Virus record (IMG/VR): IMGVR_UViG_3300027672_001796
Reading direction: 5' to 3' (one strand)
From: a virus
Lineage: Duplodnaviria; Caudoviricetes
Length of the DNA: 64,000 bases
The notes under the pieces were generated by a model. The model worked only from the letters and a program-made list of their open reading frames with translations. It did not search any database and had not been told where the DNA came from. This document shows positions 1-64,000 of the stretch, piece by piece. Position numbers and translations under genes: made by a program. Numbering within the stretch: position 1 is the stretch's first letter; each line of letters starts with the position of its first letter.

Positions 1-999
1 GCAAAACTGGCCTCTATGGAATCTAATTCCAAACCAAACAGTTCATCAAACGGCGACAACGCCATTTACCCCCACTGGAATATCGACGAGAACACTAGTA
101 CAACACTAAGGTTTTTGCCTGATAGCGATCCTGACAACACTTTTTTCTGGGTAGAAAGACAAATGATTCGTCTTACTTTCCCTGGAGTAAAAGGTGGAGA
201 CATGAAACCAGTAACAGTACAAGTACCTTGTGCAGAAATGTACGGCGATACTTGTCCAGTATTAACTGAAGTACGTCCTTGGTTTAAGGATGCATCTTTA
301 GAAGACCTAGGTCGTAAATATTGGAAAAAACGTAGTTACATCTTCCAAGGATTTGTAACTGAAAATCCACTAAGCGAAACAGCACCTGAAAATCCAGTCA
401 GACGTTTTGTAATCTCACCGCAAATCTTTAACATTATTAAATCAGCACTAATGGACCCAGATATGGAAAACATTCCAACTGACTATGTTGCTGGTACAGA
501 TTTCAGAGTTACTAAAACAACTAAAGGACAGTATGCTGATTACAGTACTTCAAAATGGGCTCGTAAAGAGCGTGGTTTGGATGAAACTGAACTAGCGGCG
601 ATTGACGCAAATGGCTTACATACACTTTCAGACTTTTTACCTAAAAGACCTGGACAAGACGAACTTAACGCAATTAGCGAAATGTTCCAAGCATCGGTTG
701 ACGGTGAATTGTATGATCCAGAGCGTTGGGCAATGTTCTACAAGCCTTATGGCGTAGAAACACCTAAGTCGGCAACACAACCTACTACACCGCCTGTGCA
801 AACAGCGGCTCCGGTAGCACCTGTAATAGCACCTGTAACTGCACCAGCAGAAGCAGTAGTTGAAACAGCGGCACCAGTAGTAGCAACTGCTCCAGCACCA
901 GCACCAGTGGCACCAGTTGCCCCGGCGGCTCCTGCGGCAGAAGGTGATGCGAAACCTAGTGCAGATGACATTCTGAACATGATTAGAAACCGTTCTTAA
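1..999 (+). CDS. T4 gp32-type single-stranded DNA-binding protein, 5'-truncated by the window edge
   Basis: LRFLPD, CPVL and YWKKRSYIFQGFV motifs of gp32-like SSBs, then a Pro/Ala linker. The frame is open from base 1 (AKLASMES), so the true start is probably upstream. Confidence 0.88.
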   Translation, partial: AKLASMESNSKPNSSSNGDNAIYPHWNIDENTSTTLRFLPDSDPDNTFFWVERQMIRLTFPGVKGGDMKPVTVQVPCAEMYGDTCPVLTEVRPWFKDASLEDLGRKYWKKRSYIFQGFVTENPLSETAPENPVRRFVISPQIFNIIKSALMDPDMENIPTDYVAGTDFRVTKTTKGQYADYSTSKWARKERGLDETELAAIDANGLHTLSDFLPKRPGQDELNAISEMFQASVDGELYDPERWAMFYKPYGVETPKSATQPTTPPVQTAAPVAPVIAPVTAPAEAVVETAAPVVATAPAPAPVAPVAPAAPAAEGDAKPSADDILNMIRNRS

Positions 1000-1009
1000 G
1001 GAGTACAAC

Positions 1010-2128
1010 ATGCAGAAACCATTTGACTTAACAAAGTTCCGAACAGGAATCACGAAAAGTATCGCTGGCATCAGTGCTGGCTTTCATGATCCACAGGATT
1101 GGATATCAACTGGTAACTACACTCTTAACTACCTAATTAGTGGGGACTTCCAAAAGGGAGTTCCTCTAGGCAAAGTAAGTGTATTTGCAGGAGAGTCTGG
1201 TTCAGGTAAATCGTTTATCTGTTCAGGTAACTTAGTGCGTAACGCACAACAACAAGGCTGTCAAGTAGTATTATTTGATAGTGAGAATGCACTAGATGAA
1301 GATTGGCTACAAGCATTAGGCGTTGATACAACTCCTGAGAAATTATTGAAGATTGGCGTCTCAATGATTGATGATGTAGCAAAAACAATTAGTGACTTCG
1401 TAAAAGACTATAAGTCTAACTATGGTGACTTACCATATGCAGAGCAACCTAAATTACTATTCGTAGTGGATAGTTTGGGAATGTTGCTTACACCTACAGA
1501 TGTTGCACAGTTTGAAAAAGGCGACATGAAAGGTGATATGGGTAGAAAGCCTAAGGCATTAACAGCCCTAGTTAGGAATACAGTTAACCAACTAGCACCA
1601 CATCCAATCGGACTTGTTGCAACTAACCACACTTATGCATCGCAAGATATGTTTGACCCTGATGATAAAATCAGTGGCGGACAAGGATTTGTATATGCAT
1701 CAAGTATTGTAGTAGCAATGAAAAAGTTAAAACTTAAAGAAGACGAAGACGGAAATAAAGTATCGACAGTACAAGGTATTAGAGCGGCATGTAAAGTAGT
1801 GAAAACACGTTACAGCAAACCGTTTGAAAGTGTACAGATTAAAATTCCGTATGAATCAGGAATGAATCCATACTCAGGTATTTTAGAATTGCTTGAGCAG
1901 AAAGGAATCGTTGTAAAAACTGGTAATAAACTAGAATACACATCACCTGTTACAGGCGAAGTTATTAAAGAGTTTAGAAAGCAGTGGACTGAAGAGAGAC
2001 TTCAGATAGTAATGGATGAATGGAATCAAATACCTGATGCAAACTATCATGATGATTTTAGTGATTTAGTTGACGATGAAACTTTAGTAGATGAACCTAC
2101 TGTAGAGGAGTTGGCAAATGAATCCTGA
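1010..2128 (+). CDS. uvsX: RecA-like recombinase UvsX
   Basis: Walker A GESGSGKS, VVDSLGML and SGGQGFVYASS; AGGAG SD; follows the SSB as in T4-like phages. Confidence 0.95.
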   Translation: MQKPFDLTKFRTGITKSIAGISAGFHDPQDWISTGNYTLNYLISGDFQKGVPLGKVSVFAGESGSGKSFICSGNLVRNAQQQGCQVVLFDSENALDEDWLQALGVDTTPEKLLKIGVSMIDDVAKTISDFVKDYKSNYGDLPYAEQPKLLFVVDSLGMLLTPTDVAQFEKGDMKGDMGRKPKALTALVRNTVNQLAPHPIGLVATNHTYASQDMFDPDDKISGGQGFVYASSIVVAMKKLKLKEDEDGNKVSTVQGIRAACKVVKTRYSKPFESVQIKIPYESGMNPYSGILELLEQKGIVVKTGNKLEYTSPVTGEVIKEFRKQWTEERLQIVMDEWNQIPDANYHDDFSDLVDDETLVDEPTVEELANES

Positions 2129-2348
2129 TTTAGATTTTCTAGTAGAAGTTTGGGACGGTATGAAAAATTATATTACCAAGAAAGACAGGCTACAGGCGGC
2201 AGAACAAATCATTACTATTTTTGATGAGAATGCCGACCTTGCTGATATCCAAGCAAATATCAACATGTTCGACTCAGCTATGAAAAATGCAATTATTGGG
2301 CATTTTGGATTAGACGAAGATGAAGATGATGACGACTGGGAAGAGTAG
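2118..2348 (+). CDS. small acidic hypothetical protein
   Basis: 76-aa ORF overlapping the uvsX stop, with an upstream GAGGAG SD. Confidence 0.75.
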   Translation: MNPDLDFLVEVWDGMKNYITKKDRLQAAEQIITIFDENADLADIQANINMFDSAMKNAIIGHFGLDEDEDDDDWEE

Positions 2349-2350
2349 AC

Positions 2351-2812
2351 ATGGCAGGGTGGTATAATTCAGTTGTTGAGGATCTGAGTAAGATTGTAGG
2401 CTCTATAGACTACTTTGAAAAAGAACTTCAAGAAGCAAAATACGAATGTCACATTAAAGGGAGCCTCGAGAAATTGAGTGCCTCCCTTCCTGGTATTACT
2501 GAGCATCGCTTTAATCAGCTACAAGAGATTGAAGCAATTCTCGAACACTTAAATATAGAACTTCGTAGAGAACGTTCTAAAGTATTCCGCAAATTCTTTG
2601 AATCTTATAATAGAACACTTACTAGTAGAGATGCTGATAAGTTTGTTGATGGTGAGGAAAGTGTAATTAACTTACAGCACCTTTGCAACCAATACAGTCT
2701 TTTACGCAATAAGTACCTAGGCATAATGAAAGGCTTAGATACAAAGCAGTGGCAAATCGGACATATTACACGGTTAAGAACTGCTGGTATGGAAGATATT
2801 TCAATAGGTTAG
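2351..2812 (+). CDS. uvsY: UvsY-like recombination mediator
   Basis: Helical 153-aa protein with LTSRDADKFVDGE and KQWQIGHITRLRTAGMED; located downstream of uvsX. Confidence 0.75.
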   Translation: MAGWYNSVVEDLSKIVGSIDYFEKELQEAKYECHIKGSLEKLSASLPGITEHRFNQLQEIEAILEHLNIELRRERSKVFRKFFESYNRTLTSRDADKFVDGEESVINLQHLCNQYSLLRNKYLGIMKGLDTKQWQIGHITRLRTAGMEDISIG

Positions 2813-2846
2813 CGAAATGCAAGATGCTGGATGTAGGAACCAGGAT

Positions 2847-3278
2847 ATGATCCAAGTCCAAGTTATAGGACAAATCAGAAACAAGCAATTAATAGAACGA
2901 GTTAGTGAACTATTACTCGAGAATATTATACCTACAAAATTAAGACGCCCAATAGAAATTACAATCAATATATTAACCGTTTGCGATGAACAAGCCGGCG
3001 GTTATTGTTGGGGCGATAGGTCAACAGTTGAAATAGAAATAGCTAGAACGTCAAACGAACATACATACTCACGTGAAAAAATGCTAACTAATTTAACACA
3101 CGAATTAATCCATGCAAAACAGTTTATAATGGGAGAGATAACCCCTAATATGAACATGTGGAAACAACAAGAAGTAAATCGTGCTAAAGTTCCTTACAGC
3201 CATCAACCCTGGGAGAGAGAAGCATATCGTTGGGAAAAGCGGTTGTATGATAATTACTTTAAGAAATTAAATGTATAA
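2847..3278 (+). CDS. HExxH zinc-metallopeptidase-like (SprT/zincin-type) protein
   Basis: LTHELIHAKQ and QPWEREAY motifs; ATG at 2847 follows an AGGA SD. Confidence 0.7.
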   Translation: MIQVQVIGQIRNKQLIERVSELLLENIIPTKLRRPIEITINILTVCDEQAGGYCWGDRSTVEIEIARTSNEHTYSREKMLTNLTHELIHAKQFIMGEITPNMNMWKQQEVNRAKVPYSHQPWEREAYRWEKRLYDNYFKKLNV

Positions 3279-3283
3279 AGTTC

Positions 3284-3312
3284 TTGACATAGGGTACGAT
3301 TTTTAGTATAAT
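3284..3312 (+). promoter_or_regulatory. sigma70-type promoter
   Basis: TTGACA-N17-TATAAT perfect consensus. Confidence 0.85.
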
Positions 3313-3342
3313 TATTAGTACAAAACAAAACTGGTGCAAAAT

Positions 3343-3534
3343 ATGAGTAATGACAAAGTAATAATATCTGAACCCACACATGAATTTACATATAGTAGGG
3401 AAAAAAGTTATTTACAGAACTACCAGAATTGGCGTGTACTTAACCAACAAGAACGTCTTACTTGGAATGAAGAGCAAATGACGGCAGAAGAAGCCGAGCA
3501 ATCATTTGCACAACAATACGGAAACTTTAAATAA
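3343..3534 (+). CDS. hypothetical protein
   Basis: ORF directly downstream of the promoter and abutting the next gene; ATG at 3343. Confidence 0.65.
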   Translation: MSNDKVIISEPTHEFTYSREKSYLQNYQNWRVLNQQERLTWNEEQMTAEEAEQSFAQQYGNFK

Positions 3535-4083
3535 ATGACAACTCATGCAATGATTGATATTGAAACATTAGCTACTAAGCCTAATGCTGTTGTATTAACT
3601 GTTGGCGGAGTTAAGTTTAATCCGTATAGTGCAGAAGACCCGCATACTCCATTTAGTGTAAGACTGAATATTGATGAACAAACTGCCAAAGGCAGAGTTA
3701 TCGATCCTAATACTATTGAATGGTGGGGAAAGCAAGATAAAGCAATTCAAGATGAAGCGTTCTCAGATGAGAACAGAGTTTCAGTAATCGACTTTATTGC
3801 AGACCTTAATAAATGGCTAAATGGCACTGAACTTAAATGGGCACAAGGATCTAGATTTGATTATGGTATCCTTGAAGACCTAATTGAGAATAGTTTCGAA
3901 CAACACAAAAATTGGTTCTTTTGGCAAGAAGCTGATAGCAGAACACTAGGACAACTGGTCCCAAGGGATCTGCGTAAAGACGATTCGGGTAATCAAAAGG
4001 ACTTGCACTCAGCACTCGCTGATGCATACAATCAAGCAAAAGCAGTACAAAAAGCATATAAGCATCTCAATATCATCCAATAA
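3535..4083 (+). CDS. DEDDh 3'-5' exonuclease (DexA/Rv2179c-like)
   Basis: MIDIET, WAQGSRFDYGIL and HSALADAYNQ motifs. Confidence 0.85.
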   Translation: MTTHAMIDIETLATKPNAVVLTVGGVKFNPYSAEDPHTPFSVRLNIDEQTAKGRVIDPNTIEWWGKQDKAIQDEAFSDENRVSVIDFIADLNKWLNGTELKWAQGSRFDYGILEDLIENSFEQHKNWFFWQEADSRTLGQLVPRDLRKDDSGNQKDLHSALADAYNQAKAVQKAYKHLNIIQ

Positions 4084-4084
4084 T

Positions 4085-4136
4085 TTACCACTATTTGTGG
4101 TAAAAGGTTGACATCACCCCTAAAAGGTAGTATAAT
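4085..4136 (+). promoter_or_regulatory. early promoter cassette P1 with upstream palindrome
   Basis: TTACCA-N7-TGGTAA (4085-4103), then TTGACA (4108)-N17-TATAAT (4131). Confidence 0.85.
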
Positions 4137-4170
4137 ATATACTTATTAGACAATAAAGGAAAGGAAGAAA

Positions 4171-4222
4171 AAGCCAATAAAAACGGTAAAAGGTTGACAT
4201 TGGTCCTAGAATTTAGTATAAT
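4171..4222 (+). promoter_or_regulatory. early promoter cassette P2 with degenerate palindrome
   Basis: AAGCCA-N7-CGGTAA (4171-4189), then TTGACA (4194)-N17-TATAAT (4217). Confidence 0.85.
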
Positions 4223-4281
4223 ATACATAAGTTAATAAGAAGGGCTTGTTAACAATAATCATAATGTCGGGGATGACTAAT

Positions 4282-5331
4282 ATGACAACAATGAAGAAAA
4301 ACAAACTAAACTATGTAAAGATTAAGGCTGGTACTTACCGTAAAAACGAAATCGTTGATACAGTATTTCCAATTATTAAGCCACTTAACATAGGTAAGAA
4401 AGGTGCGTTCATTACAGTAAACGGTAGTGAAGTAATGGGAGACCAGTTCGCTAGTATAAGAGTACTTATAGAAGATCCAACACAGGATCTAGAATATGTA
4501 ACTCCTAGTGTTTATGCAGAGCAACCAAAAATTGATCTGAAGCCTAAGAAAGAAGAAAATGACGAAGAAGCAATTGAGCGTATCAGAGAACGTTTTGATA
4601 TTCTTGATAGAATGACTCATGCTGTAGCAGAAGGTACAGTACGTGGTATGATTGTTAGTGGTCCTCCAGGTGTTGGTAAATCTTATGGTGTAGAAACTGT
4701 GCTAGAAGATTACGATATGCTTACTGAGGTTGCTGGCAAGCCTGCAAGAACTGAAGTAGTAAAAGGTTCGGTTACTCCAATTGGTTTATTCCAAACACTA
4801 TATAACAATTCAGAAGCAGGTAACATACTTGTATTTGATGACTGTGATAGTGTGTTGTTTGATGAAGTATGTTTGAATATGCTTAAAGCAACTTTGGACT
4901 CAGGTAAGAAAAGAACTATTACTTGGAAGTCAGAATCACAAGCACTTCGTAGAGAAGGTATTCCAGATAGATTTGAATTCAAAGGTGGTTGTATCTTTAT
5001 TACTAACGTAGACTTTGAAAACGTTCGTTCTAAAAAGATTAAGGATCACTTAGCGGCACTTATGTCAAGATGTCACTACTTGGATCTTACAATGAACTCT
5101 ATAAGAGATAAGTTCCTCAGGATTAACCAGATTGTTAAAGATGGTATGCTTGAAGAATACAAGTTTGGTGTAGAAGGTGATAAAGAAATTATTAACTTTA
5201 TGACCACTAACCAAGAAGCTCTTAGAGAGATAAGTTTGAGAATGGTTTTGAAGATATCGGATCTTAGAAAAATGGATCCTGCTAATTGGGAAAAACTTGC
5301 AAGAACTACTTGTATGAAAGGAACAATTTAA
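4282..5331 (+). CDS. AAA+/P-loop ATPase
   Basis: Walker A GPPGVGKS and Walker B ILVFDDCD. Start placed at ATG 4282 after the GGGGA SD (4269-4273); ATG 4291 is an alternative. Confidence 0.85.
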   Translation: MTTMKKNKLNYVKIKAGTYRKNEIVDTVFPIIKPLNIGKKGAFITVNGSEVMGDQFASIRVLIEDPTQDLEYVTPSVYAEQPKIDLKPKKEENDEEAIERIRERFDILDRMTHAVAEGTVRGMIVSGPPGVGKSYGVETVLEDYDMLTEVAGKPARTEVVKGSVTPIGLFQTLYNNSEAGNILVFDDCDSVLFDEVCLNMLKATLDSGKKRTITWKSESQALRREGIPDRFEFKGGCIFITNVDFENVRSKKIKDHLAALMSRCHYLDLTMNSIRDKFLRINQIVKDGMLEEYKFGVEGDKEIINFMTTNQEALREISLRMVLKISDLRKMDPANWEKLARTTCMKGTI

Positions 5332-5341
5332 TAAGAAACGA

Positions 5342-5393
5342 ACTAACAGTTCCCCCGGTGCTCGATTGTTAGTCATCCCCTAAATGGAGCACC
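5342..5393 (+). ncRNA. candidate structured RNA element (interleaved stems, C-rich loop)
   Basis: ACTAACA (5342-48)/TGTTAGT (5367-73) and GGTGCTC (5357-63)/GAGCACC (5387-93). The loop is complementary to the SD region of the upstream ATPase gene. Confidence 0.45.
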
Positions 5394-5395
5394 AC

Positions 5396-5428
5396 GAAGC
5401 CCGGATCCCCTCCGGGCTTCACCTTTTG
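5396..5428 (+). terminator. intrinsic terminator
   Basis: 10-bp stem GAAGCCCGGA/TCCGGGCTTC with a TCCCC loop, followed by ACCTTTTG. Confidence 0.75.
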
Positions 5429-5451
5429 TGTAATTGAGTAATAGAAATTAC

Positions 5452-5479
5452 TTGACTTTGACACAGTAAAGTGTATAAT
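5452..5479 (+). promoter_or_regulatory. sigma70-type promoter for the TonB receptor gene
   Basis: TTGACT-N16-TATAAT; AGGAG SD at ~5519 precedes the ATG at 5529. Confidence 0.7.
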
Positions 5480-5528
5480 TACTTATTGTTGAAAGACAAA
5501 GATAATAACATTTAAAAAGAGGAGAAGT

Positions 5529-7196
5529 ATGAACAAGATGTTTACTTTTGCCGCCATAATGCTATTCGCATTCCAGGCCCAGGCAGAAAATATAGAAGAA
5601 GTAGTAGTATATGCCCAAGAGGTTAAAACTACAAAAGCAAGTCCGTTAACAAGTACAACTTTATTCGAGGCAATAATGCCTGATAAGACTTGGATGGCAG
5701 GTGGTTACGGAGCAAGTACAATGTTCAGAGAACGTGGTGCTCAATCTGTACATACCGTAGTATATAAAAATGGTGTTCCAGCAAACAACCCAGGCAGTGG
5801 TTGGTATGATTTTGGACACGACATTACTAGTGGCGAAACAGTAAAAGTTATTAGTGGTGCAAACGGAGTTATGTACGGCTCAGGCAGTATAGCTGGAACA
5901 GTACTAATTCAAGACACTATTGATACTAGTGTAACTGCAAGGCTTGGTTCAAACCACCAGCAGTATATTAGTGTTGCCCCTACAAGTTGGTTCCAGTATT
6001 CAGACTTTAGTGTAGAGCAACAAACAAGGAATGATAATACTGAAACAGACAAGTACGAAAACAAGAGTGCTAAAATTATAGCAGACGCCGGCGACTTTAA
6101 GTTTATAGTTAATGCAGTAGATTATGCTTACGATTATGACAACTGTTATACACCAGAGTTCACTCAATCAAACGATTGTTTACAAGACGGTCAAAAAGTT
6201 ACAGTTAGTGTAAGGAACGAATACTTTACTCTAGGTAGAACAGAAGAGAAAGCAGAATATTTTACTGAAGGTGTAAGTACATATCAAAACGAAAGCAGTA
6301 GAGATTATTTCAGAATAGGCGACACTACAAATTTGTCGACACTACTTGAAGTAACATATGGTGTAGATGGTAGCAAAGAACAATACAATGAACATAGCGA
6401 TGATAACTATGGCGTGTTTCTAAGTGTTGATGCACAATTTATTCTAGACTACAACTTTGGAATTAGGTATGGCAACGATGACCAGAATGCATTGCGTTTT
6501 GGAATAGCTAAAGACCAGTTCTATCTTAACGTAGGTACTAGTTTTAGAAAGCCTAACTTGTACGAGCTTTACGGCGACAGTTACGTTGATGCTAATGATG
6601 AGCTAATGCCAGAAGAAGGCACAGGCTATGAGATTGGTTTTGGTGCTTTAAGTTTATTTAGATATGACTTTGAAGAATCAATTGAGTATACTCCTGGCTT
6701 TAATACTATAATGCCTATTGCAAATGCAATTGACGAAAGCGATGATATTATAGAGATGGTAGAACCAGCTAGTAGTACTGATGTGTGGACCAATGCAAGG
6801 TATTACAATGCAGGCAGTTACTCTACACAGGGTGTTAGATTCTCTAATAACTTTGGACCAGTAAGTGTTATGATAAAGTACAACGATTCTGATAAAGCAA
6901 GAGTGGCACAGTACATTACAGTTCTAACATACAAAAAGATGTGGAAAGAAATTGCATACAAAGTAAGGTATGTAGGATCATTTGACAGAACACCTGGTCT
7001 GTATGATACACTTCCAACTGGACAAGAATACTTAGACGACCTTAAGAAGCTAAACTTTTATGCAGTAAAAAAACTTCCTAATAACACTACTATTTCTTTT
7101 ACAGCATTAAACTTAACAAACGAACAAGCAGAGGTTCTTCCTTATTATAATAATAAAGGCAGAGAATTTAACTTGACAATTCAGTACAACTGGTAG
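5529..7196 (+). CDS. TonB-dependent outer-membrane receptor, BtuB-like
   Basis: Signal peptide ending AQA, TonB-box-like IEEVVVYA, plug motifs KNGVP and GVMYGSGSIAGTVLI, barrel motif GTSFRKPNLYELYG, and C-terminal aromatic YNW. Confidence 0.85.
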   Translation: MNKMFTFAAIMLFAFQAQAENIEEVVVYAQEVKTTKASPLTSTTLFEAIMPDKTWMAGGYGASTMFRERGAQSVHTVVYKNGVPANNPGSGWYDFGHDITSGETVKVISGANGVMYGSGSIAGTVLIQDTIDTSVTARLGSNHQQYISVAPTSWFQYSDFSVEQQTRNDNTETDKYENKSAKIIADAGDFKFIVNAVDYAYDYDNCYTPEFTQSNDCLQDGQKVTVSVRNEYFTLGRTEEKAEYFTEGVSTYQNESSRDYFRIGDTTNLSTLLEVTYGVDGSKEQYNEHSDDNYGVFLSVDAQFILDYNFGIRYGNDDQNALRFGIAKDQFYLNVGTSFRKPNLYELYGDSYVDANDELMPEEGTGYEIGFGALSLFRYDFEESIEYTPGFNTIMPIANAIDESDDIIEMVEPASSTDVWTNARYYNAGSYSTQGVRFSNNFGPVSVMIKYNDSDKARVAQYITVLTYKKMWKEIAYKVRYVGSFDRTPGLYDTLPTGQEYLDDLKKLNFYAVKKLPNNTTISFTALNLTNEQAEVLPYYNNKGREFNLTIQYNW

Positions 7197-7202
7197 TATA
7201 AT
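7173..7202 (+). promoter_or_regulatory. sigma70-type promoter, probably giving a leaderless uvsW mRNA
   Basis: TTGACA-N18-TATAAT; the ATG is only 5 nt after the -10 box and there is no SD. Confidence 0.7.
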
Positions 7203-7207
7203 AACTT

Positions 7208-8665
7208 ATGCCTAAATGTGTTCTAGAGATTCGAGACGAAGTTAACGTAAAGTTTGCAGGATTAGATCCAGCAACAAGACGTAAGATTTCTGATGCGGCA
7301 AAATACTTTTTACCTTACGCCTACCACATGCCAGCTTATAAACTTGGCAGGTGGGATGGGTGTGTTAGGTATTGTGATATTGGCGGTAGAACATATATGA
7401 ACTTATTGGATAGATTACTACCCATAGTTCAAGACTGCGGATATAGTGTTGAAGTAGATGACCAGAGGAGCAAATGGCAGTTTGCATTTGAACCTATAAA
7501 TGAGTTAAGATATGAAAACACTATGTGGCCCAAAGGTCATCCAGCAGAAGGCTCGCCTGTAATACTAAGGGATTATCAAGTAGAAGTTATTAATAACTTT
7601 TTAAAGAATCCACAGAGTTTACAGCAAGTGGCTACAGGAGCCGGTAAGACTCTCATAACAGCCGCCTTAAGCGATATGTGTGAACCTTATGGGCGTAGTA
7701 TAGTTATTGTTCCTAATAAGGACTTAGTAGTACAAACAGAAAGAGACTATAAGAATTTAGGTCTTGATGTGGGAGTACTATTTGGTGACAGGAAACAGTA
7801 TGACAAAACTCATACTATTTGTACATGGCAGAGTTTAGCAGTACTAGAAAAGAAAAGTAAGAAGTTTGAAGCAGACTTTCCAATAGACCAGTTCTTAGAT
7901 GGAGTAGTTTGTATTATGGTAGATGAAGTACACAAGGCAAAAGCCGATGTACTCCAGAAACTATTAGGAGGAGTGTTTGCTAATGTTCCAATCCGTTGGG
8001 GATTAACAGGCACAATACCACAAGATGAACACGAAGCAGTTGGGTGTACTTGTTGCTTAGGTCCAGTTACTGGAAGTTTAAGTAGTAAAGAGTTACAAGA
8101 CAGAGGCGTCCTAGCAGACCTGGATATTAATATTTTTCAAATGCAAGACGGTGTGCAAGGCTTTACAGGTTATGCACAAGAATTAAAATGGCTAGTAACA
8201 GACCCTAAACGTATAGACCACTTGTCTTCAATTATTAATGGATTAGCCGATAACGGAAATACATTAGTGCTAATTGATAGACTTGCAACAGGTGAAATGT
8301 TTAAAGAAAGAAACCCTGAATGGGCATTTATATCAGGTGCAATGAAAGTGAAAGACAGGCAAGAAGAATATGCTGAAGTATCCGATATGGATAATAAAGT
8401 AATTGTAGCAACTTACGGAGTTGCCGCAGTTGGAATTAACATACCTAGAATCTTTAATCTTGTAATGGTAGAACCAGGCAAGAGTTTTGTTAGGGTAATT
8501 CAGAGTATTGGCAGAGGAATCCGTAAAGCAGAAGACAAGGACTATTTACAGGTAATCGATGTAACTAGTAATTTAAAATATAGTAAACGTCATTTGACAA
8601 AAAGGAAAGCCTTTTATAAAGAGCAATCTTTCAAATTTCAAGTTACCAAAGTGGAGTATAAATGA
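7208..8665 (+). CDS. uvsW: SF2 DNA helicase UvsW
   Basis: LRDYQ, ATGAGKT, VDEVH, GLTGT and QSIGRGIR motifs; N-terminal GRWDG. Confidence 0.92.
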   Translation: MPKCVLEIRDEVNVKFAGLDPATRRKISDAAKYFLPYAYHMPAYKLGRWDGCVRYCDIGGRTYMNLLDRLLPIVQDCGYSVEVDDQRSKWQFAFEPINELRYENTMWPKGHPAEGSPVILRDYQVEVINNFLKNPQSLQQVATGAGKTLITAALSDMCEPYGRSIVIVPNKDLVVQTERDYKNLGLDVGVLFGDRKQYDKTHTICTWQSLAVLEKKSKKFEADFPIDQFLDGVVCIMVDEVHKAKADVLQKLLGGVFANVPIRWGLTGTIPQDEHEAVGCTCCLGPVTGSLSSKELQDRGVLADLDINIFQMQDGVQGFTGYAQELKWLVTDPKRIDHLSSIINGLADNGNTLVLIDRLATGEMFKERNPEWAFISGAMKVKDRQEEYAEVSDMDNKVIVATYGVAAVGINIPRIFNLVMVEPGKSFVRVIQSIGRGIRKAEDKDYLQVIDVTSNLKYSKRHLTKRKAFYKEQSFKFQVTKVEYK

Positions 8666-9165
8666 AAATATTAACAGTTGAGAATACCGTATTTGAAATA
8701 GACCAAGTTCCGGATCAGATAGATGATGTCCGGTTTGCTGTGTTTGATACGACCGATCCGACATTTATGGATTACTATTTCCTACCCCTCATATTCCTAG
8801 AGAGTTTTTATGCTCCAGCAATATGTTTACAAATCGGTGAACACAATATTCAAATGCCGATGGATTGGAGTATAGCAATCACCGATGAAGATTTAACTGG
8901 CGTGGAAGTTATTCCATTAACTAGTTTAAACAATAGAGGCTTTTTAACAGTGGCATTAAATCCACTAAGCGGCTCACTGTTGTCAGCAGAAGAAATTAAA
9001 ATTACAAATATCTTTCAAGATGTGAAGTGGTTCTTTCCAAAGCTAAAAAATGGACACATGTTAATTGTACCTCTAGAAGATGGTCACAATCCTAAGTGTG
9101 TCATGTTTGTTAAAGAAGCAAATAAAATACCACATGAAATAGATATTGGTCAGTTAATTGACTAG
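8662..9165 (+). CDS. conserved hypothetical beta-rich protein
   Basis: Overlaps the uvsW stop; 167-aa ORF with typical codon usage. Confidence 0.75.
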   Translation: MKILTVENTVFEIDQVPDQIDDVRFAVFDTTDPTFMDYYFLPLIFLESFYAPAICLQIGEHNIQMPMDWSIAITDEDLTGVEVIPLTSLNNRGFLTVALNPLSGSLLSAEEIKITNIFQDVKWFFPKLKNGHMLIVPLEDGHNPKCVMFVKEANKIPHEIDIGQLID

Positions 9166-9174
9166 GAGGCTCAA

Positions 9175-9927
9175 ATGAGTTTAGATACAGATATAGATAA
9201 AATGACGCAGAAACTGAAAGGTGTAAAAAGGCGTTTTAGAATTGAAGCAGGATACCGAGGTGGCGAAGTAACAATTGGTACAGTTAACGAAGATTTCGTA
9301 GACTACTTTATGGATAAAGAAGAAAGCGAGTTAATAGATTATGTTACTAGTTTCGGTTGGGACGATGAAGATATAGATAACGATATTCCAATTCCTTACG
9401 AAGACTTTGAATCGTGGACAGAAACAACGGACATCGAACATATAAATGGTGCTTACTCAGATGACCAATTTACAGTCGAAGAAGTTAAAGCAGACGGTAG
9501 CGATGATTATCCCTACACCAATCAAATTGATATAGATGGATGGCATTTATACGGTAGAGAAGCATACCATGACACAACTAAGCCAGACGACATGACTGAT
9601 TATAAGCCAGTGCTACAATTTCATAGTAGTGAGAAAGGTGGATTTGGTTGTTGGTTTGTTGAAACTATAGGCGAAGATTTCGACCCTAACCAAATTGCAT
9701 TCAATACTGTTGAAACAATGTGTGGCGAAATTGTGGAAGACGTTTGGTATAAAAAAGAAGTATTAGAACAGGAATGGGATAATAACGATACAAACGGTAA
9801 AGGCTACTATGCAAGTGTAGGGTATATGAATATGAAATGGCATGACAACGATACCAAGTACACACCGGAGTATTTAGACGAAAACGAAATGTGGCTTGAT
9901 ATGGAAGATGAATTAAATGCCGAGTAG
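9175..9927 (+). CDS. acidic hypothetical protein
   Basis: GGAGG SD; 250-aa D/E-rich ORF. Confidence 0.75.
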   Translation: MSLDTDIDKMTQKLKGVKRRFRIEAGYRGGEVTIGTVNEDFVDYFMDKEESELIDYVTSFGWDDEDIDNDIPIPYEDFESWTETTDIEHINGAYSDDQFTVEEVKADGSDDYPYTNQIDIDGWHLYGREAYHDTTKPDDMTDYKPVLQFHSSEKGGFGCWFVETIGEDFDPNQIAFNTVETMCGEIVEDVWYKKEVLEQEWDNNDTNGKGYYASVGYMNMKWHDNDTKYTPEYLDENEMWLDMEDELNAE

Positions 9928-10474
9928 TTATAATATTGATTTAAAAGATAGTATTAGAACAGTTTCCGGATTTCCAAAAGCAGGTATTGAATTTAGAGAT
10001 ATTACAAGCCTGCTAGAAAACCCCGAAGCATTTAACAAGTCATTATCAGAGTTAACTTCATTAACAATGGGCTTTGGTGCTACTAAACTTATTGGCATTG
10101 AAAGTAGAGGGTTTGTATTTGGTGCTCCTATTGCCAGCGATCTAGACTTGCCTTTTATAATGGCTCGTAAGCCTGGTAAGTTGCCTGGTAAGATATATAG
10201 GAAAGACTACGAACTAGAATACGGTACTGCAAGTTTAAACATACAATGCAGTACAGACATTGCACCACACGACAAAGTAGTAATCATGGACGACTTAATT
10301 GCTACAGGCGGCACAGCAATAGCGTGTGCTGACATTGTACATGAACATTTTGCTGTACCAAAAGAAAATATTTTAATTTTAGCACTAATAGACTTGCCCA
10401 CACTTAAAGGAAGTGCTATAATAAAACAACATGGATACAGCGTAAACACACTAATCGAATTTGAAGGTGAATAA
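9917..10474 (+). CDS. apt: adenine phosphoribosyltransferase
   Basis: FPKAGIEFRDIT, GIESRGF, ARKPGKLPG, YELEYG and the PRPP motif VVIMDDLIATGGT. Confidence 0.95.
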   Translation: MPSSYNIDLKDSIRTVSGFPKAGIEFRDITSLLENPEAFNKSLSELTSLTMGFGATKLIGIESRGFVFGAPIASDLDLPFIMARKPGKLPGKIYRKDYELEYGTASLNIQCSTDIAPHDKVVIMDDLIATGGTAIACADIVHEHFAVPKENILILALIDLPTLKGSAIIKQHGYSVNTLIEFEGE

Positions 10475-11015
10475 TATCAAAGATATAATTTTAATAGCAT
10501 TGGAGCAAGAAGCTCCTGAAATGGCTACATGGGAAAACGTTTTCTTTACTGGAGTAGGTAAAGTTAATGCAAGTATGACAGCGGCAAAGTTAATAGAAAG
10601 ATACAAGCCTGAACGTGTTTGGAACTTTGGTACTGCTGGAGGAATCACATTGCATAACGGCATACATCAAGTTGGTAAAGTTGTACAACGTGATATGAAA
10701 TGCACACAACTAGGTATCGAACTAGGAGAGACACCATTCGAACCAAACAGCAGAACAATTGTTATTGGTGAAGGCATCTCTTGTAGTACTGGAGATGATT
10801 TTGTTATAAATCCTAAACTGGCAATACCTACAGACATTGTTGAAATGGAAGCCTATGCAATTGCAAAAGTTTGTAAAAATGAAGTCGTAAAATTTTACTG
10901 TTATAAATACATCAGCGATACTGCAGATGAGGAAGCCGGATCTACATGGGCTGAAAATGTTGCTAATGGCGAGGAACACTTTATAAAAACATACAAGGAT
11001 TATCATGGCGGCTAA
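10461..11015 (+). CDS. mtnN: MTA/SAH nucleosidase (PNP/MTAN superfamily), short form
   Basis: TGVGKVNA, NFGTAGG, STGDDFV, VEMEAYAIA and YISDTAD motifs. Confidence 0.85.
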   Translation: MKVNNIKDIILIALEQEAPEMATWENVFFTGVGKVNASMTAAKLIERYKPERVWNFGTAGGITLHNGIHQVGKVVQRDMKCTQLGIELGETPFEPNSRTIVIGEGISCSTGDDFVINPKLAIPTDIVEMEAYAIAKVCKNEVVKFYCYKYISDTADEEAGSTWAENVANGEEHFIKTYKDYHGG

Positions 11016-11478
11016 GAAGAAGGCACCAGCTATACCACTATCAGAAGTTATGAGAGCGATTGACGTAAAGGATCGAGGATGGTATACTAGGCTTGATGCA
11101 GAAAAGAAAAAGGCATTTAGTGCCTGGATGATGATGCGTTATGCTAGTTGTGTTCGAGGCCCAAAGTCAGCTGACTACTTATATATGGTTAACGAATGTA
11201 TTAATAATAGATTTAGTGATGTTAGTAAACATCCAGAATTACAATGGCTATTGTTTACTGTAGCTGGTTGTGGCAAAACGCAAAATCATGAATACATTAA
11301 ACCGCCGAACACTAGAAAAAAGAAAAACAAGGTGTTTACAGCAATATCAGAATTACTGCCACATTTAAAGCATGATGAGTTAGAGTTACTATTAAGTATA
11401 AACACTAAAGACGAACTCAAGCAATATGTTAAAGATGCTGGCGTTGAGGATAAAGAAATAAAAGAGATATTTAAATAA
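11005..11478 (+). CDS. clamp-loader small subunit (gp62)-like protein
   Basis: Helical protein with WMMMRYAS, HPELQWLL and YIKPP; size and context fit gp62-like proteins. Confidence 0.5.
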   Translation: MAAKKKAPAIPLSEVMRAIDVKDRGWYTRLDAEKKKAFSAWMMMRYASCVRGPKSADYLYMVNECINNRFSDVSKHPELQWLLFTVAGCGKTQNHEYIKPPNTRKKKNKVFTAISELLPHLKHDELELLLSINTKDELKQYVKDAGVEDKEIKEIFK

Positions 11479-12146
11479 TGGAATGTAAGTGGTGCAAAAA
11501 ATCATTTAAGTCAGAGACTACTCTGGCAGTTCATATGTGTGTAAAGAAACGCAGATATGCAGACAAGGATATGAGCCACATACGATTAAGCCACCGTGCA
11601 TTCCAAATGTTTTATGATTTAAATACTAGTGCTAAACATCCTAAGACAATGGAAGACTTTATTGTAAGTCCTTATTACGAATCATTTGTTAAATTTGGCA
11701 GAGCATGTCAAGTGAACGAATGGCTACAGCCAGAACAATTTACAGAATGGCTAATTAAGACAGGCGTAAAATTAAAGTTATGGATATCTGATGCACAGTA
11801 CGATAAGTTTTTAAAAGAATATGTAAAAAAAGAGCCTGGTCTAAAAGCATTAGAGCGAACTGTAATTTACATGTCCAAGTGGGGAGAAGAACATAATGAA
11901 ATATGGCAGTCATACTTTATTAATGTATCTCCTAGCAGAGCAGTATATGATATACGTTCAGGCAAAGTAAGTCCTTGGGTGTTGTATTTAAGTGACACAG
12001 GCGGAACATTGTTAGAACGTTTTAACGATGAACAAATAAAAATGATACAAGATAATATAGATCCTCCGTTTTGGATGAAACTATTTAAAAATAACAAAGA
12101 TGAAGTAGCAGAGATTAAAGAAACATGCGTGAGAGCAAATCTATGA
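11478..12146 (+). CDS. conserved phage protein with N-terminal zinc finger
   Basis: CKWCKKSFKSETTLAVHMC (C2H2/C2HC-like). Confidence 0.75.
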   Translation: MECKWCKKSFKSETTLAVHMCVKKRRYADKDMSHIRLSHRAFQMFYDLNTSAKHPKTMEDFIVSPYYESFVKFGRACQVNEWLQPEQFTEWLIKTGVKLKLWISDAQYDKFLKEYVKKEPGLKALERTVIYMSKWGEEHNEIWQSYFINVSPSRAVYDIRSGKVSPWVLYLSDTGGTLLERFNDEQIKMIQDNIDPPFWMKLFKNNKDEVAEIKETCVRANL

Positions 12147-12988
12147 GGAAAAAAAATAAGCTGATGGTCAGTGGAGCAAGTTATTCCGCCGCTAATTGGA
12201 ACGAACCACATTGGGCAGACATTATTGCAGAACAAGGCGACTTTAAAAAAGTAGAATTTGAAGGCATTAATTGGAGTGATTGGGAAGCCGGCGCATTTGT
12301 TACTATTGGTAGATTATTAAACGATAGAAAAATATCCCATTTAATTTATACTGGTACATTTACATTTGTAGAGCAATTACAACAAGAAAACATACCTGAT
12401 AAGAAGAGTTTATTTGACCTAAATGAAAAGATAGTGATAGACATGGCTAGAACTCCAGCATTTTTATCTAAACTTGGAATACTGTTTAGCAATTTCCTGC
12501 CTACTAAGTCCAGAGATCCAGCTGGTAGAAGACTTGGTAATCGTGAATGGGTAGCACATAGAGGAGTTGTTGCAAGTGAAGTACCTGTAGTACCTGCAAA
12601 TAAAGTAGTTGACAAATTTGGTCAAGTGTTTGTAGGGTTAGAAGATAAAGAGTTTTATACTACTCCTCAATATAAACGATATTTAAGAGCATTATCCAGT
12701 ATATCATTAGTTAAAGCGATATGTGACCAATTGGGGGTCAAAGTAATATTATTGCCCTTCCCTTTCACAGACGATTTAACTTCCAGCACATTAACAAGGT
12801 TACCAGACTTTTCGTTAATGGATATTTGGGACATTATTCCAGAATCATTTGGCTCTATTGAAAACTGGAGAAAATTATCATCGGAACGAGGCTGGATACC
12901 TTTAGCTTCGCACTTTGATGATTGGGGACATGACCAAGTAGCAAAAGCATTTTTAAACAACGATAACAATAAGGAATTTTTAAAATAA
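12143..12988 (+). CDS. SGNH/GDSL-like hypothetical protein
   Basis: N-terminal SGASYS block and C-terminal SHFDDWGH; overlapping ATGA start at 12143. Confidence 0.55.
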   Translation: MRKKNKLMVSGASYSAANWNEPHWADIIAEQGDFKKVEFEGINWSDWEAGAFVTIGRLLNDRKISHLIYTGTFTFVEQLQQENIPDKKSLFDLNEKIVIDMARTPAFLSKLGILFSNFLPTKSRDPAGRRLGNREWVAHRGVVASEVPVVPANKVVDKFGQVFVGLEDKEFYTTPQYKRYLRALSSISLVKAICDQLGVKVILLPFPFTDDLTSSTLTRLPDFSLMDIWDIIPESFGSIENWRKLSSERGWIPLASHFDDWGHDQVAKAFLNNDNNKEFLK

Positions 12989-13677
12989 TGAAAGCAAAGA
13001 TAATTAGTTATAGTCAAGCACCAGACCCATCCGGATTAGATAAAGATTCAAGTCTATTAGGCTTAGTGGCATATTGTGCCAGGGTAAGTAATCCAGAAAA
13101 TCAAGACAATACAAAAACAAATGACAAGCTAGTAAAGTATCTAATGAAGCACAAACATTGGAGCCCACTTGAAATGGTAAGTGTTTGTATGGAAGTAGAA
13201 ACTACTAGAGACATTGCTAGACAATTATTGAGACACAGAAGTTTTAGTTTCCAAGAGTTTAGTCAACGTTACGCAGACCCTACAAAAGATTTAGCATTTG
13301 AGATTAGACAAGCAAGATTACAAGATCCTGTTAATAGGCAAAACAGTATTGAACTTGATCCTGAGATGGATGGACATGCAGTACTCCAAGGCGAATGGAA
13401 AAACAAGCAACAACGAGTTATAGACGCATCCTTAGACGCTTACAATTGGGCTATAAGCAAAGGAATTGCTAAAGAGCAGGCAAGAGCAGTACTTCCAGAA
13501 GGAAACACACTAAGCAGGCTCTACGTGAATGGTACACTTCGTAGCTGGATACATTATATTGAATTGCGTGGATCAAATGGCACACAGTTAGAACATATGG
13601 AATTAGCACATGCAGTAGCAGAAGTTATTGCAACGGTATTCCCAATGGCTGGAGAATTTGCTGGAAAAGAGATATGA
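12988..13677 (+). CDS. thyX: flavin-dependent thymidylate synthase
   Basis: HWSPLE, RHRSFSFQEFSQRYA signature and KEQARAVLP. Confidence 0.96.
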   Translation: MKAKIISYSQAPDPSGLDKDSSLLGLVAYCARVSNPENQDNTKTNDKLVKYLMKHKHWSPLEMVSVCMEVETTRDIARQLLRHRSFSFQEFSQRYADPTKDLAFEIRQARLQDPVNRQNSIELDPEMDGHAVLQGEWKNKQQRVIDASLDAYNWAISKGIAKEQARAVLPEGNTLSRLYVNGTLRSWIHYIELRGSNGTQLEHMELAHAVAEVIATVFPMAGEFAGKEI

Positions 13678-13853
13678 ATAAGTATTGGAAAGTTTGGGCA
13701 AAAAGTTTAGGCGAGAAAGTCGGCGAAACAGATACCCAAGCAAATACTGTAGCAGGAATTAGAACGGTATGGTGGTTAACTCACATGTTGACATGTGTTG
13801 CTATTATACTTAATGCAATTGCTAACCACGGTTGGGGTTTAATCGGACTATGA
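13674..13853 (+). CDS. small membrane protein (59 aa), absent from the ORF track
   Basis: [15 protein letters not shown]...[24 protein letters not shown]; ATGA overlaps with both thyX and glyA. Confidence 0.75.
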
Positions 13854-14992
13854 ATATGGATACAAAAATAAGAGAAATCTTAGATAAAGAAACAGTACGT
13901 CAAGATAACACAATAGAGCTTATAGCAAGTGAAAACTATGCCAGCGATGCAGTAATGGAATTAAGCGGAAGTGTATTTACTAATAAGTATGCAGAAGGTT
14001 ATCCTGGAGCACGATACTATAACGGTTGCGAACATATGGACGAAATTGAAACCCTTGCAATCGAAGAGGTTAAGAAGTTATTTGGTTGTAACTTTGCTAA
14101 TGTACAACCGCATTGTGGTGCTAATGCCAATACAGCAGTATACCAAGCATTCTTAAAGCCGGGCGATACAATACTTGGCATGGATTTAGCAAGTGGTGGA
14201 CATTTAAGCCATGGCAGTAAGCCAAATATATCAGGCAAGGTTTACCAAGCATATCATTATGGTGTTGACGATGATGGTTACATCGATTATGTTGAAGTTC
14301 AAATGTTAGCCGAACGTCACAAGCCAAAGATGATTGTTGCTGGTGCTAGTGCATACCCACGTGAAATTGATTGGGGATGGTTTAGAGCTATTGCTGATTC
14401 AGTAGGAGCATTGTTATTAGTTGACATGGCACACTACAGTGGACTAGTTGCAGGCAAGGCATATCCAAGTCCGCTACCTTATGCAGATGTAGTTACGTCA
14501 ACTACACACAAGACATTACGAGGTCCTAGGGGCGGCATTATATTGTGGAATAACGAAGAATACTCTAAACGTATTAATAGTGCAATCTTTCCTGGAACAC
14601 AAGGTGGTCCGTTGATGCATTTAATTGCCGCAAAAGCACAATGTTTTATTGAGGCAAACACTCCGTCTTTCAGTCAGTATGCAAAAGATGTTGTTATAAA
14701 TGCTCAGGCATTTGCAAAGCAACTTACAGCAAATGGATTTAACTGCTTGACAAACGGCACAGATTCGCATATAATATTACTTGACTTAACTAATAGAGGT
14801 GTAAGTGGTAAAGATGCCGCGAACATGTTAGAGGCGAATGGTATTACTGTAAACAAAAACGGCATACCAAATGACCCTAGAAGTTTTACAGAAACAAGTG
14901 GTATTCGATTAGGTACTGCCGCTGAAACAACTAAAGGACATGACGCTAAATGGTTTGTAAACTTAGCAAACACGATAGCTAAAATAATATGA
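13850..14992 (+). CDS. glyA: serine hydroxymethyltransferase
   Basis: [27 protein letters not shown]-lysine motif [12 protein letters not shown] and SGIRLGT. Confidence 0.97.
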
Positions 14993-15561
14993 ATATAGAT
15001 TTTGACGTAGACATTGATATGGCTGATAGGGATAAGTTACTAGAACTTATTCAACATACGCCAGCAAGTATCAAACGTGGAATAGAATTTGAAAAGCATA
15101 ACACTGGAGTGTATGTGCAACCTATTCCTATGTTTCCGTTAAAAGGCTTTAGTACAATAGACCACAAAGAAGCAGAAGCAGTTGGTTACTTTAAATTAGA
15201 TGTATTGAACAACCACATTTACAATGGCGTTAAAAGTGAACAGCATTTAGATAAACTTTTAGCAACAGAACCTATGTGGGAGTTGTTTGAGCATAAAGAA
15301 ATTGTTGACCAACTGTTTCATATTAGCAAACACCACGACATTGTTAAACAACACTTACCTAATAGTGTGGAAGACTTAGCAATGATACTTGCACTTATAA
15401 GACCAGGCAAACGACATTTGGTTGGTAATACTTGGGAAGTTATTTCAAAAGAAGTATGGGAACAAACTGATGGTTACTTCTTTAAAAGAAGTCATGCAAT
15501 TGGATATGCTACAGCTATTATTGTGCAGTTAAATTTAATCTTAGAGCAATTAGGTAAGTAA
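14989..15561 (+). CDS. minimal DNA polymerase III alpha (DnaE) palm-like protein
   Basis: [28 protein letters not shown] and [13 protein letters not shown] in DnaE order, but only 190 aa long. Confidence 0.8.
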
Positions 15562-15565
15562 CGTC

Positions 15566-15949
15566 TTATTTAAGTTTTGGGTCGATACTTCTAACTAACT
15601 GAATACTTCTTCTTTTGATCCGCTTTTTAAGTATGTTTTGCATACTAGTTACAGGCCCAAACAATATTTCAGTTTCTTTTAGAATAAACGTACTAACACA
15701 GTGCCTGAATTCTTGCATTTCATGGAATAAAAATACATCAATTGGTAACATCCTGTTAGATTCCCACCACCATAAGTCTCCACAATCCATCATGATTTTC
15801 TTTTCTTCACTGTTACGACATTTGTCAATATCGTAAAAACTTATAATCTGGTTGTCCTTGTTTTGCACAATGCCGACATAGTCTTTGCCATTGTACGCCA
15901 TTCCAGTTAAAAAAGGGAATTTCTCTTGTAGGTTAGTCTCATTAGTCAT
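15566..15949 (-). CDS. conserved hypothetical protein; the only credible minus-strand gene
   Basis: FPFLT...YVGIVQN...WWWESNRMLPIDVFL; ATG at 15949 lies 6 nt after a minus-strand TATAAATA. Confidence 0.75.
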   Translation of the reverse strand: MTNETNLQEKFPFLTGMAYNGKDYVGIVQNKDNQIISFYDIDKCRNSEEKKIMMDCGDLWWWESNRMLPIDVFLFHEMQEFRHCVSTFILKETEILFGPVTSMQNILKKRIKRRSIQLVRSIDPKLK

Positions 15950-15955
15950 CAAAAG

Positions 15956-15980
15956 TATTTATAGTACAAATGGATAAATA
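15956..15980. promoter_or_regulatory. back-to-back T4-type late promoters
   Basis: TATAAATA on the minus strand (15956-63) and ATAAATA on the plus strand (15974-80), between divergent genes. Confidence 0.65.
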
Positions 15981-16003
15981 CATAACAAACATGGAATTAA
16001 ATA

Positions 16004-16831
16004 ATGTCCTTTAACGGTAGTCATACAATATATAATTTAGGAAACCAGTCGTTAGACTTAGTTTTAACGATAGAAGGCATAAAAACGGATAACAGACCTA
16101 TGAATCAAAATAAATTAACAGTCCACAAAGGGTTTAATAATAAGTTAAGTTTCTTTGTAAGAAATAGAGATAGAGCTTTGCAAAACATTAGCACCAAGGC
16201 CCTATATGCAACCATCATGAACCCAAACACCAAACGTAGAATAATGCTCAAGCAACTTACATTGGTAAACAGCGGTACTACTGGAGAAGCAACACTTGAT
16301 TTAGTCCCATCCGATTTAAGAAACATTGGCGCAGGACTTTACACAATTGCTATTACAGAATCTGCAGATAACGGTGCATCAGAGTATCCTTTATATGCAA
16401 ACCAAAATGATAGAATTGTAACTGACTTGGAAGTAAAGAGCTCTTTGGAGTACGAACCAATAGCAACACAAGAAACAACAACATTTACACAAACATCAAA
16501 CACTGATTTGGGCGATGCCGCCAATACGTTTGTTACTAGTGCAATGTACGGCAATATGGATAACGATCAGAACGGTAGCCATACATGTGCATTTTATATG
16601 ACTAGCTTTACTGGAAATATCACAATACAAGCAAGTGCATTAGAGACTACACCAAGCGAAACAGATTGGTATGATGTAAATGTGCAAGGAGACATCGGTT
16701 CTCCAAGTATGCCATACAACACAGCATTCAGTGGAGTAGATCCTTTCAACTTCAAGATTAACACTAATTGGATTAGGGTTAAATATCACCCAACAGCCGG
16801 CACAATAGATAAATTTCAACTAAGAAATTAA
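16004..16831 (+). CDS. virion structural protein, BppU-N/baseplate-like beta-sandwich
   Basis: VHKGFNNKLSFFVRNRDR, GLYTIAI and WIRVKY; Thr/Asn-rich. Confidence 0.5.
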   Translation: MSFNGSHTIYNLGNQSLDLVLTIEGIKTDNRPMNQNKLTVHKGFNNKLSFFVRNRDRALQNISTKALYATIMNPNTKRRIMLKQLTLVNSGTTGEATLDLVPSDLRNIGAGLYTIAITESADNGASEYPLYANQNDRIVTDLEVKSSLEYEPIATQETTTFTQTSNTDLGDAANTFVTSAMYGNMDNDQNGSHTCAFYMTSFTGNITIQASALETTPSETDWYDVNVQGDIGSPSMPYNTAFSGVDPFNFKINTNWIRVKYHPTAGTIDKFQLRN

Positions 16832-16860
16832 TTGACTTCTTCGCATTAAGCTGTTATAAT
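16832..16860 (+). promoter_or_regulatory. sigma70-type promoter for the primase gene
   Basis: TTGACT-N17-TATAAT; ATG 8 nt downstream. Confidence 0.75.
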
Positions 16861-16868
16861 AACTGAAT

Positions 16869-17846
16869 ATGCATCATCATGAACTAGTAGACCAAGTACA
16901 TCGATTACTTATGGATAATTTGCCCTTAAACTCTGGCAAAACTCCTAGTGGTTGGATAACGTTTGATTGTCCTCTATGTAGCGACAAGAGAAAACGTGCA
17001 GGAGTAATTCAGAGTAATGCTAAAATAAGCTATCACTGTTTTAACTGTAGTTTTACAACTGGCTGGGCACCTAGTCCAAAGTTAGGTCATAAGTACAGGC
17101 AACTATGTGAGACATTAGGTGTGTCTAACAAGGATATACATAAAGTTGTTTTAGACTTAATGAAGCATTCCGAAGAATTAGAGATAGAAGACAGCACTGA
17201 GTATGTTTATACAGCGGCTAGTTTCGTAACACATCAATTACCAGAAGAAACTACACTAGTAGAACACATGGAAGATGGACACCCAATTAAAGAATATGCA
17301 CAACAACGTGGATTGCTAGGCAATTTCCCTTTGATGCACATTAACAACAGTCTATACAAAAAACGTTTAGTTGTTCCGTTTCTATATAACAACGAATTAG
17401 TAGGATGGACCGGCAGACACATTAGCCCACCTAACAAAGAAACTGCAAAGTACCTATTAAATGTACAACCAGGCTATGTGTTTAACATAGACAGGTATGT
17501 AGACAGTGATAGAGACTTTGTTATAGTAGTAGAAGGCGTATTTGATGCAATACTTATAGATGGCATAAGTGTTTTGGGTAATAGTGTAACACCTGAACAA
17601 GCACATTTGATTTCTAAACTTAATAAACGTGTTATACTATGTCCTGATAGAGATAGTGCAGGTAAAGACTTAATAGCAACAGCAGTAGAACTAGGATGGG
17701 AAGTAAGTTTTCCTAAATGGTCGTCTGAATGCAAAGATGTTGCCGATGCAGTAAACAAATATGGCAGGTTATTAACAATGAAGAGCATTACAGAAAATGC
17801 AGTTAGTAACGAACTTAAAATACAAGTTCAGGCAAAAATGCTATGA
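16869..17846 (+). CDS. DNA primase (gp61/DnaG-like)
   Basis: Zinc ribbon CPLC...YHCFNC and TOPRIM motifs VVEGVFDA, PDRD and KDVADA. Confidence 0.9.
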   Translation: MHHHELVDQVHRLLMDNLPLNSGKTPSGWITFDCPLCSDKRKRAGVIQSNAKISYHCFNCSFTTGWAPSPKLGHKYRQLCETLGVSNKDIHKVVLDLMKHSEELEIEDSTEYVYTAASFVTHQLPEETTLVEHMEDGHPIKEYAQQRGLLGNFPLMHINNSLYKKRLVVPFLYNNELVGWTGRHISPPNKETAKYLLNVQPGYVFNIDRYVDSDRDFVIVVEGVFDAILIDGISVLGNSVTPEQAHLISKLNKRVILCPDRDSAGKDLIATAVELGWEVSFPKWSSECKDVADAVNKYGRLLTMKSITENAVSNELKIQVQAKML

Positions 17847-18574
17847 CAAAATTATTTGTAAATGGATGTAGTTTTACAGCAGGTAATGGTGAAGTACATA
17901 CTGCTGATGGCGAACTGGCACCTCCGTTAGAGTATGTTTGGGCAAACCAAATACCCGAATTTGAATCTGTTACTAATTTAGCAATTAGAGGTGCGAGTAA
18001 CGATAGAATACTTCGTACCACAATGGAATATTTTAATTCTCGTAATGCTACAGACTATGTTGCAGTTATACAATGGACTAGTCCTTTGCGTTTTGAACGC
18101 TTTATACCTTCATGTAACGCATTTGCTGGCTTTTGTAATACAACGGGGAAGACTATTAGTTTTAACATGGATAATGCTAATGATTTAGAAAAGCTACAAA
18201 CCAATGGCATGTACGACAGGCTAACAGATGCGGCTGAGAAACAGTTAATGCATGGAAAGAGCATAACTGATTACCAGATAAATTTTTATAAGAAAGTTAT
18301 TTTGATGCAACAGTATTTAGACAGCAAAATGATACCGTATATATTTACATCAATGTCACTTTACAGCCATCTCCTTAGTGATGATGCTGACAAGGAACAA
18401 TACGAACTACATTTAAAGAACAATGTGGATACTGATAAATGGACAGCTCGACCGTTAACAATTTACCAAGAGCGTAATTTTATTAGTGCTGAAGATAAAC
18501 ACCCTAATGAAACCGGACATAAACTTATAGGCGATGCAATTTATAAAGAACTACAACAGAGGAATTATGTATGA
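17843..18574 (+). CDS. SGNH-like protein
   Basis: NGCSFTAG, NLAIRGASNDRI, VIQWT and DKHPNETGH. Confidence 0.65.
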   Translation: MTKLFVNGCSFTAGNGEVHTADGELAPPLEYVWANQIPEFESVTNLAIRGASNDRILRTTMEYFNSRNATDYVAVIQWTSPLRFERFIPSCNAFAGFCNTTGKTISFNMDNANDLEKLQTNGMYDRLTDAAEKQLMHGKSITDYQINFYKKVILMQQYLDSKMIPYIFTSMSLYSHLLSDDADKEQYELHLKNNVDTDKWTARPLTIYQERNFISAEDKHPNETGHKLIGDAIYKELQQRNYV

Positions 18575-19299
18575 ATAATTTGCTTGTGAATGGTTGTAGT
18601 TATACAGCAGGGTCTGGTATGGCTGGCGGAGACAACAATATATCTCCGATAGTATGGTCAAATCATTTAGCAGACAGATTCGATACTGTAGATAATCTTG
18701 CAATGGGCGGAGAGAGTAATGATAGAATAGTACGAACTACATTAGACTTTTGTAATAATCACGATATGACAGACTATGCTGTGATTATACAATGGACGTC
18801 AGTATATAGATCAGAATATTGGAATGCAGAGAGGAAAGAATGGGTAAATGTTGTTGTAAATAATGGACTTCAGGGTGCAGACGAATGGACACTTAGTACA
18901 AACGAGGACACCGATGGCAGAATTAGAGATGCATACGATAAAGAAATGAAATGGCTAAATTCGCCAAATGATTATAATATTGCATACTATAATAACATAC
19001 TAATACTACAAAACTATTTCGAGTATATGGATATTCCATATATGTTTAGTTGTATGACATTACAAGACCATCCTTGCTGTGACCCAACATTAATGGATCT
19101 AATGCATCTATTAAATAGAACAACTACAGAAATAAATTTAAGAAGATTGATGGATAAAAGCAAATGGTCAGAATTATCACTTGCAAAGTACTCAGGCGAT
19201 AACTATATTAGCCAAGAAGATAGCCATCCAAACTTAAAAGGTAATAAATTAATAGCACAGGCTTTATATAAGGAGCTCATGGAAAAATATGGAAGATAA
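18571..19299 (+). CDS. SGNH-like protein, tandem paralog
   Basis: NGCSYTAG, NLAMGGESNDRI, IIQWT and DSHPNLKGN. Confidence 0.65.
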   Translation: MNNLLVNGCSYTAGSGMAGGDNNISPIVWSNHLADRFDTVDNLAMGGESNDRIVRTTLDFCNNHDMTDYAVIIQWTSVYRSEYWNAERKEWVNVVVNNGLQGADEWTLSTNEDTDGRIRDAYDKEMKWLNSPNDYNIAYYNNILILQNYFEYMDIPYMFSCMTLQDHPCCDPTLMDLMHLLNRTTTEINLRRLMDKSKWSELSLAKYSGDNYISQEDSHPNLKGNKLIAQALYKELMEKYGR

Positions 19300-20668
19300 C
19301 AACTACACACCCGAAATACAAGAACTATTTTTAAGGTTTATTGTCAGTGACCCTGAACTATTTGTAAGGGTAAACACTATTGTACGCCCTTATATGTTTG
19401 ATAAGAAGTTTCAAAAGACAATAACATTCCTTCAAGAGCATACAACTGAATATAATGCAATACCTACTATTGACCAAATAGAAGCGACAACTGGTTTATT
19501 ACTAGAGCGTGTTGAAGGCATTAGTGATAACCATACAGACTGGTTTCTTGATAGTTTAGAAAGATTTTGTAGACACAAAGCACTAGAAAAAGCAATCTTG
19601 GATAGCACGGACTTATTAGAAACGGGCGATTATGGTGCAGTAGAGAATAAAATTAAAGAAGCAACACAGGTTAGTCTCGTAAAAGACTTAGGTCTTGAAT
19701 ATTTTGAAAATCCTAAAGAAAGATTGGAATGGATTAGAGCCCAAAGTGGTGCAACAAGTAGTGGCTGGAAAATGTTTGACCAAAAGTTATATGGTGGCAT
19801 GAACAGAGGCGAGATTACAATCTTTGCTGGAGGATCTGGTGCAGGTAAAAGTTTGTTCTTGCAGAACTTAGGTGTTAACTGGGCATTAGCAGGACTTAAT
19901 GTTGTATACATTAGTTTAGAGCTTAGTGAACAACTTATTAGTATGCGTTTAGATGCAATGGTCAGTGAACATAGTACTAGAGACATCATGCGTAATATAG
20001 ATGATGTTGATTTAAAAGTAAGAATGAAAGGTAAGAGTGCAGGCAAGTTCCGTATTAAGCAAATGTCGAGTGGTATTAATGCAAACGATATTAGAGCATA
20101 CGTTAGAGAGTATGAAATCAACCATGATGTTAAAGTAGACTGTTTACTTGTAGATTATTTAGACTTGATGAGTCCTATTAGTACAAAAATTAGTGCTAAT
20201 GACCAGTTTATTAAAGACAAATATGTATCTGAAGAATTGCGTAACATTGCAATGGAAAGAAACATACTATTTGCAACAGCATCTCAGTTAAACAGAGGAG
20301 CAGTAGAAGAAATTGAATTTGACCACAGTCATATTGCTGGTGGTATTAGTAAAATCCAAACAGCAGATAATGTTGTGGGTATCTTTACTAGTAATGCTAT
20401 GAGAGAACGTGGCAGATATCAAATACAGTTTATGAAAACACGTTCTAGTAGTGGAGTGGGCAGTAAAGTAGATTTAAAGTTTAATCCAGACACTTTAAGA
20501 GTTACAGATTTAGATGAAGATGACGATGATGCACTAACAGTAACAACAAATAGCCTAGTTAATCAGCTAAAAAGAACCAATACTATTAAAACAGACGAGC
20601 CAGAAGCATCCAGCACAGTTAACGCGGCATTAAACATTAGAGAGTTCATGAAGAAAAATGATGTCTAA
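19289..20668 (+). CDS. replicative DnaB/gp41-type helicase
   Basis: GGSGAGKS, YISLEL, VDYLDLM, ASQLNR and QFMKTRSS. Confidence 0.93.
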   Translation: MEDNNYTPEIQELFLRFIVSDPELFVRVNTIVRPYMFDKKFQKTITFLQEHTTEYNAIPTIDQIEATTGLLLERVEGISDNHTDWFLDSLERFCRHKALEKAILDSTDLLETGDYGAVENKIKEATQVSLVKDLGLEYFENPKERLEWIRAQSGATSSGWKMFDQKLYGGMNRGEITIFAGGSGAGKSLFLQNLGVNWALAGLNVVYISLELSEQLISMRLDAMVSEHSTRDIMRNIDDVDLKVRMKGKSAGKFRIKQMSSGINANDIRAYVREYEINHDVKVDCLLVDYLDLMSPISTKISANDQFIKDKYVSEELRNIAMERNILFATASQLNRGAVEEIEFDHSHIAGGISKIQTADNVVGIFTSNAMRERGRYQIQFMKTRSSSGVGSKVDLKFNPDTLRVTDLDEDDDDALTVTTNSLVNQLKRTNTIKTDEPEASSTVNAALNIREFMKKNDV

Positions 20669-20700
20669 ATGATAAATATGACTATAACGAGAAATAATTT

Positions 20701-20949
20701 ATGAAAAAGTCAAGAAGTATATTAGAAGAATTGAACTCTATTAGCACAGATAGAAACAAGCACCACGTTTTGGAAAACAGAGTGGAGCACCTAGTTTCTA
20801 GTGCGGCTAACATTAAAGAGATATTATATTCTTTATACGAGGAAGATGTTGCATTGGATTTAGAACGTAGACTCATTAACAGCATTAAAAGTGGCGATCC
20901 TAAAAAATTCTCTCGAGGCATAAACAAAGCCACAAAAGAATCTAAATAA
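20701..20949 (+). CDS. conserved small protein
   Basis: 82 aa; RSILEELNSI and RRLINSIKSGDPKKF; downstream of ATAAATA. Confidence 0.7.
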   Translation: MKKSRSILEELNSISTDRNKHHVLENRVEHLVSSAANIKEILYSLYEEDVALDLERRLINSIKSGDPKKFSRGINKATKESK

Positions 20950-20959
20950 GAGAACTTGT

Positions 20960-22378
20960 ATGAAACTCGATGAACTAACTAATGCAGAGATGGTACCAGG
21001 CGGTGTAAAGGATCGTTTAGCAAGGAAGAAAGCGGCTAACCCGGCACCAGCACAACCCACAGCAGAACCAACACCAGAACCTACAGGGCCTACAGGCGCT
21101 CCAGCTGGAACAGTTGTTTCTCAATCAAACGGCGAATTTTATACTAAGTCTGCAGAAGGTACTTGGGCACAGTCCGATGAAAAAGGAACGTTAACTGGCA
21201 GACCAGCTGAAAATCCTAACAGTTCAATGGCGTTAGAATTAGAAAAGCAGTCAGCTCAAGCAGGCGTACAACAGCCAACAGCTACACCAACTGCTACAGC
21301 TACACCAACTGCTACAGCAACACCAACACCAACTGCTACAGCACCAGCAACACCGAGACCTATTAGAAAAGGTGAATTACTTAAAGCATCAGACGGCTTT
21401 GTATACGAGTGGCAAGGTGCTCAATGGATTAATCAAAGAAACGGCAGAATGGCAACAAAGGAAGTAGGAGCAGAACTTACAAAGAAAGCACAGCCAGTAC
21501 AACCTACAGCAACAGCACAACCTACAGCAACAGCACAACCTACAGCAACAGCACAACCTACAGCAACAGCGGCACCAGTACAACCTACAGCAACAGCGGC
21601 ACCAGTTGCCCCACAGAAACCAGTTGGCGGAGTTGTACCACAAGCACCATCAACAGCAGGTATGAGTAGAAGCGGAGCACCGCAGGCAGAAATTGATCCT
21701 AAAACAGGAGTTGTTGCCGCACCAGAGCCAGAAGGCGTAATGGATAAGATTAAACGTGGAGCTCAAGCAGTAGGCGATAAAATTGCAACAGCGGCAGGTG
21801 GACCATTAGCAAGTAAAACAAGACAAAATCCTAATGCAACACGTGGTCAAAAAATTGGCGCAACAGTTGGAGCAGGACTTGGACGAGCAATGTCAGGTGG
21901 AGCAAAAGCTATAGGTCAAATGATGAAAAAGAGAGGCGGACAAGCACCAGCACAAGGTCAAGCACAACCTAAAGCATTAAAGCCAGTCCCAGGGCCTACT
22001 ACAGCAGAACTAAAAAGTTTACAAAAAAGAACACTAGGTGGTGATTTAGAAGCTGGCAAACAATTAGTTGCAACATTAAGTAATTTAAAGAAAGGCGGAT
22101 ATGATGCTGATAACTTTATACAAGCCGCCGCACCAGTATTAAAGAAAGGTGGACTACCGCAATCAGATCCACAAGCATACACACATTTTACTAAACTTGC
22201 TAGAAGTATGAGAGCAGAAGCATACAAGCATGTTTGTAAGATATTAGAACATGCTGGAATTAGTTGGGCTGACTTAGGATATGAAGTATTACTTTCAGAA
22301 TCAGTTACATCACATGTGATGTTAATAGAAACAAAAGACATACAACTATACAACCTCAAAAAATTATCAGGCATTTAA
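20960..22378 (+). CDS. low-complexity Pro/Ala/Thr-rich putative internal head protein
   Basis: MKLDEL N-terminus; two short beta modules (FYTKSAEGTW, YEWQGAQWIN) separated by PTATA repeats. Confidence 0.7.
   Translation: MKLDELTNAEMVPGGVKDRLARKKAANPAPAQPTAEPTPEPTGPTGAPAGTVVSQSNGEFYTKSAEGTWAQSDEKGTLTGRPAENPNSSMALELEKQSAQAGVQQPTATPTATATPTATATPTPTATAPATPRPIRKGELLKASDGFVYEWQGAQWINQRNGRMATKEVGAELTKKAQPVQPTATAQPTATAQPTATAQPTATAAPVQPTATAAPVAPQKPVGGVVPQAPSTAGMSRSGAPQAEIDPKTGVVAAPEPEGVMDKIKRGAQAVGDKIATAAGGPLASKTRQNPNATRGQKIGATVGAGLGRAMSGGAKAIGQMMKKRGGQAPAQGQAQPKALKPVPGPTTAELKSLQKRTLGGDLEAGKQLVATLSNLKKGGYDADNFIQAAAPVLKKGGLPQSDPQAYTHFTKLARSMRAEAYKHVCKILEHAGISWADLGYEVLLSESVTSHVMLIETKDIQLYNLKKLSGI
21275..21355 (+). 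repeat. in-frame PTATAT tandem repeats
   Basis: Imperfect CCAACTGCTACAGCTACA-type units. Confidence 0.8.
21500..21607 (+). repeat. 18-nt in-frame tandem repeat (QPTATA)
   Basis: CAACCTACAGCAACAGCA three times exactly, then two ...GCG variants each followed by APV. Confidence 0.9.
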
Positions 22379-22379
22379 A

Positions 22380-23660
22380 ATGAATATTAATGAGATAGCA
22401 AAGCCTCTTATTACACAATTACTTACAGAGAGTCATTTTCAAGAAGGTAAGGAAGGTAAGAATACTCATTTAGAGCATTTAGAGGATAACATCTTTAACA
22501 AAGGATATCCCGGAGCCAAAGAAGCAGTAAATTATTTGTATAGTTTACATGATATGCTAGATGGCAAATCACAACAAGCAGTAAGCATGACAACTAAGTG
22601 GGACGGCGCTCCAGCCATTATTGCTGGCAAAGATCCAGCAACTGGTAAGTTCTTTGTAGGCACCAAAGGCGTATTTGCAAAAATTCCTAAAATGAATTTT
22701 ACCACTAACGACATCAAACTAAATCATCCTGGACAAGATGACCTGCAGAATAAATTAGCATTAGCATTAACTAAATTAAGTAAACTAACTTGGAATACAG
22801 TAGCACAGGGAGATTTTCTTTTTGCGAAAGACACTCTAAGTGAAAAAGAAATTGATGGAGAAAGTTATTTAATTTTTAAACCTAACACATTAGTATATGC
22901 TGTGCCTTCCCAAAGCGAACTGTCTAGTCAGATAGTAAAAAGTGATATAGGTATTGTTTGGCATACAGAATATGTAGGCGGTCCAACATTAGCAGACACT
23001 CAAGCAAAGTTTGGATTTGATAGTAGTGTATTAGGACAAGCACCTGGTGTTTGGCACAGAGATGCAATTATTAAAGACCTTAGTGGCACAGTTACATTTA
23101 CTGCTACTGAAAGTGCAGACATTATGTCGGCTATTGCTACAGCAGACCAGTACTTAAAAACTGTAGACCAGGATACATTTGCTTGGTTAGGACAGGGCAC
23201 AGACTTAGTAGGCAAAGAGTTCTTACAGCAATTAAAAGCACATGCAAACAATCAAGTAAGGCAAGGACATTTTGACGAACCTACTAAATTTGCACAAGGC
23301 TTTGTACAAAAATATATAGACTACATGACAAAAGAAATAGACAAAGTTAAAACACAAAAAAGTATCGATGCTAAAACAGAAAAAATGGTAGCAGGCGTTA
23401 AATTTATTAGAGAACATTTACAAAGTATTGTATCAGTGTATGACTTATATTTAAAACTTATTGAAGCAAAAATTAAAATAGTTAAGAAGCTAGAACAAAT
23501 CCGTGTAATGAATACATTTGTACCAACAGAAGATGGATATGAAGTAACAGGCGAAGAAGGCTTTGTTGCAGTTGACAGAATGGGCAATGCATTAAAACTG
23601 GTAGACAGATTAGAGTTTAGTAGACTTAACTTTGGATCAGGTAAACCTAGTGGAAAATAA
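22380..23660 (+). CDS. DUF6267-like conserved T4-type phage protein
   Basis: KNTHLEHLED, KWDGAPA, FFVGTK, QGDFLF, GEEGFVA and KLVDRLEFS. Confidence 0.65.
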   Translation: MNINEIAKPLITQLLTESHFQEGKEGKNTHLEHLEDNIFNKGYPGAKEAVNYLYSLHDMLDGKSQQAVSMTTKWDGAPAIIAGKDPATGKFFVGTKGVFAKIPKMNFTTNDIKLNHPGQDDLQNKLALALTKLSKLTWNTVAQGDFLFAKDTLSEKEIDGESYLIFKPNTLVYAVPSQSELSSQIVKSDIGIVWHTEYVGGPTLADTQAKFGFDSSVLGQAPGVWHRDAIIKDLSGTVTFTATESADIMSAIATADQYLKTVDQDTFAWLGQGTDLVGKEFLQQLKAHANNQVRQGHFDEPTKFAQGFVQKYIDYMTKEIDKVKTQKSIDAKTEKMVAGVKFIREHLQSIVSVYDLYLKLIEAKIKIVKKLEQIRVMNTFVPTEDGYEVTGEEGFVAVDRMGNALKLVDRLEFSRLNFGSGKPSGK

Positions 23661-24423
23661 TTTAGACTTAAAGTTAGTTAATAAAGAGTTATGTGAAAGC
23701 AAGTTATATAGATCAACGTCTGGCTTTAAAAGTCTGACAGGTAGAGATATTGCAGATTTATTTTATTTGCAAACACTAAGTCTTATAATGATGTATCAAG
23801 ATAACAAGCAACAGGACTATGCGTTAGTGTATGCAAGAAAAACATGCCAGTATGGACCCTATGCAGTTTTTAGAACAGCGGCAACTGACTTGTACATGTT
23901 AGGGTTTGCTATTAACAATCCTGACTACCAAAGTTTAAAGTTTAAAAGTAAAGATGTAAGTTTTTTAAATTCTTTACAATTCCAAAACAGAAAGCATTAT
24001 GCTTTTATGCAACGTGTACAACGACAGGGTCTTAGTAAAAGTGATATTACAACAACTCTGTTTAGGTTCGAATCACAATTACAAATTAAAAATCCAATAC
24101 TTAAACAGTTAAGACGATTAATTATAAGTTGGCCCAGTCTAAAATTTGCTCAACGACAGTTAGTTGTTAGTAAAATAATCCAGTTAATGAGATTAAAAGG
24201 AAGAGGCAGTGAGATATTTACTCAAGTAAGTTCAATGAGCTCTAGAAAGGAACTTAAACCTATACCAAAAACATCGACTCTTAAACGTGCCGCTGGTACG
24301 GCAGTTGGTGCCTATGCAGGAAGTAAAATCTTGCCAAGAGTATCAAGTAAAATATCATCTGTTTCAGGTGCCGGCATTGGCGCAATCGCAGGGTATTGGG
24401 CAAGTGGACGAAAAAAGGCATAA
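23632..24423 (+). CDS. putative virion protein
   Basis: LCESKLYR near the N-terminus and a C-terminal glycine-zipper-like region; located in the head module. Confidence 0.6.
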   Translation: MDQVNLVENNLDLKLVNKELCESKLYRSTSGFKSLTGRDIADLFYLQTLSLIMMYQDNKQQDYALVYARKTCQYGPYAVFRTAATDLYMLGFAINNPDYQSLKFKSKDVSFLNSLQFQNRKHYAFMQRVQRQGLSKSDITTTLFRFESQLQIKNPILKQLRRLIISWPSLKFAQRQLVVSKIIQLMRLKGRGSEIFTQVSSMSSRKELKPIPKTSTLKRAAGTAVGAYAGSKILPRVSSKISSVSGAGIGAIAGYWASGRKKA

Positions 24424-24425
24424 GG

Positions 24426-24432
24426 ATAAATA
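24426..24432 (+). promoter_or_regulatory. late promoter, leaderless type
   Basis: ATAAATA-N5-ATG (24438). Confidence 0.6.
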
Positions 24433-24437
24433 GTTGT

Positions 24438-24971
24438 ATGAAAATAAGTGAAATAGAAGCACCGGGCAAAACCTTAGACCAATTACATAAAGAATGGGTA
24501 GTAGCTTATAGTCCGGACGGTGCCACTCAAGCGAGGGTATGGTCACAGGCAATTAAAGCCCAGGCGGCTGGTATGGAACCAGCAAGAGCACATAATTCTG
24601 CATTGTCGGCTGTTAATAGTAGTAATGATCGCAGACAAGATAGGGCGTTAAACCAACGACAAGCTGATAGAAAAGACAAGCCGTTTGTTGGCGTACCAAT
24701 GAAGCAAAAAGGAACTCCACCCACTGCATCAGATTCACCCAAAACTAGAGGCGGACAAATAGGTAACCAAAATGCTTATAGAGGCGGCCCAAAAGCAAAA
24801 GCTGGTCCAGGCAAGAACGCGATTGACGTAATGAAAGACAAATGGGACGATTTCAACAAAGTTGATGGTTTAGCAGGCAAATCTGCCGCTAAAGGAAGTA
24901 TGATATCAAAATATCTCAATAAAGCCGCCGGCGAGATAGTAGCAATGGGTGATAGAGCCCGAAGGAAGTAA
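24438..24971 (+). CDS. putative internal head protein
   Basis: MKISEI N-terminus; basic and Gly/Ala-rich. Confidence 0.65.
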   Translation: MKISEIEAPGKTLDQLHKEWVVAYSPDGATQARVWSQAIKAQAAGMEPARAHNSALSAVNSSNDRRQDRALNQRQADRKDKPFVGVPMKQKGTPPTASDSPKTRGGQIGNQNAYRGGPKAKAGPGKNAIDVMKDKWDDFNKVDGLAGKSAAKGSMISKYLNKAAGEIVAMGDRARRK

Positions 24972-25057
24972 TACCTATTTAACTACAATAAAACACTCTT
25001 AAAATCTCCTATTTTGCATAAATAAACGTAACATTAACAAATTCTAGGAGAATTAAC

Positions 25058-25426
25058 ATGGCACAAACTCAAAACACAGGCGCCGCAGTAGCACCAGGTC
25101 ACTATAGTGGTCTTCCTCTTGCAGGCGTTCAAGTAGATTTCGGTGTTGACGTTTCAGCTAAATTGGCTGTAGGCGGAGCATTAGATATATTTTTAAAAGC
25201 AGTCGGTAACGAAGGCTTAACACCAGTAGCAGTTGGCACAGTCGACGCAACAGGTGGAGCAGGACAAGGACTTAAGGTTCTTTTCGAAGGCACACATGGA
25301 ACAGACAAATATGACGGAACTAACAGTGAAGCTCTAGCGGCTCATTTGGAAGACGTTGTAATTGCTCTTACAGACGCTGATGGCGTTACATGGGCTAACG
25401 TAACTGTTGTAGCATTTACTCTTTAA
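25058..25426 (+). CDS. small virion structural protein (capsid-decoration-like)
   Basis: Strong AGGAG SD, Ala/Gly/Val-rich, followed by its own terminator. Confidence 0.7.
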   Translation: MAQTQNTGAAVAPGHYSGLPLAGVQVDFGVDVSAKLAVGGALDIFLKAVGNEGLTPVAVGTVDATGGAGQGLKVLFEGTHGTDKYDGTNSEALAAHLEDVVIALTDADGVTWANVTVVAFTL

Positions 25427-25445
25427 GATTAAATCACAAACATTT

Positions 25446-25471
25446 AAAAAGCACCTTACGGTGCTTTTTTT
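25446..25471 (+). terminator. intrinsic terminator, potentially bidirectional
   Basis: AAAAA-GCACC-TTAC-GGTGC-TTTTTTT. Confidence 0.9.
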
Positions 25472-25606
25472 ATGAGTTTAACTTTATGCAACATACGAAT
25501 AAACTCTACATTTAGATAAATAAAAGTAACCAGAATACATATCTAATTTAATTTGGTAGTGGTACAAAGACCACAGATATGTAAATTTATAATTAGGAGT
25601 CATATT

Positions 25607-25936
25607 ATGGCATTAGTAAGAGTAGCAGGGGCAGGTTTTGCCCATGGAGTTTCATTTTCAACAGCACAAGTAACAGCGATCGAAATCGATGCAGGTGTAT
25701 CATTAGCGGCTAAAGACGGTTTAGGCGGAGCAGTAGAAAACATCGTATCAGAGTTTTCACCATTGCTTTACATCTCAACAGGCACAGCTGGTAAGATCTT
25801 TGCAATCGTTGACGGCGTTAATATTGACGCGGCATCATTGACAAAAAGATTACAAGCAAAGGGTACAATAGACGGTGTTAATTTATCAGCACAGACAGTT
25901 GTAATCCGCGATTTAGCTTCGTTCAGCGCCGCATAG
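25607..25936 (+). CDS. small virion structural protein, probable distant paralog
   Basis: AGGAG SD and ATG at 25607; Ala/Gly/Val-rich; own terminator. Confidence 0.7.
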   Translation: MALVRVAGAGFAHGVSFSTAQVTAIEIDAGVSLAAKDGLGGAVENIVSEFSPLLYISTGTAGKIFAIVDGVNIDAASLTKRLQAKGTIDGVNLSAQTVVIRDLASFSAA

Positions 25937-25993
25937 TAGTTTAAAAATATCCTAACTACCTTAGGTTCGTGACAACGGAAGGCGTCACATTTT

Positions 25994-26021
25994 AAAAGCA
26001 CTCTTAGGAGTGCTTTTTTTT
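25994..26021 (+). terminator. intrinsic terminator, potentially bidirectional
   Basis: AAAA-GCACTC-TTAG-GAGTGC-TTTTTTTT. Confidence 0.9.
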
Positions 26022-26090
26022 GAATATAATTTCTGTATAGTAAAAACTGATAAAGTGATAAATAGTTGTAAGAATACACAGGAGACATAC

Positions 26091-26495
26091 ATGAGTTTAA
26101 TAAGAGGTGGGGCAATGGGCTCCGTAGAAGCACTAACAGGTAATATAGAATTTTTTACTTTGTTTACTTCAATTGACATAACTGTAACCGGTGATTATGA
26201 CGATAACACTCAAAAAGATTTTGAAAGTGTTGTACAAGTAATAGGATTAAGGGCAATGCCTGTAGTGATGAATAATCCTGTAGCACTAAATGGAGTTGGT
26301 ACAAACTTATTACAAACTTATGGAGCACCAACTATGACAGGTGCCGGGTGGATATTTAAATTTGCTACAGAAGTGCCACATGCACATACTGTTGCAACTT
26401 TAGTTAATGAACTTAACGGCATAGTGCTTAACAGCGGAACATTAGATACAACGGGCACCATAAACATGGAGTTCACTAAACAGGATTTATTATAA
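26091..26495 (+). CDS. small virion structural protein
   Basis: Late promoter ATAAATA (26058-64), AGGAG SD and ATG at 26091. Confidence 0.7.
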   Translation: MSLIRGGAMGSVEALTGNIEFFTLFTSIDITVTGDYDDNTQKDFESVVQVIGLRAMPVVMNNPVALNGVGTNLLQTYGAPTMTGAGWIFKFATEVPHAHTVATLVNELNGIVLNSGTLDTTGTINMEFTKQDLL

Positions 26496-26496
26496 A

Positions 26497-26748
26497 ATGG
26501 CTAAGAAACTAGACCCAGATGCAGTACCAGAGATACAAGTGTACGCAGATAAAGAAAATTTAGAAGCTCATATCATTGCTGATATGCTTCGGATAGAAAG
26601 TATTACTACAGAACTTAGAGAGTTTAAAGTAGATACTAAAGAAAGATTAAATAAAATTGAAAATTGGGTACTAGCAATTGTTGGTACTACATTTACAACA
26701 TTAGTTACTATTGTAATTGCAATAGGCGTTACTTTGGCAGGTGGCTAA
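26497..26748 (+). CDS. small coiled-coil protein with C-terminal transmembrane helix
   Basis: ERLNKIENWVLAIVGTTFTTLVTIVIAIGV. Confidence 0.7.
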   Translation: MAKKLDPDAVPEIQVYADKENLEAHIIADMLRIESITTELREFKVDTKERLNKIENWVLAIVGTTFTTLVTIVIAIGVTLAGG

Positions 26749-27122
26749 TGAGAATACATGAATATATGAATCCAAGTGATGAGATAACATTAGAAGAAGG
26801 ACAATGTTTTCATGAAGAGTTTGGAGTATTAGCGTATAGCGAGTGCGAAGAAAACGTATTCGAAGCAGAATATCAAGGTCGTAAGGTTAAACTAAACAAG
26901 CCTATGCAAGGCGATTCTAAAAAGTTTAAAGTTTATGTCAAAGATCCTAAAACAGGTAATGTTAAAAAAGTAAACTTTGGACAAGGTGGTGACGCTAAAG
27001 GCGGCACAATGCGTATCAGAAAATCCAATCCAAAAGCAAGAAAAAGTTTTAGAGCAAGACACAATTGCGAGAATCCAGGACCAAAAACAAAAGCCAGGTA
27101 CTGGTCATGCAGGAAATGGTAA
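26748..27122 (+). CDS. conserved basic phage head-associated protein
   Basis: KVYVKDPKTGNVKKVNFG...RKSFRARHNC...ARYWSCRKW; real start at 26748 (MRIHEY). Confidence 0.75.
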   Translation: MRIHEYMNPSDEITLEEGQCFHEEFGVLAYSECEENVFEAEYQGRKVKLNKPMQGDSKKFKVYVKDPKTGNVKKVNFGQGGDAKGGTMRIRKSNPKARKSFRARHNCENPGPKTKARYWSCRKW

Positions 27123-27123
27123 A

Positions 27124-27420
27124 ATGCGATTAGAAGAAATTACAGAAGAATCGATTGTCGAAGCCAGAATGGTTTGGCGCAAAATGGGTAATAAAGTTAA
27201 ACGTGCCGTAAGATGTACTAGTGGCAGACGTAAAGGTAGAGTAGTATCTAATGCGGCTCAATGTCATAAACCAGTAGATATTAAAAAACGTATGGTATTA
27301 AGACGAACCAAAGCCAAGATGGGTGCTAGGATGTCTAGAAAGTCACAAAGATCAAAAAGAATGAATCCAGCTAGTAGAAGGCTAAAAACATTAAACAAAT
27401 CAAGTAATAGAAGAAGGTAA
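27124..27420 (+). CDS. highly basic small protein, putative internal/DNA-binding head protein
   Basis: MRLEEITEE leader followed by a K/R-rich body with two Cys. Confidence 0.75.
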   Translation: MRLEEITEESIVEARMVWRKMGNKVKRAVRCTSGRRKGRVVSNAAQCHKPVDIKKRMVLRRTKAKMGARMSRKSQRSKRMNPASRRLKTLNKSSNRRR

Positions 27421-27421
27421 T

Positions 27422-30400
27422 ATGAAGTTTACGGATGTAAGGACGTTAAACAGTGTACTCAAGGAATACGGACTACAATCTGGTGCTCCAACTCCTGTGG
27501 GACAACAAGTTACCGGCGCAGTTGCAAAAGCAACAGCGGCACCTACTAAAGCACCTAAAAAAGATTTAGGTAGCCCAACAGTAACACCAGGATTAGACCT
27601 TCCTGATATCGGAGATCCTGAAACAGATACAGTTGCACCAACTTTAATGAAAGCAAAAGATTTTGATGACGGCGCTGAATACTTAGATGATAAAGGCGAA
27701 GTTGCAGGTAAAGTTGTAAGTAAAGTTGGCAAAGGCCCAGCTCTTAAAAAATTAGTTGTACAAGATCCTAAAGGAGAGTACACACTAATAGACCCTGATG
27801 AAGAATTAACAGTTGCGCCAATTACAGAATCAAAAGGCGGCAAGTACAGTAAAAAAGTTCATAAGAACGCTTTACGAAAAACATCTAAAAGCAAAAACAG
27901 TGTATCATCAGTTAAACAAAAAATTAAAAAACTTGCACGAAAAGTACAGATGCAAGAGCAAGGTGAAGAACAATTATTCGAATTAAACTTCAACACTAAA
28001 GAAATAATTGAATCAGCGTTAGATTCTCCTATCAAATGTGGATTTGAAGCAGAAACAGTATGGGGAGGCTATGTAGATTCTGATGCCAATTACGGCGAAG
28101 ATATTGACGACATGTCTTGGAGCGATATCGAAGACAGAATTATGGATGAATTTGGTAGAAGTTACTTAGACGACATCAACGAAGCATACCGTAATTGGAT
28201 CATGGAAGACAAGATGTACGAGTATGAAGGCGACCTTATAAGCGAGTTAGTTACCGAACGTAAAGAAGATCCAGAATACATAGAAAATTTTGTTGATTCG
28301 CAAGGTGGCCCTACAGAATATGCAGTAGAGAGATACAAAGAAGATTTTCGATCCAACAATCCAGAAGAATATGAATCCAGAATAGAAGATGGCTACGAGT
28401 ACATGAACTGGGTGAGAGAAATTGTTGAAGAAGAAATGGAAGACGAATTCATCGAATGGTTAGAACAAGACATCCGAGATAACGGAGAAGTATTTGACGC
28501 CGCCATGGAAGCCGCAGAGGAAGACCTATCTATATCGGATTGGGTAAGTGATACCTATGGAGGCATGAGTGCGATGTTAGGCGAGTTTGAAATTTGGCTC
28601 GCTGATAATAACGAGGCCGGTCTTGAAGGAATCGGAGAAGAACTAAGATCATGGGCCTATGACAATAGTCAGTCCACGCAATTTGAAGTTGGGGAATATC
28701 ATTCCGGTGGTATTAATAATGACTACTGGAGATTAGAAGACGACAGCAGTATCGAAGGCGATGGAGCTGGAGCAGAGATTATATCACCTGTGTATAATAC
28801 ACCAAGAGTAATGCTTGAAGAAATAAAATCATTGTTTGAGTTACTAGCAGACAGAGATGTAGAAACAAATAGGTCAACTGGCTTGCATGTTACTATGAGC
28901 TTAGACCCAACTCGACAAGACATGCCTGCAAATTCAGATGTTAATAAAGTAAAACTTGCTGTGTTGTTAGGCGACAAATATATAGCAAGTACTTTTGGTA
29001 GAGAAAATAACAGTTACTCTAAATCACAGTATGAACGATTAGAAAGGAAAGCGGCTGAACTTAAAGCAAATCCTAACAGTACAAAAACAATACAAGCAAT
29101 TGAAGAAATTTTAGAAGGTGCTATAAGCAGTGACAAGTTTAGTTCAATTAATTTTAAAAATCAAGCGGATAATCAGTCAGGTTACAATCTTATAGAATTT
29201 AGAATTGCAGGCGGTCATGATTACCACGAAGATATACAAAAAATTGTTAAGGCAACTGTGCGTTATGCAGAAACACTTAGGGCGGCATACACTGACGATC
29301 ATCAACAAGATTATGTAAAAGCATTATTTAAGTTAATCAATAACGTTGGTAAAATTAGTAATGATCTTGAGGACAGAGTTAAAGGTAGATACGAAGATTT
29401 AGATCACCCTGTCGTTGATGTGTTAAAAGGTTTCTTTGGCAAAGATCATTATATGGAAAGTGTAGGAACGTTAGCTCGAGCATTTAAACACTTATTCGAC
29501 TACAGAGAGAATATGGCAACAGATGCTGATGCAAAATGGGAACAGCGAGTAGCCCAATGGGAAGAACAGACTGGTGATAAACACGAAAGATTAAAGGAAG
29601 CACCTACACCACGTGAAGCCGCAATAGAAATAATGAAGCCTCAAAAAAGACCACCAAGTGTGCAGGCACCTAAATATCTAAAAGAAGCTCAAAACATGTT
29701 TAGTGCCGCAGTTGCACAGGCAGGGTATGACTTAAATCAAAACATGAATAGAACTCCGGTTAATGCCAAAGCAATTGGTGTGCTGAGAAAAACAATATCC
29801 GAATTTGAATTAACATATGAAACACTTTCTGAATTTGTAAATAGAAATTACAAGCAGATAGAATTTGCTAGAGGCTCTGCAGACCAAGAGACCGAATTTA
29901 GCAGAGTTAAAAATGGCGTCGATAGATTATTTAAGAAAGACATAATTGAATCGCCAGAATGGTTATCGCCATTGCAAGTTGAAAAAATTGTAACAGGAGT
30001 TTGGAACGCAATAAACTCTGAAGATCAAAGTCATTTAACTGATAAAGAACTGGCCCGTGCAATAATCAACGCTTCAGGAAATACGCATGAAGACGATGTT
30101 GAACGTATATTTAACGATGTAACGAAATCAAACTCGACTACCTATGAAAACTTATATCGGCTGATTGCAGGTGGCAGAGGCGACTGGTTCTCAGCTGGTA
30201 ACCCTATACAGGCTAAGGATTATGATACACTACTTAAACGATTAAAATCATATCCTGCATGGGATAAGCCTGTTGCAAGATCATATGATGCAAGAAATGT
30301 CAGTAACGACTCATACGCTAATACATCTATGAGATCTATGTTTGGTAAATTAGATAGACGTATGGATGCATTAGGTAATTTAAACAGCACAAATCCAGAA

Positions 30401-33400
30401 TTATATATTAACAGTTTGAAACAAGTCTTTAACAGTACAAAGCAATTACTTAAAGCTGTAGTCGAAGAGGGTGGGTTCTCCGGTGAACCATCTCGCGATG
30501 CTCCAAACTTCGTTATGCCGCCACGTAATCATGATAGAATAGTTGAGATTATGAAAGATTTAGAAGCAACAAACTATACAGCTAGTCCGTTTGATGATAA
30601 CGCAATACCGCAAGTTTATGGACATGTTAGGTCTTGGTTAGCAGATGCGTTTAATACTTTTAATCGATCAGAGCGAACACCCGAACAAATGGAAGAAATG
30701 AAGCCACGAACAGATGCGATTTCAAAATGGTTAAGTGGGTTAGATGTTATAGCACAGAAATTAGGATTCAGTAGCCAATCAGGTGCAATAGATAGTAAAC
30801 TGAATCAAGTACAAAAAGGTAAAGAATTTCAAATAGCAAATCACGGAGAGTGGCCCGCGACTATCACAGCATTTAACTATGGTGGTCAGGTATATGTTCT
30901 TAACGAGATCATGGAAATGATCCAGTTCACTCAAAACACACCAGGAATGGATGAACCAGTTCCAGAATTTTATGGACAATTTAATTTTAATAGTAGTATG
31001 TTTAGAAGTAGCACCAACGGAGTATTAGTTATACCAAATGCACATTACTTTATAGCTCTCGAAGCCTATGAAATGTTCACTAACAAAGATTACTTCAGTA
31101 AAGCTGGCTGGAGACAAACCAGAATACGAGCAATCCTTGATAAGTTCACTAAGGTATATGGCATACGTTTTGAAACTTTAGATAGTGCATACAAAAAAAT
31201 TAACCTACGTTTACTAAAAGAAATGGGCGTACAAGTTATAGAGAAAGGCGATGGCAGAGAAGGTTTAGCACCGTATAACTTTGCACCATTGTTACCAAGA
31301 GAAGAGATTAACGCTCCAAATGGAGAACCATTTGAACCAGGAAGTGCGGCAACATGGGCATTAGCGAATCCAGACCGCAACAATGCAGGCGTTGAGCGTA
31401 TCCGTGGTGTAACTGAGTTACCAATGGACGGTCTCGACGATGGCCCAACGGCGCCATTTCGCATAGCAAGAGCCGCCTATCCAGTATTTGACAAAATGAT
31501 GCGTGACGGCATGCAAAGGTATCTGCCAGCAGGCGCACCAGTAAATGAATTAGTTGCGTTTTTAAATAACCCAGAAAGACAACTATCGATCAAAGAGGCA
31601 GTGTTGCTGGTGATTTTTCAAGGCGGCGCAACGAGAGGCTCCAATGCCAACCAGCCACCTATCCTTACATTCCAGAACGCTTATTCAAGGGGAACCGAAG
31701 CCCTTCGGAACGGCGAGGTCCCTTACGAACAGGGTCCACTGGCAAGCTCCTCGGCTAACCACATTCCACATGACGAAAGTGTGTTTGACAAATTTGATAA
31801 ACTACCACTGGAAGAACAATTAAACTTACTTGATAAAGTTAACGACAGTAAATTAAATAAAGTGTTTGAAACACTCGCGGCAAATACAACATCATTATCA
31901 CCAGTTACAGAAGGCGAAGAAAGATCAGACATTCAGGCATTAATGAAAGATAAGTGCGACGAATGGTTAAACAGCGTACATCCAGGACAGTATTCAGGCT
32001 ATGACGATTTAGCAAGTGCTATGTTTGAATATGCTAGAGAGTTATCACATGATGATTTAAACAGTCCTTATGAACTTAGAAACTTCATGCACAATCCAGG
32101 CGAAGAAGCAAGTCAAGTAGTACAAGATGTGTTGGCAAGAACCGATATGAGCCACTACTTCCCAATACATGAAATATTTGGAGGAGGCGGAGTACCAGAT
32201 TACAAAACTATGCCTACTTATAAATTAAAGAGAGCAACGAAAGGTAAGCATAAGTTTTTTGTACCAAGTAATGAACCAACACCAAAAGGTGTAGCCGCAT
32301 TAGAAGATGTTACAGACACATTAACATTGCCTAAAATTAAAGTAGGTGATGAAGTTAAAGTAGGCAAGTTTAAGAACCGTAAAGCAGAAGTAACTGGCTT
32401 TGACAAAGACGAGAACAATCACCCTTTACTTAAAACTACTAAAGGCAATCAACAAGTATTTAAGCCACGTATCTCTAAACTAATGAAGGAAGGTGTGCCT
32501 AACTTAAATAAAATACGCATACTGAATAAGATACTAGCAGACCATTTTCCTGTAAGTGATCTTAAAAAGCAAATGTTAGCCTACGAAGCAATTCCAATTC
32601 CACAAATGTTAACAGACTTTAGAGGACTTAGAGCTGGTTCAGGTGACGATGCATGTGCTAGAGGTGTAGTGAGACATTATATCCAAGCATTAACCACAGA
32701 AGAACAGAAACAGATTAATTTACAAGAATGGAGCAAAAGCAAAGTTCGTGCATTAGTTGAATCCAAAGGCATAATGGGAAGGGTTACCGGAGATACATTT
32801 TTAAAAGGTGACGACAAGTTGGAGTTTCAACAAGTTGATTTGTATCCATTAGAAGAGATGCAGTTTGAAAATGCTGAATTAAGAGATGCTTACATACAAC
32901 AATTAGAACAAGAAAACAACCTACAAATAGAATGGACAAATAATCCTAACAATGGTAGTTTAGCATTTGGACTAGCAATGTTAACTGATCCTATGTTAGA
33001 TGATAAGATAACATATTGGGGTAGATACTTTAAACAAAAGACAGCAAACATGATGGGCAAGTGGAGTAACAGCCAAGTGCCAATTGGATGGAAATTACAA
33101 ACTTCAGGAGCATTGAAGCTTGATATAGGTATTGATCCACAGCACATGATTAAGACAGATGATCCATTTAACGGAGTCATGGAAGTAATACAGGCAGTTA
33201 AAACCAACTCAGCCGGGCATGACCTATCTGAAATGCTAGTATCTGCACTAGAGACTATACATACCCAACAAAATCCTGTGTTTCCAGGTCAAATAGGTAA
33301 TATGCCAGCGATAAGAGATTACTTTGGCGAGATTATGGGACCAGTTGCACTTATGAGTGATATGGTCGGCGGCCAAGCAGATGACGCCAAAGCAGAGTTA

Positions 33401-34084
33401 TTAAATGGTCAACCGTGGGGAAGTTGTAATGTATTTTGGCCCATGGCAATGAATGCTCCGCTAGTTGATAGTTACCTCACAGCACCAGATGGTACTAGAG
33501 TGGGTATTAGTAGCAAAGGCGGAGAAGGTGCAAAAGCAAGTGTTAAGAATATATTTGATGGTATTGCTAAAGCACCGGATGAAATGAAAGCACAATATCA
33601 AACAACCGTAAACATTGTAAATATTGTACAAGCCAATAGTGCAAAAGACGGACCGTTTAGATTAGCAGAATTATACCAACAACTACCGGCTGGGTTAGAA
33701 GAAGAAATAAACAGCTACATTCAAGCAGGCAAACAAGATTACGCAGGCATTAGTCCGGCGGCAACTGAATTGTTTAACTACGGAACGCCTAAACAAGGTA
33801 TTCCGGGATTTAATACTGGTTTTGCACTGTTAGCTCTACTGGCTAAAAAAGTATCAAACATAATCAACGAATCTGGCCCAGAGTTTGGACAAGGCTGTTT
33901 GGCATTCATTAACCAATCCAGTATTATACAGTTATATCTCAAGATGGGTAAACAAGGACAAGACACTATGGTGTCGAGTTGGCGGGCAATATATCCACCC
34001 AATTTCCGAGGCACAGTTACACTTGACGGAAGTAAAAACTATTACAGTTCACGGATTGGCGGCAAGTTCGCGTTCAAACTTTAA
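27422..34084 (+). CDS. giant multidomain putative head protein with amidoligase-like, KOW/SH3-like and C-terminal PD-(D/E)xK-like domains
   Basis: CGFEAE...EIISPV...STGLHVT...KFSSINF...IEFRIAGG (amidoligase-2 type); IKVGDEVKVGKFKNRKAEV; DYFGEI...LVDSYL...ISSKGG. Confidence 0.75.
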   Translation: MKFTDVRTLNSVLKEYGLQSGAPTPVGQQVTGAVAKATAAPTKAPKKDLGSPTVTPGLDLPDIGDPETDTVAPTLMKAKDFDDGAEYLDDKGEVAGKVVSKVGKGPALKKLVVQDPKGEYTLIDPDEELTVAPITESKGGKYSKKVHKNALRKTSKSKNSVSSVKQKIKKLARKVQMQEQGEEQLFELNFNTKEIIESALDSPIKCGFEAETVWGGYVDSDANYGEDIDDMSWSDIEDRIMDEFGRSYLDDINEAYRNWIMEDKMYEYEGDLISELVTERKEDPEYIENFVDSQGGPTEYAVERYKEDFRSNNPEEYESRIEDGYEYMNWVREIVEEEMEDEFIEWLEQDIRDNGEVFDAAMEAAEEDLSISDWVSDTYGGMSAMLGEFEIWLADNNEAGLEGIGEELRSWAYDNSQSTQFEVGEYHSGGINNDYWRLEDDSSIEGDGAGAEIISPVYNTPRVMLEEIKSLFELLADRDVETNRSTGLHVTMSLDPTRQDMPANSDVNKVKLAVLLGDKYIASTFGRENNSYSKSQYERLERKAAELKANPNSTKTIQAIEEILEGAISSDKFSSINFKNQADNQSGYNLIEFRIAGGHDYHEDIQKIVKATVRYAETLRAAYTDDHQQDYVKALFKLINNVGKISNDLEDRVKGRYEDLDHPVVDVLKGFFGKDHYMESVGTLARAFKHLFDYRENMATDADAKWEQRVAQWEEQTGDKHERLKEAPTPREAAIEIMKPQKRPPSVQAPKYLKEAQNMFSAAVAQAGYDLNQNMNRTPVNAKAIGVLRKTISEFELTYETLSEFVNRNYKQIEFARGSADQETEFSRVKNGVDRLFKKDIIESPEWLSPLQVEKIVTGVWNAINSEDQSHLTDKELARAIINASGNTHEDDVERIFNDVTKSNSTTYENLYRLIAGGRGDWFSAGNPIQAKDYDTLLKRLKSYPAWDKPVARSYDARNVSNDSYANTSMRSMFGKLDRRMDALGNLNSTNPELYINSLKQVFNSTKQLLKAVVEEGGFSGEPSRDAPNFVMPPRNHDRIVEIMKDLEATNYTASPFDDNAIPQVYGHVRSWLADAFNTFNRSERTPEQMEEMKPRTDAISKWLSGLDVIAQKLGFSSQSGAIDSKLNQVQKGKEFQIANHGEWPATITAFNYGGQVYVLNEIMEMIQFTQNTPGMDEPVPEFYGQFNFNSSMFRSSTNGVLVIPNAHYFIALEAYEMFTNKDYFSKAGWRQTRIRAILDKFTKVYGIRFETLDSAYKKINLRLLKEMGVQVIEKGDGREGLAPYNFAPLLPREEINAPNGEPFEPGSAATWALANPDRNNAGVERIRGVTELPMDGLDDGPTAPFRIARAAYPVFDKMMRDGMQRYLPAGAPVNELVAFLNNPERQLSIKEAVLLVIFQGGATRGSNANQPPILTFQNAYSRGTEALRNGEVPYEQGPLASSSANHIPHDESVFDKFDKLPLEEQLNLLDKVNDSKLNKVFETLAANTTSLSPVTEGEERSDIQALMKDKCDEWLNSVHPGQYSGYDDLASAMFEYARELSHDDLNSPYELRNFMHNPGEEASQVVQDVLARTDMSHYFPIHEIFGGGGVPDYKTMPTYKLKRATKGKHKFFVPSNEPTPKGVAALEDVTDTLTLPKIKVGDEVKVGKFKNRKAEVTGFDKDENNHPLLKTTKGNQQVFKPRISKLMKEGVPNLNKIRILNKILADHFPVSDLKKQMLAYEAIPIPQMLTDFRGLRAGSGDDACARGVVRHYIQALTTEEQKQINLQEWSKSKVRALVESKGIMGRVTGDTFLKGDDKLEFQQVDLYPLEEMQFENAELRDAYIQQLEQENNLQIEWTNNPNNGSLAFGLAMLTDPMLDDKITYWGRYFKQKTANMMGKWSNSQVPIGWKLQTSGALKLDIGIDPQHMIKTDDPFNGVMEVIQAVKTNSAGHDLSEMLVSALETIHTQQNPVFPGQIGNMPAIRDYFGEIMGPVALMSDMVGGQADDAKAELLNGQPWGSCNVFWPMAMNAPLVDSYLTAPDGTRVGISSKGGEGAKASVKNIFDGIAKAPDEMKAQYQTTVNIVNIVQANSAKDGPFRLAELYQQLPAGLEEEINSYIQAGKQDYAGISPAATELFNYGTPKQGIPGFNTGFALLALLAKKVSNIINESGPEFGQGCLAFINQSSIIQLYLKMGKQGQDTMVSSWRAIYPPNFRGTVTLDGSKNYYSSRIGGKFAFKL

Positions 34085-34090
34085 ATAACG

Positions 34091-34876
34091 GTGTTACTAG
34101 ACTACAGTAAGATTTATAGTAAACAAACTATGGATACTTCTGATGGAAGGATTAGTTACTCACAAGGCATGTTAAAATTTGGTGATGCCTTAGCCGCAAT
34201 AGGTTATGCATACGGTATTCCTTATTCCAAACTAATAGAAACGTTCCCTCAGGTTAAAGTACATAATAGATTTGAAAACCTTCAATTAAAGCACCCGGGC
34301 ATATACGATTCACGCAATATCACAACTGTATACTCTGCCCAAGACCAAATAGATTTTATTAAAGACAACTATACTCGCATACCTAAAAATATATTAGAAA
34401 TAGGCGGCGGCAGATTAGAAGTAGTAACGGTCCTAGCAGAAATATCAAGACAACTAGGCGTAGCACAAACTATTGTAGTTGTAGAGCCAGGCGAACATGC
34501 TCAAGAATACTTGCGAGAAACAGCAAGAAAATACTTTCCGAGTACTTGTTCTATATTGCCAGTTATTAATCTTATTAATATGCCTTTACATTCGGTAGAA
34601 GGAATAGATTATAGTAAGTTTGATACTATTTTAATGGTAGAGAGTTTAGAGCATATATTACCAGATCAGTTTGATCCTTGTATGGAACAGATAAAGCAAC
34701 AATTTAAAGGATCATTTATTGTTACTAACTGGTTAGAATATCATCCTATTGCAGTAGGTCAATATGCTCCAGCAAATGTGCATTGTAGATTAGTAGACGA
34801 TGCATTGTACGACAGTTATGCTACAATGGGCACGGTTAAGCATAGAGATCGTAGCCATCTTTGGATAGATTCTTAA
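34091..34876 (+). CDS. class I SAM-dependent methyltransferase-like protein
   Basis: ILEIGGG, VVVEPG and FDTILMVESLEHI. Confidence 0.7.
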   Translation: MLLDYSKIYSKQTMDTSDGRISYSQGMLKFGDALAAIGYAYGIPYSKLIETFPQVKVHNRFENLQLKHPGIYDSRNITTVYSAQDQIDFIKDNYTRIPKNILEIGGGRLEVVTVLAEISRQLGVAQTIVVVEPGEHAQEYLRETARKYFPSTCSILPVINLINMPLHSVEGIDYSKFDTILMVESLEHILPDQFDPCMEQIKQQFKGSFIVTNWLEYHPIAVGQYAPANVHCRLVDDALYDSYATMGTVKHRDRSHLWIDS

Positions 34877-34898
34877 CAAATCTTTGTTAAATAGTGTT

Positions 34899-36218
34899 AT
34901 GCAATTTGCTGACATTGAAAATCCGTTTATTAATTTTTTATACAGTTGTAATAAGGCTAACTTATTAGAACATGTACCAACACATGCCCGAACTTCGTTG
35001 TACGGAATGTGCCCACAGTTGTCTGATTACTGGAAACCTTTAAATGAGTTACATAAAGGCATTAAAACAATTTATGTAATTAGTCTTGATGGGATTGGAT
35101 CTAAAGAATTATATGAGATATGGGAACAACACCGGTATACTTGCAACCCATTAATACCAGGATACATGCAACAGACAGATTCGGTTATAGTATTTGATAA
35201 TAGTGCTGAAGGGCATTGTGATGATTACATGTTTAAGTTTATATCACAAGTAGTCAGTCATTATGAATTAGATTCTACTAAAACATATTATTGTAATAGC
35301 AGTACAAATATAAATGACCTCCAATCAAAAACACCTTATACTAACTTTATTACATTTACAGCTGATAATTATTTAGAAGATGCTATGACCGATTTGCATG
35401 AAGAACTACAACCTATGTTAGCACCATTGTTATTCAAAGAAGAAGCAGAAGTATTCGATATTGAAATGAACTTATCTAAAAAGTTTCTTTTTAGTTGCTT
35501 AAACAATGCACCTAAGCCTTATAGAGCACTATTGCTCGGAGCAATAGCCGAAAGCGGCTTAGACGGCTTCTGTAGTAGTCCTAGAGTGCCATATGACCAG
35601 CTTTATGGTAGTACAATAACGTATTTAAGCGAAGAATTGATTAAACAAACAATCTCTAAAGCAGATTTTAAGATTGGGCTAAAATGGCTAGATAAGTTAG
35701 AAGAACATTACCCTATTATATTAGACAATCCTAGTGAAGACAGTATTCATATGAAAGAGTTGTCTGCAGATGAAGAATTTATTAACAATTTATTTGATTG
35801 CGATCTAAACGTAGTAACGGAATCAGTTGTTGATAACAACTTGTTTGTGTCAGAAAAAATATATAAGCCTATTATTATGTGTCAGCCGTTTATTGTGTTA
35901 GGCCCTACTAACGTATATAACTACATTAATGAATTAGGATATAATACTTTTGATTATATCATAGATAATAAACTAATGAATGTAGACCATAACATTATTA
36001 GTAGAATTAAACGTATAATAGATGCACTCAATACACTTAAAAACACTAAAGCAAACCCTATTGCATGGCAAACACTTAATGATAAGATAGCAATAGATGT
36101 TGTACATAATTATAACTTATTTAATAAGCGAGTACATGGTTTAAAGACCGCCGGACTAGAAAGTTTGGATGGGTATTTTAAATATCGCCCCGGTTTAAAA
36201 CAGCCATTATATAGTTAA
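34899..36218 (+). CDS. glycosyltransferase-like protein (GT-B/GT10-like C-terminus)
   Basis: FSCLNNAPKPYR, LNVVTES, FVSEKIYKPI...PFIVLG and GYNTFDYIID; ATG 34899 lies 5 nt after TTAAATA. Confidence 0.5.
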   Translation: MQFADIENPFINFLYSCNKANLLEHVPTHARTSLYGMCPQLSDYWKPLNELHKGIKTIYVISLDGIGSKELYEIWEQHRYTCNPLIPGYMQQTDSVIVFDNSAEGHCDDYMFKFISQVVSHYELDSTKTYYCNSSTNINDLQSKTPYTNFITFTADNYLEDAMTDLHEELQPMLAPLLFKEEAEVFDIEMNLSKKFLFSCLNNAPKPYRALLLGAIAESGLDGFCSSPRVPYDQLYGSTITYLSEELIKQTISKADFKIGLKWLDKLEEHYPIILDNPSEDSIHMKELSADEEFINNLFDCDLNVVTESVVDNNLFVSEKIYKPIIMCQPFIVLGPTNVYNYINELGYNTFDYIIDNKLMNVDHNIISRIKRIIDALNTLKNTKANPIAWQTLNDKIAIDVVHNYNLFNKRVHGLKTAGLESLDGYFKYRPGLKQPLYS

Positions 36219-36234
36219 TAGTATAAATACAAGT

Positions 36235-36435
36235 ATGAAGATTAGTGAAATATTTGTAAATGAATCAATGGGAGGAATGACTTCCGCAGGATCAATAGCT
36301 ACAGTGGTAAAACCATTAACTAGTGATGTTCAGCGTGTAGTACAACGACCTAAGAAGCCTAAAAAAATTGGCGGCAAAAAGAAACCTGGACCAAAGACAG
36401 AAACGACGACTAAGTCCACAATCATAAAAAGATAA
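36235..36435 (+). CDS. small basic putative head protein
   Basis: MKISEIFVNE then GGMTSAGSIATV; preceded by TATAAATA-N5-ATG. Confidence 0.7.
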   Translation: MKISEIFVNESMGGMTSAGSIATVVKPLTSDVQRVVQRPKKPKKIGGKKKPGPKTETTTKSTIIKR

Positions 36436-36438
36436 TTT

Positions 36439-36660
36439 ATGAGAATTTTGCAATCAAAAAATGGCTCCACGATAGTCCACTCAAAAGAATTCCAGTTCTT
36501 TGACCGATTACGTCACGAAAACGGTATATATGAGTGTGACTTAAATGAATCTGAGCTTTACTCAGCAACCCAACTACGTCAAAGAGGTGTAGTATTAAAG
36601 GTGAATGAAAATGGTAAAATTAAATACAAAGCCTACCCCCAAGACCAAGACCAAACCTAA
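36439..36660 (+). CDS. hypothetical protein
   Basis: 73-aa ORF in operon order. Confidence 0.65.
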   Translation: MRILQSKNGSTIVHSKEFQFFDRLRHENGIYECDLNESELYSATQLRQRGVVLKVNENGKIKYKAYPQDQDQT

Positions 36661-37147
36661 GAAACTTAGAAGCAATTTAGCGGCTAAGAAGAAAAAAGAA
36701 CTTTTAACTAGGCTAGAAACTACTGTAAACAATGTAGCAACTAAAGGTTTGTATTTTGTTTCTGGTTCCAAGGAATCTTATTATAAAGTAATTGATAGTA
36801 AGAATAGACGTATTACATATACCGATATTAGTATTTCAGAAGCCGCTGATGCAATTAAAGAAATTTTAAATAAAGCATCTATAAAAGACCATGCAGTACT
36901 TATTAAGCAACTAAATTTAACAGTAGCTAAACATCAACCTGCTCTAGATAAGTTAATAATGGATCTTAGATTTTACCACCACACACTTGAAGTTACTGAA
37001 GACTTTGAAAAGGTGTGTATAGTTGAAGCCAGAGAGCAAGATGCTTATGGCAAATATTTGTATTTAAAAGACGACTATATTGGCAGTTTATACATTAACA
37101 GGACCCATTACTCACAGGGTATCACAAACATAGCAACATTTCGTTAA
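36605..37147 (+). CDS. hypothetical protein
   Basis: 180-aa ORF with a basic N-terminus, overlapping the previous gene. Confidence 0.65.
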   Translation: MKMVKLNTKPTPKTKTKPKKLRSNLAAKKKKELLTRLETTVNNVATKGLYFVSGSKESYYKVIDSKNRRITYTDISISEAADAIKEILNKASIKDHAVLIKQLNLTVAKHQPALDKLIMDLRFYHHTLEVTEDFEKVCIVEAREQDAYGKYLYLKDDYIGSLYINRTHYSQGITNIATFR

Positions 37148-37162
37148 AAAATTCTTCTTATT

Positions 37163-37183
37163 TGATAAATACAATTAACAAAT
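37163..37183 (+). promoter_or_regulatory. late promoter plus leader, exact copy of 42426-42446
   Basis: TGATAAATACAATTAACAAAT. Confidence 0.7.
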
Positions 37184-37203
37184 TTATAATATCGGGATAT
37201 ACT

Positions 37204-38448
37204 ATGAAAATAACAAATTTTAATCAATCTCCTGCAACAAAGATTGCAAAGATTAACAAATACCTACAAGAAGCACACGGCGTTAAAGTCGGCGGCTTCC
37301 ATACCAAAGACGAACTTCAAGCTGTTAGAGAACAAGCTGAAATGCAAGTCATTACATTAAGAAATACTAATAAGAAATTTAACTTGGACCCAGACTATGC
37401 AAAGTATCTAGGTGTTAAAGATGTTATTGATGTTATGATGGCAGAAGGCATGTACGCAGAAGGTCCTGCGGCATTAGGCATGAAGAACGAAGTCCAAGAA
37501 ACTGTTAAGCAATTAATGGACAGTGGTTATACAATGGACGAAGCTAGTACAGAATGCATGAACAGATTCAGACAAGATTCCCGATTTGCGTATGATGATG
37601 ATTTTGTATTACCAATAGTTTTAAAAGCGGCTAAAGACTACTATGAGTCATGTGGTTCAACACATGAAGGCATGTACGAAGCTCCAAGCACAGATTTAGG
37701 TGAGAACTTACTTAGTGCATTAGCAAAAGAGTGTGGTGTAGAGTTAACTGATCCATCAAGCATTGATGCTATTGAAGAAAAGTTAAACATGTTTGCATCA
37801 GTAAGTGGTAAGAGCAGAGATTCAGTAGCTGGATTTTTAAATAGTTTAGAAGAAGATGCACTAACAAGTGGCATCCAAATGTTTGGTGCTAAAATTGGCG
37901 AAGCAAATAAGCCTGACTTTTTAGACCTAGACAAAGACGGCGATAAAAACGAGCCAATGAAGAAAGCGGCTAAAGACGCCAAAAAAGAAAGCATGTTTGA
38001 TGACATCATCGACAACATGTTAGCAGAAGAAGTAGACGTAGAACAAGCAGAAGTTGTTATGGCGGCAAGAGCCTTAGCAGACGATATCCAAGATATGATT
38101 GCTAGACTAGGCAAAATGCAGAACGAAGATGTTCCTGCAATTGCTGACCAAATGAGAGCAGAAATGGGAGCGGAAGTAGCCTCTGGTTTTAACTCACAAA
38201 TGGGAACAACATTGTCAACACACTTAGAAGCAACAAAGGCTACTAAGGATGCAATGGAAACAGCAATAGCACAAATTACTGGCGAGGCACCGTTAGGCGC
38301 ACCTGGTGGAGATATGGGACTTGCTGATGTCGAAGAGCCAATGCCAACTGAAGAGCCAAGCATTGACGACATGGCTATGGATACTACAGAACCTGCCGCG
38401 GCTGGCCCAGAAGATGAGCCACTAGGTAGAGCACCAGTAGAGATTTAA
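37204..38448 (+). CDS. putative prohead core/scaffold protein
   Basis: Acidic coiled coil with EEVDVEQAEVVMAARALADDIQDMIARLGKMQNEDV and C-terminal EPLGR. Confidence 0.55.
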   Translation: MKITNFNQSPATKIAKINKYLQEAHGVKVGGFHTKDELQAVREQAEMQVITLRNTNKKFNLDPDYAKYLGVKDVIDVMMAEGMYAEGPAALGMKNEVQETVKQLMDSGYTMDEASTECMNRFRQDSRFAYDDDFVLPIVLKAAKDYYESCGSTHEGMYEAPSTDLGENLLSALAKECGVELTDPSSIDAIEEKLNMFASVSGKSRDSVAGFLNSLEEDALTSGIQMFGAKIGEANKPDFLDLDKDGDKNEPMKKAAKDAKKESMFDDIIDNMLAEEVDVEQAEVVMAARALADDIQDMIARLGKMQNEDVPAIADQMRAEMGAEVASGFNSQMGTTLSTHLEATKATKDAMETAIAQITGEAPLGAPGGDMGLADVEEPMPTEEPSIDDMAMDTTEPAAAGPEDEPLGRAPVEI

Positions 38449-38450
38449 TT

Positions 38451-38789
38451 ATGAAAATTGCTGAAGTATTTTTACTGGAAGCATATTTCGATGACCTACA
38501 AAGTGCTGTAATGGATCGATTGGCCCAGTACAACTCGGACGAGCAGTCGACTATCCCAACAGAAGAATTTAGACAATCACTAGCAAGTGACGGTTTTTTG
38601 TTGAGTGTCACTGAATTACAAAAAGCATTAACAGACATGGACGCAGTAACAAATGTTGATGCTAACACTATTACCCCGAAAGGTGCTATAGATAGCGAAC
38701 TAGCAAATGATATGGAACCTCAAGTTGATGTACATAGCATGGCAACAGATCAATCTATGTCAGATGTTAACGCATCACTCCCACAGTAG
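38451..38789 (+). CDS. acidic putative head protein
   Basis: MKIAEVFLLE N-terminus. Confidence 0.65.
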   Translation: MKIAEVFLLEAYFDDLQSAVMDRLAQYNSDEQSTIPTEEFRQSLASDGFLLSVTELQKALTDMDAVTNVDANTITPKGAIDSELANDMEPQVDVHSMATDQSMSDVNASLPQ

Positions 38790-38796
38790 ATAACTT

Positions 38797-38982
38797 GTGA
38801 GGCAAATGTATTTTAATTTGCTATCGCCTGGCATCTCACATCTTCCTATCTGGAAAGTTGAAGTCCCCAAATTAAAAGAATTCGACGAATCGTTATTAGA
38901 AGACGACAAATGGTTTATAGATGATTTTGGCAAGACTGGCGATAATATACCAGAGCAACTTAGATTTAAAGTATTAGATTAA
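38797..38982 (+). CDS. possible small hypothetical protein
   Basis: 61-aa GTG-start ORF filling the intergenic gap; weak support. Confidence 0.4.
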   Translation: MRQMYFNLLSPGISHLPIWKVEVPKLKEFDESLLEDDKWFIDDFGKTGDNIPEQLRFKVLD

Positions 38983-39117
38983 CTAACAGAATAAATAATT
39001 ATATAATTTAAAACAATTAGAGGGCTACCCATCAAACACACAGCAGATTTTGCCTCGCAGATAGATATTCAAATCTTTGAAAAATTTAATGCATCACACG
39101 AAGAAATTAGTCTTAGT

Positions 39118-40122
39118 ATGGTTAAGGCAATTACTCGTGGCGGTGATCCTGCATTTTATAAACAAGCACAAATACGTGAAGTAGCACACGACTATATAGA
39201 ATCTCAAGATAGCACTTATACAATACAACCAGATGCCTTGCCCACAGAAATACCTTACATAAATTTTGATGTGCCTGTTGATAATTCCGAGCTTATAAAA
39301 CGTTCGCTGGCCTCTGCAAGTTCTATTAGCGGAAAGAATTTCCAGCAAATGCATTCTGCAAGTTTTAAACGTGGACAACAAGAAGAAACAAAATACCAGA
39401 CATTATTTGAGATAGACAGAATTGGCTGGTATAATGCTTTTCCAAAAATAAGTTATAAACTTAATTCACTAGGTACTCGTAATCATATGGAATTTGACGA
39501 CTTGACTGAAAACGAATTTATTCCTGCATTCGGTGATAGTAATACTTTTGGTATGGGACTGCCTGAACACGAGTTGTGGTATAATAAATTAGGTGAGGAA
39601 CATCCTGTATACAATGCTGGAGTTATAAACGGTAACTTAACAGATGTATATTTAATGATGACTAGCATGTATAAAAGCAAGAAGTTCAAGAAGGCATATG
39701 TAGTAACACCACATGCAGAACGTTGGACTGGAGTTTCAGATGCAGGGTACTTTGAAGGCATAACTAACGGAGCACATTATTTTTTAGAACAGTTTGCACA
39801 TGCACCAGAAGTTTTAAATAATAATACTAGACAATTATACAGATGGATGGCATTACAAAGCATAATAAATTTTTGTGCTGTTAACGACATCGAATTAAAA
39901 ATATATCAATCAAATACATTTATGCATGTAGCATGGTGTGGAGAACAAAACTTACACATACCTAACTGGTACTTTATTTTTCAACACATGCACAAAAATA
40001 TTAAAATTGCAAATGAAAGTGGAAACGACCTTTCAGAGTGGCCCAAACATATGGCAAGGGATTTAATACACTTTGGTTCAGAATGGCATGACAAGATGGC
40101 AGAACATCTACTAAATATGTAA
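39118..40122 (+). CDS. SGNH-like protein
   Basis: FGDSNTFG, YNAGVING and RDLIHFG; the true start may be ATC at 39031. Confidence 0.6.
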   Translation: MVKAITRGGDPAFYKQAQIREVAHDYIESQDSTYTIQPDALPTEIPYINFDVPVDNSELIKRSLASASSISGKNFQQMHSASFKRGQQEETKYQTLFEIDRIGWYNAFPKISYKLNSLGTRNHMEFDDLTENEFIPAFGDSNTFGMGLPEHELWYNKLGEEHPVYNAGVINGNLTDVYLMMTSMYKSKKFKKAYVVTPHAERWTGVSDAGYFEGITNGAHYFLEQFAHAPEVLNNNTRQLYRWMALQSIINFCAVNDIELKIYQSNTFMHVAWCGEQNLHIPNWYFIFQHMHKNIKIANESGNDLSEWPKHMARDLIHFGSEWHDKMAEHLLNM

Positions 40123-40764
40123 ATGCATATAAGTGAAACAATGGAAACAATTGTAAATCGTGCAACTGTTTACGAACGTTACATACCACACAAAGAATTC
40201 TTTACAGACACCTCCGGTCAAATAGAATATACTTTAAACAGTTTATGGCACAGAGATATAGAACTCGAAAGCTATTCCGACTATACTCTAGCAGTAGGAT
40301 GTAGTCATACATTTGGTATAGGCGTAGATACTCCCTGGCCCACACTTATAGATAACTGTTATAATGCAGGCATACCAGGAGCAACAGTACACGACATGTG
40401 TGACGTTGCTATGGACATATATAGGATAAATCCTTATAAACGAGTACTAATGTTTGCCCCTCACGGCGAGCGATTTTTGGTGTCCCCTAAGGGCAAAACC
40501 ACAGCATTAATGCCGTATAGCGAGGATGCAAACCGGTATAAATCGGTTGACACAGACACTAAAATGCTGTATACTATGAGAAGTATTAATGCATTTAAGT
40601 ACTTTTGTGAAGTAAATGGTATTGAACACACTATAATCTGTAATAACAGTATACGGTTTATAAGAGAAAACAAGTCCATATTAGTAGATAAAGGTACAGA
40701 CGGTGTGCATTACGGAAACTTAACTCAACAAAAATTTGCAGGATTATTTAATGCTACTAACTGA
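40123..40764 (+). CDS. SGNH-like protein
   Basis: VGCSHTFGIG, YNAGIPGAT and DGVHYG. Confidence 0.6.
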   Translation: MHISETMETIVNRATVYERYIPHKEFFTDTSGQIEYTLNSLWHRDIELESYSDYTLAVGCSHTFGIGVDTPWPTLIDNCYNAGIPGATVHDMCDVAMDIYRINPYKRVLMFAPHGERFLVSPKGKTTALMPYSEDANRYKSVDTDTKMLYTMRSINAFKYFCEVNGIEHTIICNNSIRFIRENKSILVDKGTDGVHYGNLTQQKFAGLFNATN

Positions 40765-41425
40765 AAAAATCGAATATAAGAAATTAGACAGAACAACAAC
40801 TCCAACAGGCAGAATGTATGTAGGAGACGATAATGTTCCTGTACCTAGTGTTACTACAGTACTAGATAAAACAGCAGACAAAACAGCCTTAATTGCTTGG
40901 CGTAAACGTGTAGGCGATGCCGAAGCAACACGAGTAAGTAATGAAGCGGCTGGCTTAGGAACTAAAGTACATAATGCTTTAGAAAATTATATACTAGGCG
41001 AAGAATGGGAACCTAAGGGTAATAACTTTGTAAGTATCCTTGCAAGGGATATGACAAACTTAATGATTAACGAAGGATTTAAAGACGTTGATGAAGTTTG
41101 GGGTACTGAAGTTGGACTTATTGCTAAAGGTCTTTATGCAGGCACAACAGATTGTGTTGGTATGCATGGCGGCGAAGAAGCAATTATTGATTTCAAGACA
41201 AGTAAAAAAATTAAACCTACTAAGTGGGTTCAAGATTATTTCCTACAATGTTGTGCTTATGCAATGGCACATAACGAGATGTATGGAACTAATATTCGTA
41301 AAGGTGTAATACTTATGGTTAGCAGAGATGTTGAACTTAAAGAATACATTATTGAAGGCGAAGAGTTTGACAACTATTGCTTAGAATGGACAAAACGTCT
41401 AGAACTATATTATAGTAGTTTGTAA
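40751..41425 (+). CDS. PD-(D/E)xK exonuclease (Cas4/RecB-like phage exonuclease)
   Basis: VPSVTTVL, GTKVH, YAGTTDCV, IIDFKTS and YFLQCCAYA. Confidence 0.88.
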   Translation: MLLTEKIEYKKLDRTTTPTGRMYVGDDNVPVPSVTTVLDKTADKTALIAWRKRVGDAEATRVSNEAAGLGTKVHNALENYILGEEWEPKGNNFVSILARDMTNLMINEGFKDVDEVWGTEVGLIAKGLYAGTTDCVGMHGGEEAIIDFKTSKKIKPTKWVQDYFLQCCAYAMAHNEMYGTNIRKGVILMVSRDVELKEYIIEGEEFDNYCLEWTKRLELYYSSL

Positions 41426-42414
41426 TGCTTTCCAAGTATTGGACTATATCGTCAAAGCCTCTAGCTGAGGCCGACTCAGACATATTTACACTATCTGCAG
41501 AAAACGTAGACGAAAAACAATTAGGTGGTTGGGAAACGCCTGGCTGGTGTATAGTTAAAAACACACATCTCACAATTAACCCTAATCAAAAACCTATATT
41601 AGCTTCAAGTTTTATTCTAGAGCATTTACAAGAAGATGCTGTGGGTGTTTGTGTTATGAGTAATAGAGAAGATATTGCCACCGGCGATATTGTTTTCCAT
41701 AGAAAAGGCATGAGACAGTTTGCTGGACTTAATGCAGATGATTGGGTACAACGTGTACCATGGCAATCAATAGACCCAAGTTTATATTTAAGTGTATTAG
41801 GTACGCCAGGCAAAACAGCATGGGTAAGCATGACTGAAATTATGAAACTTAAATCGGGTATGACCGTAGGTATTAGTGGTTGTGCTGGAACAGTTGGAGT
41901 GCTACTGGCTCAAATGGCATTAATGCAAGGTTGCACAGTTATAGGATTTACTAGCACACAGGAAAAAGCTGACTGGTTGGAAACATTAGGTGTGAAAGCT
42001 ATTGTGTCAAGTAATACAACTATTGACAGATTAGATAAAGCAACCAAGGAGTTAGTGCCAGACGGATTTGATGCATATCATGAAAATGTTGATAATGCTC
42101 ATTTGCTTAATGCTATACAAAATATGAAACTTAACGGCACAATAGCATTGTGTGGTTTAATGAAAAGTTACACACAGCACATGGGACCTGGACCAAATTT
42201 ATTAGGGACTATATACAAGAACGTAAACATTCAAGGATTTGGAGTTAGCAACTATAAAGAATCCTTATTAGCTAACTTCCACAATTATATGGAAGACAAA
42301 TACACAGACTTTGAATTTAATCAGCATACAGTAGCCGGAATTATGCAAGTTCCAGCAGTATATAGCGATTTATACAATGCATATGGCAAAGGTAAACTTA
42401 TAATCAAAATTTAA
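41425..42414 (+). CDS. NAD(P)-dependent MDR-family oxidoreductase (zinc-free, PGR/CurA-like)
   Basis: LSVLGTPGKTAW, ISGCAGTVG, GFDAYHENV and IALCGLM. Confidence 0.8.
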   Translation: MLSKYWTISSKPLAEADSDIFTLSAENVDEKQLGGWETPGWCIVKNTHLTINPNQKPILASSFILEHLQEDAVGVCVMSNREDIATGDIVFHRKGMRQFAGLNADDWVQRVPWQSIDPSLYLSVLGTPGKTAWVSMTEIMKLKSGMTVGISGCAGTVGVLLAQMALMQGCTVIGFTSTQEKADWLETLGVKAIVSSNTTIDRLDKATKELVPDGFDAYHENVDNAHLLNAIQNMKLNGTIALCGLMKSYTQHMGPGPNLLGTIYKNVNIQGFGVSNYKESLLANFHNYMEDKYTDFEFNQHTVAGIMQVPAVYSDLYNAYGKGKLIIKI

Positions 42415-42425
42415 TTGTGTAAAAG

Positions 42426-42446
42426 TGATAAATACAATTAACAAAT
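42426..42446 (+). promoter_or_regulatory. late promoter plus leader, exact copy of 37163-37183
   Basis: TGATAAATACAATTAACAAAT followed by a GGAG SD. Confidence 0.7.
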
Positions 42447-42461
42447 GATTGGAGTTTAATA

Positions 42462-45080
42462 GTGTCACACAGCGACGATGCAAATCTAAAAGTAATAATT
42501 TCGAGAATCCAGCAAAGACGGGGTCTGAAGCAGGAGTTACCTCAACCTTTGCGACCTGGAGAAATCGGGTTTGCAACAGATAGCCGACAAGTTTATATTG
42601 GTGCCGATACGGCAGATGCAACAAGTAACACATACAACAAACAGGTTGTATTTGAAACTACACAGAATGCACAAGATTTAACTAAGGCAATGGCTAACAG
42701 CCAAATTATTAAGTTTGAAGTACCCCACATTAGATTCCCTAAAGGATCTGGTAACTTTAATAGTGCAACAAAGCAAATAAGCTGGAACGCAACTACAAGT
42801 TCTACTTATACTATTTCAGATGGCACTACAGCAACAAGAACTGTTTTCCCAGCTAATGTTACAGGCGTTGGCACACCATCTATTAACCAAAACGCAACCA
42901 ACAGCACGTTCAATGCAGAAAACTTAACTGTTACTATTGGTGGCAAAGCACAGACTGGTGATGACGATGGAACAGGAGCTACAGTTAATGCGGCGTTCGA
43001 TTACAACTTTATAAGTGGTAGTGGCTCAGCTTCAGATCATATTATTAATTTTAGAAGTGCTCCAGCAAACAGTCAAGACGTAAGTATTTCATACTACGGC
43101 AACACTCATGTTATTGCTTTATTAACAGCCAGTGGCGCAGTTACTAACGGAGCAACTACATCAGGTTTTTATGCCAACAAAGGTATTCCAGAATGGCAAA
43201 AGTTAGACCATAACAATGTTTTTGTTAATGGTGAAGTAGGTACAGGATATATTGGATTAGCATCAAAACATATTGATGTAGTAGGCACTGGATCAGGTAT
43301 AGCAAATATAGCCAGCGTAACAGTTGGTAATGTTATTGCCGCTAAGAATCCATCAGACGTAAGTTACTATGGCGGAAGTGCAAGTTACAATGCCGCTAAA
43401 TATTCAGGCACAACAGTAACATCAGTTGTAGGCAGTGGAATTATAACATTTACATCTGGTACTACAGTACTTGGATTAGCACATCAGGGTAGCAATCCTA
43501 CTAACGGCTCATACGAGTATGTTTATATAGAAGGATTGAATCCAGCAGGCGTTACAGAAGCAGGATACTTACACCAAAAGATTTTACCAATTAAGAACAC
43601 AACAGATGTTGCAACATCATTATTTATAGTTGACACTCCAGCAAATGCATTCACAGTTGCTAGAGCAGTTACATCAGCAGGATCCGGAGCCACACTTACT
43701 ATTACAGGTAATACGGACGGATTGTCGGTTGGCAATTATGTAGACTTTGCAGGAACTAATGCAACAGAATTTACAAGTAACCCATACGCAATTACAGGCG
43801 TAACTGGAACTACATTTACAGTAGCAAACACTGGTAGCTCAGTAACAGGCGCTAAAGCAAATAACTTAACAGTTGTACCATTTAACAATGTAACAAGAAC
43901 AAACGTAGTGGTAACATCCGCTAAAAACGGATTAACAACAGCACAAAACGTAACATTTAGTGTAGCAGTTGGATCTGTTAACGCGGCAACATCAACAGCA
44001 GTTATTAATGCTGGCACAAATACATTTGAAGTTGTTAGTGGAGATGTAGCAGAATCTGTAACAGGAACATTTAGTCCTGTACTAACAAACATTACAGCAA
44101 ACGTCGGAGTTACACCAGCTGTAACAATTAGACTAGCTCCTGCTAGTGGCGACAAAACACTTAATAGTGCGGTAGCAGATATTAATACACATGGCAATTG
44201 GGTAAAGGCGGCACTTATTCCTGGTAGTACAGATACTACATACGTTAGAAGCAGTGACCAAACTGAATATCTTTTATTCAATGATCCAAATGATGGAATA
44301 GATTCTTGGGGCAATATAGGTATTAACTTAGCACTAGCTGATGCACTAACAGTAGGAGCTCAACATAAGTATTTGAAGAGCACAAAAACTGTTAAAGCAA
44401 AATTTGAAAACTGGTTAAAATTACTTACAGCGGAACATGAGCCTAACGTATTAACTACAGTTTACATGAACGACCAGTACGAAACACTTAATCCGTTTGC
44501 GACATACAGTTTAGATATTAACAGTACAACTGGCGAAATAGATTTTGACGGACACGAAGAAGCTGGTAACTTTAGCGAACTAGTTAACAAACTTTACTTT
44601 GAAAAAACAAATGCAAATATTAAAGGCTTAACTACTATTAAGACTAATATTGAATTGTTAACTAACGAAGCAACAGCGGCAAGTAGTGCCACAGCAGAAT
44701 ACAGTGAACCAAATGCAATAACACTAACAGAAACTAGTACACCAGTAGCAGTTAGTTCATTAGGTACAGACTCTACTATTATTGATACAATGATGGTCGA
44801 CTATGTTATTGATGCTAGAATGAGCGGTGGATTGTTTTATAGCAAAATTGGTACGTTACAGTACTCAGCTAATCCAAATGCAAATGCTGGCGCAGGCACA
44901 GTTATTATACAAGACCTAGGCACAGAATACGGTGATAGTGGTGTTACAATAAATGATGGTGTGCAGTTTACTGCCGCTATAGCAAGTGGTACAGTTACAG
45001 TTAATGCGGCTTGTACAGTAATTCCAACTCCTGGTAACGTTACTATGAAGTATGTTACTCGAAGATGGAAATCATTCTAA
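42462..45080 (+). CDS. tail/baseplate fibre-type structural protein
   Basis: N-terminal SRIQQRRG...GEIGFATDSRQVYIG (Mtd-N/fibre-attachment-like); Thr/Gly/Ala/Asn-rich beta body; GTG start with SD. Confidence 0.75.
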   Translation: MSHSDDANLKVIISRIQQRRGLKQELPQPLRPGEIGFATDSRQVYIGADTADATSNTYNKQVVFETTQNAQDLTKAMANSQIIKFEVPHIRFPKGSGNFNSATKQISWNATTSSTYTISDGTTATRTVFPANVTGVGTPSINQNATNSTFNAENLTVTIGGKAQTGDDDGTGATVNAAFDYNFISGSGSASDHIINFRSAPANSQDVSISYYGNTHVIALLTASGAVTNGATTSGFYANKGIPEWQKLDHNNVFVNGEVGTGYIGLASKHIDVVGTGSGIANIASVTVGNVIAAKNPSDVSYYGGSASYNAAKYSGTTVTSVVGSGIITFTSGTTVLGLAHQGSNPTNGSYEYVYIEGLNPAGVTEAGYLHQKILPIKNTTDVATSLFIVDTPANAFTVARAVTSAGSGATLTITGNTDGLSVGNYVDFAGTNATEFTSNPYAITGVTGTTFTVANTGSSVTGAKANNLTVVPFNNVTRTNVVVTSAKNGLTTAQNVTFSVAVGSVNAATSTAVINAGTNTFEVVSGDVAESVTGTFSPVLTNITANVGVTPAVTIRLAPASGDKTLNSAVADINTHGNWVKAALIPGSTDTTYVRSSDQTEYLLFNDPNDGIDSWGNIGINLALADALTVGAQHKYLKSTKTVKAKFENWLKLLTAEHEPNVLTTVYMNDQYETLNPFATYSLDINSTTGEIDFDGHEEAGNFSELVNKLYFEKTNANIKGLTTIKTNIELLTNEATAASSATAEYSEPNAITLTETSTPVAVSSLGTDSTIIDTMMVDYVIDARMSGGLFYSKIGTLQYSANPNANAGAGTVIIQDLGTEYGDSGVTINDGVQFTAAIASGTVTVNAACTVIPTPGNVTMKYVTRRWKSF

Positions 45081-45097
45081 ACTAAGCGTACTAAAAT

Positions 45098-45523
45098 ATG
45101 TTTGAAAAACACACTACAGTAGAGACTCGCCTTGAGCAATTCAGGGAGTTACGAAAGTCAAATCTATCAATGAACGCCATTGTAGAACGGTTTGGCAACA
45201 TAAAACCCCACAACAGATACCTCGATTATTACTCCCCCGACACCTGGCCCAAAGCCTTCGATCTTATTGAGCAAGGTCACTTTGATACCACATCTATATC
45301 CATTCTAATGTACCAAACTTTAGGTCATCTAAATTACCTAAAACCAGAACTTGTAAGTTGGAAAGTGATAAGTAATAACATGAATGGAAGAGACGGCGCA
45401 GTATTTACATACAACTCAATGATGTATAATCTAGACCCTCAAACCGCAATGGAGTCTAATGAAGCTAAGAATCATTACATTACATTAGTTGAATTAAGAA
45501 ACTTACACATACCTTTAGTTTAA
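45098..45523 (+). CDS. conserved hypothetical protein
   Basis: YLDYYSPDTWP motif; follows the tail gene. Confidence 0.65.
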   Translation: MFEKHTTVETRLEQFRELRKSNLSMNAIVERFGNIKPHNRYLDYYSPDTWPKAFDLIEQGHFDTTSISILMYQTLGHLNYLKPELVSWKVISNNMNGRDGAVFTYNSMMYNLDPQTAMESNEAKNHYITLVELRNLHIPLV

Positions 45524-45530
45524 AATTTAG

Positions 45531-45558
45531 TTGACATTGCACAGCGATGTGCTATAAT
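45531..45558 (+). promoter_or_regulatory. sigma70-type promoter for nrdAB
   Basis: TTGACA-N16-TATAAT. Confidence 0.7.
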
Positions 45559-45606
45559 GCAGTAAAACAATCTACAGGGCAGAAACAAATATTGGGCACA
45601 CAAACA

Positions 45607-47886
45607 ATGCAGGTAATAAAAAGAGACGGCACGACAGAAGACTTAAACATAGACAAATTACACAGAGTAGTGATGTATGCATGTGAAGGTATTACTGGTG
45701 TGAGTGCTAGTGAAGTTGAGATACATTCACAGATCCAATTTTTCGATAAAATTGTAACTGAAAATATTCAAGAAACACTTATTAAAAGTGCCGCAGATTT
45801 AATATCTGAAGAGAATCCTAACTATCAATATGTAGCAGGAAGGTTAATTAACTATCACTTGCGTAAACAAGTGTACGGAACATTTACGCCTCCTTGCTTA
45901 TGCGATATTATCGACGATAATATTAGTGCTGGTTTTTATGATAGCGAATTTACAGAGCTATATACTAAAGAAGAAATTAATGAACTACAAACGTTCATAG
46001 ACCATAACAGAGATGAGTTTTTAACTTATGCGGCTATGGAACAATTCCGTGGCAAGTACCTAGTACAAAATAGAAGCACAGGCAAAATTTACGAAACGCC
46101 ACAAGTAGCATACATGATGATTGCGGCTACATTGTTTGGTAAGTATCCTGCAAATACTAGAATGAAGTATGTTAAAGATTACTATGATGCTATCAGTACT
46201 TTTAAAATTTCCTTGCCTACACCGGTAATGGCTGGAGTTAGAACTCCACAAAGACAGTTTAGCAGTTGCGTACTTATTGAGACTGGTGACAGTTTAGATA
46301 GTTTGAATGCTACGACAAGTGCTATTGTTAAGTATGTTAGTCAAAAAGCAGGTATTGGTATTGGCGCAGGAAGTATTAGAGCAATTGGCTCGCCTATTAG
46401 AAATGGAGATGCAACCCACACAGGAGTTATCCCATTCTTTAAACTATTCCAGTCAGCAGTTAAGTCATGCTCACAAGGCGGAGTAAGAGGCGGAGCGGCA
46501 ACATTATACTATCCGTTATGGCATTTAGAAGTAGAAGATTTACTCGTACTTAAAAACAATAAAGGCACAGAAGACAATCGTGTTAGACACATGGACTATG
46601 GTGTACAGTTTAACAAATTAATGTATGAGCGTCTATTAAGTGGCGGAAGTATCACATTGTTCTCGCCTAAAGATGTTCCAGGACTGTATGATTCATTCTT
46701 CGAAGACCAAGACAAGTTTAAAGAGTTATACGAAAAAGCAGAACGTATGACAAGTATTAATAAGAAAAGCATTCCAGCAATTGATTTGTTCAGTGCTTTT
46801 GTAACAGAAAGAAAAGACACAGGTAGAATTTACTTAATGAATGTTGACCATGCAAACACACATGGCTCATTTATTGAAGACCTAGCACCTATACATCAAA
46901 GTAATTTATGTTGTGAGATTGATTTACCTACTAAGCCGTTAAATGATATTAACGATGAAGAAGGTGAGATTAGTTTATGTACATTAAGTGCAGTCAATTG
47001 GGGTGCTATTAAAACACCTGAGCAAATGCATAAAATTACTAACTTAGCCGTTAGAGCATTAGACGAGCTACTAGATTATCAAGACTATCCAGTTAGAGCG
47101 GCTGAACTCAGCACTTATAACAGACGTCCGTTAGGCGTAGGCATTATTAACTTTGCATACTGGTTGGCTAAAAATAATACATCGTATCAAGATCCAGATT
47201 TTGAATTAATTGATACGTGGGCAGAAGCATGGAGTTATGGACTTATTAAAGCCAGTAACGACCTAGCAATAGAAAAAGGTGCATGTCCTAAGAACATGGA
47301 AACAAAATACGGACACGGCATTACACCTAACCAAACATACAAGAAAGATGTCGACGAATTAGTTAAACATAAAGAACGTATGGATTGGAAAGGTCTTAGA
47401 GCTAGTTTAAAAGAACACGGTATTCGTAACTCGACACTAATGGCACTTATGCCAGCTGAAACATCAGCACAAATTAGTAACAGTACAAACGGCATTGAGC
47501 CACCACGCAGTTTTGTAAGTATCAAACAAAGTAAGCATGGTGTATTAAAGCAAGTAGTACCAGGCTATCCTAGACTGAAAAACAAGTATGACCTACTGTG
47601 GGATCAGAAGAGTCCACAAGGTTACTTAAAAATTATGGCTGTATTACAGAAGTATATAGACCAGGGTATTAGTGTTAATACTAGTTACAACCCAGAACAC
47701 TACGAAGACGATAAAGTTCCTATGAGCGTATTGCTACAAGATATCATTACTTTTTATAAATATGGTGGCAAGCAATTGTATTACAATAATACACATGACG
47801 GGCAAGGCGAGATAGACATCAATAAAGATGATCCATTACCACTTACGGAAATAGAAGAAGATGATTGCGACAGTTGTAAAATATAA
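45607..47886 (+). CDS. nrdA: class Ia ribonucleotide reductase alpha subunit
   Basis: ATP cone VIKRDG, SSCVLI, QSNLCCEI, MPAETSAQ and KQLYY; no intron or intein visible. Confidence 0.97.
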   Translation: MQVIKRDGTTEDLNIDKLHRVVMYACEGITGVSASEVEIHSQIQFFDKIVTENIQETLIKSAADLISEENPNYQYVAGRLINYHLRKQVYGTFTPPCLCDIIDDNISAGFYDSEFTELYTKEEINELQTFIDHNRDEFLTYAAMEQFRGKYLVQNRSTGKIYETPQVAYMMIAATLFGKYPANTRMKYVKDYYDAISTFKISLPTPVMAGVRTPQRQFSSCVLIETGDSLDSLNATTSAIVKYVSQKAGIGIGAGSIRAIGSPIRNGDATHTGVIPFFKLFQSAVKSCSQGGVRGGAATLYYPLWHLEVEDLLVLKNNKGTEDNRVRHMDYGVQFNKLMYERLLSGGSITLFSPKDVPGLYDSFFEDQDKFKELYEKAERMTSINKKSIPAIDLFSAFVTERKDTGRIYLMNVDHANTHGSFIEDLAPIHQSNLCCEIDLPTKPLNDINDEEGEISLCTLSAVNWGAIKTPEQMHKITNLAVRALDELLDYQDYPVRAAELSTYNRRPLGVGIINFAYWLAKNNTSYQDPDFELIDTWAEAWSYGLIKASNDLAIEKGACPKNMETKYGHGITPNQTYKKDVDELVKHKERMDWKGLRASLKEHGIRNSTLMALMPAETSAQISNSTNGIEPPRSFVSIKQSKHGVLKQVVPGYPRLKNKYDLLWDQKSPQGYLKIMAVLQKYIDQGISVNTSYNPEHYEDDKVPMSVLLQDIITFYKYGGKQLYYNNTHDGQGEIDINKDDPLPLTEIEEDDCDSCKI

Positions 47887-48977
47887 TGTCAGTATTTAAG
47901 GCAAATAAAAAACGTGACCACAATAAGGTCAAAATGTTCCTCGATGGGAATGTGGATATCCAACGGTATGATGTACTAAAGTACAAACAATTTGATAAAC
48001 TAACCGATAAGCAGTTAGGTTTCTTTTGGCGCCCAGAAGAAGTAGATATTTTAAAAGATGCTAAAGACTTCAAAGACTTAACAGACTTTGAAAGACATAT
48101 TTTTACAAGTAATCTCAAAAGACAGATACTACTTGATAGTGTGCAAGGACGCTCACCTAATCTTGCTTTCTTGCCTATAGTAAGTTTGCCAGAGTTAGAG
48201 ACATGGATTGAGACTTGGGCATTTAGTGAAACTATCCACAGCAGAAGTTATACACATATTATTAGAAATGTCTTCTCGAATCCGAGTAAGGTGTTCGACG
48301 AGTTACTAGACATTAAAGAGATTGTTGAATGTGCAGATAGTATATCATCAAACTATGATAGACTAATGGATTACAACGACCTCCGCAAACGTGGTCTTAC
48401 AAGTTACGATGAATACGAACACAAAAAACGTATTTGGTTGTGTTTAATGAGTGTTAACATTTTAGAAGGTGTACGTTTTTATGTATCCTTTGCATGTAGT
48501 TGGGCCTTTGCTGAACTTAAAAAAATGGAAGGCAATGCTAAAATTATTAAACTAATTGCTAGAGATGAAAACGTTCACTTGGCAAGTACACAGCAAATGC
48601 TAAAGTTACTGCCGTTAGAAGACAAGGACTTTGCTAAGATTAAACTAGAAACAGCAGACGAATGTAAGCAAATGTTTGTAGATGCTGTTGAGCAAGAAAA
48701 AACATGGGCTGACTACTTATTTAAAGATGGTAGCATTATTGGACTCAACGCAGAACTGTTAAAACAGTATGTAGAGTTTATTGCTGGCAAACGAATGAGA
48801 GCAGTAGGCATAGCATCAGATTACAACACTGGCACAAACCCTCTACCTTGGACAATGTCTTGGATAGCAGGAGGTAGTGTCCAAGTTGCACCACAGGAGA
48901 CCGAGATTAGTTCGTATGTTATTGGTGGCACTAAGCAAGACATCGACAACGAAACACTAAAAGGGTTCTCGTTATAA
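47886..48977 (+). CDS. nrdB: class Ia ribonucleotide reductase beta subunit
   Basis: FFWRPEE, LLDSVQ, ETIHSRSY, LEGVRFY, RDENVH and APQETE. Confidence 0.97.
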   Translation: MSVFKANKKRDHNKVKMFLDGNVDIQRYDVLKYKQFDKLTDKQLGFFWRPEEVDILKDAKDFKDLTDFERHIFTSNLKRQILLDSVQGRSPNLAFLPIVSLPELETWIETWAFSETIHSRSYTHIIRNVFSNPSKVFDELLDIKEIVECADSISSNYDRLMDYNDLRKRGLTSYDEYEHKKRIWLCLMSVNILEGVRFYVSFACSWAFAELKKMEGNAKIIKLIARDENVHLASTQQMLKLLPLEDKDFAKIKLETADECKQMFVDAVEQEKTWADYLFKDGSIIGLNAELLKQYVEFIAGKRMRAVGIASDYNTGTNPLPWTMSWIAGGSVQVAPQETEISSYVIGGTKQDIDNETLKGFSL

Positions 48978-48981
48978 GGTT

Positions 48982-49608
48982 ATGAAAACGGCATCAGTTA
49001 CCGGAGCATCAAATGGAATTGGCAAAGCAATAGTAGACTTGCTAAAACTCAATCAGTATTCTGTACTGGAATTTGATATAGAAAGGGATATAAGCGTTCC
49101 TGAAAATAGACAGTATATAGTTAACGAATCTATAGATTGTGATGTGTTTATTAACAATGCCTGGACCAGTACCATTTCACCTGAAAGTCAACTTGATATG
49201 TTTCAAGATTTTGTAACAGCATGGCATGATGACAAAGACAAGCATATTATAAACATGGGATCGCTAATGAAATCTACTCCACAATGGCTTATCGGCAAAG
49301 CGAATGAAGATGAAGACGATCATCAATTTATCGATAAACGCCGACGTGCCAATATATACAGAGTGTCTAAAAAAGATTTATATAAACATACTATCTTAAA
49401 ACATTTAGATGCAAGTATACTATGCAAAATATCAATAGCACAACCAGGGTTTACTAAAACAGAATTTGCACAAGAATATATGTTTTCACCTGGCAGAGAC
49501 CATCAAGAAATGATAGAAGTGATGCAACCAGCCCAAGTAGCCAGGCAGATATTGGATATAATAGAATCACCCGTGCATGTAATAGAAACAAGTTTCAGAT
49601 TAAGATGA
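48982..49608 (+). CDS. short-chain dehydrogenase/reductase
   Basis: TGASNGIG, DVFINNA, YRVSK (YxxxK) and QPGFTKT. Confidence 0.8.
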   Translation: MKTASVTGASNGIGKAIVDLLKLNQYSVLEFDIERDISVPENRQYIVNESIDCDVFINNAWTSTISPESQLDMFQDFVTAWHDDKDKHIINMGSLMKSTPQWLIGKANEDEDDHQFIDKRRRANIYRVSKKDLYKHTILKHLDASILCKISIAQPGFTKTEFAQEYMFSPGRDHQEMIEVMQPAQVARQILDIIESPVHVIETSFRLR

Positions 49609-50210
49609 AAACGGTAGCGATCACTGGTCATCTTAATGGTATTGGTAAAGCAACTAATGATTTACTAATAGCTAATGGCTATACTGTTAAAGGTTTTGAC
49701 ATTGAGCATGATATTAACGATCCCGAACAACGCTTTTCAATTCTAGAACAATCTAGAGATTGTGATATCTTTATCAATAACGCCGTTGGAAAAAAAGACT
49801 CGCAAAATATTATGTTTGAATTATTCTTTAACGAATGGAAACGTGATAAATCAAAACATATTCTCTCGGTCGGGTCTCTGATGAAATACTTTAACAGTAG
49901 AGGAGATGTTATTAACAGAAACGTTTTATTACATCCACCGGACTATGTAGCAACAAAGAAAAAACTTAATAACCAAACAATTGTAGCTTCAAACCAACCA
50001 GATACGGAATGTCAGCTAGGCATAATTCAGCCTGGGTTTGTATATACCGAATTTATATCATCGATAATAGAAGAAAAAAACGATCTGCCGGCTTTGACGG
50101 CAGACAATGTCGCAGACAAGATTTTGTATATGATAGAAGCTGAAGAAGAGATAGTTGAACTCACATATAGAGTAAGAGGCTCTTTCAAACAATATAGAGA
50201 TGATAAATAA
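49605..50210 (+). CDS. short-chain dehydrogenase/reductase, tandem paralog
   Basis: TGHLNGIG, DIFINNA, YVATK and QPGFVYT. Confidence 0.8.
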   Translation: MKTVAITGHLNGIGKATNDLLIANGYTVKGFDIEHDINDPEQRFSILEQSRDCDIFINNAVGKKDSQNIMFELFFNEWKRDKSKHILSVGSLMKYFNSRGDVINRNVLLHPPDYVATKKKLNNQTIVASNQPDTECQLGIIQPGFVYTEFISSIIEEKNDLPALTADNVADKILYMIEAEEEIVELTYRVRGSFKQYRDDK

Positions 50211-50272
50211 ATAATATGATATGTTTAGCAATTTTAATGATAATGACACAATTAGTATATTAGGAAAAAAGT

Positions 50273-50536
50273 ATGCCAGGAGTAACTAGAGTCGGAAAAG
50301 ATACAGCAAAAGGTTCCATTTTAGGGACCGGTGCAAGTACGGTATTCACAGAAGGCTCAAGAACAAGTTTACTAGGTGACAAAGTTGCACCTCACGGCAA
50401 ACCTCCCCACACCGCTCCAACTATAGTTAAATCCAGTACAACAGTATTTGCTGAAGGTAAAGGAGTTGTTAGAAAAGGCGACCCTGCCACGTGTGCTCAT
50501 ACCGCCACTGGCTCTAGTACCGTATTTTCCGGATAA
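50273..50536 (+). CDS. PAAR-repeat spike-tip protein (gp5.4-like)
   Basis: TRVGKD, TVFTEG, LLGDKVAPH, VRKGDPATCAH and TVFSG. Confidence 0.85.
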   Translation: MPGVTRVGKDTAKGSILGTGASTVFTEGSRTSLLGDKVAPHGKPPHTAPTIVKSSTTVFAEGKGVVRKGDPATCAHTATGSSTVFSG

Positions 50537-50552
50537 TATAACCTAAAAACAG

Positions 50553-50559
50553 ATAAGTA
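50553..50559 (+). promoter_or_regulatory. variant late promoter heading the desaturase operon
   Basis: ATAAGTA-N6-ATG (50566), with no SD. Confidence 0.5.
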
Positions 50560-50565
50560 TTAACT

Positions 50566-51708
50566 ATGCTGTTAATTCAATTCAACACCTCGATAGATAT
50601 TTCAATTTTCCCTGTTGAGATAATTCAAACATTTAAACATGACACATATCTTATTGATTTGAACTTGACCGATTATAGTACAATTAACTATATAACAAGC
50701 AACTATGACATACTAAGTATGCAAAGCAATGCTGATATGCCGTATATCGACGTATACGAAGCTCATACAACGTCATACACCAACGTTACAACCGAAGACA
50801 CACTTGCGCCACTTATAGAAAAACTTGACCTACTGAGCATGGCAGAGCCCCATATAGTATGCTTTAGTTGGACAACAGACCGTAACTATATATTAGATTA
50901 CCGTGTTAAAAAACTATTAGAAGCTGGATTTTTAGTTGTTTGTGGCGGCGGAAATGCAGACTTACCTATAACAGATGTAAGCCCAGTTGCAGTAGACGGT
51001 GTAATTAGAGTAGGTGGAAACAAATACAACGGACAATATCAAAACTGGATAGACATATATGATGTAACTGTTCCAGATGTGCCTAACACTCATGAAGCGG
51101 CACACATAGTATGCGAACTAATGATTAATAAGAATTTAGAACTAGATTACAGTTTAGGATTTTATAGCGAAAGTACTATTCGTAGTGCGCCATGGCCTCT
51201 TAGACTCGCACAAACGCCCAGCACAGCAATTAAATACTATGAATTTATGCCTGTATCCAATTTGCGATACTTTAGCGGAGAGCATTTATTACCAGTTAGA
51301 GAAGGCGACACAGTAAGTGTACTGTATGGCGGAGTTCCACTAGAAGACTTTACAAGCCCAAGGAACATTCAACTAGACACTACAGTACCAAGAGGGTGTA
51401 CATTTAACACACAAAGTGGTTGGCTGTACGGCACATTTAAATTTAAAGTACCTATGTTCCATAGATTTTTAGCAGACATAAATGGGCAGTTATTCGAGTA
51501 TCACATTATAAGTGCTGACGCAGATACTAAGCCAGACTTTGCAGAATGTAAACAAAAATATTTAAACCAGCCATACGATGCTCCACCATTTACTATGAGA
51601 GAGTATTGGGTGCCTATGGCAAGACCTATTAAACTATTAGAGCCAGGCGACCCATTTATTAGAACTTTTAATTTAAACGACTTACATTTATATAGGAGTT
51701 ACGAATGA
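50566..51708 (+). CDS. degenerate subtilisin (S8)-like protein with Ig-like C-terminal segment
   Basis: IVCFSW...LLEAGFLVVCGGGN...VSPVAVDGVIRVGG matches the S8 core but GTSMA is absent; VPRGCTFNTQSGWLYGT resembles He_PIG. Confidence 0.55.
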   Translation: MLLIQFNTSIDISIFPVEIIQTFKHDTYLIDLNLTDYSTINYITSNYDILSMQSNADMPYIDVYEAHTTSYTNVTTEDTLAPLIEKLDLLSMAEPHIVCFSWTTDRNYILDYRVKKLLEAGFLVVCGGGNADLPITDVSPVAVDGVIRVGGNKYNGQYQNWIDIYDVTVPDVPNTHEAAHIVCELMINKNLELDYSLGFYSESTIRSAPWPLRLAQTPSTAIKYYEFMPVSNLRYFSGEHLLPVREGDTVSVLYGGVPLEDFTSPRNIQLDTTVPRGCTFNTQSGWLYGTFKFKVPMFHRFLADINGQLFEYHIISADADTKPDFAECKQKYLNQPYDAPPFTMREYWVPMARPIKLLEPGDPFIRTFNLNDLHLYRSYE

Positions 51709-52661
51709 GAGGTGTAACTTTTAGTGAATTCGCCGGCGGACAAAATGTAGAAATGTTTTTACATGCTCCTACACAATTACCTGGCACACCAATGCAAGAA
51801 GCTGTTAAGACAGCAATAACCATTAGAGAAAAATATACAAAAGATTTATATGTATGGTGTGATTATAGTGTACAACATATCTATTCACAGATAGCCATGC
51901 AGGCTTTTACAATGGCAGACATTCCATTTGTAGCCGCAATACCAGTTTTAAGTAATAACCTTAGTAAACGTGAAAACGATTGTACTATTGCATATTGCGA
52001 ACAGCGAAATATACCGTACAAACTTTTCCATATAGATGTTCCTGCATTTTTTGACAGTGAAGAGTTTGAATTACACGGAGAAACATTCCCAACAACCCAA
52101 CCACAGATGACTATAGTTGGCAAGTTCTTTTCCATGCTACCGGATTGTTGCGTAGTGTATCCCGGATTTATGATGCACATAAGTAATAGTGATTGGACAA
52201 GAACTAAGAACAATGGCTTTATGCCTTTTGTTCCACATGTAACACAAGAACATGCGGCTGAACACCATGGGCTAGAATATACAAATTTCCAAGAGCATTA
52301 TGTTGACATGTATACTAGTTGGATGTTTACCCAAAGTTATGGCGAAGTATTAAAGTCGGCAACACAGGAATTTGTTGACAATGCACCACATAGATATTAT
52401 CAATATGAGATGCGAACAATTAAACAAGCTGGGTTTGATATTAAACCAACAACAAACAAGCTAATTGGCATTGAAAAACTCAAAAGTCACTTCGGTCATG
52501 ATAAATATGATAAAGAGCTACGTCAACGTCTAGTACCATTTAGCCCACTAACCTTGAAGTATGCCAGTTTACAATACACAGTAAAAGTAGACACAAAGCT
52601 GAAGGAGATGTTGCAAACATACCATGAGACGAATTTTGAATTCTTTAACAAACTTTTTTAA
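51705..52661 (+). CDS. hypothetical protein, possibly a degenerate PP-loop (HUP) fold
   Basis: Resembles phage SGGxDS-type proteins (AFxxADIPF, YCEQRNIPYK, PQM) but lacks the SGGxDS loop. Confidence 0.5.
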   Translation: MRGVTFSEFAGGQNVEMFLHAPTQLPGTPMQEAVKTAITIREKYTKDLYVWCDYSVQHIYSQIAMQAFTMADIPFVAAIPVLSNNLSKRENDCTIAYCEQRNIPYKLFHIDVPAFFDSEEFELHGETFPTTQPQMTIVGKFFSMLPDCCVVYPGFMMHISNSDWTRTKNNGFMPFVPHVTQEHAAEHHGLEYTNFQEHYVDMYTSWMFTQSYGEVLKSATQEFVDNAPHRYYQYEMRTIKQAGFDIKPTTNKLIGIEKLKSHFGHDKYDKELRQRLVPFSPLTLKYASLQYTVKVDTKLKEMLQTYHETNFEFFNKLF

Positions 52662-53457
52662 CGATAAAGCAAAAGCAAACTTTTGGCTTTACACCTTACC
52701 GGTCCAATTAGTAGGCTGGTGCATAATTCCTATTATGGCATACAACGGCGATTGGAATTACTTATGGTTAAGTCTTATAACATATTTCTTGTTTGGATGT
52801 GTGGGAATGGCTATAGGACTACACAGATATTGGGGCCATGCATGTACTGAGATGCCTAAATGGAAAGAACGTATAATGACAACGTGTAGTGTGTTTAATG
52901 GATACGGCGCAATCTTCCCTTGGGTTATGATACATACCTCTGGACACCATAAGAACGCAGACAAAGAAGGAGACCCACATAGTCCACTACAAGGATTTTG
53001 GCATGCCTTTTTAACATGGCATAGGGAACAAAAATATTTCGACCAGCACATTGATAGAAGAGTGCTAGTCACATACATTAGGCGCGGATTTGTAAACGAC
53101 AAATACTACCAGTTCTTAAATGACAATCATTTAGCAATTAACTACGGAACAGTATTATTAGCATGGTTATTGTTTGGCTGGCAAGTTGCACTATACGGTA
53201 TTGTGTTCGGTATATGGTCAACACTAATGAATACAAGTACGGTAACAGCACTAAGTCATTACAGTTGGTTTGGGTATAAAAACTTTGAAACTAAAGACAA
53301 TAGTGTAAACAATAGAGTAGGCGCAATACTTACATGGGGCGAAATGCTACATAACAATCATCACAGATATTGGAATGCACAAAGCAACAGCCACCATTGG
53401 AGTGAAATAGATATGAGTGGGTGGGTTATAAAATATCTACTCAAGAAGAAAGACTGA
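52624..53457 (+). CDS. membrane fatty-acid desaturase (delta-9-like)
   Basis: His boxes GLHRYWGH, HTSGHH...DPHSP and GEMLHNNHH, plus TM helices. Confidence 0.9.
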   Translation: MRRILNSLTNFFNDKAKANFWLYTLPVQLVGWCIIPIMAYNGDWNYLWLSLITYFLFGCVGMAIGLHRYWGHACTEMPKWKERIMTTCSVFNGYGAIFPWVMIHTSGHHKNADKEGDPHSPLQGFWHAFLTWHREQKYFDQHIDRRVLVTYIRRGFVNDKYYQFLNDNHLAINYGTVLLAWLLFGWQVALYGIVFGIWSTLMNTSTVTALSHYSWFGYKNFETKDNSVNNRVGAILTWGEMLHNNHHRYWNAQSNSHHWSEIDMSGWVIKYLLKKKD

Positions 53458-54224
53458 TGTTATTTTACTTAATATTCTTTCCAATTGCTCTTGCAAGTTT
53501 AGGCTGGAGTCTATTTAATGGTAGTTTAGAATTATGGGTAGCAACATCCATATTTACATTTTTATACAGTGGATATGGAATTAGTGTTGGCTTCCACAGA
53601 TTACTAAGTCACGGAACATTTAAAACATCTGAAACTATACGAAAGTTATTGTTATTTTGGGGATGTCAAGGAGCTCAAGGCTCACCGGTCACATGGAGTT
53701 TGATACATAATAGAAGTCATCATGCTTACACGGATACAGACAGAGATGTACATACACCAACAAAAGGTATATGGTATTCATTATTTGGATGGATATTTCA
53801 CAAAGAGAACCACGAATTTGCACGAAAAGAATTGTTTAAGATTAGAAAGCAATTAGATCCGTTTGCATTGTGGTGCCATAAAAATTATAATATGTTAATC
53901 ATATTGAACTTGGTAGTTATTGGATTACTAAGCGGATATATGTTTGGCGGCAGATTTGTACTTGCAAGTTTAAATGCAAGTATTTTAAGTGTGGTAATAA
54001 GTGGTATAGTTAATTGGCTAGGTCACTACCCTATTAAAGGATTAACATACACAGACTACAAAATGAATAACAAAAGCACAAACAATCCTTGGGCAGTATT
54101 TTTAACATGGGGTGAAAGTTTACACAACAACCATCATGCAAATCCAAGGAGATTAAGTTTCGCCACTAGATGGTATGAATTGGATGTTGGATTATGGATG
54201 ATAAACCTAATAAAGAAATCTTAA
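53457..54224 (+). CDS. membrane fatty-acid desaturase (delta-9-like), second copy
   Basis: GFHRLLSH, HNRSHH...DVHTP and GESLHNNHH; start at ATG 53457 overlaps the previous stop. Confidence 0.9.
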   Translation: MLFYLIFFPIALASLGWSLFNGSLELWVATSIFTFLYSGYGISVGFHRLLSHGTFKTSETIRKLLLFWGCQGAQGSPVTWSLIHNRSHHAYTDTDRDVHTPTKGIWYSLFGWIFHKENHEFARKELFKIRKQLDPFALWCHKNYNMLIILNLVVIGLLSGYMFGGRFVLASLNASILSVVISGIVNWLGHYPIKGLTYTDYKMNNKSTNNPWAVFLTWGESLHNNHHANPRRLSFATRWYELDVGLWMINLIKKS

Positions 54225-54796
54225 GAACTTTCTTTGATGGCAAAATAGGCTGTATTGAGTACAGCGAAAAATGGCGTCCTCAATTGGAAGAATTTTGCCG
54301 TGTAGCAAAAGACTTAGGATATGTTAATAACGAATCACCTGAAGCAATGAAAGTAGATGAAATACAATACCATTGTATGATTCATATCCCAACAAACAGA
54401 ATATATGCCGTAGCTGGTGTACAATATATGCCTGAATATAGAGAAGGATACTATCGTATCTGGACTAGGCTTTCTAGAATACCAATGGAAGATATACCAA
54501 TGACCAGGATGACCAGATACGGACGAGGCGAAATGCCTGAGTTTGACGGTCTACTGTATTTTAATTGTGACTGGGCCTGGAAACAATCTAATTGTAAAGC
54601 AACATTTGGCACAACACTAGCCAACAAAGCCTATGCAGATAATTATGTTAGAAGTGCAAACACTATAACAGATTATGTTGCAAAGAACTGGTGGAGAAGG
54701 AAAGGCATAGCAACACCAGAAGGTATGACAGAATTTTATGGAGTTCCACAAGTAGTTTGGAATATGCATTTTGATAAATTTAAGGAGTTGTCGTGA
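54194..54796 (+). CDS. hypothetical protein, possible GNAT/acyltransferase fold
   Basis: IYAVAGVQ...YYRIWTRL and FYGVPQVVW fit the GNAT beta pattern; weak. Confidence 0.4.
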   Translation: MDDKPNKEILRTFFDGKIGCIEYSEKWRPQLEEFCRVAKDLGYVNNESPEAMKVDEIQYHCMIHIPTNRIYAVAGVQYMPEYREGYYRIWTRLSRIPMEDIPMTRMTRYGRGEMPEFDGLLYFNCDWAWKQSNCKATFGTTLANKAYADNYVRSANTITDYVAKNWWRRKGIATPEGMTEFYGVPQVVWNMHFDKFKELS

Positions 54797-55650
54797 ACAA
54801 CGTAAAAAGAGTTATTTTTGATGTACAGAGTGCTAAGAACATCTTTTGGGACGATACCCCAATTAGAGTTGGAGCATTATTAACAATACCAGATAAGTTT
54901 AAAGGCAACCAACCGTTATGTATTATAAGTCATGGTTCAGGTGGACTTGGTGCTGATACTGATTTATTTGTAGACAGTCTAGGTAAACATGGTATTGCCA
55001 CATTATGTGTCGATAGTTTTACAGGCAGAAGCATGGAAGCCATTGGATGGAATGACTTTAGCAGTTATGTAAGTCCAAAGATGAGAGCAATGGAAACAGT
55101 AGAAGCATACAAGTTCTTATGTGATAACCACAAGAATATGTTCGCTGGCATAGATTTACAACGTATAGCATTTGTAGGATTTAGTTGGGGAGCAGATTCA
55201 GTAGCAAATGTCATTGCCCACTATAGCGAAATACTACCTAAGAAAACATTCTTTTCATTATGCTATGGGAACTTATGGCCCTTTGAGCAAGAGTTTTACA
55301 AAGCAAAAGACTGGGACGTTACATGCTACCACGGTGCAGATGACCTTTGGACTAGTGCAGAAAAAAGTAAAATATTTGCACAAGAAACAAACAGTCAATT
55401 TGTAGAGTTTATGGGCGTAACACATGGATTCACAAAGCCTGGATATAAGAAAGAAATAGCAAAGCAAGTGATAATAAATCATCATGCAGACTTTCCAGTA
55501 CCCACAGACCTAAAGCAAGTGTACAGCTGGATACAAAAGGGCAAAGTTTGGGAAGATACTGAATGGAAGAAAGTAGATGCCCCATTAGACTATGACCAAA
55601 TGGCAACAGAAAGAGTATTAGCGGATATAGTTAACAAACTCAAATCATAG
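54793..55650 (+). CDS. dienelactone-hydrolase-like alpha/beta hydrolase
   Basis: HGSGG, nucleophile elbow GFSWG, HGADD and THGF (Ser-Asp-His). Confidence 0.85.
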   Translation: MNNVKRVIFDVQSAKNIFWDDTPIRVGALLTIPDKFKGNQPLCIISHGSGGLGADTDLFVDSLGKHGIATLCVDSFTGRSMEAIGWNDFSSYVSPKMRAMETVEAYKFLCDNHKNMFAGIDLQRIAFVGFSWGADSVANVIAHYSEILPKKTFFSLCYGNLWPFEQEFYKAKDWDVTCYHGADDLWTSAEKSKIFAQETNSQFVEFMGVTHGFTKPGYKKEIAKQVIINHHADFPVPTDLKQVYSWIQKGKVWEDTEWKKVDAPLDYDQMATERVLADIVNKLKS

Positions 55651-55662
55651 ATAAATACAAGT

Positions 55663-56685
55663 ATGAGTAAATTACTTTGGGTCAAAGGACCTCATACCAC
55701 AGATCCAGAACGAGCAGTACAAATACAATGGAGTATGGGTAATACCTGTAACTACAGTTGTGATTACTGTCCACCTATTCTACACAATGGTACTAAGCCA
55801 TGGATGTCCACAGAACAATACATAAACGTAGTCGATAAAATCTCAGAACACTATAAAGCCGCTGGCAGATTTATGCATTGGGAGTTATTAGGTGGCGAAG
55901 TAACTACTATACCAAATTTTGAAGACATAATAAAACGTATAGCATATCACGGATCAAGTGTTACTATATATACTAACGGTAGCAGAACTATACGTTGGTG
56001 GGAAGAAGCTAAAACATATTTGTCAGGCGTAGTTATAACATATCACCCATTAACAATGGATGAACAGCATTTATATGATGTTGTTGCTACTCTAAAAGAT
56101 GCACTTGTAATGGATATAAACATAGCAGGCATTGGCGGACAAGTAGAGCAGTTAAGTACAGTTGCAGATAATTTACGAAACATGTTTACAGATGGAGTAC
56201 GCCAATCTGTCTACGATGTAAACATAACAATAAAAACTATGTACAACAAGTATTTGGGTGCAGATGCAAATCATAACCAGCAAACAACTTACTACGACTA
56301 TACTCCAGACGAAATAAAAATAATGCAACGTCCAGGAGTTTTACCTAATCCAAATCATACACCATCAGGTGACCCGGACGACAGCCAAGACCATCCAAAG
56401 TTTTGGAGTACAGAATTTATGTATGATGATGCTCCAGCAAAGTATGTACAGAGTCATCAAATTATAAATGAAGGACTAAACAAATTCAAAGGCATGAAAT
56501 GTGAATTAGGATTTGATAGTTTAAATATTGATATGAATGGCGAAGTAATTAGCAGTTGGTGTGGAGCAAAAAACTTTGGGAACATAACGCAATTAGATAA
56601 TTGGGAAATTCCAAAAGAGGAAACTCGTTGTCCTTACGAGTTTTGTAATAACCTAAACGACATCAGTATAACTAAAACTAATTAA
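55663..56685 (+). CDS. radical SAM protein with C-terminal SPASM/twitch-like Cys cluster
   Basis: CNYSCDYC, GGEVT, YTNGS and CELG...SWCG...CPYEFC; preceded by ATAAATA-N5-ATG. Confidence 0.9.
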   Translation: MSKLLWVKGPHTTDPERAVQIQWSMGNTCNYSCDYCPPILHNGTKPWMSTEQYINVVDKISEHYKAAGRFMHWELLGGEVTTIPNFEDIIKRIAYHGSSVTIYTNGSRTIRWWEEAKTYLSGVVITYHPLTMDEQHLYDVVATLKDALVMDINIAGIGGQVEQLSTVADNLRNMFTDGVRQSVYDVNITIKTMYNKYLGADANHNQQTTYYDYTPDEIKIMQRPGVLPNPNHTPSGDPDDSQDHPKFWSTEFMYDDAPAKYVQSHQIINEGLNKFKGMKCELGFDSLNIDMNGEVISSWCGAKNFGNITQLDNWEIPKEETRCPYEFCNNLNDISITKTN

Positions 56686-56800
56686 AAACTTCTGTTTATA
56701 AGCAAAAACTATATCGTTGTATAAATATCAACTATAGGCGATATTGTATATAATATTCTCCCAAGTTCATCATATCAACTCGCCACAGTAGGACACAGTA

Positions 56801-56902
56801 GTGAGTAAACAACGTTTGATAAAAATCCGAAGCCACATGGAAGTACTAGTGTTGCTTACGATTTTTATATCGTCTATATTTGCTTTGGCTCCTGCACTTT
56901 AG
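56801..56902 (+). CDS. 33-aa membrane peptide, not in the ORF track
   Basis: GTG start 7 nt after AGGA; MSKQRLIKIRSHMEVLVLLTIFISSIFALAPAL. Confidence 0.5.
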   Translation: MSKQRLIKIRSHMEVLVLLTIFISSIFALAPAL

Positions 56903-56911
56903 GAAAATATT

Positions 56912-57145
56912 ATGGGTTGGATAGAAAAAGAAACTATCGATGCCAGATTTATTTCAGACGATATGTTGGGTAAGAAGTTAAGAAGCGAAGTTATTAATAA
57001 GATGTGGAATTTGCCACTAGTTATTAAAACAGGATCATCTAAGGCAAACCCAGGTTTAAAGAATCAAGTATTTAATATACTCGACGACATGCATATCGCA
57101 GAAAGTCTGTGTAGAGATGACGAAATAGAAATAGTGAGAGTATAA
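56912..57145 (+). CDS. hypothetical protein
   Basis: 77-aa ORF with an AGGA SD. Confidence 0.65.
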   Translation: MGWIEKETIDARFISDDMLGKKLRSEVINKMWNLPLVIKTGSSKANPGLKNQVFNILDDMHIAESLCRDDEIEIVRV

Positions 57146-57313
57146 ATGAGAGACGCAACACCGGAAGAACATAAGGAATGGATGGAAACAGACTACTTTA
57201 TGGCAATGAAGTTTAATCCAATGGTGATGTTTGTAGTTATACCAGCACTGGTACAAATTACAGTGTTCGGTTTTATGCTATTATCCTTTGCAGTAACTAA
57301 TGTACTCTTTTAG
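57146..57313 (+). CDS. 55-aa membrane protein, not in the ORF track
   Basis: MRDATPEEHKEW...NPMVMFVVIPALVQITVFGFMLLSFAV; abuts the previous stop. Confidence 0.65.
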   Translation: MRDATPEEHKEWMETDYFMAMKFNPMVMFVVIPALVQITVFGFMLLSFAVTNVLF

Positions 57314-57467
57314 ACATATAAGTAAATTATTGTTAGGGGTAGGATCTGCAGAAGATGAAGATTTTGAAGTAACTCCGATTAAAATACTTATAACAGCATT
57401 ATTAGTTGCATTAGGCTTTCTCGGTACCGTGAGTGTGCTTATTTTAGTAGCAAGTCTGCTGATTTAA
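57300..57467 (+). CDS. 55-aa membrane protein, DUF2970-like
   Basis: LLLGVGSAEDEDFEVTPIKILITALL followed by a TM helix. Confidence 0.55.
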   Translation: MYSFRHISKLLLGVGSAEDEDFEVTPIKILITALLVALGFLGTVSVLILVASLLI

Positions 57468-57481
57468 ATATAAATAGTAGT

Positions 57482-58060
57482 ATGATCCCATACTACTTAG
57501 ATTTACCTCAACTAGATATACCCCAAGAGCTTGTTGAAAGCAAGTATGTACAACACCCTATGGACTTTTTATCCCCAAGCGGATCAGGCATGGGCGGAAA
57601 AAACTTTCAGTACAGAGGCGTACCAACTAATTGGTATTCTATTGTAAAAACTTATTTAGAAAGTGTGCTAACTATACCAGTGGGAAGTTTAACCCTGTTA
57701 AACACTAACAAAGACGCTAGTAGCCCATGGCATGCCGAAGGACCTAATACGTTTGGACGTAGGTGTGCATTAAACTTTATGGTTAGCGGAGACTTTGAAA
57801 AGTCTTATGTACAATGGTGTACAAGGGGAGAAGAAGAATTAGAAACAAATGACTCACGTGGTGCTTGGTGGGAAGATGACAACATGGAAGTACTTGCAGA
57901 ACATAGAATGACCATTGGCAAGCCGACCATTTATAACACTATGCATTGGCACAGAGTATTTAACTTCACAGACAACGATAGAATGGTTATTAGTATGGCT
58001 ATTAATGAGCCTATAGAAAAAATATACGAAATGTATGAAGCAGGAACATTACTCAAATGA
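57482..58060 (+). CDS. 2OG-Fe(II)/cupin-like oxygenase, paralog 1
   Basis: WHAEGP, CALNF, YNTMHWHR and RMVIS; preceded by ATAAATA-N5-ATG. Confidence 0.7.
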   Translation: MIPYYLDLPQLDIPQELVESKYVQHPMDFLSPSGSGMGGKNFQYRGVPTNWYSIVKTYLESVLTIPVGSLTLLNTNKDASSPWHAEGPNTFGRRCALNFMVSGDFEKSYVQWCTRGEEELETNDSRGAWWEDDNMEVLAEHRMTIGKPTIYNTMHWHRVFNFTDNDRMVISMAINEPIEKIYEMYEAGTLLK

Positions 58061-58812
58061 TGCCGTACTACTTTGAAGTACCAGAGATAACACTTCCGTT
58101 TGATGTGTTAAAATATCTAGATAACGCAAACCAGATCCTGCCGGCAGAATTCGCCCTGCGAGGGGACGTGGGCATGAAAAGAAATTCACAAGTGGATACT
58201 AATGCCGACTATGTATATAGTTTAGCTCAAGGTAAAACAAGTTCCAAAGAAGCTGGGTGGTATTTAGAAGGCTTCGGAGGAGGAAATCCAAACCAACAAA
58301 ATACGCCAGATACAGCGAATGACGGCACCGGCATGACCGAAGAACAAAATGCTGAGATGAGTAAAGAATTAAATGCATGGGCTAACGATTTATTAGACAT
58401 TAGAATGACTAGTGTTAGTTTATTAAGAAGTTTACCAGGCAAAAATGGCTGGTGGCATTGTGAAGGACCATCATTACGCAGTAGAAGATGTGCATTAAAC
58501 TTTCTTGTAGAAGGAGAAGTAGGCACAACTAAAGCACAATGGGGATATAATAAAAATTGGGGGAATGTTGCACCCGAGCAAGTTGAAAGAATGGGGTATG
58601 TTAAAACAGCAGATGTTGAACATATCGAAGTATTAGACGAATATGTTTCTCCAGTACTTAATAGAGGATTCTTTTATAATACTATGTATTTACATCGTAG
58701 TTTCAATGAGGAATGTACTAAGCATAGAACAATATGTAGTATCGCAGTTGCTGAAAACATAGATATAAATATAGTACATAAGAAGTATTTAAAAGGAACA
58801 CTATTCAAATGA
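58057..58812 (+). CDS. 2OG-Fe(II)/cupin-like oxygenase, paralog 2
   Basis: WHCEGP, CALNF, YNTMYLHR and RTICS. Confidence 0.7.
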   Translation: MMPYYFEVPEITLPFDVLKYLDNANQILPAEFALRGDVGMKRNSQVDTNADYVYSLAQGKTSSKEAGWYLEGFGGGNPNQQNTPDTANDGTGMTEEQNAEMSKELNAWANDLLDIRMTSVSLLRSLPGKNGWWHCEGPSLRSRRCALNFLVEGEVGTTKAQWGYNKNWGNVAPEQVERMGYVKTADVEHIEVLDEYVSPVLNRGFFYNTMYLHRSFNEECTKHRTICSIAVAENIDINIVHKKYLKGTLFK

Positions 58813-59519
58813 GAAACGAGCTACCATATTATTTCGAAGTACCAGAAATGCCTAAGATACCATTTGATGTTTCTCAATACTATATTCCAGATGAAGATAG
58901 ATTGGTTGCACAAGAAGATAAAAAGAACTTAGACGATATACAGGGTGTAAAGAGTAGAAGCCAGAGTGCAAACTGGTACCAAAGTTATATGAATGTAGAA
59001 GAAAATAGTAGAGGACAAAACAAGCGAGACTTTAAAGAAGTTAACTTGTATGAAGAAGTTGATTTTGAACTTACTAAGCTCATGAAAGAATTTTTAGGCG
59101 ATACATTACATTTACGATTTAACAGTATCCTTATGTTACGAACTCCAGCAAACTGTAACAGCAGATGGCATTGTGAAGGACCTGTATTCCATACTAGACA
59201 ATGTGCATTAAACTTTCCTGTATTTGGCAACGCTGATGTAATGGAAGGACAGTGGGCAACATTCCCACGTTTTAAAGATATTCCTGCAAGGGAAAATGAA
59301 AAGATGGGATTCGTTACTAAGACAGATATGGAAAATACTGAAATATTATGTAAGTGGGACAAGCCAACGATGCCAGCATTTTATAACACAATGATATTCC
59401 ATAGAGGAATGAATGAACATAGCAACATAGATAGAGTAGTACTAAGTTGTGCCGTAGAAGACTTCAGCGATATTAATGTAGTTCATAGAAAATACTCCAC
59501 CGGCAAACTTTTTAAATAG
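58809..59519 (+). CDS. 2OG-Fe(II)/cupin-like oxygenase, paralog 3
   Basis: WHCEGP, CALNF, YNTMIFHR and RVVLS. Confidence 0.7.
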   Translation: MRNELPYYFEVPEMPKIPFDVSQYYIPDEDRLVAQEDKKNLDDIQGVKSRSQSANWYQSYMNVEENSRGQNKRDFKEVNLYEEVDFELTKLMKEFLGDTLHLRFNSILMLRTPANCNSRWHCEGPVFHTRQCALNFPVFGNADVMEGQWATFPRFKDIPARENEKMGFVTKTDMENTEILCKWDKPTMPAFYNTMIFHRGMNEHSNIDRVVLSCAVEDFSDINVVHRKYSTGKLFK

Positions 59520-59612
59520 CAAAGCATAGTTTTAACTCCATGCTTATTTCATGATAAATATAAGCAACATATTACTATTAGTTATTAACTAGTAGGCAAA
59601 GGAGTATATGCA

Positions 59613-59774
59613 ATGTCAAATAAGACACCGTACGAAATTAGATTGGAACTTATACAAGAAGCAAGACTAATTTTACAAGCAAAAGCTGGCAAGGCTGAAA
59701 ACATGCCAAGCACCGAAGAAGTAATAACAGAAGCCGAAAAACTGAATTCATTCATCAGCAAAAAACCTCAGTAA
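59613..59774 (+). CDS. 53-aa conserved T4-type phage protein, not in the ORF track
   Basis: AAGGAG SD; MSNKTPYEIRLELIQEAR...PSTEEVITEAEKLNSFIS. Confidence 0.75.
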   Translation: MSNKTPYEIRLELIQEARLILQAKAGKAENMPSTEEVITEAEKLNSFISKKPQ

Positions 59775-59801
59775 CATTCAAACCACTTTTAGTCATTTGT
59801 A

Positions 59802-59830
59802 TTGACTTGTTAGATTAAATATAGTATAAT
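59802..59830 (+). promoter_or_regulatory. sigma70-type promoter
   Basis: TTGACT-N17-TATAAT. Confidence 0.8.
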
Positions 59831-59871
59831 AACAAATATTGTATTGAAAACAACAGGAAGAACATTACAAA

Positions 59872-60783
59872 ATGGCTAAAAAAGAATCAAAATCATCAAG
59901 TAACGACCCAGACAAACTATCAACGGATCTTCCAGTAAAAGATGCCCAAGATAGTGATGTACTATACAACTTGCTTGACGCAAAAATAGAAATCCCTATT
60001 CAAGTATTACGTGATAAGCATATCTTTATTGCAACGCCTTGTTATGGCGGACAGTTAGGCGAACCGTACTTTAGAAGTATGATGAAACTTGCTATTTTAT
60101 GCAACCAGTATGATATTAATTTTACTGTTAGTACATTAGCAAATGAAAGTCTAATCACTAGAGGCAGAAACACACTAGTTAGTTTCTTTATGGAACATCC
60201 AGAAGCAACTCACTTATTCTTTGTTGATGCTGATATCGAATTTGACCCTAACGACATGTTAAGAATGGTTGCATACGATAAGCCAGTAGTAGTAGGAGCA
60301 TATCCTAAGAAAGCAATTAACTGGAATAGTATTATTAAAGCCGCCAGAGATGGCACAGAAGAAGATCAGCACACAATTGAAGGGCATAGCTCAAACTATG
60401 TTGTAAACTTTGATTTTTGTAAAGACGACGATGGCAAACCAGTTAACCAAATACAAATTAGAGACAATTTAATCAAACTAAAAGATGCTGGCACAGGCTT
60501 TATGTGTATTCAGAGAGAAGTTATACAAAAGATGTTTGATCATCACCCGGAACTATCATACGCAAATGACATTAATGTGGATCAGAAGTTTGAAAAACAC
60601 ATGTATGCATTGTTTGACTGTATTATTGATCCAGAAAGCAGACGTTACTTGTCAGAAGACTATACTTTCTGCAGACGTTGGCAAGATATGGATGGGGAAG
60701 TTTTCCTTGATCCTAGAACAGCACTTAATCACGTGGGGCATTATACGTTCCGTGGAAATATTAGAAAATTAATCACAGGTTAA
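59872..60783 (+). CDS. GT-A fold glycosyltransferase-like protein
   Basis: FIATPCYGG, ESLITRGRN, FFVDADIEF, GTGFM and LSEDYTFC. Confidence 0.8.
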   Translation: MAKKESKSSSNDPDKLSTDLPVKDAQDSDVLYNLLDAKIEIPIQVLRDKHIFIATPCYGGQLGEPYFRSMMKLAILCNQYDINFTVSTLANESLITRGRNTLVSFFMEHPEATHLFFVDADIEFDPNDMLRMVAYDKPVVVGAYPKKAINWNSIIKAARDGTEEDQHTIEGHSSNYVVNFDFCKDDDGKPVNQIQIRDNLIKLKDAGTGFMCIQREVIQKMFDHHPELSYANDINVDQKFEKHMYALFDCIIDPESRRYLSEDYTFCRRWQDMDGEVFLDPRTALNHVGHYTFRGNIRKLITG

Positions 60784-60787
60784 CACA

Positions 60788-61687
60788 ATGGAAAAGGCAG
60801 AAATTACAATAAACGAACCAGGCATAATCAGTATTATTTTACCCACCCGTGGTAGAGTAACAAGTGGAGCATTAGAACGTAGTTTGCTTTCATTACTAGA
60901 TAACGCAGAACATCCACAACGTATTGAAATTATGTTGGGTATAGATGAAGACGACCAAGAGTCGTTAGACTGGTTAGAAAACACAGCAAAGGATTTTGTT
61001 GCTCCGTATAAATGTGGATTAAAAGCAAAAGTATTTAAACCTTTGGGTTATAAGCAATTGCATGTATATGTTAACGTACTATCACATAGTAGTGGTGGCG
61101 AGTGGCTGTTCCTTTGGAACGATGATGCAATTATGCAGACACAAGGTTGGGATCTAGAAGTAGATACACATAACGGAGAGTTCGAGTTATTAGCACCAAG
61201 TGATAACCATGACCACCCAATGGCTATTTTCCCTCTTATCCCTATGGATTGGTTTACACTATGCGACTGTTGGAGTATGAACTCTCAAAATGATACATGG
61301 GTTAGCCAAATTGCAAAAATGAATAACATCTTTACTCGTTGTGAGTTTACAGTATTACACGACCGAGCTGACCTTACTGGTGAAAACGATGATAAAACTT
61401 TTGCAGATAGAGAATACATGGAAGGCAATCCAGAAGACCCAAACGACTTTAATCATCCAAGCATGAGTCAAGCAAGAATGCATCATGCTACTAAAATTGA
61501 CTGGTTCCTTAAACGTACTAAGCAGATTACTGCACCTAGTTACTTTGAGGATATGCTACAAGGCAAAGTTAATCCGTTTGCAAACCTAACAGACGGTCAC
61601 AACCCAAAAGGAGCTGGACAACTTACCAGCATTAACTCAGAAACTACACATACACCAATGCCAGACGACACGGTATTGAAACTTTAG
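60788..61687 (+). CDS. GT2-family glycosyltransferase-like protein
   Basis: ISIILPTRGR, GIDEDD and LFLWNDDA. Confidence 0.75.
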   Translation: MEKAEITINEPGIISIILPTRGRVTSGALERSLLSLLDNAEHPQRIEIMLGIDEDDQESLDWLENTAKDFVAPYKCGLKAKVFKPLGYKQLHVYVNVLSHSSGGEWLFLWNDDAIMQTQGWDLEVDTHNGEFELLAPSDNHDHPMAIFPLIPMDWFTLCDCWSMNSQNDTWVSQIAKMNNIFTRCEFTVLHDRADLTGENDDKTFADREYMEGNPEDPNDFNHPSMSQARMHHATKIDWFLKRTKQITAPSYFEDMLQGKVNPFANLTDGHNPKGAGQLTSINSETTHTPMPDDTVLKL

Positions 61688-61688
61688 T

Positions 61689-62486
61689 ATGTCGTTATTT
61701 CCTAGACAACCTAGGTTACGATTCTTTGATTTGATGCACGATTCACCCGACTGGAATAAATCGTCCATCTTGGATATCGGCGGCAATAGAGGAAATCTAT
61801 TATTAGACTCATCGGATATGAATCAGTTAGAGAGTAGAAAGTTTCAACCAGAACAGTACACTTGCCTAGATGTAGACTTAGAAGCAATTGAATACGGCAA
61901 AACTACACACCCAACTGCAAACTGGATACACCATAATGCATTTAATAATGTGTATAATCCAAACGGCATGGATGAATTACCGTTACCCTTTGAGAACAAC
62001 TCGTTTGACATAATATGTGCCTATAGTGTTTATAGTCATACTACATTCAAACAGTTTATACACGACCTCATAGAGATTCTAAGAGTATGTAAGACAGGTG
62101 GAAGTATAGCAATAACACTTGTAGACATAGGATCAGCTGAATGGTTCATTGAAAAGAGAAAAGTAGATTACGATGTTAAAAGACCACCAATTATAATAGA
62201 AGATATAAAAGCAGTAGGACCGTTGGATTACGTTTACTATGTTGACAACGATTTATTAATAGATGAAATTTACTCTAGGAACAAAATGGACTACTTGGTA
62301 ACTGTTTATAGCTTGAAATGGTTATCTGACTTCCTAAGTAAAATAAACATCAAAAACACAATTAAATACCCACCCCAAGGGCATGTTCAACGTTCGCTAG
62401 TTATTAAGAATAACGACATTGACATTGCTAAACTAAAAGAAAAATATAATAGTCATGCCAATTTAGTTGACATGCTATCACTATGA
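61689..62486 (+). CDS. class I SAM-dependent methyltransferase
   Basis: ILDIGGNRG, CLDVD and FENNSFDIICAYSVYSH. Confidence 0.85.
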   Translation: MSLFPRQPRLRFFDLMHDSPDWNKSSILDIGGNRGNLLLDSSDMNQLESRKFQPEQYTCLDVDLEAIEYGKTTHPTANWIHHNAFNNVYNPNGMDELPLPFENNSFDIICAYSVYSHTTFKQFIHDLIEILRVCKTGGSIAITLVDIGSAEWFIEKRKVDYDVKRPPIIIEDIKAVGPLDYVYYVDNDLLIDEIYSRNKMDYLVTVYSLKWLSDFLSKINIKNTIKYPPQGHVQRSLVIKNNDIDIAKLKEKYNSHANLVDMLSL

Positions 62487-62495
62487 ATGTATAAT
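62467..62495 (+). promoter_or_regulatory. sigma70-type promoter, leaderless gene and tRNA region
   Basis: TTGACA-N17-TATAAT; ATG 6 nt downstream. Confidence 0.8.
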
Positions 62496-62501
62496 ACGCT
62501 T

Positions 62502-62732
62502 ATGAAAAACGAAAACGAAGAAGAAACATCCGCAAATTTAGATATACAAGAAATTTGCCGAAAACATAACGTTGGAAGACACGACCTATGTTTAATTGCA
62601 ACTCAGGTTGCAAGACTAGGAAACTTCCGTCCAGCAGAAGCATTACAGAAATTATATGAATGTAATGATTTACAGGAATATATGGTATCCTTAAATTTCT
62701 CTCAGGAGATAAACATGGATAACCATAATTAG
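62502..62732 (+). CDS. hypothetical protein
   Basis: 76-aa ORF from ATG 62502. Confidence 0.55.
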   Translation: MKNENEEETSANLDIQEICRKHNVGRHDLCLIATQVARLGNFRPAEALQKLYECNDLQEYMVSLNFSQEINMDNHN

Positions 62733-62744
62733 AGTTTAGAGTTT

Positions 62745-62857
62745 TGAGGTGCCCGAGTGGTATTTCGTATATTAGGTGGGATAGTGCAGTAAAATGCATC
62801 ATGAAAAAGAGTTGTAACGACCATGCCCAGTAAAGTCCTTAAGTGTACCGCACCTCA
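62745..62857 (+). ncRNA. unidentified structured RNA at the head of the tRNA cluster
   Basis: Closing 8-bp helix TGAGGTGC/GCACCTCA enclosing several internal hairpins; no T-arm or CCA. Confidence 0.55.
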
Positions 62858-62866
62858 CATTTGTTT

Positions 62867-62941
62867 GCTCCCTTCGTCTAGTGGTTAGGACACCGGGTTT
62901 TCATCTCGGCAACAGGAGTTCGACTCTCCTAGGGAGTACCA
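62867..62941 (+). tRNA. trnE: tRNA-Glu(UUC)
   Basis: Acceptor GCTCCCT/AGGGAGT, anticodon loop TT-TTC-AT, GTTCGAC T-loop and encoded CCA. Confidence 0.95.
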
Positions 62942-62994
62942 TTATACTATTAAGTATACGGTAATAAGCGATAAGTAGTAAGAAGAAAGTTTAG

Positions 62995-63070
62995 GCTCCT
63001 TTAGCTCAGTTGGTAGAGCAACTGATTTGTAATCAGTAGGTCAACCGTTCGAATCGGTTAAGGAGCTCCA
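62995..63070 (+). tRNA. trnT: tRNA-Thr(UGU)
   Basis: Acceptor GCTCCTT/AAGGAGC, ACTGA-TTTGTAA-TCAGT, TTCGAAT and encoded CCA. Confidence 0.95.
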
Positions 63071-63081
63071 CCCAGTAAGCC

Positions 63082-63156
63082 GCGGGTTTCGTATAATGGT
63101 TATTATAAGAGGTTTCCAACCTTTTGACGAGAGTTCGATCCTCTCAACCCGCTCCA
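63082..63156 (+). tRNA. trnG: tRNA-Gly(UCC)
   Basis: Acceptor GCGGGTT/AACCCGC, anticodon loop TT-TCC-AA, TTCGATC and encoded CCA. Confidence 0.93.
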
Positions 63157-63157
63157 C

Positions 63158-63186
63158 TTGACAAGCACCACTAATTATAGTATAAT
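63158..63186 (+). promoter_or_regulatory. sigma70-type promoter, leaderless gene
   Basis: TTGACA-N17-TATAAT; ATG 7 nt downstream. Confidence 0.85.
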
Positions 63187-63193
63187 AAACGCT

Positions 63194-63541
63194 ATGGGAC
63201 AATATACTGACAAGATTAATCAAATATCAGAAGACTTTAAGGTCATCGATGACGGTGAATCAGTCAATGCTCTACAAGCCTACAATGGAGTGATGATAAT
63301 ATCATACAATCACGGTGGGCAAACTATTGAAGTATTACGGGACGATATCGAGTATCAGGGCGTACAATATCCCGAAGGGCATATAATAATTGAACCACCA
63401 ACAGATCCGTACTATATCAAGCTCAAAGCTAAGTATGAGGGCAAGCCAAGTTGGGCAGAACGCCTTGCAAAATGGCACAGAAACCGTAAAAAAGTGAGAA
63501 ATGACAAAAAACTTACCAAAAATAGTGGTAAAAAAGGTTGA
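63194..63541 (+). CDS. hypothetical protein
   Basis: ORF from ATG 63194; the longer track start overlaps the promoter. Confidence 0.6.
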   Translation: MGQYTDKINQISEDFKVIDDGESVNALQAYNGVMIISYNHGGQTIEVLRDDIEYQGVQYPEGHIIIEPPTDPYYIKLKAKYEGKPSWAERLAKWHRNRKKVRNDKKLTKNSGKKG

Positions 63542-63566
63542 CTTAGACCCCATATACCTGTATAAT
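63513..63566 (+). promoter_or_regulatory. early promoter cassette P3 with upstream palindrome
   Basis: TTACCA-N7-TGGTAA (63513-31), then TTGACT (63538)-N17-TATAAT (63561), followed by a GGGGA SD. Confidence 0.85.
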
Positions 63567-63602
63567 ATACATATATTAAGCAATAAGGGAAAGGGGAAAA
63601 AC

Positions 63603-63923
63603 ATGCAAATATCAAATGAAATGGGAAGAGCGTTTAACAAGGCTATTACTAATCCAGAAAATTTCAACAAAGATGGTTCTGTTAACTGGAACTTCATAGA
63701 TGCTGATTGTTATATGGATGTTAAACCTGACGACAGTCCATTGTTTAACACACGTGAAGAAGGTCAATCATATATTGATCAATTCGATTACCTTGCTGAT
63801 GTATGGGAAGGAAAGTATACTGTTCACCAAGTACGTCAGAACCGTATCCAGATTATGCCAGTTACGAATCCAGACTTAATACTGGACCCAAGTAAGCCAG
63901 CATATATAGTAAAAACATTATAA
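63603..63923 (+). CDS. small early hypothetical protein
   Basis: ATG 63603 after AAGGGGA; AITNPENFNKDGSVNWNFIDADCYMD. Confidence 0.75.
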   Translation: MQISNEMGRAFNKAITNPENFNKDGSVNWNFIDADCYMDVKPDDSPLFNTREEGQSYIDQFDYLADVWEGKYTVHQVRQNRIQIMPVTNPDLILDPSKPAYIVKTL

Positions 63924-63930
63924 TAAAAGG

Positions 63931-63959
63931 TTGACACTGGTGTCATTTTTTGTTATACT
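63931..63959 (+). promoter_or_regulatory. early promoter cassette P4
   Basis: AAAAGG-TTGACA-N17-TATACT, then an AGGAG SD and an ATG at the window edge. Confidence 0.8.
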
Positions 63960-64000
63960 ATGTATATAGGTTAAACAATAAAACGTAGGAGTTTTTATGT

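Follow-up and report, generated by a model that had tools for sequence, protein, structure and literature searches.

Does a phage mRNA fold back across its whole coding region, so that its 3' untranslated region (3' UTR) covers its own ribosome-binding site? The question is raised by the gene of an NrdC.10-like AAA ATPase in a 64,000-nucleotide stretch of viral DNA (Caudoviricetes; IMG/VR record IMGVR_UViG_3300027672_001796), which we call the window. A preliminary description of this DNA had proposed that an RNA element behind the gene is complementary to the gene's own Shine-Dalgarno (SD) sequence and represses translation, either of the gene itself or, as a small RNA (sRNA) derived from the 3' end, of a set of early genes. 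We put the probability at about 0.6 that the 3' UTR pairs with the start region of its own mRNA, closes it and limits the protein made per transcript.

Masking of a ribosome-binding site by another part of the same RNA has precedents in phages. In MS2 and Qbeta the site is masked by an upstream coding region and opened by translation, and in gene 1.2 of T7 a distant segment of the same RNA reportedly pairs with the ribosome-binding site, in a case that involves a mutant and RNase III processing. The ATPase mRNA would resemble T7 gene 1.2 and the RNA phages in that its ribosome-binding site has a remote partner in the same RNA. In T4-type phages, local hairpins bury the start regions of e, soc, 49, I-TevI and mobE, and a review of post-transcriptional control in T4 describes no long-range case and no partner in a 3' UTR (PMC3014915). 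For bacteria, a 2021 review of 3' UTRs lists pairing between the UTRs of one mRNA for RNAIII, icaR and hbs only, with phages unmentioned, and states that the functional 3' UTRs of acnB, hmsT, aceA and hbs are not conserved in close relatives (PMC7821165).

The ATPase gene is a monocistronic early unit

The ATPase protein matched phrog_1250 strongly and Pfam AAA families weakly, and a sequence search of the PDB with it gave no match. Its top cultured relatives were found in PA5oct-like jumbo phages (49% identity) and in T4-type phages (~35%); the neighbouring genes encode gp32-like, UvsX-like, exonuclease, TonB-receptor-like and UvsW proteins. Both promoters upstream of the gene match the consensus perfectly (Table 1). 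Relatives carry –10 boxes at positions corresponding to that of the proximal promoter P2, from which the transcript would start near 4229 with a leader of ~52 nt. The stem of the hairpin in this leader showed compensatory changes in two relatives (L005 and L010). On the 3' side of the gene, the terminator (5396-5420) is followed by a new promoter (5452-5479), and the promoter scan found no promoter-like site within the 3' end of the gene. With two consensus promoters before it and a terminator and a new promoter after it, the ATPase gene is a monocistronic early unit, with an mRNA of ~1.2 kb.

Table 1. Features of the ATPase transcription unit and its 3' UTR, in coordinates of the window.
Feature	Position	Strand	Basis
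Upstream early promoter P1, 12/12 match to sigma-70 consensus	4108..4136	+	promoter scan
Proximal early promoter P2, 12/12 match to sigma-70 consensus	4194..4222	+	promoter scan; -10 boxes in relatives
5' leader hairpin, 9 bp, loop AAGGG	4231..4253	+	reading; present in full-length minimum free energy structure
Start-region target, 5' strand of the long-range helix (SD GGGGA, spacer, A of the start codon)	4269..4282	+	reading, duplex scan, fold
NrdC.10-like AAA ATPase gene, 349 aa, phrog_1250	4282..5331	+	profile matches, protein relatives
5' strand of pseudoknot stem S1	5342..5348	+	alignment (one compensatory pair; paired in 98.6% of cells)
First C-run, conserved TTCCC core; single-stranded linker, possible second anti-SD	5351..5356	+	alignment
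Hairpin S2 (5357-5363 with 5387-5393), anti-start stretch in its loop	5357..5393	+	alignment, shuffle test
Anti-start stretch, 3' strand of the long-range helix	5367..5380	+	reading, comparison of loci
Intrinsic terminator with a 10-bp stem, the loop ATCCCCT and, 3 nt beyond the stem, a T-run	5396..5427	+	terminator scan, stem covariation

The two ends of the gene are complementary to each other

Read directly, positions 4269-4280 (GGGGATGACTAA, the SD GGGGA plus the spacer) have their exact reverse complement at 5369-5380, as the preliminary description had stated. The extension that it described, by a G-U and an A-U pair onto the A of the ATG at 4282, was also seen: T4281-G5368 and A4282-T5367 lengthen the 12-bp match to a helix of 14 bp with an energy of –22.2 kcal/mol (helix score of the own pair). 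By our own arithmetic, two stretches of 28 nt and 100 nt with uniform base composition would contain a 12-mer match by chance with a probability of ~1e-4, and no further perfect copy of the 12-mer was found on either strand of the 64-kb window. When the loop 5364-5386 was scanned for duplexes with 25,588 segments of 30 nt from both strands, the gene's own start region was the top real target, at –24.4 kcal/mol compared to –19.7 kcal/mol for the runner-up. Complementarity of more than 8 nt between start region and 3' flank occurred in none of the 99 ATG-started ORFs of at least 70 aa in the window, a list outside which the ATPase gene itself falls, being scored there from an in-frame ATG further upstream. 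These results confirm that the long-range helix in the window goes beyond chance.

Full-length folds, which disregard ribosomes and kinetics and have supporting value only, gave a consistent picture: the window's mRNA, modelled over 1200 nt, has 4269-4279 paired with 5370-5380 in its minimum free energy structure at a probability of ~0.9, forbidding the pairing of 4269-4282 cost 5.1 kcal/mol, and the corresponding helix was in the minimum free energy structure of six of the eight relatives folded from different clades (probability 0.58-0.95), being absent from those of L025 and L211.

Covariation of the two partners among marine phage loci

Two scans of IMG/VR yielded 160 loci whose proteins are 65-98% identical to that of the window. 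These loci come from uncultured marine phages and hold 103 distinct combinations of start region and 3' UTR, each of which was scored for the contiguous helix between the locus's own start region and its own 3' UTR. Such a helix, 7-14 bp long (median 9), was found in all 103 distinct combinations, with a mean energy of –14.8 kcal/mol, compared to –7.6 kcal/mol when partners were swapped between clade types. As in icaR, the 3' UTRs of the window and of all 103 relatives hold a motif that is complementary to the mRNA's own SD region. Ranked against ~95 background start regions, the own one came out on top in most clades, after we had set aside an antisense ORF (5376-5065) as an artefact; this ORF is not conserved, and its "start region" is the complement of the element, hence it outranks the own start. 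In clade C (L049, L054) the own helix measured 7 bp and ranked 8th-11th of ~94. A duplex scan of the whole 62-nt 3' UTR against each locus gave too much noise to be used, as coding sequence formed long, bulged duplexes with high scores.

In clades A-C (L001-L054), the 3' UTR is conserved to the same degree as coding DNA, and a 13-nt core at 5368-5380 (GTTAGTCATCCCC) is invariant in all 53 of these loci that reach the 3' UTR. The start regions of these clades differ, each being still complementary to the invariant core. In the window clade the match to GGGG plus ATGACTAA is contiguous, and in L010-type loci the helix is down to 9 bp. Pairing in clades B and B2 is bipartite: the core binds the start codon together with codons 2-3 (ATGACTAAC), its C-run binds the G-run of the SD, and the spacer is looped out. 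The third, synonymous positions of codons 2-3 are fixed where they are paired; where they are unpaired, codon 2 is ACA or another codon.

In clade D both partners are changed, TGTGGGAG, often with one extra G, being found with CTCCCACA. L211 carries a compensatory change within the core (GCTGTAGGAG with CTCCTACAGC). The edge of the helix varies among loci and can be G-C, G-U or A-U; in L143-type loci the helix grows on one side, reaching 13-14 bp, in L198 it grows on the opposite side (GTGGGAGAAC with GTTCTCCCAC), and L035, which belongs to clade B2 and lies outside clade D, adds AAAGGGGA/TCCCCTTT. Natural covariation has in this way supplied compensatory evidence, through the switch of partners at the level of clades and through L211, L143, L198 and L035, and both ends have changed in step across about a hundred distinct variants. 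The complementarity, conserved and co-varying in 103 distinct loci, together with the full-length folds favours the earlier proposal that the 3' element pairs with the ribosome-binding site of its own gene.

G-U pairs occur in the helices and make the pairing signal specific to sense RNA. This bears on whether the repeat might instead act in DNA, as inverted repeats for inversion or cassette exchange or as a minus-strand copy that drives an antisense gene. The ORF is flanked by an exact 12-bp inverted repeat, and gene shuffling in T4-type phages takes place at cassettes of terminator and promoter (PeSL; PMC2839356, PMC4122927). A PeSL cassette has a stem-loop terminator with an early promoter directly behind it and recurs at many cassette borders (PMC2839356); a terminator and then a promoter lie behind the ATPase gene, and the pseudoknot there is single-copy in the window. 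However, gene order and orientation were identical in all loci inspected, the G-U pairs of the helices would be mismatches in DNA, a bulge on just one arm interrupts the match of clades B and B2, and the minus-strand ORF that begins in the element is unstable in length, ranging from 4 to 147 codons among loci. We consider the DNA-level reading largely refuted and extremely improbable.

The anti-start stretch can form a pseudoknot in clades A-C

The 7-bp hairpin of the preliminary description, S2, was recovered with the anti-SD in its loop, which is 23 nt long and contains the 3' strand of the long-range helix. So was the alternative pairing in pseudoknot order, S1, in which 5342-5348 forms 7 bp with 5367-5373; it is backed by covariation. 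The isolated 3' region folded far better than its shuffles (z = –6.2). Across 30 distinct sequences, 100% of S2 cells were paired, with two compensatory pairs, and S1 was nearly as regular (Table 1), its compensatory pair being A-U in 7 sequences, those of the window clade, and G-C in 23 elsewhere; controls in which S1 and S2 were slid had 25-49% of cells paired. The two stems are interleaved and each shows covariation, as in an H-type pseudoknot.

Outside clades A-C the local structure is simpler. Subclade D2 has a C-run followed by a hairpin with the anti-SD in its loop, the S2 stem showing additional changes, and is without S1. Most clade D loci carry an unstructured anti-SD alone, which starts 1-10 nt past the stop codon. 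The first C-run, present at 5351-5356 as had been described, takes part in some predicted dimers. The terminator has a stem that is changed on both sides in L012, L020 and L034, as expected of an intrinsic terminator; its TCCCC loop, which the preliminary description had pointed out, is present in the window but not conserved, other loops taking its place in many relatives.

The 5' strand of S1 contains ACTAAC, the letters of codons 2-3 of the gene in clade B. Because S1 copies codons 2-3 in this way, S1 and the start region compete for the same 6-7 bases (5367-5373), and the comparison of loci backs both of these competing pairings. At –5.7 kcal/mol, the S1 duplex is slightly stronger than the portion of the long-range helix that it displaces (–3.8 kcal/mol). 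With S1 formed, a C-rich seed of ~7 nt alone would stay free, and this modelled anatomy would fit a switch or a tuned brake.

A small H-type pseudoknot right before a terminator is also the classic layout of a riboswitch, and the loop nucleotides here are invariant. The pseudoknot and terminator could accordingly be seen as a ligand- or protein-sensing attenuator for the TonB-receptor gene, or as a 3' stabiliser, the match to the start region being incidental; some clade D receptor genes follow the terminator without a promoter of their own. We regard this as very improbable. A search of Rfam with 3000-7000 returned no relevant family at E up to 10, clades A-C have a consensus promoter between the terminator and the receptor gene, and most clade D loci are without the pseudoknot yet have the anti-SD. 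The element is kept in L060, L066 and L073, which have no TonB-receptor gene and continue directly with uvsW; this indicates that it belongs to the upstream gene, the downstream one being dispensable. An attenuator, furthermore, would not predict covariation with the start region.

One element and one evident target

A covariance model found no second copy of the element in the window. A DNA pattern for the element, which covers variants with the 3-nt linker only, matched 51 IMG/VR stretches, each of them once; contigs of 217 kb and 340 kb are among them. Most of these stretches are ATPase contigs from the protein scan; four are new, and in all four the match lies directly 3' of a copy of the ATPase gene. 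A DNA search of cultured phages gave no match, and no anti-SD follows the gene in the cultured relatives PA5oct, Acj9 (nrdC.10) and phiA8-29, in which the gene sits in tight operons. This indicates that the element is specific to the uncultured marine lineage.

In a 340-kb relative (CheckV completeness 91%), the 9-nt target was found nowhere else except in the element's own complement; a site with two mismatches lies away from any gene start. Of the candidate trans targets in the window, the one at 18145 lies inside an ORF, and the one at 63593, which the preliminary description had named as another such SD, offers a 5-nt SD only, with no wider match. No other start in the window came close to the ATPase start, and neither the window nor the 340-kb relative showed the shared targets expected for a trans-acting C-rich sRNA. 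The earlier idea of an sRNA that silences a set of GGGGA-SD early genes is therefore not supported.

The same pairing might still take place between molecules, with a ~90-nt RNA, comprising the pseudoknot and the terminator, cut off as a 3'-UTR-derived sRNA, which we think unlikely. On this reading, an RNase cut in the AU-rich linker past the stop codon would release the RNA, which would be stable and act on ATPase mRNAs and perhaps on host mRNAs with G-rich SDs. The strong structure of the 3' region (z = –6.2), the conserved AU-rich single-stranded linker that precedes it and the terminator in which the RNA ends are all features that such an sRNA would have; with two consensus promoters it would be abundant, and the 13-nt core in clades A-C is more invariant than its own target. 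However, the core has no other match at starts in the window or anywhere in the 340-kb relative, and the complementarity goes beyond the SD, following the gene's own spacer and first codons. There is also no internal promoter, and the anti-SDs of most clade D loci, unstructured and 1-10 nt past the stop, would make a poor stand-alone sRNA.

Two observations count against the self-repression that we favour. In clades A-C the 3' core is invariant though the start region varies, so that the core may have a further constraint, from the pseudoknot, a protein or another RNA. Also, it would seem wasteful to place two perfect consensus promoters before a gene that silences itself, and the RNA may itself be a product. 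The weak helix of clade C, the invariant core and the strong promoters may leave room for a processed sRNA or a further partner.

How the pairing may act on translation

In the self-repression that we favour, the anti-start element would be made ~1.1 kb after the start region, and the nascent transcript would be open to ribosomes; since the anti-start stretch is transcribed last, ribosomes could load during transcription. Once the 3' end is complete and the start region is free, the helix would probably form in vivo and shut the start region, a closed start region would bind no 30S subunits, and the output per transcript would be limited. No clade leaves both the SD and the start codon outside the helix, from which it follows, given what is known of initiation and the precedent of icaR, that 30S subunits would be excluded while the helix is formed (PMC3868564). 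Repression is the predicted effect of the pairing. By analogy with icaR, the duplex may also offer a substrate to a double-strand RNase; the helix is under two turns long, which makes cleavage by RNase III uncertain. We infer that the pairing acts within one molecule, and the sequence would fit action in cis and in trans alike. Speaking against repression, translation that is coupled to transcription could keep the start region occupied in a Gram-negative host.

In clades A-C, the S1 copy of codons 2-3 would alternately hold half of the anti-start stretch. S1 and the long-range pairing are mutually exclusive, which gives the element the layout of a switch that could be tuned. Opening of S1 by the terminating ribosome in these clades was given little weight, because S1 begins at the very edge of the footprint, 11-18 nt downstream of the stop codon's first base.

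The helix might alternatively be no brake, and the looped mRNA might be shielded from 5'-end-dependent or SD-directed nucleases, or might recycle terminating ribosomes to the start and so keep its own translation going. The anti-SDs of most clade D loci begin 1-10 nt past the stop. Given the size of the ribosome footprint, this distance lies inside the terminating ribosome, so that each termination would unzip the helix beside the start site. A stabilising role also has a parallel, as pairing of the 5' and 3' UTRs stabilises the hbs mRNA (PMC5737220). We nevertheless consider this reading quite unlikely. The SD, the start codon or both lie in the helix in all clades, which excludes the 30S subunit while the helix is formed; in clades A-C the anti-start stretch is ~35-50 nt past the stop, beyond the reach of a terminating ribosome; and the hbs pairing appears not to mask the SD in such a manner (PMC5737220).

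A further reading, which we hold to be improbable, is a prokaryotic closed-loop mRNA that works as a bistable, translation-sensing switch. In most clade D loci, the terminating ribosome would unzip the helix and end beside the freed start site, and the flow of ribosomes would sustain translation; an end of the flow would leave the mRNA locked. A second version of such a switch would be seen in the pseudoknot decoy of clades A-C.

Comparison with known systems

By analogy, the closest counterpart of the self-pairing ATPase mRNA would be icaR, followed by hbs and the anti-SD-like sequences of Bacillus subtilis, and the principle would be that of icaR. In the icaR mRNA of Staphylococcus aureus, a UCCCC motif in the 3' UTR pairs with the own SD, blocks initiation and gives a substrate for RNase III (PMC3868564). 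The ATPase mRNA shares with it a C-rich 3' UTR motif directed at the own SD, a monocistronic gene and a structured 3' UTR, and a block of initiation would be expected here as well. The two have no sequence relationship, however, and the present gene belongs to a phage of a presumably Gram-negative marine host. Its helix, of 9-14 bp, is longer and includes the spacer or the start codon, and its anti-start stretch lies in a hairpin loop and pseudoknot that carries its own imitation of the start region. The pairing predicted here also differs in having the support of covariation among ~100 distinct variants.

In B. subtilis, anti-SD-like sequences located hundreds of nucleotides downstream pair with ribosome-binding sites and repress in vivo, and they are depleted from genes (Gill et al., PMC12697547). 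The element of the ATPase mRNA is likewise pyrimidine-rich, lies far downstream and can pair with the ribosome-binding site, repression having been demonstrated for the B. subtilis sequences. Whereas those sequences are generally selected against, the present one is kept by strong purifying selection and co-evolves with its partner; because such long-range pairing is normally selected against (PMC12697547), its strict retention here is meaningful. In the hbs mRNA of B. subtilis, pairing between the 5' and 3' UTRs protects against RNase Y, and the helix of about 14 nt between two UTRs of one mRNA resembles ours; the hbs start site appears to be left unmasked (PMC5737220), whereas the helix of the ATPase mRNA takes in the SD, the start codon or both.

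The start-region hairpins of T4-type phages are similar in that phage RNA structure buries the SD or AUG. There the partner lies immediately upstream and a late promoter relieves the block, whereas here the partner lies 1.1 kb downstream, in the 3' UTR. The loop also resembles the hairpins of RsaE/RoxS and RNAIII, whose unpaired C-runs pair with G-rich SDs (PMC2790875). Those are independent transcripts with many targets, in contrast to the present element, which has no promoter of its own, no match in Rfam and one evident target.

What appears to be new here, judging from the sequence comparison, is a bipartite anti-SD and anti-start-codon element with a pseudoknot decoy, set in a phage and unrelated to the known elements, for which repression is predicted. 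The comparative backing is unusually strong. Since the promoters and the SD are of the ordinary sigma-70 and 16S type, the system should be transferable to E. coli reporters, where it would offer a compact natural part for capping protein per transcript and a test bed for long-range folding versus coupled translation. The conserved pseudoknot gains a proposed role, and the comparative evidence suggests that selection can maintain pairing between the 5' and 3' ends of a prokaryotic-type mRNA over long evolutionary distances.

Tandem codons at the start of the ATPase gene

The first three codons of the NrdC.10-like AAA ATPase gene occur as two tandem copies at window positions 4273-4290, ATGACTAAT followed by ATGACAACA. 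Of the two, the upstream one now acts as the Shine-Dalgarno (SD) spacer and as helix partner, being part of the 5' strand of the long-range helix with the gene's 3' UTR. Clade B, one of the groups of homologous ATPase loci from IMG/VR, has a single copy of codons 1-3, which is the real start. This difference suggests that the contiguous 12-mer of the window arose via a 9-nt duplication.

Transcription signals and neighbouring genes

Within 2.2 kb around the ATPase gene, three perfect (12/12) sigma-70 consensus promoters and one 11/12 match were found, two of the four lying in tandem upstream of the gene. The hairpin in the 5' leader is probably a 5' stabiliser of the transcript; comparison of relatives showed both sides of its stem altered and its G-rich loop kept in two of the homologous loci (L005 and L010). 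At the other end of the gene, a CAC(C) spacer separates the stem of the intrinsic terminator from its T-run, an unusual feature for such a terminator, and is conserved in nearly all clade A-C loci.

Features around the ATPase gene (window coordinates)
Feature	Position	Description
Sigma-70 promoters	3284-3312, 4108-4136, 4194-4222, 5452-5479	consensus match
Rv2179c-like 3'-5' exonuclease domain gene	3535-4083	Pfam PF16473, E 2.5e-32; adjoins ATPase gene upstream
5' leader hairpin	4231-4253	9 bp, loop AAGGG; immediately 3' of predicted transcript start
Region with CAC(C) terminator spacer	5421-5427	
TonB-dependent-receptor-like gene	5529-7196	Plug domain, signal peptide

The exonuclease gene places an RNA- or DNA-trimming enzyme beside the putatively RNA-regulated ATPase gene. 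On the downstream side, most relatives carry the receptor-like gene, though with no more than 35-51% identity, and it is absent from three loci (L060, L066 and L073), where uvsW directly follows the ATPase gene; it behaves as a variable insert amid conserved genes. In clade D loci L055, L061, L067, L074, L077-L080 and similar ones, the receptor gene, which comes next after the terminator of the ATPase gene, has an SD and no recognisable promoter, so that its expression would depend on read-through of this terminator.

Follow-up and report, generated by a model that had tools for sequence, protein, structure and literature searches.

A conserved gene block in a marine jumbo phage that may tailor fatty-acyl chains

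We analysed a 64-kb stretch of DNA (hereafter the window) from an uncultured, marine and widespread jumbo phage. On the plus strand, six overlapping genes (g1–g6, 50566–55650) are followed by a radical SAM gene (g7), and a check of coordinates, strand and junctions confirmed this arrangement as it was given in a preliminary description of the locus (Table 1). Upstream lie two short-chain dehydrogenase/reductase (SDR) genes, which vary between relatives and have no match in any of six of them (L001–L006), and a gene for a PAAR-motif protein, whose membership of the block is doubtful. A tail-fibre-like gene is present at 42462 of the window. Downstream, the small open reading frames at 56801–57467 encode membrane peptides whose number is not constant and which L030 lacks.

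Table 1. Features of the gene block and its upstream flank
Feature	Position	Strand	Remarks
Two short FabG-like SDR genes	48982..50210	+	phrog_3142, E 8e-12 and 2e-6; TGxxxGIG and YxxxK visible
PAAR-motif protein	50273..50536	+	PF05488, E 7e-10; directly upstream of g1 in all relatives including L007
Promoter-like heptamer ATAAGTA	50553..50559	+	6 nt before g1 ATG; ATAAGTA/ATAAATA there in 8/8 genomes
g1, subtilase-like pseudo-protease (~residues 80–190) with a C-terminal domain without recognised fold	50566..51708	+	380 aa
g2, AsnB-type synthetase-domain fold (PP-loop ATPase superfamily), without glutaminase domain	51705..52661	+	318 aa
g3, desaturase 1, SCD-type membrane di-iron enzyme	52624..53457	+	SCD1 structure 4zyo, E 2.6e-7
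g4, desaturase 2	53457..54224	+	255 aa (267 aa from GTG 53421); PF00487, E 3.3e-20, 73.3 bits (cut-off 29.7)
g5, GNAT-fold protein	54194..54796	+	200 aa; AF2 model pLDDT 84.9; unnamed, mostly viral family
g6, alpha/beta hydrolase, dienelactone-hydrolase-like	54793..55650	+	DLH, E 8e-4, 19.4 bits (cut-off 21)
Promoter-like heptamer ATAAATA	55651..55657	+	About 5–6 nt before g7 ATG; kept in 7/7 genomes
g7, radical SAM enzyme	55663..56685	+	PF04055, 38.4 bits (cut-off 29.5)

The g1/g2 junction is an ATGA (4 nt overlap) with AGGAG 6 nt upstream, and the g5/g6 junction a GTGA (4 nt overlap), also with an upstream AGGAG. Overlaps of 38 nt and 31 nt join g2 to g3 and g4 to g5, respectively. The g3/g4 overlap is 37 nt if g4 starts at GTG 53421 and 1 nt (TGATG) if it starts at ATG 53457; the ATG appears the more likely start, because every homologue was called at 255 residues. 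A gap of 12 nt separates g6 from g7. The tight coupling previously seen in the block is real as far as the overlaps go, but it is not peculiar to these genes: overlaps occur at 26 of the 64 junctions in the window, stop-to-start overlap is the norm of this genome, and a second run of six overlaps lies at 9917–13677.

A promoter-like heptamer, ATAA(A/G)TA, precedes both g1 and g7, and occupies the same place before the first cupin (oxygenase) gene in five of five genomes. The copy before g7 is retained even where a further gene separates g6 from g7, and the spacer flanking the heptamer varies among genomes while the heptamer itself stays fixed. Among all 21 heptamers made up of five A and two T, ATAAATA shows the strongest upstream enrichment, with seven of its 20 copies lying 8–45 nt before a gene start (binomial p = 6e-6). 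Because its position is fixed in every relative, before g1 as well as before the radical SAM gene and the oxygenase gene that follows, we consider the heptamer a real signal, at 50553 and separately before g7, as had been proposed. The T4 late promoter is TATAAATA, and, examined as a T4-type late promoter, this -10-like element (TATAAATA-like) proved to be conserved and enriched upstream of genes. This resemblance is the one indication of timing, and by analogy the block may be expressed late, a timing for which the preliminary description had suggested putative roles in lysis, assembly or virion decoration.

Within 50566–56685, no terminator-like site was found on the plus strand, and the 36 sigma-70-like sites there show no enrichment over the 41.8 expected. 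Contigs of one RNA library, for which carry-over DNA is a possible source and which reveal neither transcript starts nor timing, bridge the g3/g4 and g4/g5 junctions. Together with the SD-coupled overlaps and the lack of an internal terminator, these contigs suggest that a single transcript from the conserved element probably covers g1–g6. Having its own copy of the heptamer, g7 is probably a separate transcription unit.

The desaturase labels first given to g3 and g4 were upheld, as both are SCD-type and each contains the nine histidine ligands of the di-iron site. These ligands, in three His boxes (H67, H72, H104, H108, H109, H212, H243, H246 and H247, numbered as in g3), show little or no variation across both paralogues and their relatives. 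In addition to the SCD1 match, g3 has two hydrophobic stretches; it gave no PF00487 match and matched the NCBIfam DesA family with an E-value of 3e-17, far under the 400-bit cut-off of that model. The second box of g3 and g4 is HX3HH, with the canonical HX2HH absent from both. In our tree, g3 and g4 fall outside a well-supported clade (100/99) of 17 bacterial acyl-CoA/DesC sequences, and g4 groups with HX3HH homologues (P0109–P0112). Their position outside the canonical Delta-9 clade means that substrate and site of desaturation cannot be inferred. In the next-nearest tier of g4 relatives, a bacterial homologue (P0110, 35% identity) adjoins a carrier-protein gene, with a radical SAM gene 1.2 kb downstream. 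Wherever the block occurs, the two divergent desaturases stay together.

The protein encoded between the desaturases and the hydrolase, g5, had been suspected of an acyltransferase fold, and its predicted structure agrees. In three structure searches the top 50 matches to the model were all GNAT enzymes, with E-values of 1e-5 in Foldseek against the PDB and, in VIA, Z-scores of 10–11 and an rmsd of 3.3–4.1 across 138–156 aligned residues. Profile searches of g5 returned no Pfam match (at E 0.1) and no NCBIfam match, and the family is small, with only 31 representatives among 1.84 billion proteins, none with a Pfam match. The Q/RxxGxG/A pyrophosphate (CoA)-binding motif that follows strand 4 is not conserved across the family; the loop concerned (residues 101–113) reads TRYGRG in the window and RFDRA or other sequences in relatives, and is modelled at low pLDDT. 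The family has invariants of its own (N46, G75, R92 and P97), which differ from those of LuxI-type synthases, and alignment of residues 18–199 to the RhlI and LuxI models (TM 0.52 and 0.48) was no better than to acetyltransferases. On the strength of the model, g5 is best described as a predicted acyltransferase-fold (GNAT) protein of a new family.

For g6, the expected Ser-Asp-His hydrolase signature is present: HGSGG, the nucleophile elbow (G129-x-S131-x-G133), D184 and H211 are invariant in eight homologues. The radical SAM assignment of g7 likewise holds, with a CX3CX2C motif near residue 29 in addition to the PF04055 match; two weak NCBIfam matches, one to a model of the STM4011 family (E = 1.5e-13) and one to a viperin-like model (E = 1e-9), are both far below cut-off. 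In the divergent relative L007, g7 also adjoins g6.

The first two genes encode proteins whose catalysis is in doubt, as each appears to lack the hallmark motif of its own family. The earlier reading of g1 as a pseudo-subtilisin stands in that the catalytic serine is missing: at the GTSMA position, seven homologues carry H, N or D (NTHEA, NSNKA, CADRA), although the likeness to subtilases is itself weak. Ten of 13 weak profile matches to the PDB are S8 proteases (best 8c4z, E = 0.009, residues 83–172), Atlas neighbours are S8 peptidases (scores 0.88–0.89), and a protease family, phrog_3677, is matched with an E-value of 3e-4; a profile search found no Pfam match. The oxyanion asparagine of the GGN motif is kept in six of seven homologues.

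The model of g2 (pLDDT 69.8, with low confidence in the C-terminal third) matches asparagine synthetase and beta-lactam synthetase best in Foldseek (E = 4e-6). In VIA, 240 residues align to residues 146–526 of human ASNS (Z 13.5, rmsd 4.2), and the top 12 matches all belong to the AsnB family (Z 12.9–13.5), with other PP-loop enzymes at Z ~10. Thus g2 resembles the C-terminal synthetase domain of AsnB, beta-lactam synthetase and carbapenam synthetase over ~240 residues; unlike those enzymes, it has neither the glutaminase domain nor SGGxDS. Alignment by hhalign to two viral Asn_synthase-like proteins, of low probability but consistent with secondary structure and the VIA ranges, places SGGIDS opposite C52–Q57 (CDYSVQ), which is invariant in 14 homologues and stands after the first core strand where the PP-loop would be. 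An AGGQNV near the N-terminus was considered as a PP-loop and rejected, as CDYSVQ holds the structural position. The PP-loop-like label therefore survives for the fold but not for the loop, and this replacement makes ATP pyrophosphatase chemistry doubtful. Within the block, no protein is better conserved than g2 (58% identity in L007).

We compared synteny across relatives and found the order PAAR-g1-g2-g3-g4-g5-g6(-g7) in 11 IMG/VR contigs and L007, with protein identity down to 39–58%; the genes are thus co-conserved. In a distant jumbo-phage lineage (lineage B, L019; DnaB 55% identical), a g5 relative of 24% identity lies between two desaturases, and this trio is flanked by a FadD-like acyl ligase (E = 4e-61), a flavin-dependent halogenase of the Trp-halogenase family and a FabF-like ketoacyl synthase (E = 1e-75). 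Other g5 relatives neighbour AMP-binding enzymes (L050), a halogenase (L049) and radical SAM genes (L009, L050). Near-complete genomes of a close relative and of the second lineage also contain genes for both an acyl carrier protein and a ketoacyl synthase; in G004, the near-complete relative, the carrier protein is AcpP-like (E = 5e-13), and G001 has three carrier proteins, a ketoacyl synthase and a phosphopantetheinyl transferase. The gene order, folds, catalytic residues and conservation described here, and the recurrence of the trio, are observations.

Two characterised systems bear comparison. The cyanophage lipid desaturases (vFADs; Roitman et al. 2017, PMC5776448) each occur as a lone gene, and their Delta-9 activity towards C16 lipids is proven. 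Like them, g3 and g4 are membrane di-iron desaturases of the Delta-9/SCD superfamily encoded by abundant marine phages; unlike them, they are a pair of divergent HX3HH paralogues that falls outside the canonical clade and is tied to a GNAT-fold gene. A tblastn search of 50,697 phage records gave only three weak matches (26–29% identity). In the JamA/JamB/JamC system of carrier-dependent acyl desaturation, fatty acyl starter units are tailored by three components: an acyl-activating ligase, a carrier protein and a membrane-bound desaturase (bioRxiv 10.1101/291195). The lineage-B cassette similarly combines a ligase with desaturases, and a bacterial locus (L032) has a carrier-protein gene adjoining a g4 relative. 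The cluster in the window, by contrast, has no ligase or carrier-protein gene of its own, a carrier protein and a ketoacyl synthase being seen only elsewhere in the genome of a relative, and the likeness drawn here is one of toolkit. The g5 protein shares the full-length fold of the GNAT superfamily, whose members include users of acyl-ACP, for instance LuxI-type synthases, but departs from it in its CoA-binding loop and invariants.

We therefore hold, with moderate confidence, that the block is a conserved phage cassette that tailors fatty-acyl chains. The preliminary description had proposed a lipid- or acyl-tailoring cluster of the whole operon; co-conservation and the GNAT fold of g5, two points on which that proposal could have failed, and the trio beside a FadD-like ligase and a FabF-like synthase speak for it, but outside one phage clade only g3–g5 travel together, with g1, g2 and g7 in loose associations, so g1, g2, g6 and g7 may be mere neighbours. 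As to substrate, acceptor, product, timing and a single shared pathway, we infer the following. The working core would be g3, g4 and g5. As non-canonical SCD-type desaturases, g3 and g4 would introduce double bonds, or carry out related oxidations, in an acyl chain that is probably held as a thioester (acyl-ACP or acyl-CoA), and the soluble GNAT-fold transferase g5 would transfer the acyl group onto what is most likely an amine acceptor. The hydrolase g6 would probably release or deacylate an intermediate, and g1 (a subtilase fold without its serine) and g2 (an AsnB fold without its PP-loop) may be conserved accessories, non-catalytic or of non-canonical chemistry.

An unlikely alternative is that g3 and g4 are plain membrane-fluidity genes, each desaturating host phospholipids as vFADs do, with the other genes unrelated neighbours in a packed genome. 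Cyanophages have been proven to carry single Delta-9 lipid desaturases as auxiliary genes (PMC5776448), both proteins match the DesA family and SCD1, a lone desaturase occurs in L033, and overlaps are common in this genome. This does not sit well with a desaturase/GNAT-fold/desaturase trio kept in a distant lineage and a different neighbourhood, with the HX3HH box and the position outside the canonical clade, or with two divergent paralogues found together everywhere. We also think it rather improbable that the block belongs to a larger envelope- or virion-tailoring island (~50.3–62.5 kb), which would not make a free small molecule but would modify, by acylation, LPS or lipid A, a different envelope glycolipid or a protein of the virion. 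Besides the block, the candidate island holds the PAAR gene, a GT-A-like gene, a methyltransferase and three cupins that resemble Asp/Asn hydroxylases. A marine myophage island in the cultured Pelagibacter phage Mosig (MT647606) likewise mixes desaturase, GNAT, radical SAM, Asp/Asn-hydroxylase-like cupin and methyltransferase genes; in it, a desaturase lies with two Asp_Arg_Hydrox, three MoaA-like radical SAM, TauD, methylase and GNAT genes, the last aligning weakly to the g5 family (E = 0.0018). The single Mosig desaturase is, however, not adjacent to the GNAT gene, and relatives of g1, g2 and g6 are not annotated there. Pelagimyophage hypervariable regions combine tail-fibre, LPS-related and radical SAM genes (PMC7029224), G004 has a third desaturase among five radical SAM/SPASM genes, and the tail-fibre-like gene, the PAAR gene just upstream and a late-type motif that would be compatible with structural timing all fit such an island. 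Against it, the cupin, glycosyltransferase and methyltransferase genes differ in number from relative to relative and are served by a promoter-like motif of their own, the lineage-B trio stands beside a ligase and a ketoacyl synthase and not glycan genes, and there is no sign of a lipidated virion protein.

A RiPP-like ribosomal lipopeptide pathway, in which a small precursor peptide is processed by the radical SAM enzyme, hydroxylases, a lipidating GNAT, a cyclase of AsnB type and a leader protease of subtilase type, is highly improbable. RiPP gene sets include AsnB-like lasso cyclases, and GNATs lipidate some RiPPs; the toolkit of the block resembles such sets, g7 weakly matches RiPP maturase models, and the small open reading frames downstream could supply a precursor. 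These, however, are membrane peptides of variable number that are missing in L030, no precursor-like gene is conserved, and g1 and g2 lack the catalytic serine and PP-loop. The acyl-chain tailoring cassette remains our preferred reading: two desaturases and a new acyltransferase-fold protein point to acyl-chain tailoring run by the phage itself, as predicted from its genes alone.

The window derives from an uncultured marine jumbo phage (G+C ∼37%) and encodes a DnaB with 56% identity to that of Pseudomonas phage PA5oct, helicases, a ribonucleotide reductase, a tail-fibre-like protein and a PAAR protein; near-complete genomes of relatives are ∼340 kb. Among 50,697 phage records, DNA and protein searches gave no DNA match to the window, and the protein search returned three weak desaturase matches only. 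One of these is the record 'Acinetobacter phage MD-2021a' (L053, CAKLQH020000002.1 49237–61908), which carries trpB, trpC, btuB and baeSR and looks like a bacterial chromosome rather than a phage. At least 16 marine metagenome runs, drawn from 12 or more studies, contain near-identical DNA of the region, and therefore any product of the cassette could be ecologically widespread.

The seven open reading frames of the preliminary description (g1–g7) were all found where it had placed them. The order PAAR-g1-g2-g3-g4-g5-g6 is kept in 11 IMG/VR contigs and several metagenome contigs, so the genes are co-conserved in relatives, as the operon proposed earlier would have it. L007, the most distant of the block-bearing contigs, retains all genes, including the adjoining radical SAM (rSAM) gene, at 39–58% identity per protein; L008, a long-read assembly with many frameshifts, was left out of the gene calls. 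In some relatives g6 and the rSAM gene are separated by an additional SGNH-like gene, whose product in L002 and L004 looks, from its motifs, like an SGNH/GDSL esterase. Because all block-bearing contigs belong to one phage clade, block synteny alone says little about function.

Features of the block, its surroundings and related loci (window positions unless a locus is named)
Feature	Position	Remark
FabG-like SDR paralogues, two	48982–50210	short (∼200 aa); TGxxxGIG and YxxxK intact
ATAAGTA	50553	5–6 nt upstream of ATG
g1, subtilase-like	50566–51708	+
g2, AsnB-like PP-loop fold	51705–52661	+
g3, desaturase 1	52624–53457	+
g4, desaturase 2	53457–54224	+
g5, GNAT-fold	54194–54796	+
g6, alpha/beta hydrolase	54793–55650	+
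ATAAATA	55651, 57470	5–6 nt upstream of ATG
g7, rSAM gene	55663–56685	+
Small ORF run between rSAM and cupin genes	56801–57467	33, 77, 55, 55 aa
Tandem paralogues, three	57482–59519	weak Asp/Asn beta-hydroxylase matches
Further ATAAATA-type heptamers	15974, 25018, 25516, 42428	
Extra gene, g6–rSAM interval (∼280 aa)	L002:13940–14779	N-terminal GCSFTH, C-terminal DxxH; none in window
Extra gene, g6–rSAM interval (∼280 aa)	L004:13939–14817	N-terminal GCSFTH, C-terminal DxxH; none in window
Six-gene acyl cassette, FadD-like ligase through FabF-like synthase	L019:4842–13898	between MoxR-like ATPase and DUF2201/VWA gene

The genes are tightly packed, with g1/g2 and g5/g6 joined at ATGA and GTGA, overlaps of 38 nt at g2/g3 and 31 nt at g4/g5, and a gap of 12 nt between g6 and the rSAM gene. 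With the ATG at 53457 as the g4 start, g3 and g4 overlap by 1 nt (TGATG), and with the GTG at 53421 by 37 nt; homologues of g4 were all called at 255 aa, the length from the ATG. AGGAG lies 6 nt 5′ of the starts of both g2 and g6; within the block (50566–56685), no terminator-like hairpin was found on the + strand and sigma-70-like sites were not enriched. The stop-to-start overlaps read earlier as translational coupling are thus present; however, overlaps occur at 26 of the window's 64 junctions and there is a second run of six, so that overlap by itself is weak evidence for a functional unit. Short contigs from four RNA libraries reach g3, and contigs of one library span the g3/g4 and g4/g5 junctions; both may be DNA carry-over, and their length and density are insufficient for operon structure, strand or timing.

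Neighbouring genes vary among relatives. The SDR pair upstream of the block had no SDR match in any of six relatives (L001–L006), and the beta-hydroxylase-like paralogues number two in L002, L004, L005 and L006. The small ORFs downstream of the rSAM gene, three of which are predicted membrane peptides, differ in number among relatives; a role as RiPP precursors or as a carrier protein was rejected because they are membrane peptides or lack a Pfam match, vary, and are missing in L030.

Both g3 and g4 are SCD-type membrane di-iron desaturases, matching the DesA family, PF00487 (g4, E 3e-20) and the SCD1 structure 4zyo (g3, E 2.6e-7). Each has two hydrophobic stretches, and all nine histidine ligands are invariant, with the second box reading HX3HH and not HX2HH. 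In the tree, g3 and g4 are not recent duplicates, and the well-supported clade of canonical bacterial acyl-CoA desaturases includes neither; g4 clusters with a few HX3HH homologues. The pair is not part of the canonical Delta-9 clade.

For g5, the acyltransferase fold suggested in the preliminary description is supported by a confident predicted structure (pLDDT 84.9), for which the top 50 matches in three structure searches were all GNAT enzymes (Z 10–11). Models of RhlI and LuxI were among its best full-length matches, yet did not rank above acetyltransferases, and the CoA-binding motif of GNAT enzymes is not conserved. No Pfam, NCBIfam or PHROG match was found for g5, and its family comprises 31 representatives in 1.84 billion proteins, all of them lacking a Pfam match; g5 belongs to no named GNAT family, and the one it represents is new. 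Word-based homologue searches with g5 and g2 retrieved relatives of at least 53% identity only, and no viral locus was found for the protein P0061. A complex prediction for g3, g4 and g5, run without controls, scored 0.00, which speaks neither for nor against binding.

Of the remaining proteins, g6 retains invariant HGSGG, GxSxG, Asp and His, in keeping with its earlier label as a Ser-Asp-His hydrolase, and g7 has the radical SAM motif CX3CX2C. Neither g1 nor g2 has a Pfam or NCBIfam match. Residues 83–172 of g1 align weakly to the proteinase-K-like subtilase core (E 0.009; 10/13 matches), the catalytic serine is replaced, the C-terminal domain of 190 residues has no assigned fold, and the PHROG search gave only a weak match to phrog_3677 (protease; E 3e-4). 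The predicted fold of g2 is an AsnB-type synthetase domain (Z 13.5), its top 12 structure matches all being asparagine, beta-lactam or carbapenam synthetases, and an invariant CDYSVQ occupies the position expected for SGGxDS; PHROG and PDB profile searches gave no match, and a profile search found no distant loci. Both g1 and g2 are conserved yet motif-less, and would be two proteins derived from enzymes whose hallmark motifs they no longer have.

The desaturase–g5–desaturase arrangement recurs in another jumbo-phage lineage, whose DnaB is only 55% identical to that of the window and which has no g2 relative. Nine contigs of this lineage, including a complete genome of 342,607 bp, have two desaturases flanking a g5 relative (24% identity). 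The order is MoxR-like ATPase, FadD-like long-chain acyl ligase (E 4e-61), flavin-dependent halogenase (Trp-halogenase family), desaturase, g5 relative, desaturase, FabF-like ketoacyl-ACP synthase (E 1e-75) and DUF2201. MoxR-like ATPase and DUF2201/VWA genes are usually adjacent, and the cassette of this lineage (L019) therefore looks inserted. Branches in the tree were too long for either L019 desaturase to be paired with g3 or g4. Elsewhere, g5 relatives adjoin a halogenase (L049) or an aminotransferase and a short AMP-binding enzyme (L050), and several rSAM genes lie beside those in L009 and L050.

Carrier proteins are encoded in both lineages. The second has three and a phosphopantetheinyl transferase, and the near-complete relative of the window phage (G004) has an AcpP-like carrier protein and a ketoacyl synthase elsewhere in its genome. 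The AcpP-like gene (L046:6625–7688) adjoins DnaJ and ClpB-like chaperone genes, not lipid genes, and the region L048:3955–10924 (G004 5955–12924) holds a third desaturase amid five rSAM genes, three with SPASM domains. P0110 is a bacterial protein in the next-nearest tier of g4 relatives; its gene adjoins one for a carrier protein, and an rSAM gene follows 1.2 kb downstream. In bacterial locus L032 (6519–11088), genes for a Rieske oxygenase, a carrier protein, a g4-like desaturase, a 390-aa protein and a radical SAM enzyme stand in a row, perhaps a cellular equivalent of the desaturase–rSAM pairing in the phage.

The promoter-like heptamers noted earlier hold their position in relatives. The spacer before g1 differs among eight genomes, all of which have ATAAGTA or ATAAATA at a constant distance, as at the rSAM gene (7/7) and the first cupin gene (5/5). 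ATAAATA ranks first in upstream enrichment among the 21 heptamers of five A and two T, with 7 of 20 copies 8–45 nt 5′ of a start (p 6e-6), and also precedes the tail-fibre-like gene at 42462. Given this fixed position and enrichment, ATAA(A/G)TA is a genuine cis element. The T4 late promoter is TATAAATA, which the element resembles; the PA5oct transcriptome paper reports TATAATA and TTGAC, and no late-promoter motif matching the heptamer. At three genes the heptamer ends 5–6 nt before the ATG with no Shine-Dalgarno sequence, a spacing that suggests nearly leaderless messages, and at others it stands 30–40 nt before the gene, with a normal ribosome-binding site in between. The rSAM gene is probably a separate unit bearing the same promoter-like signal.

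The evidence is strongest for g3-g4-g5 as a unit, probably joined by g6. Such a unit would be a module for acyl-chain tailoring, in which two desaturation-type steps would act on a thioester-bound fatty acyl chain, followed by acyl transfer from it, a logic like that of the ligase, carrier protein and membrane desaturase of JamABC (10.1101/291195). The module exceeds the desaturases of cyanophages, which are single (PMC5776448). Literature searches turned up no pathway matching the gene set, in agreement with the preliminary description. Plain membrane desaturation by g3 and g4 is an alternative that we consider unlikely. It is similarly doubtful that the block is part of a larger island for tailoring the envelope or virion. 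An island in the cultured Pelagibacter phage Mosig combines a desaturase with cupin hydroxylases, rSAM genes, a methylase and a GNAT protein, the last aligning weakly with the g5 family. A lipopeptide pathway is highly improbable.

Returning to the acyl-chain tailoring module, a speculative extension, to which we give low probability, is that marine jumbo phages have a fatty-acyl secondary metabolism of their own, based on carrier proteins. From the desaturase/GNAT-fold/desaturase module would come one specific unsaturated N-acyl compound, for example a lipo-amino acid, or an acyl-amide signal of which a long-chain unsaturated acyl-homoserine lactone would be one case, with lineages diversifying the product through halogenase, ketoacyl synthase, rSAM or hydrolase partners, and with release or membrane incorporation late in infection. 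To our knowledge, phage lipid genes have so far been single desaturases tuning host membrane fluidity. A conserved multi-enzyme cassette that recurs with an acyl ligase, ketoacyl synthase and halogenase in a second lineage, with carrier proteins in the same genomes, would mean phage-made acyl compounds; if this is true, abundant lytic marine phages themselves build or rebuild defined acyl compounds.
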